Made by a program: the position numbers and the translations under genes
Shown: positions 1 to 22,936 of the stretch, piece by piece
Position numbering within the stretch: position 1 is the first letter of the stretch
How the letters are laid out: every line of letters begins with the position of its first letter
Notes under the pieces: generated by a model
Databases searched by the model: none
The model's input: only the letters and a program-made list of their open reading frames with translations
Told to the model about the DNA's origin: nothing
Origin: Ignavibacteria bacterium
GTDB lineage: Bacteria > Elusimicrobiota > Endomicrobiia > PHAN01
Direction of reading: 5' to 3'
DNA length: 22,936 bases
Assembly: GCA_041694835.1 (NCBI GenBank)
Contig: JBGFRZ010000068.1
Location: forward strand, 1-22,936

Positions 1-97
1 TTGAGAGAAAATTCAGAAATTGAAAGAACTGTCAGCAATTTTTCAAACATAAATTGCTAAACCTACCGGCTAAATGGCGCTGGCTTTGCTAAATACT

Positions 98-115
98 GAC
101 TTTTTCAACACTCTC
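98..115. mobile_element. Putative IS/MITE terminal inverted repeat (IS1182/IS5-like end), partner end probably outside the window
   Basis: GACTTTTTCAACACTCTC. Its reverse complement GAGAGTGTTGAAAAAGTC resembles ends at 6686-6703 (GGGCTCACTGAAAAAGTC), 12187-12201 and 12435-12449. Family assignment is from memory only. Confidence 0.45.
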
Positions 116-116
116 A

Positions 117-824
117 TTATATATAATTAAAATCAAATTTCCAAACTATGTCAAAAATGTTTTTTTCAAATAGATTATATAGTTCAACGGTTTCAGGAAC
201 TATTGTTTTAATTTTAAGGTTTTCTCCCAGTATTTTTTGAGAGAAGTTAACTTGTTCGGAATTTTGTACTCGGTTTAATATCAGTGAAATCTCGTTTATT
301 TTTAATTTTAATTTTTTTGCGGTTTCCTTAATATGTAAAGCGGTTCTTAAACTGACGTGCTCTGGTGTAGAGACTATGAAAAGTTCGTCAATATTATCCG
401 TCGTTCTTCTTGAGAGATGTTCAAGCCCCGCTTCATTGTCAATTATGGTTGAAACATATTTTGCCGATAATTTTGACAGCGACGTTCTTAAGAGTTCATT
501 TACGAAACAATAGCAACCGGGACCCTCGGGTTTACCCATTACCAATAAATCAAAATCCTTATTTTCAGAAATGACTTCATTAATTTTTAATTCTAAGAAA
601 TCCGTTTTTGAAAACCCCGCAGGTAGCTTGTCGCTCTTTAAGTCATCCCTGATATCAGAAATGCTATTTTGATATTTCGCTCCAAGATAGTAGCAGAGAT
701 TTGAATTGGGGTCAGCATCTATAGCAAGAACCGGTTTTTTATTTTTTTCAATCAAGTATCTAACAAGAAGAGCGGTAATAGTAGTTTTCCCCACGCCTCC
801 TTTGCCTGCTGTTGCAATTCTCAT
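117..824 (-). CDS. acsF: CooC/AcsF-type nickel-insertion ATPase (ACS maturation)
   Basis: Deviant Walker A GKGGVGKTT, DADPN, GCYC metal motif, DNEAGLEHLSRRT. Lies directly after acsC-RACo, as acsF does in the Carboxydothermus-type acs cluster. Confidence 0.88.
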   Translation of the reverse strand: MRIATAGKGGVGKTTITALLVRYLIEKNKKPVLAIDADPNSNLCYYLGAKYQNSISDIRDDLKSDKLPAGFSKTDFLELKINEVISENKDFDLLVMGKPEGPGCYCFVNELLRTSLSKLSAKYVSTIIDNEAGLEHLSRRTTDNIDELFIVSTPEHVSLRTALHIKETAKKLKLKINEISLILNRVQNSEQVNFSQKILGENLKIKTIVPETVELYNLFEKNIFDIVWKFDFNYI

Positions 825-2644
825 TGTTTTAGAATTTTTTTTACCGTAGGAAATAAATCCAGATTTGTATGAGGCAAGAATAAAGTTGAAGAATACTCAT
901 TCATAAAAGTGGGATTGGTGCTCAAATCTATGTAAGTCATTTTTTCCGCTATTTTATTGACCAAATCCTTCGCCTCTCCTGAAAGAAGTATGTAACCCGC
1001 TCCTGTAACGCTTGAGTTCCCGATAAACTCATAAAGTTGCGTTGGAATGTCGGGCAACAAACCTATCATAATCGCTTTAGATATCTGGATATAGTTGCCA
1101 AATCCTCCCGATATGTATACTTTTTTTAAGTCGTTAAAATTAAATCCCGTTTCTTTTAGTAGTACCTCAATGCCCAGATACACCGCTCCTTTTGCTCTTA
1201 AGAGATTTTGAATGTCTATTTCGGTTAAAACAATTTTTTCTCCATCGGAAGTTTCATTTTCTTCGGCAATCACAAACTCTAATCCTGATTCATATACATA
1301 ATCATACTTCTGCACACGGGGATGAGTGGGTTCAAATTTTCCCAATTGGTTTATTATTTTGTTTTTTAAAAGTTCTGACAAAAGTTCAATGAGTCCTGAC
1401 CCGCAAATTCCTTTTGGTTTTTCCCCTCCGATTGTTTCATATTTAATTTCATTTTTGGTGATACTTATTTTACTGATAGCGCCGCCAACTGCATGAGTGC
1501 CGGACCTAATCCCTACGCCTTCAAAAGCAGGACCTGCCGAACATGCCGCGCATATTATGAAATCCTTGTTGCCTAAAGCGATTTCTCCATTTGTTCCCAC
1601 ATCAACAAGCATCGAAAGTTCGTCTGAAAAAGGCATTTCGGTAGCAAGTATCCCCGCCGTTATATCGCCACCCATATATCCGCTAACACAAGGAGATGAA
1701 TTGATTATTGCATTTCTATTAACGTCTAAACCAATTTTGTCAGCATAATAACTCGGAAAAAAACTTGCTACCGGACTATAGGGTTCCTTTCTCAGATACT
1801 CGGGAAAAATGTTGTAAACGATGTGTGTCATCGTCGTATTACCGGCAAAGACAATGTAGTTGATGTCTTGTTTATCAATATGATTTTCACCAATCAGTTT
1901 GTTTATTAAGTCATTGATGGTTTGAATAATGAGGTTATGAAGAATTTTAAGACCATCGTTTTTTTCTTCGGTAAAAATGATTCTTGTAATTACATCTTCT
2001 CCATAAATAACCTGGCGATTATAAGAAAATCTGGCGTCTATTATTTCCGCGGAGTTTATGTTAAAAAGATAAACTACTACGGTAGTTGTTCCGACGTCTA
2101 TCGCTATACCGTAGTTTTTGGAAGAGGTATCGCATTTTTCAATGTTTGTAACAACAACTCTGCATTTATCTTCGTAAAGTGTTAAGGTAATGTCGCCGCA
2201 AGAATTTCTGACGAGTTTACTAAGATACTGAAAGTTTTCAAGCGGTGTAACGAATTCTTTGGAAGAGTAAAATTTGCTTAATGCGGAAGTAATTTTTTCC
2301 CAATCACCCGCGAGATTTTTTTCTATGGCCGGTATTTTCAAGTTTATTTTTCTTACGGAAGGGCTAAACTTAAATTTATCTTTTTTAAATTTTAATGATG
2401 TATCAGAATAAATATTTTCTAATTTTGAAGCGGATGGTATAAAGACCTCGGCGTCATCTGTTATTACGGTTTTACAGGAGAGCACTTCCCTGGAGTTTAG
2501 TTTTACTATACATCTTCCGCAGATTCCTTTTTTGGCGCATCTGGTGTTGATTTGAAATCCGTTTCTTTCTAAAACATCCAATAGATTTTCACCGTTCTTT
2601 GTTTCTATTGTTTTATTTGCGGGAAGAACTTTAACGACGGGCAT
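821..2644 (-). CDS. acsV: ASKHA-type reductive activator of corrinoid protein (RACo/AcsV, DUF4445) with N-terminal [2Fe-2S] domain
   Basis: N-terminal CAKKGICGRC...C; ASKHA motifs DVGTTT, YGEDVITRI, DVGTNGE, SAGPAFEG, GICGSG, GGFGNY; 607 aa; follows acsC. Confidence 0.9.
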   Translation of the reverse strand: MPVVKVLPANKTIETKNGENLLDVLERNGFQINTRCAKKGICGRCIVKLNSREVLSCKTVITDDAEVFIPSASKLENIYSDTSLKFKKDKFKFSPSVRKINLKIPAIEKNLAGDWEKITSALSKFYSSKEFVTPLENFQYLSKLVRNSCGDITLTLYEDKCRVVVTNIEKCDTSSKNYGIAIDVGTTTVVVYLFNINSAEIIDARFSYNRQVIYGEDVITRIIFTEEKNDGLKILHNLIIQTINDLINKLIGENHIDKQDINYIVFAGNTTMTHIVYNIFPEYLRKEPYSPVASFFPSYYADKIGLDVNRNAIINSSPCVSGYMGGDITAGILATEMPFSDELSMLVDVGTNGEIALGNKDFIICAACSAGPAFEGVGIRSGTHAVGGAISKISITKNEIKYETIGGEKPKGICGSGLIELLSELLKNKIINQLGKFEPTHPRVQKYDYVYESGLEFVIAEENETSDGEKIVLTEIDIQNLLRAKGAVYLGIEVLLKETGFNFNDLKKVYISGGFGNYIQISKAIMIGLLPDIPTQLYEFIGNSSVTGAGYILLSGEAKDLVNKIAEKMTYIDLSTNPTFMNEYSSTLFLPHTNLDLFPTVKKILKQ

Positions 2645-2656
2645 AATGGGATGCCT

Positions 2657-3982
2657 CTATAAGGATTTCAGAAATTTTGGGATACCGGATGCTTCACGCG
2701 GTCCCACTAAAACGTCCCACCCCGTAACATCATTGAGTTTACCGCTCATGATAGAAACATAGCCCGGGATTATTATTTTTTTATGTTTTACTATCTCTGA
2801 TAAATTTTCTTTTTTCATAGCGTCATTTACTTTCTCCGATGTAAATTTATCCGCTGCCCAGGCGGTGAGAACCGACATCCCTTCGGTGTCAACGACAAGG
2901 AGATAACTTGCCACTTTGCTGTTTTCTATTTCGGGTGCAACCGAGTAATAAGTAAGTGAAAAATTAGTCGTAATTAAAACAGGCGAATTCTCGGTCACGT
3001 TGCCAAATTTATAAAGTTTTGGTTCAACAGCAACCGGTTTTTGAGGGTCGGTATATATATTTTGTCTCAATGAAACCAAAGCCATGTGAGCTGCGACTTC
3101 CGAAGTTTTAGTAACGACGATACTTGCGTATTTTTCTATATAGTGTGATGCTTCGGCGACCTCCGAATAAATATCTTGAGAAATGGTACTGACAAGAACA
3201 GGGTATCCTAAACTTCGGATATTTTTTTTAAGAGATAGTCGTCTTATTTGAGTAAGAGTATTTACGGTTTTTAAAATATCTTCCGGCTGTAGTTCAATAA
3301 TAATATTTTTGAAATTCTGTCCTGAAATTTCCGCTGTAAGTTTTGATATATCGTCAAGTGAAGTAGCAGTAATTGCAAGTGGGCAATTCATCTCCTGGGC
3401 GAGTTTTAAGAAATCTCTATAATTAGATGAGCGGGCTCCTGATAAAATTACCTTTTTATTCATTTCTTTAAGAATTTGAGAGAGAGTACCAATATTTGTT
3501 GAACGAGCAATAATGAAAGCGCTGGTTGATAAAATCCGTTTTAATATTTGGACAAATTTTGAAGTGTCAGTTAGTTTGTTTTCAATATAAATGAATTCAC
3601 TTCTTACAATTTGTCCTATTCGTTCAAATGTAAGTTTGCCAAAATCAGAGATGATTTTGCCAATTTGTTCCTCATCCATTTCATCGGAAATATACACCCC
3701 GAGTCCGCAGGGATTCCAGAAGGTTTTTTCATGACGGAACAAAACGGTTTCACCGCCGAGATTAATTGTTCTGTCGCCATCTTGAAATGCGATTGTTTTA
3801 ATCGGTGGTTCTGATGCTTCTTCTAAAGACCTCTTTGCATCTTCCGTGACATCGGGACATTTTTCAAGTGCTGTTTTTTTTGCGGCAAGTGCCATTGCAA
3901 AAGCAAGACAGGTCGCAAAACCGCATTTTTTACAGTTTGTTTTTGGTAATAATTTGTAAATATCTAAACCTGTTATCGGCAT
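2657..3982 (-). CDS. acsC: Corrinoid iron-sulfur protein large subunit (CFeSP gamma)
   Basis: LPKTNCKKCGFATCLAFA...CP [4Fe-4S] motif, GGETVLFRHEKTF, NIYTDPQKP, TTNFSLTY, SVLTAWAADKF, VGPREAS. Confidence 0.96.
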   Translation of the reverse strand: MPITGLDIYKLLPKTNCKKCGFATCLAFAMALAAKKTALEKCPDVTEDAKRSLEEASEPPIKTIAFQDGDRTINLGGETVLFRHEKTFWNPCGLGVYISDEMDEEQIGKIISDFGKLTFERIGQIVRSEFIYIENKLTDTSKFVQILKRILSTSAFIIARSTNIGTLSQILKEMNKKVILSGARSSNYRDFLKLAQEMNCPLAITATSLDDISKLTAEISGQNFKNIIIELQPEDILKTVNTLTQIRRLSLKKNIRSLGYPVLVSTISQDIYSEVAEASHYIEKYASIVVTKTSEVAAHMALVSLRQNIYTDPQKPVAVEPKLYKFGNVTENSPVLITTNFSLTYYSVAPEIENSKVASYLLVVDTEGMSVLTAWAADKFTSEKVNDAMKKENLSEIVKHKKIIIPGYVSIMSGKLNDVTGWDVLVGPREASGIPKFLKSL

Positions 3983-4038
3983 AAAAAACTCCCAGGATAA
4001 GCGACGAAGTTGATTATCTTGCTTCTTACATTAATTTC

Positions 4039-4201
4039 TGTAGTGCAACCTTTTCATTCTTCAGATTTTATTGTCGGACGCAGATTTGCAAGATTATCCT
4101 CGACTTGCTCGGAGATTGCCGACTACACAATCTACAACAGAACCTGAAGAACCAACCTTTTAAGAGCGCTTTCGTTAGCGAGGCTCAATCCTCGCATTAC
4201 A
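4039..4201. repeat. GTAG-type REP-like doublet interrupted by a MITE
   Basis: Outer ends TGTAGTGC (4039-4046) and GCATTACA (4194-4201) are inverted; internal hairpin GCGAGG-CTCAAT-CCTCGC at 4178-4195. Confidence 0.55.
4055..4153. mobile_element. 99-bp MITE-like element with 8-bp target-site duplication
   Basis: Imperfect TIRs TTCTTCAGATTTTATTGTCGG (4057-4077) and TCTACAACAGAACCTGAAGAA (4131-4151), 16/21 complementary; direct repeat AACCTTTT at 4047-4054 and 4154-4161. Confidence 0.7.
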
Positions 4202-4252
4202 AATCAGTTTCTGTAGGATTTTAACAAATATCCTTTTTATTTCCAAAGAGGA

Positions 4253-6451
4253 CTAGAACAACGGCGGTAAATCAAAGACGGGATGTTTTACCTTCTGTAG
4301 ATGTTCTATCAATTTATCCGATTCTGTCGCGACGGTTTCATCGGCTATTTTATCAATTAAATCGGGAATGCCCAACTCCTGGCATCTCTTAAGAAGTTTA
4401 TCTGATAAAAAATCTTTGAGTTCTTTGGTCATCCACACAACCCGTTTAAGACCATCTTCGGGAACAAGAAACTTTTTACTTGCCATATAAAGTCGTCCGA
4501 CACCTAAAAATCCGGGCACCTGATTTCCGCCGCCGACAGAACCCGCTAAAGTCGTAAAAGTCATTCCGACGGGAGTCATTCCTGTGTATCCGCGATTTAC
4601 CACCATAAATCCGTTGCATTCAGGAAGAACTGCTATAATACATTCAAAACATCCGCAAGACGTCGTCGGTGCATCCATTATGGAGTAGTTGCTGAATCTT
4701 TCAATAGATCTGTTGGAGTAGTTATATACAAAATCATTTACTCCTTTCCATTCACCTTTGATTTTATCCAGCTCCTCTCCTTTTTTGATGGGCTGGTTCA
4801 TTCCTTTTGGATTCATCTCGTAAGCAACCTTTCCATCCAACCAGTTGTATGCCCCGCATAGTCCCAACCGTTCGGGAGTAATAACGCAGACATGGTTGGG
4901 AGCATAACTCTGACAAAGCGTACAGGAATAAAATACATCTACCGATTCATCGGTCATTCCCGCCAATCGCATATCTCTTTCATCATAGATTTTTTTTGCC
5001 TCGGGGAGTATTTTTTCTATTTCATTTTTTGATGTCAATATTTTTACCTGAACTTTATCTACGAGTTCAGGATACATATCATGAAACTGCGCATGAAGAA
5101 TCACTCCCAGATGTTTGAGTAAAAACCCGGCTTTGAAAGCATCTTTTGAAATTCTCAGCCAGTTCTGATTTCGCTGTCCCATGTGGAGGAGCCCCATTGC
5201 AAAATTTAAAAAATGATGAATCTGTCTTTCAAGAATTGACTCATAATCCTTTTGCATCTTTTTCCCGGCAACTTCTACCACTATGCCAAGGGGAAGAGCA
5301 AACGGCAGGTCGCCTGAATTTAAGTCATATCCCGCTTTATCAATATCAACGCCCACTACCTCCACTTTTCCGTCTTCTACTTCGTTCATCTCTTTCATTT
5401 TAAGAAGTTCAAAAGAGATTGAATATTTTCCGCCGAATTCGGCAAATGTCTGCTCCTTTCGGACGCGTTCACCTTCAAATGCAGATGAAAAAGGAACGGG
5501 TATATTAATCTCTTTTATTTTTATCTTTAGTCCCCTGACCTCAATACATCTTTGCGGAATTCTTTGGTAATCTAATTCATTGACGACATGTTCATATGTG
5601 CAAATACCCGACGGTTTTATCTCGGGAATTCTGGTGTCGGATATTATTGGGAATCCCATATTTATTGCCGCGGCCGCTGTGGCATATTTTATTTCGTCAA
5701 CTTCTCCCAAAGCAACACCAAAGGCAAAGACGCGGTTTTTTGTATAAAGCAATGCCTCTCTTGCATTTCCTGGTTTGATTCCGCCAAACATTATAGCGCC
5801 TCTTATCGCCCAATTCAAGGGGTAAATTGCTGTGATAGTGTCTCTGCCGTAAGGAACGATGTAAGTGTCCCAACCGAGTTCTATTCCTTCTTGTTTCAAT
5901 TGGTCAATTATAGAAACGCCGTTTGTAGATGAACCAACAAAGGTTAGTATCTGTCTTTTCTGAAACTCCCTTACCAATTCAACAGCGATTTTGTTAGACG
6001 GCGCCGCTCCGAGTATTGCTGCAAATCCAGGAAGACGTCCATCTACCAGTTGTATTCCGAGAGTCCTTAAAATCGTGTCTGAAAAAAACCCCTGACAATC
6101 TGCTTGCGGTTCTTGTTCATACAGGTATCTTATTCCCGTAATAATTTCTTCTGCTAATAGTGTGGCAACTCCACCGTCAAGCGCTTCTCCGAGATAAGGT
6201 AACCAAAGTTGCCCGGCGGGTTCATTGTGAAGCAGAGATTTGGCTTCGTTTAAGGGTCGCCATATATCTTTGAGAATTTTTACTTCGCAACCGAGCAGAG
6301 CATGTGCCATCGGAAAATAAAACGCGGTATCGGGGAATTCGATTTTTTGTCCTTCACCTTTTTCCTTAATAGCATTTAAGAGTAAGGATTGGGCTTCGGC
6401 AACTACTTTTTTTGCACCTTTGATGACTTCTGTTGCAATTAATTTTGACAT
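4253..6451 (-). CDS. acsB: Acetyl-CoA synthase (CODH/ACS beta subunit, bacterial type)
   Basis: A-cluster ligands CTLCQSYAPNHVC...GLCG and TSCGCFEC; AFEGERVRK; 732 aa with bacterial N-terminal domain; SD GAGGAG at 6457-6462. Confidence 0.97.
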   Translation of the reverse strand: MSKLIATEVIKGAKKVVAEAQSLLLNAIKEKGEGQKIEFPDTAFYFPMAHALLGCEVKILKDIWRPLNEAKSLLHNEPAGQLWLPYLGEALDGGVATLLAEEIITGIRYLYEQEPQADCQGFFSDTILRTLGIQLVDGRLPGFAAILGAAPSNKIAVELVREFQKRQILTFVGSSTNGVSIIDQLKQEGIELGWDTYIVPYGRDTITAIYPLNWAIRGAIMFGGIKPGNAREALLYTKNRVFAFGVALGEVDEIKYATAAAAINMGFPIISDTRIPEIKPSGICTYEHVVNELDYQRIPQRCIEVRGLKIKIKEINIPVPFSSAFEGERVRKEQTFAEFGGKYSISFELLKMKEMNEVEDGKVEVVGVDIDKAGYDLNSGDLPFALPLGIVVEVAGKKMQKDYESILERQIHHFLNFAMGLLHMGQRNQNWLRISKDAFKAGFLLKHLGVILHAQFHDMYPELVDKVQVKILTSKNEIEKILPEAKKIYDERDMRLAGMTDESVDVFYSCTLCQSYAPNHVCVITPERLGLCGAYNWLDGKVAYEMNPKGMNQPIKKGEELDKIKGEWKGVNDFVYNYSNRSIERFSNYSIMDAPTTSCGCFECIIAVLPECNGFMVVNRGYTGMTPVGMTFTTLAGSVGGGNQVPGFLGVGRLYMASKKFLVPEDGLKRVVWMTKELKDFLSDKLLKRCQELGIPDLIDKIADETVATESDKLIEHLQKVKHPVFDLPPLF

Positions 6452-6478
6452 ATGAACTCCTCATGTTTTAGGGATAAC

Positions 6479-6507
6479 ATTATATCAAATTTTTCAACCC
6501 TTTTCTA
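6479..6507 (-). promoter_or_regulatory. Putative sigma70 promoter for acsB-acsC-acsV-acsF
   Basis: Minus strand reads TAGAAA (6507-6502), 17-bp spacer, TATAAT (6484-6479) preceded by TG in the extended -10 position (TGATATAAT); about 28 bp upstream of the acsB start. Confidence 0.6.
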
Positions 6508-6536
6508 TTACTGTGGTGCTCTGTCTTGTAAAGATT

Positions 6537-6685
6537 TAACGCTACTTTGTTAAGTGATTCTTCAGGCAACGAATGCCGCTCCCGTGTGTCATTGCAATCC
6601 GAAGGTGGGGCAATCTCGGTGTCAAAGTCGGGATTGCTTCGGTTTCACCTTGCAATGAAACCGCTGACTTAAGGAAGTAGTGTTA
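6537..6685. mobile_element. MITE-like element enclosing a GTCATTGC...GCAATGA palindrome
   Basis: TAACGCTACTTTGTTAAGT (6537-6555) and ACTTAAGGAAGTAGTGTTA (6667-6685) are 16/19 complementary; internal TCATTGCAA...GCAATCTC...GGGATTGC...TTGCAATGA at 6589-6658. Confidence 0.6.
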
Positions 6686-6715
6686 GGGCTCACTGAAAAA
6701 GTCATGTAAGCACAG

Positions 6716-6822
6716 AACTTGTCCCGCCTTGGCGGGATTAACATTCACCCCGTTAGAAGTAGCCGTCAACTTTCAGTCGACGCATGCTACGACAATTAAA
6801 AACGCCAATAAATTGGCGACTA
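6716..6822. repeat. Cluster of small palindromic repeats downstream of fdhA
   Basis: GTCCCGCCTTGGCGGGAT (6721-6738; 17/18 identical to 12083-12100), CATTCACCCCGTTAGAA (6742-6758; exact reverse complement of 12404-12420), GTAG-type REP doublet GTAGCCGTCAAC...CGCCAATAAATTGGCGACTA (6759-6822). Confidence 0.7.
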
Positions 6823-6830
6823 AAAAATGC

Positions 6831-9581
6831 TTAATTATTTGTGCGGCGGAGCGCTACCGGGCAAACCTTTAACTCTGGCATTTTGGAGACGGGGTCAAGT
6901 ACTGCGTGATTCATAAGTGCGTTCGTTGGCGATTCGGCAAAATGAAAACTCATTGAGACAACGCCAGGAAGAACATTTTCTGAAACTTGCAACTTAACCC
7001 TGATTTCACCGCGGCGCGAGACAACTTTTACAAAATCTCCGTCGGAAAGCCCGAGTTTTTCGGCGTCTGATGGGTTTATTTCAAGATGTTCCTCCGGGCT
7101 GATTTTATTAATACCATCAACCTTTCTTGTAAAACTCCCCGTGTGATAATGATAGAGCAACCTCTCTGTTGTAAGTATTAACGGATAATCATCGTCGGGC
7201 AATTCCGTAGATGGTTTATACGAAACCTTCATAAAGAGTCCTTTCCCGCGGGTGAATTTTTCCCTATGGAGAATATCTGTCCCGGGATGATTTTCGTCGG
7301 GACACGGCCATTTAAGTGTTTTTTCACTTAAGCGTTTGTATGAAATCCCGCCGTAAATGGGAGTTAACTTTGCGATCTCGTCCATTATTCCCGACGGATT
7401 CTGAAAATCAAATCCCCCTTCAATTCCCTCTTTGTAAAAGGGGGATACAGTGGGATTTTCCTCTTTTTGTAAAGAGAGATGGCGGCGGATTTTCAATATT
7501 TCTTTTGCCAGTTCGCAGACGATCAGCCAATCGGACCTTGATTCACCGAGCGGCTTTATCGCTTTATTTACAAGTTGAACCCTTCTCTCAGTATTAGTGT
7601 ATGTTCCGTCTTTTTCGGCAAAACTGCATGACGGAAGAACGAACGCGGCGAGTTTTGCCGTTTCAGTCAAAAACATATCCTGAACGACGAGAAATTCTAA
7701 TTCCGTCAAAGAACACTCGGAGTGTTTTAAACACGGTGCGCTTAAAATTGGATTTGCGCCCACGATATACATCGCCTTTACTTTACGGACATATGCTTCC
7801 TTAAACATTTCAGTCAATGTTAACCCGGGTTTTGGGTTCAGATTTGTCTGATAAAATTTTTCAAATTTCTCTCTTACGGATGCATCGTCTATTTTTTGAT
7901 AACCAGGGTAGACGCCGGGCAGACAACCCATATCGCAGGCGCCCTGCACATTGTTTTGTCCGCGCAAGGGGTTTAATCCCGTAGATGGTTTACCGATATT
8001 CCCCGTAAGAAGGGCCAGATTTGAAATTACAAAAACATTGTCCGTCCCATGAGTATGTTGCGTTATACCCATGCCGTAGAGAATTGTGGCGGGTTTTTGG
8101 GTTGCATATATTCTTGATGTTTTTATTATTAACTCTTTTCCGACGCCTGTAATTTTTTCTACATCTTCTAAACTGATATTACTCAAATGAGTAATATATT
8201 CGTCGTAATTCTCGCATCTTTCGCGAATAAATTTTTCATCCTGTAGATTTTCGTCTACAATAACTTTCGCAATACCATTAAGTAATGCAACATCAGTTCC
8301 GGGTTTATGGTGTAATGAGAGATAAGCGAATCGGCACAATTCAATTTTTTTAGGATTGATGACTATTAGTTTGGCGCCATGAGCAACTGCTTTTTTGATT
8401 TTAAGACCTATCACGGGGTGAGTGGCTGTAGAGTTTGAGCCGATAGAAAGAATCGTCTTTGCATCGGCGATCTCAGAAATTGAGTTCGTCATCGCCCCCG
8501 AACCAAGCGTCTGTGCCAAACCGGCAACAGATGGAGCGTGACAGAGACGGGCGCAGTGGTCAATGTTGTTTGTCTTTAAGACCGTCCGGGCAAATTTTTG
8601 TATGATATAGTCATCTTCATTAGTGCATTTTGCCGACGATATAACGGCGATTTCATCACCTTGATATTTAGCAAACTTTTCGGCAATTACACTCAATGCT
8701 TCTTCCCATGAAATTTCCTTAAAACTTCCGTCGGGTTGTCTTGCAAGTGGCGATGTAATCCTGTCTTTATGATGCACAAATTCTTTTATGCCGAATCTTC
8801 CTTTTACGCATAACTGTCCTTTATTTGCGGGTCCGTCGATATCCGGCGCAATTCTTACGATTTTTTCATTTTTTATTTCCAGTTTTATGGAACATCCAAC
8901 ACCACAATAAGGACATATTGTTGTCACAACTTTATCAGGATTTAATGATTGGCGAAAATCCTTTTCTAATATCGCTCCCGTCGGACAAATGTCTACACAG
9001 GCACCGCAGAATTCACAGTTGGAATTTTCCAGTTTTTTAGAAAAGGATGTGCATGGTATTGTTTTAATTCCGCGAAAAGCAAAATCAACCGCATTGTTTT
9101 TTCTTATTTCATTGCAAACACGAACACATCTTCCGCAAAGAATACACAGATTATAATCACGGTTAAAAAACGGCTCGTCATTATAAACAAGAATATCTTT
9201 TTCTATGAAAGGCAGAGTCAACCTTTCAACCCCCAAATAAGCGGCAATCGTCTGTAATTCACATCTTAAATTTTTCGCACAAGTAGTGCATGACTTATTA
9301 TGCTGGCTTAAAATCAGTTCAAATATTTGACATCGCAAATTCTGAAGCAACCCTGTGTTTGTTCTGACCACCATACCGTCTTCAACATATGTGGTGCATG
9401 TCGTTGGAAATCCCTTCATACCGTCAATTTCAGCGATACAAAGTCGGCAGGCGCCGTGAGGTGCAAGTTGAGAGTAATAGCAGAGCGAAGGAATATAAAC
9501 ACCATTTTGTTTTGCCGCTTCAAAAACGGTTGTTTTATTTTCAAGTTCTATTTGTTTACCGTCAATAATAATTCTTTTCAT
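6831..9581 (-). CDS. fdhF: Mo/W-bisPGD formate dehydrogenase alpha subunit with NuoG/HydA-like N-terminal FeS domains (Cys type)
   Basis: [2Fe-2S] C...GACRLC...C, HxxxCxxCxxxxxC, two CxxCxxCxxxC motifs, CPYCGVGC...CVKG, active site CARLCHAPS, RGQNNVQG, C-terminal molydopterin dinucleotide-binding domain. Confidence 0.92.
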   Translation of the reverse strand: MKRIIIDGKQIELENKTTVFEAAKQNGVYIPSLCYYSQLAPHGACRLCIAEIDGMKGFPTTCTTYVEDGMVVRTNTGLLQNLRCQIFELILSQHNKSCTTCAKNLRCELQTIAAYLGVERLTLPFIEKDILVYNDEPFFNRDYNLCILCGRCVRVCNEIRKNNAVDFAFRGIKTIPCTSFSKKLENSNCEFCGACVDICPTGAILEKDFRQSLNPDKVVTTICPYCGVGCSIKLEIKNEKIVRIAPDIDGPANKGQLCVKGRFGIKEFVHHKDRITSPLARQPDGSFKEISWEEALSVIAEKFAKYQGDEIAVISSAKCTNEDDYIIQKFARTVLKTNNIDHCARLCHAPSVAGLAQTLGSGAMTNSISEIADAKTILSIGSNSTATHPVIGLKIKKAVAHGAKLIVINPKKIELCRFAYLSLHHKPGTDVALLNGIAKVIVDENLQDEKFIRERCENYDEYITHLSNISLEDVEKITGVGKELIIKTSRIYATQKPATILYGMGITQHTHGTDNVFVISNLALLTGNIGKPSTGLNPLRGQNNVQGACDMGCLPGVYPGYQKIDDASVREKFEKFYQTNLNPKPGLTLTEMFKEAYVRKVKAMYIVGANPILSAPCLKHSECSLTELEFLVVQDMFLTETAKLAAFVLPSCSFAEKDGTYTNTERRVQLVNKAIKPLGESRSDWLIVCELAKEILKIRRHLSLQKEENPTVSPFYKEGIEGGFDFQNPSGIMDEIAKLTPIYGGISYKRLSEKTLKWPCPDENHPGTDILHREKFTRGKGLFMKVSYKPSTELPDDDYPLILTTERLLYHYHTGSFTRKVDGINKISPEEHLEINPSDAEKLGLSDGDFVKVVSRRGEIRVKLQVSENVLPGVVSMSFHFAESPTNALMNHAVLDPVSKMPELKVCPVALRRTNN
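7410..7493. repeat. Palindromic element inserted in frame in fdhA
   Basis: AAATCCCCCTT...TCCCTCTTTGTAAAAGGGGGA...GGGATTTT followed by CCTCTTTTTGTAAAGAGAG...GGATTTT; encodes KIRRHLSLQKEENPTVSPFYKEGIEGGF. Confidence 0.7.
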
Positions 9582-11518
9582 CTTAATTTTTGGGAACCCC
9601 GGAACTTGTCACAATGACCATCGGGGTGGCTTATTTCCACGGCGGCGAATTTACAGAGAGTAAAACATATCCCGCACTTGATGCATTTTTCATAGATTAT
9701 ACTGTGAGCCTTTTTTGGTTCGCCTTTAATTGCTTCGGAAGGACAACTTTTGAAACACAAATGACAGCCGTTGCATTTATCGGACAATATCTCGTATGTT
9801 ATAAGTGCCTTACAGACACCTGCTGGACATTTTTTGTTTTTTATATGACTTTCATATTCGTCGTAAAAATACTTTATCGTCGTTAAGACGGGGTTGGTCG
9901 CCGTTTTGCCAAGTCCACATAGTGCTGTTTTCTGGATCATTTCAGCAAGTTCCTGTAATTTTATTAAATCATTGCTTTCCGCCAAACCACCGGTTATTTT
10001 TTCAAGAATACCAAGCATCTGTTTTGTCCCTGTACGACAGGGCACGCATTTGCCGCATGACTCTTTCTGAGTAAAATCCAAAAAGTAACGAGCCATATCA
10101 ACCATGCAGGTGTCTTCATCAAGTACCACCATTCCGCCTGAACCCATCATCGAGCCAGCGGCAGTAAGAGAATCAAAATCAATAGGTGTGTCCAGCAAAC
10201 TTGATGGAAGACATCCCCCTGAGGGCCCGCCGGTCTGCACCGCCTTAAAGGTTTTACCGTCGGGAATCCCGCCGCCGAGAACAAAAATGATTTCGCGAAG
10301 AGTAATTCCCATAGGCACTTCTATCAAGCCGCAGTTTGCAATTTTCCCCGTCAGAGAAAAAATCGCCGTCCCCTTGCTTTTTTCAGTGCCACGGCTTGCG
10401 AACCAATCTGCTCCTCTGTTGATGAGCCATCGGATGTTGGCAAAGGTTTTTACATTGTTGAGAAGTGTTGGTTTGCCCCATAACCCGGACTCTGCGGGAT
10501 ACGGCGGGCGAAATTTGGGCATCCCTCTTTTTCCTTCTATAGACATTATAAGAGCTGTCTCCTCCCCACAGACGAATGCTCCCGCCCCTTGAAAAATTTC
10601 TATGTCAAAATCAAAATTTTTACCCAAAATATTTTTGCCGAGAAATCCCTTTTCTCTTGCTTGAGATATAGCGATTTGCAGACGCTTCACCGCCAGTGGA
10701 TACTCTGCCCGAACATAAATATAACCTTGTTTGGCTCCGACGGCATAGCCAGCGATGATGAGACCTTCCAATACCGAGTGAGGGTCACCTTCTAAAACTG
10801 AACGGTCCTGGAATGCTCCGGGGTCGCCTTCATCGGCATTGCAAATTACAAAAGTTGAGAGATGAGAGGTGAGAGGTGAGAGGTCAGAGGTCAGAGGTGA
10901 GAGGTGAGAGATGAGAGATGAGAGGTGAGTTTTTTCTCTGTCCCCCGTTCTCTGTTCTCTAAACTCTAAACTTGCTTTTCGGCATGCTTCCCATTTTTGT
11001 CCCGTGGGAAAACCGGCTCCGCCAAGGCCCCGCAATCCCGAACGCTTTACCTCGCTAATAACCTGTTCCGACGACATTTCAAGAAGAACCTTGCGCAGCG
11101 CATCATAACCGCCGACGACGATGTAGTCGTTTATTTCTTCAGGGTCGATATAGCCGCAGTTTTTTAGAACGGTGCGTTGCTGCTTGCTATAAAAAGCAAT
11201 GTCTTGGTGATGAGATATTGGTTTGCCGCTATCAGGGGCGCGATAAAATAGCCGCTCCACCAGCTGACCCTGCGGCAGGAATGACTGAGCGATATCTGTT
11301 ACATCCGCGACCTTGACTCTTGTATAAAAGATACCTTCGGGTTCGATGACCACAAGAGGACCCTGTTGACAAAAGCCATGGCAACCCGTGCGCTTTACAT
11401 AAACATTCTCACCTAAATCTAATCGCGTAATTTCTTCCCTTATCGCTGCATGAATTTGCCCGGCTCCCGCCGAAACGCAACCCGTCCCTTGACAAACGAG
11501 ACAAGTTTTAACTGGCAT
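9578..11518 (-). CDS. NuoF/HydB-like FMN/NAD(H)-binding subunit with thioredoxin-like [2Fe-2S] and C-terminal 2x[4Fe-4S]
   Basis: CQGTGC...GCHGFC, SGLRGLGGAGFPTG, NADEGDPGAF, GAGAFVCGEETAL, GGPSGG, ESCGKCVPCR, C-terminal CNGCHLC...CP and CIKCGIC; overlaps the fdhA start (ATGA). Confidence 0.92.
   Translation of the reverse strand: MPVKTCLVCQGTGCVSAGAGQIHAAIREEITRLDLGENVYVKRTGCHGFCQQGPLVVIEPEGIFYTRVKVADVTDIAQSFLPQGQLVERLFYRAPDSGKPISHHQDIAFYSKQQRTVLKNCGYIDPEEINDYIVVGGYDALRKVLLEMSSEQVISEVKRSGLRGLGGAGFPTGQKWEACRKASLEFREQRTGDREKTHLSSLISHLSPLTSDLSPLTSHLSTFVICNADEGDPGAFQDRSVLEGDPHSVLEGLIIAGYAVGAKQGYIYVRAEYPLAVKRLQIAISQAREKGFLGKNILGKNFDFDIEIFQGAGAFVCGEETALIMSIEGKRGMPKFRPPYPAESGLWGKPTLLNNVKTFANIRWLINRGADWFASRGTEKSKGTAIFSLTGKIANCGLIEVPMGITLREIIFVLGGGIPDGKTFKAVQTGGPSGGCLPSSLLDTPIDFDSLTAAGSMMGSGGMVVLDEDTCMVDMARYFLDFTQKESCGKCVPCRTGTKQMLGILEKITGGLAESNDLIKLQELAEMIQKTALCGLGKTATNPVLTTIKYFYDEYESHIKNKKCPAGVCKALITYEILSDKCNGCHLCFKSCPSEAIKGEPKKAHSIIYEKCIKCGICFTLCKFAAVEISHPDGHCDKFRGSQKLR
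10856..10969. repeat. Two opposed heptamer arrays in frame in nuoF/hydB
   Basis: Ten units T(G/C)AGAG(G/A) at 10856-10925, then five pyrimidine-rich units TCTCTGT/CCCCCGT/TCTCTGT/TCTCTAA/ACTCTAA at 10935-10969. Confidence 0.9.
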
Positions 11519-11546
11519 ATTGTGCCTCTTTTATTCGCTTCGCTCA

Positions 11547-11567
11547 CCCCCCAATGAATTTGGGGGG
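11547..11567. repeat. Small palindromic repeat CCCCCCAA-TGAAT-TTGGGGGG
   Basis: Same family as ACCCCCGAATAAATTCGGGGGCT at 12556-12578; lies in the 55-bp nuoE-nuoF gap. Confidence 0.7.
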
Positions 11568-11573
11568 CTATAA

Positions 11574-12044
11574 CTATTCGCTATTTGTTATTTGCTGTTT
11601 TTTGCGGGATAGCAATCCCGCCGCTACATTAGGAGTCAATCTGCCATGGACATCTTTGTTAATTGTTATGCACGGCGCCAGTCCACAACAACCGATACAG
11701 GCAACAGAACTCAGTGTGTATTCCAAATCCCGCGTCGTCTCACCTTCTTTGATTCCAAGAACTTTTTCCAGTTCCCCGAGTATTCGCGGGGCACCTTTCA
11801 CATGACAAGCCGTTCCTCTACATACCGCTATCTGTTTCTTTCCAAGCGGAACAAAACGGAACTGCGTATAAAACGATGCGATACCAAAAACCTCACTTTC
11901 TGTTATTCCACAAAATTCGGCAACTTTTTTCATCGCATCTTCCGGGAGATAGCCAAAGTCCAACTGGACTTTCTGTAAAATCGGAATTACTTTAGCTCTT
12001 TTTCCGCTGTACGATGAAAAAATATTCATTAGACGCTTTTTCAT
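11574..12044 (-). CDS. NuoE/HydC-like [2Fe-2S] subunit
   Basis: IPILQKVQ..FGYLP, ASFYTQF, CRGTACHVKG, CIGCCGLAP; 156 aa. Confidence 0.93.
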   Translation of the reverse strand: MKKRLMNIFSSYSGKRAKVIPILQKVQLDFGYLPEDAMKKVAEFCGITESEVFGIASFYTQFRFVPLGKKQIAVCRGTACHVKGAPRILGELEKVLGIKEGETTRDLEYTLSSVACIGCCGLAPCITINKDVHGRLTPNVAAGLLSRKKQQITNSE

Positions 12045-12082
12045 AATTCTTTTACTTGTTAGATTTTCACGCGTTGTTTACA

Positions 12083-12602
12083 GTCCCGACTTGGCGGGAT
12101 AGACAACTATCATTGCGAGAGAGTGGAACAAATGAAGCGATTTCGTTTTTCAAGCAAAATGCAAAATTGCCACGACCCCGATGTATGAGATTATTGAAAA
12201 AAGCCATATTACCACAAAGACACAAAGAAAAATGAGAACCTCACAGAGAAATCACCCGCGAAGATGTGAGTTCTGTGTTATTAAAACTCTGAACCACGAA
12301 GACACGAAAACGCGAAATTGGTGACTTTTTTCGTGATTTCTAACTTTCGCGCTTTCGTGGTAAAGTTTTTTCTCTGTGCTCCTTGCACCGTTAAAAAAAT
12401 CCTTTCTAACGGGGTGAATGCCTCTGTGGTGAGGTTTTTCAGTGGTCTCATGTATCGTGGGACGGCAATGACAAAAGTGTAAAGAACGTTGCTATTTCCT
12501 ACACTTTACTGAAATAATTTTGCCACGGAAATCACGGAAAGACACGGAAATTTATACCCCCGAATAAATTCGGGGGCTCCGTATATTCTATAGTTTGTGG
12601 CT
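12083..12602. repeat. Nested mosaic of palindromic/MITE-like elements filling the cooS-nuoE intergenic region
   Basis: At least seven distinct inverted-repeat units, several nested (see findings). Confidence 0.8.
12187..12449. mobile_element. 263-bp MITE-like element with ATGTAT direct repeats
   Basis: GAGATTATTGAAAAA (12187-12201) and TTTTTCAGTGGTCTC (12435-12449) are 12/15 complementary; ATGTAT at 12181-12186 and 12450-12455. The exact TIR/TSD boundary is ambiguous by 2 bp. Confidence 0.7.
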
Positions 12603-12649
12603 AAAACTTTAATTGCATTCTTTAAGGTTTTATTACTCTATACGCTGGT

Positions 12650-14572
12650 TCAAACGGCCGTTTTAAGTCCGAATTTTCCCGGCTCATATTTTTTAAGTTT
12701 AAGATTTTCTCTCGCTCCATCAATATATTTAATCGCTAATTCGAGAATTTTCTTCGGGTCGGATTCGAAATGAAGTGCTCCCGAAAATTTTTCAAGCCAA
12801 CCGTCGGTCATAATTTTTGTAACTTCTTTGCTCGCAGAAACGGGGGAATCAACACCGAAAATAACAGGCACCCCTGATGCTGCAAAATAGCATCCAATAG
12901 CGACTGCTTTTTCGCTCATCCATTCGGGAGCGATTCCAACCGCCGGCATTCCTGCTATTTCGTCGGACAAACCGCCTTCCTGTGCCATTCTGGTTGCGAT
13001 AGTAAGAATTCTTGAATTGTCTACGCAGGCGCCAAGATGAAGGATGGGTGGAATACCGATTGCCTCGCAAACCTCCCTGAGACCTGAAGCGGCGTTTTCA
13101 AGAGCCATCTCGGGCGTAAGATACCCCGCAACGCCGCAAGCCGCCGAGCCACATCCCGTCGAAACAATAAGGACATCGTTTTTGATTAACTCTGTGGCGA
13201 TAAATCGGTGGATTGCCGTCGCTTCCACTCTTGGATTGTCGCAACCTGCAAGCCCGACTACGCCTCTGATGCGGCCAGAAATAATTGCGTCGTTAAGCGG
13301 TCTGAAAGAACCGCGATATTTTCCGCCCAGCATATACTCTATGTATTCTTCCGAAAATCCCGCTATCAGAGGTGATTTTTTTGCGGCGGGGGCGGCGGAT
13401 TTTTTTCTGTCTGGATAGTTGTCTATAGCGGTGCGGATTATTTTTTTAGCGACTTCTACTGCATGATGTTCATTAAATTCAATGTGAATCGCGCCTTTGA
13501 TTTTTGCCTTCGGCGATGTCGTAATAATCTGTGTGTGGAATTTTTTGGAGAGTTCAACAATAATCGGCATTATACACTGAACATCGACGACGAACGCATC
13601 CACTAGTCCCGTCATAATGGCAAGTTCCTGATTTGTAAAGCCACCCGCCGTCGGAATTCCGTGGCGCATAAGAACTTCGTTGGCGGTGCAGCACATTCCG
13701 GCCAAATTGATGCCTTTGGCGCCTTTTGTTCTAGCGTACTCCAACAATTCTTTGTCCGACGATACCATGACTATGGTCTCAGCGAGCGTCGGCTCATGTC
13801 CGTGAACTACAAGATTGACTTCGTCTTCTTTAAAAATTCCGAAACTCGCTTCCGCTCTTAAAGGATGCGGCGTTCCAAAAAGTATGTCGGTTATATCGGT
13901 GGAAATCATACACCCGCCCCACCCGTCGGCGAGAGCGGTCTTGAGTCCGTGGAGCAAAAGATGCTCGGGGTCGTGGTCGACTCCAATTGATGTTCTATGC
14001 ATCGCTTCAGCAACTTCTCTGTCAATTCCTCTCGGAACAACGCCCCATTTTCTCCAACGTTCTTGAGTTTTTTTAGGGGCGCGGCTTATATAGTTTAATT
14101 CGCCCTTTTGCCGTCCGAAATCGTCGATAAATTTCAAAGCGACTTCTCGCGCGATTTCATTCGTGGTTTGTCCGTCTATTTTTACATTTAGAATTTGGGC
14201 GACTTTACGCAGTTTTGATATATCCGCTATCTTAAAATCTTTGACTTCGCCGTCTGCAACCGCAAGAAGCAGAAGCGCCATATCGCGAGCATGGTCGGAG
14301 TGCGCGGCAGTCCCGGCCGCTATCATCCTTACTATGTTTCTTGCTGCGACGGTCGCAAGGTTTGCTCCACAAACACCTCTCGCTTCTTCTTCGGCGTTTT
14401 TACCAACTAACCGGCACGGTCCCATGTGGCAATGTTTGCAGCATGCCCCGACGGCGCCAATCGGACATGGTTTCATTTTTTCGGCGCGATCAAAACATGT
14501 CTCAAAGTTTTGCGATTCAGCCCACTCAAGTATTTTTACACTCGAAGTATCGGCAGGTTTCATTTTTACCAT
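12650..14572 (-). CDS. cooS: Anaerobic Ni-Fe carbon monoxide dehydrogenase catalytic subunit (CooS/AcsA)
   Basis: D/B cluster CPIGAVGACCKHCHMGPC...C; C-cluster ligands HGHEP, CCTANE, DVQC, GCDN, TGCG, GACVDN; WMSEKA; SD AGGAGGAG at 14575-14582. Confidence 0.96.
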   Translation of the reverse strand: MVKMKPADTSSVKILEWAESQNFETCFDRAEKMKPCPIGAVGACCKHCHMGPCRLVGKNAEEEARGVCGANLATVAARNIVRMIAAGTAAHSDHARDMALLLLAVADGEVKDFKIADISKLRKVAQILNVKIDGQTTNEIAREVALKFIDDFGRQKGELNYISRAPKKTQERWRKWGVVPRGIDREVAEAMHRTSIGVDHDPEHLLLHGLKTALADGWGGCMISTDITDILFGTPHPLRAEASFGIFKEDEVNLVVHGHEPTLAETIVMVSSDKELLEYARTKGAKGINLAGMCCTANEVLMRHGIPTAGGFTNQELAIMTGLVDAFVVDVQCIMPIIVELSKKFHTQIITTSPKAKIKGAIHIEFNEHHAVEVAKKIIRTAIDNYPDRKKSAAPAAKKSPLIAGFSEEYIEYMLGGKYRGSFRPLNDAIISGRIRGVVGLAGCDNPRVEATAIHRFIATELIKNDVLIVSTGCGSAACGVAGYLTPEMALENAASGLREVCEAIGIPPILHLGACVDNSRILTIATRMAQEGGLSDEIAGMPAVGIAPEWMSEKAVAIGCYFAASGVPVIFGVDSPVSASKEVTKIMTDGWLEKFSGALHFESDPKKILELAIKYIDGARENLKLKKYEPGKFGLKTAV

Positions 14573-14595
14573 TACTCCTCCTGGTCCCGTAAAAC

Positions 14596-14636
14596 ATCCC
14601 CTCCCCGTGCTTGATACGTGGGGGGATTAAGGGGTG
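14596..14636. repeat. Small palindromic repeat between cooC and cooS
   Basis: CCCCGTGCTTGATACGTGGGG (14603-14623) shares the core CGTATCAAG (reverse complement) with CCCCGTATCAAGTA at 18628-18641. Confidence 0.55.
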
Positions 14637-14643
14637 TGGCTTT

Positions 14644-15384
14644 TCATGGTTGCGCCAATGTTTTTTTCACATCGCGGAAAAATTTCGTTTCTTTCAGCGG
14701 AATTTTCATCTGCTCAAATGCGTTGAGTTTTTCGTCAAATTTTAGTCGAAATTCCGCCTCCGCGCCCACACCGCTTTCTATAAAGACAATATCCTCACTG
14801 CAACTTAATTTGTTTGCCACGACGCCAACCGATGGAATCGCCAATTCTTTTGCAAGTTGCATAACTCTCTTTGCCGTCTGAACACTCTTTGCCGTCGGTT
14901 CGACGATAATATAAAGTTTATCTATTGACTTTGCCGTGCCGCGAGTTAAGTGCTCAATACCAGCAGGCATATCTATTATAACTTTTTCGCCGCTTTTAAT
15001 CAAAAGATGGGCAAGCAGCGATTTTAAAAATGTGTTTTCGGAACAATAACAACCCGAGTCGGCTTTTTTGAGCGCCCCCAAAACAAGAAGACTCAGATTG
15101 TCGCTTTTAAGTGAGTATTTTTCCGGTATATCCGAAACTTCGGGGTTCAGTTTGTAAAACCCTTTTCCGTCGGATTCCATGCGCTCGTCGATCAACCCTT
15201 TCATTTGAATTAAAGGCACAATTTTATTGAGAGATTGCGCATCAAAACCGGCTGTAAGTCCAAGATTCCCGTCGGGATCAGCATCGATGAGATATACACC
15301 GCCGCTGCCTGACAAAATAATGCCCATCGACGCCGCAAAGAGCGTCTTGCCCGAGCCGCCTTTTCCACTAACTGCGACTTTCAT
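14644..15384 (-). CDS. cooC: CooC nickel-insertion ATPase for CODH
   Basis: GKGGSGKT, DADPD, SGCYC, DMPAGIEHLTRGT; immediately upstream of cooS. Confidence 0.9.
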   Translation of the reverse strand: MKVAVSGKGGSGKTLFAASMGIILSGSGGVYLIDADPDGNLGLTAGFDAQSLNKIVPLIQMKGLIDERMESDGKGFYKLNPEVSDIPEKYSLKSDNLSLLVLGALKKADSGCYCSENTFLKSLLAHLLIKSGEKVIIDMPAGIEHLTRGTAKSIDKLYIIVEPTAKSVQTAKRVMQLAKELAIPSVGVVANKLSCSEDIVFIESGVGAEAEFRLKFDEKLNAFEQMKIPLKETKFFRDVKKTLAQP

Positions 15385-16323
15385 AAAATTTATATCCTTC
15401 CACTTCTTCGCCGATATGGAGTTTGAATAAATTTAACAGATTTTTTATCAACAATATAGTGGTTACCGAACCGACTCCTCCCGGCACAGGGGTTATAAAG
15501 GATGCTTTTTGAGACACGGAATCATAATCAACATCTCCGACTAATTTTGTCTTTGGTTTTCCCGTTTTATCGTCAATAATCGCTGTCCCGTTGTCATCAA
15601 ATATCTTTATGCGATTTATTCCAACGTCAATGATAATTGAGTCATCTTTTACCATTTCACCATTGATTAATCCCGCTTTACCGACTGCGACAATGAGGAT
15701 ATCCGCTTTTTTTGTATGTCCAGAAAGATTATTAGTCGCTATATGACAGACAGTGGGGGTAACAGAATTTGTCAATGAAGATAATAGCATAAGCAAGACA
15801 GGTTTTCCCACGATTTCGCTATGTCCGACGATTACCGTTTCCCTGCCTTTTAAATCAACTTTTGTTTCTTTTAAGCATTCTATAACGGATAATGCCGTGC
15901 AGGGAGCGACTATCGGATTAATTTCAGAATAGACAAGTTTGCCAAGATTTTCAACGGTTACTCCTTCAATATCTTTTGCCGGTAGTATTTTATTTTGTAT
16001 TTTACGTGAGTTAATTTGAGGCGGTAGCGGAAGATTCAGCATTATGCCAGAAATATCCCCGTCGACATTTAATCCTTCGATTTTTTTAACCAATTCGGAT
16101 TCGCTCACATCGTTTTTCAATTCAACTATTTCATAAGGTATTTTTAGTTCATCAAAGATTTTACATTGGTTTTTTATATAAACTTTTGTGGCGGGATTTT
16201 CTCCGACGATTATTGAAGCGACTTTCGGCATCTTTTCTGTTTTTTTCTTTAGCGATTCAATTTGACACTTTAATTCCTCCTTTATTTTTTGAGCGATTAA
16301 AACACCGTCAATGATTTGAGCAC

Positions 16324-16327
<4 letters not shown>
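15368..16327 (-). CDS. folD: Methylene-THF dehydrogenase (FolD family, probably monofunctional)
   Basis: IIDG, LPLP, PCTA, VGKP, IDVGIN, GDVD, TPVPGGVG; cyclohydrolase positions are substituted (YIKNQ, LNLPLP). Confidence 0.93.
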
Positions 16328-16902
<575 letters not shown>

Positions 16903-16963
16903 AAATTCAACTTTTCCTTATCACCTTATCAAATTTTTAACAGCATTGCCATATAACATAAAT

Positions 16964-17010
16964 TGTAGTTGCCCCGCCTTAGTGGGACATTCCGACGACA
17001 AGCCCAATAA
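16964..17010. repeat. GTAG-type REP-like remnant fused to the HEPN gene 3' end
   Basis: TGTAGTTGCCCCGCCTTAGTGGGAC...GCCCAATAAA. Confidence 0.45.
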
Positions 17011-17197
17011 ACAGACCTATGACACCTTTGTGCGAAGACGCCTTCATACCTTTAGTGAGTAGCACCGCTTCAGCCATAAAAAACATCGCATAATAACACC
17101 TTGAAGCGCAAGAATCGTAATCTTCGGATTCAAAAGCAAGTTTCGCAGTTTCTAAAAATTTTTCTGTTTTTTTTATAAGGTCACCAATCTCATTCAT
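16979..17197 (-). pseudogene. Truncated HEPN-domain protein (toxin of an MNT-HEPN pair)
   Basis: Typical HEPN N-half (A..AFE..DY...ASRCYYAMF.MAEAVLL.KG....SHKGVI.LF) ends after about 63 aa, with a 9-aa tail read from repeat DNA; no C-terminal Rx4-6H region; ATGA overlap with the MNT gene. Confidence 0.75.
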
Positions 17198-17514
17198 ATT
17201 ACCATCCCCTCCTCTTTCACATTCAATATGAACGGGGATTTGTAATTTTTAAAAATGGTTTCTGGCACAGGTATAACTGAAATTAACTCTTGTTTCTCAA
17301 GAAGAATGTCAAAAATTATGTCACTCAAACTTTCTCTCACCTCAAACGGATTGAGGGAATCGTCAATTACAACTAAAACATCAATATCAGAATCTTTTGT
17401 AGCTTCACCCCTGACATAGGAACCATAAATAATAATCTCTTTTATTTTTTCCCCATACTCTTTTATCAAGTGTTTCTTTATTTGATTTACCAGTTGTTTT
17501 ACCTTACACTTCAT
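17194..17514 (-). CDS. Minimal nucleotidyltransferase (MNT) antitoxin
   Basis: IIIYGSYVRGEATKDSDIDVLVV (GSx10DxD), 106 aa, C-terminal NVKEEG. Confidence 0.88.
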   Translation of the reverse strand: MKCKVKQLVNQIKKHLIKEYGEKIKEIIIYGSYVRGEATKDSDIDVLVVIDDSLNPFEVRESLSDIIFDILLEKQELISVIPVPETIFKNYKSPFILNVKEEGMVI

Positions 17515-17700
17515 CTTTGTTTACCTTATTTAGCGGCATTCGGAATTTTGAACACCGAAAAAATTTTGCGAATCCAAAATTTGGGCAAGAGCGTCTCTTT
17601 AGCACATAAAACTTTTATGCCGTGTTATCACTATATTTCGTATGCTCTATCTTCACAAATAACCGAACATTTGTTCGGGGCGAACAGTTGTTCGATTATT

Positions 17701-18585
17701 TCATAATCCGGCGAGTTCGAGAACTTTCGGGACTTTACTATCCCATCCGAGCGGCATTATGTGAACTCCGTTACAAAATTGTTTCATTTCTCTAATCAGT
17801 TTTCCTGCAATTTCTACGCCCGTCTGCCCGGACTTTGTTTTTTCTTTGTCTTTTTTGAGTTCTTCTATGAAATTCTCCGTGACAAAAACACCAGCGACAT
17901 TTTCATTCATAAATTTCGCCATTCCGACTGATTTTAGTATGGTAATGCCGGCCATTACCGGAATTTCTCCAAAATTTTTTCTGACCGTCTCCATAAAGTT
18001 TGCGAATTTCTCCGGCTCAAAAACAAGTTGTGTCTGAAAAAATTCTGCGCCTGCCTTAATTTTTCTTTCCATCTTAAGAAGTTGCGGCTCAATCGGCTCG
18101 GCCGAGGGAGAAACAACCGCGCCGAGGCAAAATTTGGGTGGTTCTCCGTCGAGTTTATTCCCCGCCAAATCGTAGCCGCCCATAAGTTTTTTGACAGTGT
18201 GAATCAGAGAGACAGCGTCCAAATCAAATACCGGTTTTGCGTCTTTATGGTCGCCCAAAGTCGTGTGGTCGCCTGTCAAAAGAAGCAGATTTTCAATACC
18301 GAATGCCGCCGCGGAAAGAATGTCCGACTGCAAAGCGATTCTGTTTCTGTCACGGCAGACGATTTGAAACACTGGTTCAAGTCCGCGGTCTTTCAACATA
18401 TGACACGCGGCAAGCGACCCAAAACGCATCACTGATGATTGATTGTCTGTAACATTTATGGCGTCGACTTTTTCTTTCAGATAGGTTTCTGCTTCACAAA
18501 GACAATGCTCAATCTGCCATCCCTTAGGAGGACCGATTTCTGCTGTAATCACAAATTTTTTAGAAAATAAATCTTTTAAGAACAT
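17701..18585 (-). CDS. metF: Methylene-THF reductase catalytic subunit (MetVF type)
   Basis: TAEIGPPKG, NVTDNQ, CRDRNRIALQSD, LTGDH, FFQTQ, GVHIM. Confidence 0.95.
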   Translation of the reverse strand: MFLKDLFSKKFVITAEIGPPKGWQIEHCLCEAETYLKEKVDAINVTDNQSSVMRFGSLAACHMLKDRGLEPVFQIVCRDRNRIALQSDILSAAAFGIENLLLLTGDHTTLGDHKDAKPVFDLDAVSLIHTVKKLMGGYDLAGNKLDGEPPKFCLGAVVSPSAEPIEPQLLKMERKIKAGAEFFQTQLVFEPEKFANFMETVRKNFGEIPVMAGITILKSVGMAKFMNENVAGVFVTENFIEELKKDKEKTKSGQTGVEIAGKLIREMKQFCNGVHIMPLGWDSKVPKVLELAGL

Positions 18586-18620
18586 AAAATTTCTCCAATA
18601 GTGAAAGTTCTAAAGAGGCA

Positions 18621-18845
18621 TTTACCGCCCCGTATCAAGTAAGGAGTAAATTCTGGCGCGAAAGTTAGAAAACTTGTCCCCGAGATTTGCCGGCGGGGCG
18701 CACGAAAAAATAATCCCATTATATCCCACTTTAATAAATGGAAAAATCCCCCTGCTTCGCTTCCCCACACACCCCTGTTCACTTCCCCGATAAAATCGGG
18801 GACAGGCTTTGATAGAAGGGATAAATGGGGATTGAGGGTGATTTT
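18621..18845. repeat. Mosaic of palindromic elements between metV and metF
   Basis: TTTAC..CCCCGTATCAAG..GTAAA (18621-18650), split GCGCGAAAGTTAGAAA/CACGAAAAAA unit (18656-18710), TCCCCGATAAAATCGGGGA (18784-18802) inside an AATCCC...GATTTT element. Confidence 0.7.
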
Positions 18846-18869
18846 TACAAATGGACAGGACGTAGAATT

Positions 18870-19493
18870 TCACGAAGTCGTTTTGAACTCGTGCAGATGT
18901 ATTTTATTGCCATCATCATACACATTTCTCATTTTTTCTATTTTCTTAAATATCTTTTCCCATCCGCAGTCCATTTCTTTATTAACTTCGCACTTGCCGT
19001 TTTTTGCACCGCCGCAAGAACCATTTAACAAACTTTTTGAGCATGTTGTTATCGGACATATAGCGCCGGTATAATTCAGTTCACATTTTCCACATTGGGC
19101 GCAGTTGTGTTCCGAAGGTGTCAGCCCTTGAAATCCATGAATGTTCAACGTATCGCAGGCGGCAAAAATCTGTTTTTTGTTCGTTTGAATTTCTTCGCAA
19201 GCAAACAACTTTCCTGAAAAACTTTGCACCCCAACCCCGCAGGAGAAAACAAGAATGGCATCGGAGTTCTCAATTTCGTTTTTATATTTTCCGATATAAC
19301 TGTCTGAAAATTCGTCGTTGCACAGATAATCCAATAAAACAGAAGTGCTCTTGTTTTCCTGCAAAAATTTTTGAACTTCTTCAAACGGATATTTAACTTC
19401 TTTGCACCCGTAACATTGCACGACGAAAACATTTTTTTTATCTTTTAGAAATGTCAAAATTTCTTCTTTGGGTTTTAATTCTGTGATTAACAT
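18870..19493 (-). CDS. metV: Methylene-THF reductase FeS/Zn subunit MetV
   Basis: CYGC, LCN, SCGVGVQ, CAQCGKC...GAICPITTCSKSLLNGSCGGAKNGKCEV...CGW (MTHFR_C domain); upstream of metF. Confidence 0.9.
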   Translation of the reverse strand: MLITELKPKEEILTFLKDKKNVFVVQCYGCKEVKYPFEEVQKFLQENKSTSVLLDYLCNDEFSDSYIGKYKNEIENSDAILVFSCGVGVQSFSGKLFACEEIQTNKKQIFAACDTLNIHGFQGLTPSEHNCAQCGKCELNYTGAICPITTCSKSLLNGSCGGAKNGKCEVNKEMDCGWEKIFKKIEKMRNVYDDGNKIHLHEFKTTS

Positions 19494-19507
19494 AATCTAA
19501 TGTCGCA

Positions 19508-19679
19508 TCCCGATGCAACATCGGGACGAATAGAAGCACCGCCTCGCTCCGAAAGGAAATTGCGGAGTTTACCCCGCACCTTTTTAGAAACGAGATTGTT
19601 TCCCCCGTATTCACTGCGGGTTCACAATGACATAGAAAGGCGCGGGGCTCGGTGCTCCACAAGGGGAGATAATCTCCCC
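19508..19679. repeat. Nested palindromic elements between metV-rnfC and metV
   Basis: TCCCGATGCAACATCGGGA (19508-19526), AGCACCG/CGGTGCT (19535-19541, 19650-19656), CCCCGCACCTTT/AAAGGCGCGGGG (19572-19583, 19636-19647), GGGGAGATAATCTCCCC (19663-19679). Confidence 0.75.
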
Positions 19680-19732
19680 ATTACTTCGTCGCTCGCTTTT
19701 CGCCTCATCGGCGAACGCCCGCTGAACCCCTC

Positions 19733-21772
19733 TTAACAGGTATTTTTAACCATTTCCTTTTTTGTTTCTTTTATGGCATCCACCAACGATAATTTAGACG
19801 AGCAGATATACTCGCAACATCCGCACTCAATACAATTTAAAGCACTGTGTCTGCTTTTACTATTAAGCATTTCTATCCCGCTCTTTTCCAGTTCTTTCAG
19901 CCTCTCCGATGAGTTTTCTCTCTTATAGTACCAGTAATAAAGCGGATACAACTCCATCGGACAAACATCAACGCACCTTCCACACTTAATACAATTCCGT
20001 TCCGCATCAGCAATTATATCAAATTTGTTTAACGCAAGTAAGCATGTCGTCCCTTTTATGATAGGCGCTTCAATGTTTTTCTGAACCACACCCATCATCG
20101 GACCACCCATACGTAGGGAATAGGAAATAGGGGATAGGGGATAGGAAGTTGAGAAACAGTAGTTTATTATATCTTTAATGGGTGTGCCGATTTTAATCTC
20201 GTAATTTCCCGGTTTTGTACAATTTTCACCGGAAACAGTGATAATGCGTTTGATAAGCGGTATTCCATTTACAACGGCATTATAGACGGCAAAACTTGTC
20301 CCGACATTATTTACAACCACGCCGACTTCTGGCGGCAAACCGCCCAGGGGCACATCTCTGTTGAGAATTTTTTTGATTAGCATTCTTTCTGAACCCTGCG
20401 GATATTTTGTTTTCACTTCCGCAACTTCTATATTTGACTTCAGTCCAAGCATTGTTATTGTCTCTTTCATCACTTCAATCGCTTTTTGTTTATTGGATTC
20501 AATTGCAACAATACCTTTTTGTAGTTTTAAAATTTTGAGCAGTATTTGCATACCTACGATTATTTCCCGCGGACGCTCGACCATCAATCTGTCGTCAGCG
20601 GTAATATAAGGCTCACATTCGCATCCGTTGAGCAGCAATGTATCGATTGGTTTAGACGCTCTTAATTTAACATGTGTCGGGCATTGCGCCCCCCCGAGAC
20701 CCACGATGCCTTTGTCGTGTATAATTTTTCTCAAATGTTCTTCCGTTATGTTTTCGTAGTCGTCATTTGGTTTGACAGAATCATCTAATATATTTTTGCC
20801 ATCGGATTGAATCACAACCGACATAATGTCACCGTCAAGGACGGGATGCGGTCTTGGTTCCACCGCGATTACTTTCCCGCTAACACTTGAGTGTATTGGC
20901 GAGGACATAAATGATTTGGAGTCGCCTATTTTCTGACCTATTTTTACCACATCCCCCACTTTTACCAGCGATTCACATATATTGCCCAGATGTTGATGAA
21001 GTGGAATTACGACAATTTCTGTATCGGGAAATTTTTGTATTGGTTTGTCGGCTGTATGCTCCTTGTTTTCAAACGGATAAATACCGCCGTAAAAATTTTC
21101 TGCTCTTTTTGAGCGGATTGTATTATTATAGTCGTTGAACTGCTTGAAATCTATTTTGTTATATTTACGAAATTGAACGGGCTGACCCGCGAAATCAAAT
21201 TGTGTCCTTTTTAATCTTTTATATATTTTTTCCCAACCGCAGTCCTTATCCTTCGACACTTCACATTTGCCGTTTTTTGCACCGCCACAGGGACCATTGA
21301 GCAATTCCTTACTGCAATTTGTGAGCGGACAGATGCCCTGCGTTAAGGATAGAAAACATGTCGCACAGCCGGCGCATTTACTTTCGCACAATGAAATCCC
21401 GTGTTGACCCGATTGTTCCATTGTGTCTCCAACCGCATACACCGCGGTGGTTTCCAATAAATCTGCTACTGTCTGAACGCCGATTCCACAGGAGAGAACC
21501 AACAAGGCATCAGATTGACCAAGTAAAATTTTTGATTGCGCAATTCTTTTTTGCAGTTGTTCTTTATTGCATAAAAAATCTATCACATAAGAGCCCACAA
21601 CATTTTTATTCTGTTCTGCAAGAAATCCTCGCAAGACACCGCACTCATCTGGCACAAGAGCGACAAACTCTTCATAACATTTCCCGCAAATATAGATAAA
21701 AAGGGCATCATAATTGTTGACTAACCCGGCAATTTCTTCTCTGGGTTTCAACTTAAATTTTGTGTAATTCAT
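19733..21772 (-). CDS. Fusion protein: N-terminal MetV domain plus full RnfC/RsxC (NADH/FMN/2x[4Fe-4S]) domain
   Basis: About aa 1-200 MetV motifs (CGKC, LCN, SCGIGVQ, CAGCATC...CPLTNCSKELLNGPCGG...CGW); from about aa 225 RnfC motifs (GGIYP, PLHQHLG, IHSSVSG, GIVGLGGA, NGCECEPY, KYPQGSE, GGPMMG, CIKCGRC...CP, CIECGCC); no internal stop. Confidence 0.9.
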   Translation of the reverse strand: MNYTKFKLKPREEIAGLVNNYDALFIYICGKCYEEFVALVPDECGVLRGFLAEQNKNVVGSYVIDFLCNKEQLQKRIAQSKILLGQSDALLVLSCGIGVQTVADLLETTAVYAVGDTMEQSGQHGISLCESKCAGCATCFLSLTQGICPLTNCSKELLNGPCGGAKNGKCEVSKDKDCGWEKIYKRLKRTQFDFAGQPVQFRKYNKIDFKQFNDYNNTIRSKRAENFYGGIYPFENKEHTADKPIQKFPDTEIVVIPLHQHLGNICESLVKVGDVVKIGQKIGDSKSFMSSPIHSSVSGKVIAVEPRPHPVLDGDIMSVVIQSDGKNILDDSVKPNDDYENITEEHLRKIIHDKGIVGLGGAQCPTHVKLRASKPIDTLLLNGCECEPYITADDRLMVERPREIIVGMQILLKILKLQKGIVAIESNKQKAIEVMKETITMLGLKSNIEVAEVKTKYPQGSERMLIKKILNRDVPLGGLPPEVGVVVNNVGTSFAVYNAVVNGIPLIKRIITVSGENCTKPGNYEIKIGTPIKDIINYCFSTSYPLSPISYSLRMGGPMMGVVQKNIEAPIIKGTTCLLALNKFDIIADAERNCIKCGRCVDVCPMELYPLYYWYYKRENSSERLKELEKSGIEMLNSKSRHSALNCIECGCCEYICSSKLSLVDAIKETKKEMVKNTC
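20114..20148. repeat. Five TAGG(G/A)(G/A)(A/G) heptamers within the RnfC domain
   Basis: TAGGGAA TAGGAAA TAGGGGA TAGGGGA TAGGAAG; encodes SYPLSPISYSL just before MGGPMMG. Confidence 0.8.
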
Positions 21773-21791
21773 ACGATTTTTTATTGTCCTC

Positions 21792-21818
21792 GGACAGACA
21801 CATAGGTCTGCCCCTACA
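21792..21818. repeat. GTAG-type REP-like palindrome
   Basis: Minus strand TGTAGGGGCAGACCTATGTGTCTGTCC: GTAG foot plus imperfect hairpin GGGCAGAC/GTCTGTCC. Confidence 0.7.
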
Positions 21819-21834
21819 ACATTATTTCTATTTT

Positions 21835-22816
21835 TTAAACCCAGTCTTTATTTCTTTTATTGAAGGTAATGCTTTCCTTATCAGGTTCGCTTAACATAAA
21901 CAATTCATGCAATTTTTTCCGGAGTACTTTCTTTGGAATAAGTTTTGTCTTGTATTCGGCAACAAGCGCCGGAGAAAGATTGCGGCTGAGAGCATATTCA
22001 ACAACTTCATCATCCTTTGATTTACACAGAATTATACCAACGCTCGGGTTTTCATCTATCTTCTTTATATCTCGGTCAATCGCCTCAAGATAGAAATTAA
22101 GTTTGCCAAGATACTCAGGTTTAAAATCATCTATTTTAAGTTCCAACATTACAAGACATCTTAATCCCCGATGGAAGAAAAGCAAATCAATAAAATAATC
22201 ATTCTTGCCTACCTGAATACGGTATTCCTGACCGATAAAGGTAAAATCCTTACCGAATTCAAGAATAAAATCTCTGAGGTTTGAAACAATGCTTTGCCGA
22301 AAGTCTTTTTCACTGTAAGTTTTTGGCAGGTTCAGAAAGTCCAGAACATAAGTATCCTTAAACGCGTTGGTTATGTCAGGATGTATTTGTGTCATTACTG
22401 GTGACACTTTTTTCTTTGAGAGCATTGCCCGTTCATAATAGCTACTGTCTATCTGCCGTTCAAGTTCACGTGAACTATATTTCTCCTTGATTACAAGTGA
22501 TATATAGAATTCACGTTCTTCTTTGGTCTTTGTTTTCGAAAGAATAAGCAAATGGTTAGTCCAGCTGATTTGTGTCAGCACTGCTGACACAATATCCTTC
22601 TGACGATAGGTCTCGTAAAACTGACGCATCCGATATAACCCACGACGGGTAAATCCCTTAAACTCAGGATGCTTTATTTGTATATAATCAGCAAGTTGGT
22701 CAACAACTGCATCTCCCCATTCTGCAGATGCAAGTTTCTTGCTGATATATTCACCGATATTCCAGTACAATTTTACTAATTCTGTATTGACATTTTTTAT
22801 AGCATTATATCGTGCC
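21835..22816 (-). pseudogene. DUF1016/YhcG PD-(D/E)XK nuclease family gene, 5' end interrupted by an IS
   Basis: VNTELVKLYWNIG, WGDAVV, ISWTNH, RELERQI, KDTYVLDFL, FIDLLFFHR..LELK, NPSVGIILC. The ORF-track N-terminus MSSFWGTV is read from the IS inverted repeat. Confidence 0.75.
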
Positions 22817-22936
22817 TGGACTGTACCCCAAAAACTGGACACAGATTTAGTATAATGGTTGACAAGAGACCCTAAAATAAGGAGGCTCTTGTATGGGTAC
22901 TTATAGAAAGTTCAGCAAAGAGCAGAAACGAGCGAT
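22817..22936 (+). mobile_element. Left end of an IS3-family insertion sequence (runs off the window)
   Basis: Begins TGGACTGTACCCCAAAAACTGGACACA (TG-start IRL resembling IS3/IS150-group ends), followed by SD AAGGAGG and a transposase-like ORF start. Confidence 0.8.
22893..22936 (+). CDS. IS3-family transposase OrfA N-terminus (partial)
   Basis: ATG at 22893 gives MGTYRKFSKEQKRA, matching the R(K/R)FSxExK start typical of HTH_Tnp_1 OrfA; SD AAGGAGG at 22879-22885. Confidence 0.7.
   Translation, partial: MGTYRKFSKEQKRA

Follow-up and report, generated by a model that had tools for sequence, protein, structure and literature searches.

The window analyzed here, a 22,936-nt stretch of contig JBGFRZ010000068.1 from the genome of an uncultured Elusimicrobiota bacterium (assembly GCA_041694835.1), carries three same-strand genes, rnfC2, metV, and metF, embedded in a Wood-Ljungdahl cluster (Table 1). 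The genes follow one another as rnfC2-metV-metF-(nucleotidyltransferase)-fchA-folD, fhs is found on a separate contig, and the remaining large open reading frames (ORFs) of the window are Wood-Ljungdahl genes or encode a nuclease or nucleotidyltransferase. Hdr and Mvh domains, which would characterize a type IV MetFV-HdrABC-MvhD enzyme, are missing from the proteins of the window. In the 97%-complete assembly, metF is the sole match to PF02219, and MetV domains occur only twice, both at the rnfC2-metV locus.

Table 1. Features of the rnfC2-metV-metF locus, with positions in the window
Feature	Position	Strand	Basis or remarks
rnfC2 (fusion)	19733..21772	-	ORF, Pfam domains, A. paludosum alignment, RnfC tree
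MetV-like N-domain of RnfC2, ~residues 1-200	21173..21772	-	End approximate; 12 invariant cysteines
Linker, ~residues 201-225	21098..21172	-	In frame, no stop; boundaries approximate
RnfC part, residues 226-679	19733..21097	-	RnfC_N, Complex1_51K FMN/NADH domain, SLBB, two CxxCxxCxxxC motifs
Spacer rnfC2/metV, 239 nt	19494..19732	-	GC-rich, dispersed repeat modules
metV, free small Fe-S subunit, 207 aa	18870..19493	-	DUF5981 only (Pfam)
Spacer metV/metF, 284 nt	18586..18869	-	23-nt core repeat recurring genome-wide
metF, catalytic flavoprotein subunit, 294 aa	17701..18585	-	PF02219; MTHFR only (Pfam)
fchA	16324..16902	-	Downstream of metF, same direction; methyl-branch gene (FTCD_C domain)
folD	15368..16327	-	Downstream, same direction; methyl-branch gene (THF_DHG_CYH domain)

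The original prediction, made from the sequence alone, had described an uninterrupted 679-aa ORF joining a MetV to an RnfC domain, followed by a separate metV and metF and by no rnfD, -G, -E, -A, or -B, and the ORF list and domain calls of the window bear out each of these points. The rnfC2 ORF begins with ATG and runs through both domains, with Pfam matches to DUF5981/MTHFR_C (residues 115-191), RnfC_N (226-326), Complex1_51K (351-497), SLBB (510-539), and 4Fe-4S dicluster domains (589-660). Across 16 aligned sequences, residues R223, G229, and G230 of the linker region are invariant, as are the eight ferredoxin cysteines and the GIVGxGGA motif of the Complex1_51K FMN/NADH domain (GIVGLGGA at 355-362 in this protein). 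The cofactor ligands are thus kept except at position 364, where the protein has Cys and at least 90% of the 16 sequences have Phe, so that this part of the FMN/NADH motif region reads GGAQCPT versus GGAxFPT. Of the 16 sequences, only the closest match also has the insert of 14 residues that lies between the ferredoxin motifs of this protein.

This architecture is that of a known enzyme. In published descriptions of Acetobacterium woodii, RnfC2 consists of an N-terminal MetV domain (~220 aa) and a C-terminal RnfC domain, and its gene lies directly upstream of separate metV and metF genes; (MetV-RnfC)/MetV/MetF is the characterized type III ("3S-type") layout of methylene-tetrahydrofolate (methylene-THF) reductases (MTHFRs) (PMC3315566, PMC8760232, PMC8515935). 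The A. woodii locus (Awo_c09290-09310) resembles that of the window in combining the MetV and RnfC domains in one RnfC2 polypeptide, in the metV and metF genes directly following rnfC2 on its strand, in adjoining the methyl-branch genes fchA and folD, and in the presence of another rnfC within a membrane Rnf operon. The two differ in several respects: the host here belongs to Elusimicrobiota and A. woodii to Bacillota; the A. woodii order is fhs1-fchA-folD-rnfC2-metV-metF, whereas here fchA and folD lie downstream and fhs is on another contig; the cluster here is broken by repeat-filled spacers and a nucleotidyltransferase gene; and the protein here has Cys at the near-invariant Phe364 position as well as the 14-residue insert in its ferredoxin domain. 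The premise that this layout departs from that of A. woodii is therefore wrong, and the suggestion that it might be new is refuted, the gene set having been described from A. woodii itself in the accounts cited above; earlier characterization of the layout was one of the grounds for refutation named with the original prediction. Type II MetVF enzymes (Clostridium ljungdahlii, Thermoanaerobacter kivui, and Eubacterium callanderi) draw on the same MetV and MetF families but are described as lacking RnfC2 and not using NADH (PMC8760232, PMC8515935).

Judged by orthology, the locus very probably encodes a type III methylene-THF reductase equivalent to RnfC2-MetV-MetF of A. woodii, with an electron path from NADH to MetF. 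Purification of the A. woodii enzyme is reported to have yielded a soluble trimer that was highly active as an NADH:methylene-THF oxidoreductase (PMC8760232; Bertsch et al. 2015 as cited there), and the counterpart here would presumably form the same trimer. If it works as the A. woodii enzyme does, NADH would be oxidized at the FMN site in the RnfC part of RnfC2, and electrons would move on through [4Fe-4S] clusters, probably first those in the ferredoxin domain of the RnfC part, next those of the MetV-like N-domain, and last those of free MetV. The clusters of free MetV would then reduce the flavin of MetF, and MetF would make methyl-THF from methylene-THF, a methyl-branch step of the Wood-Ljungdahl pathway. 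The earlier gene identifications, and the view of the RnfC part as a module for NADH input connected to MetV and MetF, are supported by this orthology.

The RnfC part of RnfC2 resembles the RnfC of membrane complexes. It shares RnfC_N, Complex1_51K, SLBB, and two [4Fe-4S] clusters with solved membrane RnfC chains (9eri_C, 7zc6_C, and 8ahx_C; aligned residues 226-675), matching 9eri_C, the RnfC chain of a solved Rnf complex, at an E value of 1e-108, and the protein passes the NCBIfam equivalog cut-off for RsxC. It differs from these chains in its 225-residue MetV-type extension and in lying outside an rnfCDGEAB operon. A complete apbE-rnfCDGEAB operon is present elsewhere in the genome (contig C24), and its RnfC1 is 44% identical to the RnfC part of RnfC2. 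In a tree of the RnfC domain only, 42 fusions and 37 plain RnfC proteins are set apart by one branch (SH-aLRT of 99), with the genome's own RnfC1 on the plain-RnfC side; an RnfC phylogeny and a search for a separate Rnf operon were among the checks proposed earlier. RnfC2 is a paralogue of RnfC, presumably soluble, and distinct from the membrane-complex RnfC encoded elsewhere: it neither lies in an rnfCDGEAB operon nor groups with plain RnfC.

These similarities bear on an alternative in which RnfC2 binds through its RnfC part to membrane-bound RnfDGEAB, displacing RnfC1, while the MetV-like domain carries MetF or MetVF, such that electrons travel between ferredoxin/Rnf and methylene-THF with no need of free NADH. 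The idea is in print, as model B of Poehlein 2012 (PMC3315566) and as a hypothesis revived in Oppinger 2021 (PMC8760232); a complete Rnf operon in the genome could supply the docking partner, and the RnfC part aligns along nearly the whole RnfC chains of solved membrane complexes. We nonetheless regard such docking as improbable, since the A. woodii enzyme is described as a soluble, NADH-active trimer without ferredoxin dependence (PMC8760232) and the RnfC2 lineage is separate from plain RnfC.

Slightly less probable still is a dual input, in which the fusion feeds in electrons from NADH, free MetV accepts those of ferredoxin, and a single MetF uses either source or takes part in bifurcation. 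That type II enzymes, which consist of MetVF only, accept electrons from reduced ferredoxin in vitro (PMC8760232, PMC8515935) and that A. woodii MetVF alone reduces methylene-THF with a reduced artificial dye (PMC8760232) would be consistent with this scheme. The reports on the complete A. woodii trimer, however, describe ferredoxin as neither stimulating the reaction nor being reduced, with very low ferredoxin-dependent activity (PMC8760232, PMC8515935), and thus lend no support to the second donor that had been proposed for free MetV. Free MetV is, moreover, a constant part of the operon (41 of 44 loci) and not an extra copy in the genome of the window. The favored reading remains the type III enzyme with NADH as its donor.

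The fusion is widespread. All 120 database matches listed contain PF12225 together with the RnfC domains at 97-100% coverage, and RnfC2 of Acetobacterium paludosum DSM 8237 can be aligned with the protein of the window in a single stretch, residues 2-668, at 46% identity; identity to the characterized family is only 45-50%. When named genomes were scanned with this protein alone, no relative emerged; an alignment-based scan gave a full-length match at 44 of the 80 loci kept. The fusion, metV, and metF lie on one strand at 41 of these 44, which answers the earlier suggestion that the fusion and its neighborhood be sought in other genomes, and the MetF of the window is 59-80% identical to the MetF proteins of other rnfC2-metV-metF loci. 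Apart from the contigs coming from a draft genome (89 contigs), nothing favors an assembly or frameshift artifact joining a metV to an rnfC, and this explanation is refuted because 41 independent loci of other genomes have a single open frame of 652-722 codons over both domains, linker residues are invariant across the 16 aligned sequences, and the fusion recurs in all 120 database proteins listed and in 15 other genomes of the phylum.

Within Elusimicrobiota, this enzyme type was detected in 16 of the 301 genomes sampled, including that of the window, and the fusion occurs in the window's genome and in six family codes. Many genomes of the phylum match through free MetV only, without the fusion, and may possess type II MetVF. 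The two genomes of the same family as that of the window have a canonical-looking MetF and are without MetV. As a separate observation, both AcsB and RnfC2 of the window are nearer to those of another class than to those of same-family genomes.

The N-terminal 215 residues of RnfC2 are 41% identical to free MetV (79 of 193 positions; E value of 4e-45), a figure equal to that given for A. woodii (PMC8515935). The two MetV-type domains have 12 cysteine columns in common, which in the N-domain are the invariant C29, C32, C68, C95, C133, C136, C139, C148, C153, C162, C170, and C178; free MetV has 13 invariant cysteines, among them C113, which is absent from the N-domain. Phylogenetically, N-domains and free MetVs are split with an SH-aLRT of 100, and the free MetV of the window groups with other free MetVs. 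The duplication is therefore old, and on the basis of this tree we rejected the idea that the N-domain arose by a recent, local doubling of metV.

Modeling of the N-domain against MetF plus MetV weakly supported a complex, with a score of 0.45 (0.02 for the best control), although a MetV paralogue may score on the MetV site of MetF by likeness alone; at least 86% of contacts agreed among runs, and the pLDDT of the partners was at least 78. In the calibration of this score, 58 of 80 solved complexes attained such a value, as did 2 of 110 mismatched pairs; of these, only 7 of the 80 solved complexes but both mismatches scored 0.60 or below. One speculative extension, which we think rather unlikely, is that the N-domain, an old and diverged MetV, may occupy a MetV-type site on MetF, that RnfC2 might act as a plug-in by which a MetVF core of the ferredoxin type becomes an enzyme of the NADH type, and that this module has apparently been exchanged among Elusimicrobiota lineages. 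Neither the fusion nor a MetV profile, used as queries against the PDB, brought up a structure of MetV or of RnfC2-MetVF; what the duplicated domain does is for this reason a question that concerns the enzyme family at large and not this one locus.

The spacers between the three genes are filled with repeats. The spacer between rnfC2 and metV has a GC content of 54% (versus 41% for the window) and an RNA fold z-score of -3.95, and its modules recur on four other contigs (C72, C31, C39, and C20). The spacer between metV and metF has a nonsignificant z-score of -1.79, and copies of its 23-nt core, exact or at least 95% identical, occur on some 20 other contigs. A search of the window against Rfam at gathering thresholds returned nothing, and the structured, GC-rich spacers are therefore not a known riboswitch or leader. 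We dropped the notion of an operon-specific regulatory RNA; the spacers are dispersed genomic repeats. Scans for promoters (15 promoter-like sites versus 14.1 expected) and terminators (12 terminator-like sites versus 5.6 expected, with several of these sites lying in the repeat spacers) were uninformative. In A. woodii, rnfC2 is reported to be cotranscribed with metV-metF (PMC3315566); here, because repeats fill the intervals of 239 and 284 nt between the genes, cotranscription is only assumed.

What appeared to be a new enzyme is, then, an ordinary RnfC2-MetV-MetF gene set in an acetogen-like, uncultured bacterium from a phylum other than that of A. woodii, and the occurrence of this enzyme type in Elusimicrobiota is mildly new. 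The database label "electron transport complex subunit RsxC" conceals both the MetV domain of RnfC2 and its probable role in methylene-THF reduction. How much ATP the acetogenesis pathway yields depends on the type of MTHFR, and an uncultured Elusimicrobiota genome that combines CODH/ACS, an Rnf complex, and what is, by orthology, an NADH-type MTHFR fits acetogenesis in the style of A. woodii.

The 679-aa fusion of MetV with RnfC (here RnfC2), with the separate metV (free MetV) and metF that follow it, has the same layout as the RnfC2-MetV-MetF methylene-THF reductase (MTHFR) of Acetobacterium woodii. In that organism, metV and metF are cotranscribed with the gene for RnfC2 (Awo_c09290), according to Poehlein et al. 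2012 (PMC3315566), and the enzyme of Bertsch et al. 2015, as summarized by Oppinger et al. (PMC8760232), contains RnfC2, MetF, and MetV at 1:1:1. The same summary describes a purified enzyme with 2 FMN, about 24 Fe, and six predicted [4Fe-4S] clusters, whose NADH-dependent reduction of methylene-THF proceeds at 248 U/mg, ferredoxin neither stimulating the reaction nor being reduced; "3S-type" is the name given to the complex by Yi et al. 2021 (PMC8515935). Because these three papers, in the passages that concern this enzyme, describe the same architecture, the contrast that the original prediction drew with A. woodii disappears, and its suggestion of novelty is refuted by this prior characterization and by how widely the identical layout is conserved.

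The observation behind that suggestion, a fused ORF beside separate metV and metF genes, is correct in every detail, from the ORFs and Pfam domains to the MetV/RnfC junction (21098-21172), where the reading frame is kept and stop-free. Fusion residues 7-191 are 41% identical to free MetV (E, 4e-45). Across 16 full-length RnfC2 sequences, the GIVGxGGA stretch (355-362), both ferredoxin motifs (C594 C597 C600 C604 and C647 C650 C653 C657), and twelve cysteines of the MetV-like N-terminal domain (N-domain) are invariant, and the same twelve columns are invariant in free MetVs. A thirteenth invariant cysteine of free MetV, C113 (16/16), occurs in 0/16 N-domains, which have Ser, Ala, Thr, or Gly, and it is a marker separating the two; position 44 is a cysteine in 13/16 N-domains and in no free MetV. 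The window fusion has Cys364, within GGAxFPT of the flavin/NADH domain, where at least 90% of relatives carry Phe, and 14 residues inserted between its ferredoxin motifs (about residues 620-640) are common only to this protein and its closest database hit.

Features of the window and Pfam domains of the MetV-RnfC protein
Feature	Position	Strand	Source
YhcG-type nuclease gene	21835-22842	-	
MetV-RnfC ORF, 679 aa	19733-21772	-	
DUF5981 (MetV, or "MTHFR C-terminal," domain)	residues 115-191		Pfam
RnfC_N	residues 226-326		Pfam
Complex1_51K	residues 351-497		Pfam
SLBB	residues 510-539		Pfam
4Fe-4S dicluster domains	residues 589-660		Pfam
metV, 207 aa	18870-19493	-	
metF, 294 aa	17701-18585	-	
Small nucleotidyltransferase gene	17194-17514	-	
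fchA	16324-16902	-	
folD	15368-16327	-	
cooC	14644-15384	-	
CODH	12650-14572	-	
NuoE-like gene	11574-12044	-	
NuoF-like gene	9578-11518	-	
Formate dehydrogenase alpha	6831-9581	-	
acsB	4253-6451	-	
Corrinoid Fe-S protein subunit	2657-3982	-	
RACo activase	821-2644	-	
Second cooC	117-824	-	

The domain-architecture and neighborhood search proposed with the original prediction recovered the fusion widely. When 7,997 candidates from a large protein database were scored (7,856 with E of ≤0.001), PF12225, PF13375, and PF01512 occurred together in 120/120 of the matches listed, at 97 to 100% query coverage and lengths of 648 to 823 aa; names among the matches listed include Elusimicrobia (64% identity), which is also the name of the best match, Firestonebacteria, Endomicrobiia, Blautia, and other Lachnospiraceae. 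An alignment-based scan of named genomes (578 relatives, 80 loci kept) yielded 44 full-length loci (L007-L050), matching the query from residue 1, 2, or 7, and 36 loci of plain RnfC (L051-L086), matching only from about residue 203-235. Among the sources of full-length loci are Acetobacterium paludosum DSM 8237, an Acetobacterium MAG, Sporobacter termitidis DSM 10068, Bilifractor porci, Marvinbryantia, many Blautia, one Elusimicrobia MAG, and one Aerophobetes MAG. The RnfC2 of A. paludosum and the window fusion are 46% identical in a single aligned segment, residues 2-668. The order fusion, free metV, metF on one strand holds in 41/44 full-length loci (L044 and L045 stop at a contig edge before metV/metF, and L050 is cut within the fusion, with metV-metF present), and a single open frame of 652 to 722 codons spans both domains in 41/41 complete loci. 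Just upstream of the fusion, fchA-folD is present in L026, L029, L033, and L035 (A. paludosum, an Acetobacterium MAG, and two Eubacteriaceae MAGs), an arrangement also reported for A. woodii.

One 823-aa database homologue (P0006) has a second MetV domain following the RnfC part, giving a single MetV-RnfC-MetV chain such as a fusion of rnfC2 to the downstream metV would produce; it is a candidate variant, possibly an artifact of sequencing or gene calling. A Lachnospiraceae locus (L016:961-2522) carries an extra metV-metF pair ~2.5 kb upstream of rnfC2-metV-metF, giving two MetVF sets in one neighborhood. The RnfC2 of a record titled Prevotella sp. (L015) sits on a very short branch within a tight Blautia/Lachnospiraceae group of the RnfC tree, which probably reflects mis-binning of the contig and not an occurrence of the enzyme in Bacteroidota.

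The separate rnfCDGEAB operon that the original prediction proposed to look for is present: the genome (1.9 Mb, 89 contigs, 97% complete) encodes a complete apbE-rnfC-rnfD-rnfG-rnfE-rnfA-rnfB operon on contig C24, whose RnfC is 44% identical to fusion residues 212-671. The RnfC phylogeny proposed with it (maximum likelihood, IQ-TREE quick search, RnfC part only, 79 rows, 431 columns) parts 42/42 fusions from 37/37 plain RnfC, the genome's own among the latter (SH-aLRT of 99), and places the window fusion with Aerophobetes and Elusimicrobia loci (97 and 96), sister to a Bacillota set that includes Acetobacterium. That the N-domain is a recent copy of the neighboring metV is rejected by a tree of 16 RnfC2 N-domains and 16 free MetVs, from genomes that differ except for the window's, in which the two kinds split with an SH-aLRT of 100, and by a mean identity of 39% between kinds, versus 56 to 58% within each. 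This split and identity gap argue for an ancient MetV duplication and fusion, probably of single origin. A third RnfC-like protein (434 aa; L006:4567-5871, contig C7) has a permuted domain order, Complex1_51K, SLBB, and Fer4 coming first and a partial RnfC_N lying at the C terminus; its best NCBIfam scores, RsxC (231 bits) and PrdC (221 bits), are both below the equivalog cutoffs.

By orthology, the functional reading first proposed, an NADH-input module wired to MetV/MetF, is broadly right, and the locus most likely serves NADH-dependent methylene-THF reduction. NADH would reduce FMN in the RnfC part of RnfC2, and the Fe-S clusters of RnfC2 and MetV would relay the electrons to the MetF flavin. 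A single MTHFR gene and just two MetV domains occur in the genome, all at this locus, so it encodes the pathway's reductase and not a spare copy; formyl-THF synthetase is encoded on contig C29. Complex prediction of the N-domain (residues 1-215) with MetF and free MetV gave weak support, scoring 0.45 (best control, 0.02), a score that does not settle the topology, as a MetV paralogue is expected to be modeled onto the MetV site of MetF anyway. That mark was reached by 58/80 solved complexes and 2/110 mismatched pairs, those at ≤0.60 comprising only 7 of the 80 solved complexes and both mismatches. Runs agreed on at least 86% of contacts, with partner pLDDT of at least 78, and replacing MetF lowered the score to 0.02, which hints that the modeled contact depends on MetF. 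A PDB search returned no MetV or RnfC2-MetVF structure (MetV profile best E, 0.72), and the fusion matched nothing there except RnfC chains from membrane Rnf complexes (residues 226-675).

The minus strand of the window encodes one long co-directional Wood-Ljungdahl gene cluster. Between cooS and acsB lies a trio (6831-12044) of NuoE-like, NuoF-like, and formate dehydrogenase alpha genes, the last passing the TIGR01591 cutoff (827 versus 666 bits), which suggests that the pathway starts with a soluble formate dehydrogenase linked to NAD(P)H and/or ferredoxin. Between metF and fchA, an MNT-type nucleotidyltransferase gene (106 aa) and a 72-aa ORF overlap by 4 nt (16979-17514); an NCBIfam search of the 72-aa ORF gave no match, its resemblance to a truncated HEPN partner being judged by eye, and the pair probably represents what is left of a toxin-antitoxin system, inserted into the cluster. 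The rnfC2-metV gap (239 nt, 19494-19732) and metV-metF gap (284 nt, 18586-18869) are much longer than those of Bacillota loci (about 5 nt and roughly 10 to 140 nt). Both, like 17515-17700, are assembled from short elements with copies on many other contigs, one 23-nt core on about 20, and the operon spacers are intergenic repeats spread through the genome and not specific to this operon. The first is GC-rich (54%) and hairpin-forming, folding better than shuffled sequence (z, -3.95), and the second does not (z, -1.79); an Rfam search of the window spacers gave no match.

Rnf-dependent acetogenesis has already been predicted for Elusimicrobia lineages VII-IX by Meheust et al. (bioRxiv 10.1101/765248), who, in the passages on this prediction, use metF (K00297) alone to score MTHFR. 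Our literature search, covering papers on the Wood-Ljungdahl pathway in Elusimicrobia and RnfC2 papers from 2022 onward in their main text, found none that assigns the RnfC2 type to this phylum. With residues 1-330, spanning the junction, as the query, a complete one-frame match of 651 to 707 aa was found in 16 of 301 Elusimicrobiota genomes (the window's own and 15 others, six family codes), and a match cut by contig ends was found in two more; many others have free MetV only, of about 215 aa. Two genomes of the window's own family, G061 and G125 (96% and 89% complete), gave no match to DUF5981, and their MetF scores 279 to 292 bits against the canonical MTHFR profile, a match twice as strong as the 130 to 136 bits in the window and two fusion-bearing genomes of another class; MTHFR type thus differs between genera of one family. 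Their AcsB is 60 to 61% identical to the window's, and that of the two other-class genomes is closer, at 66%. This pattern of AcsB and MetF across family and class suggests a departure from the species tree in the history of the reductase module and perhaps of the entire cluster.
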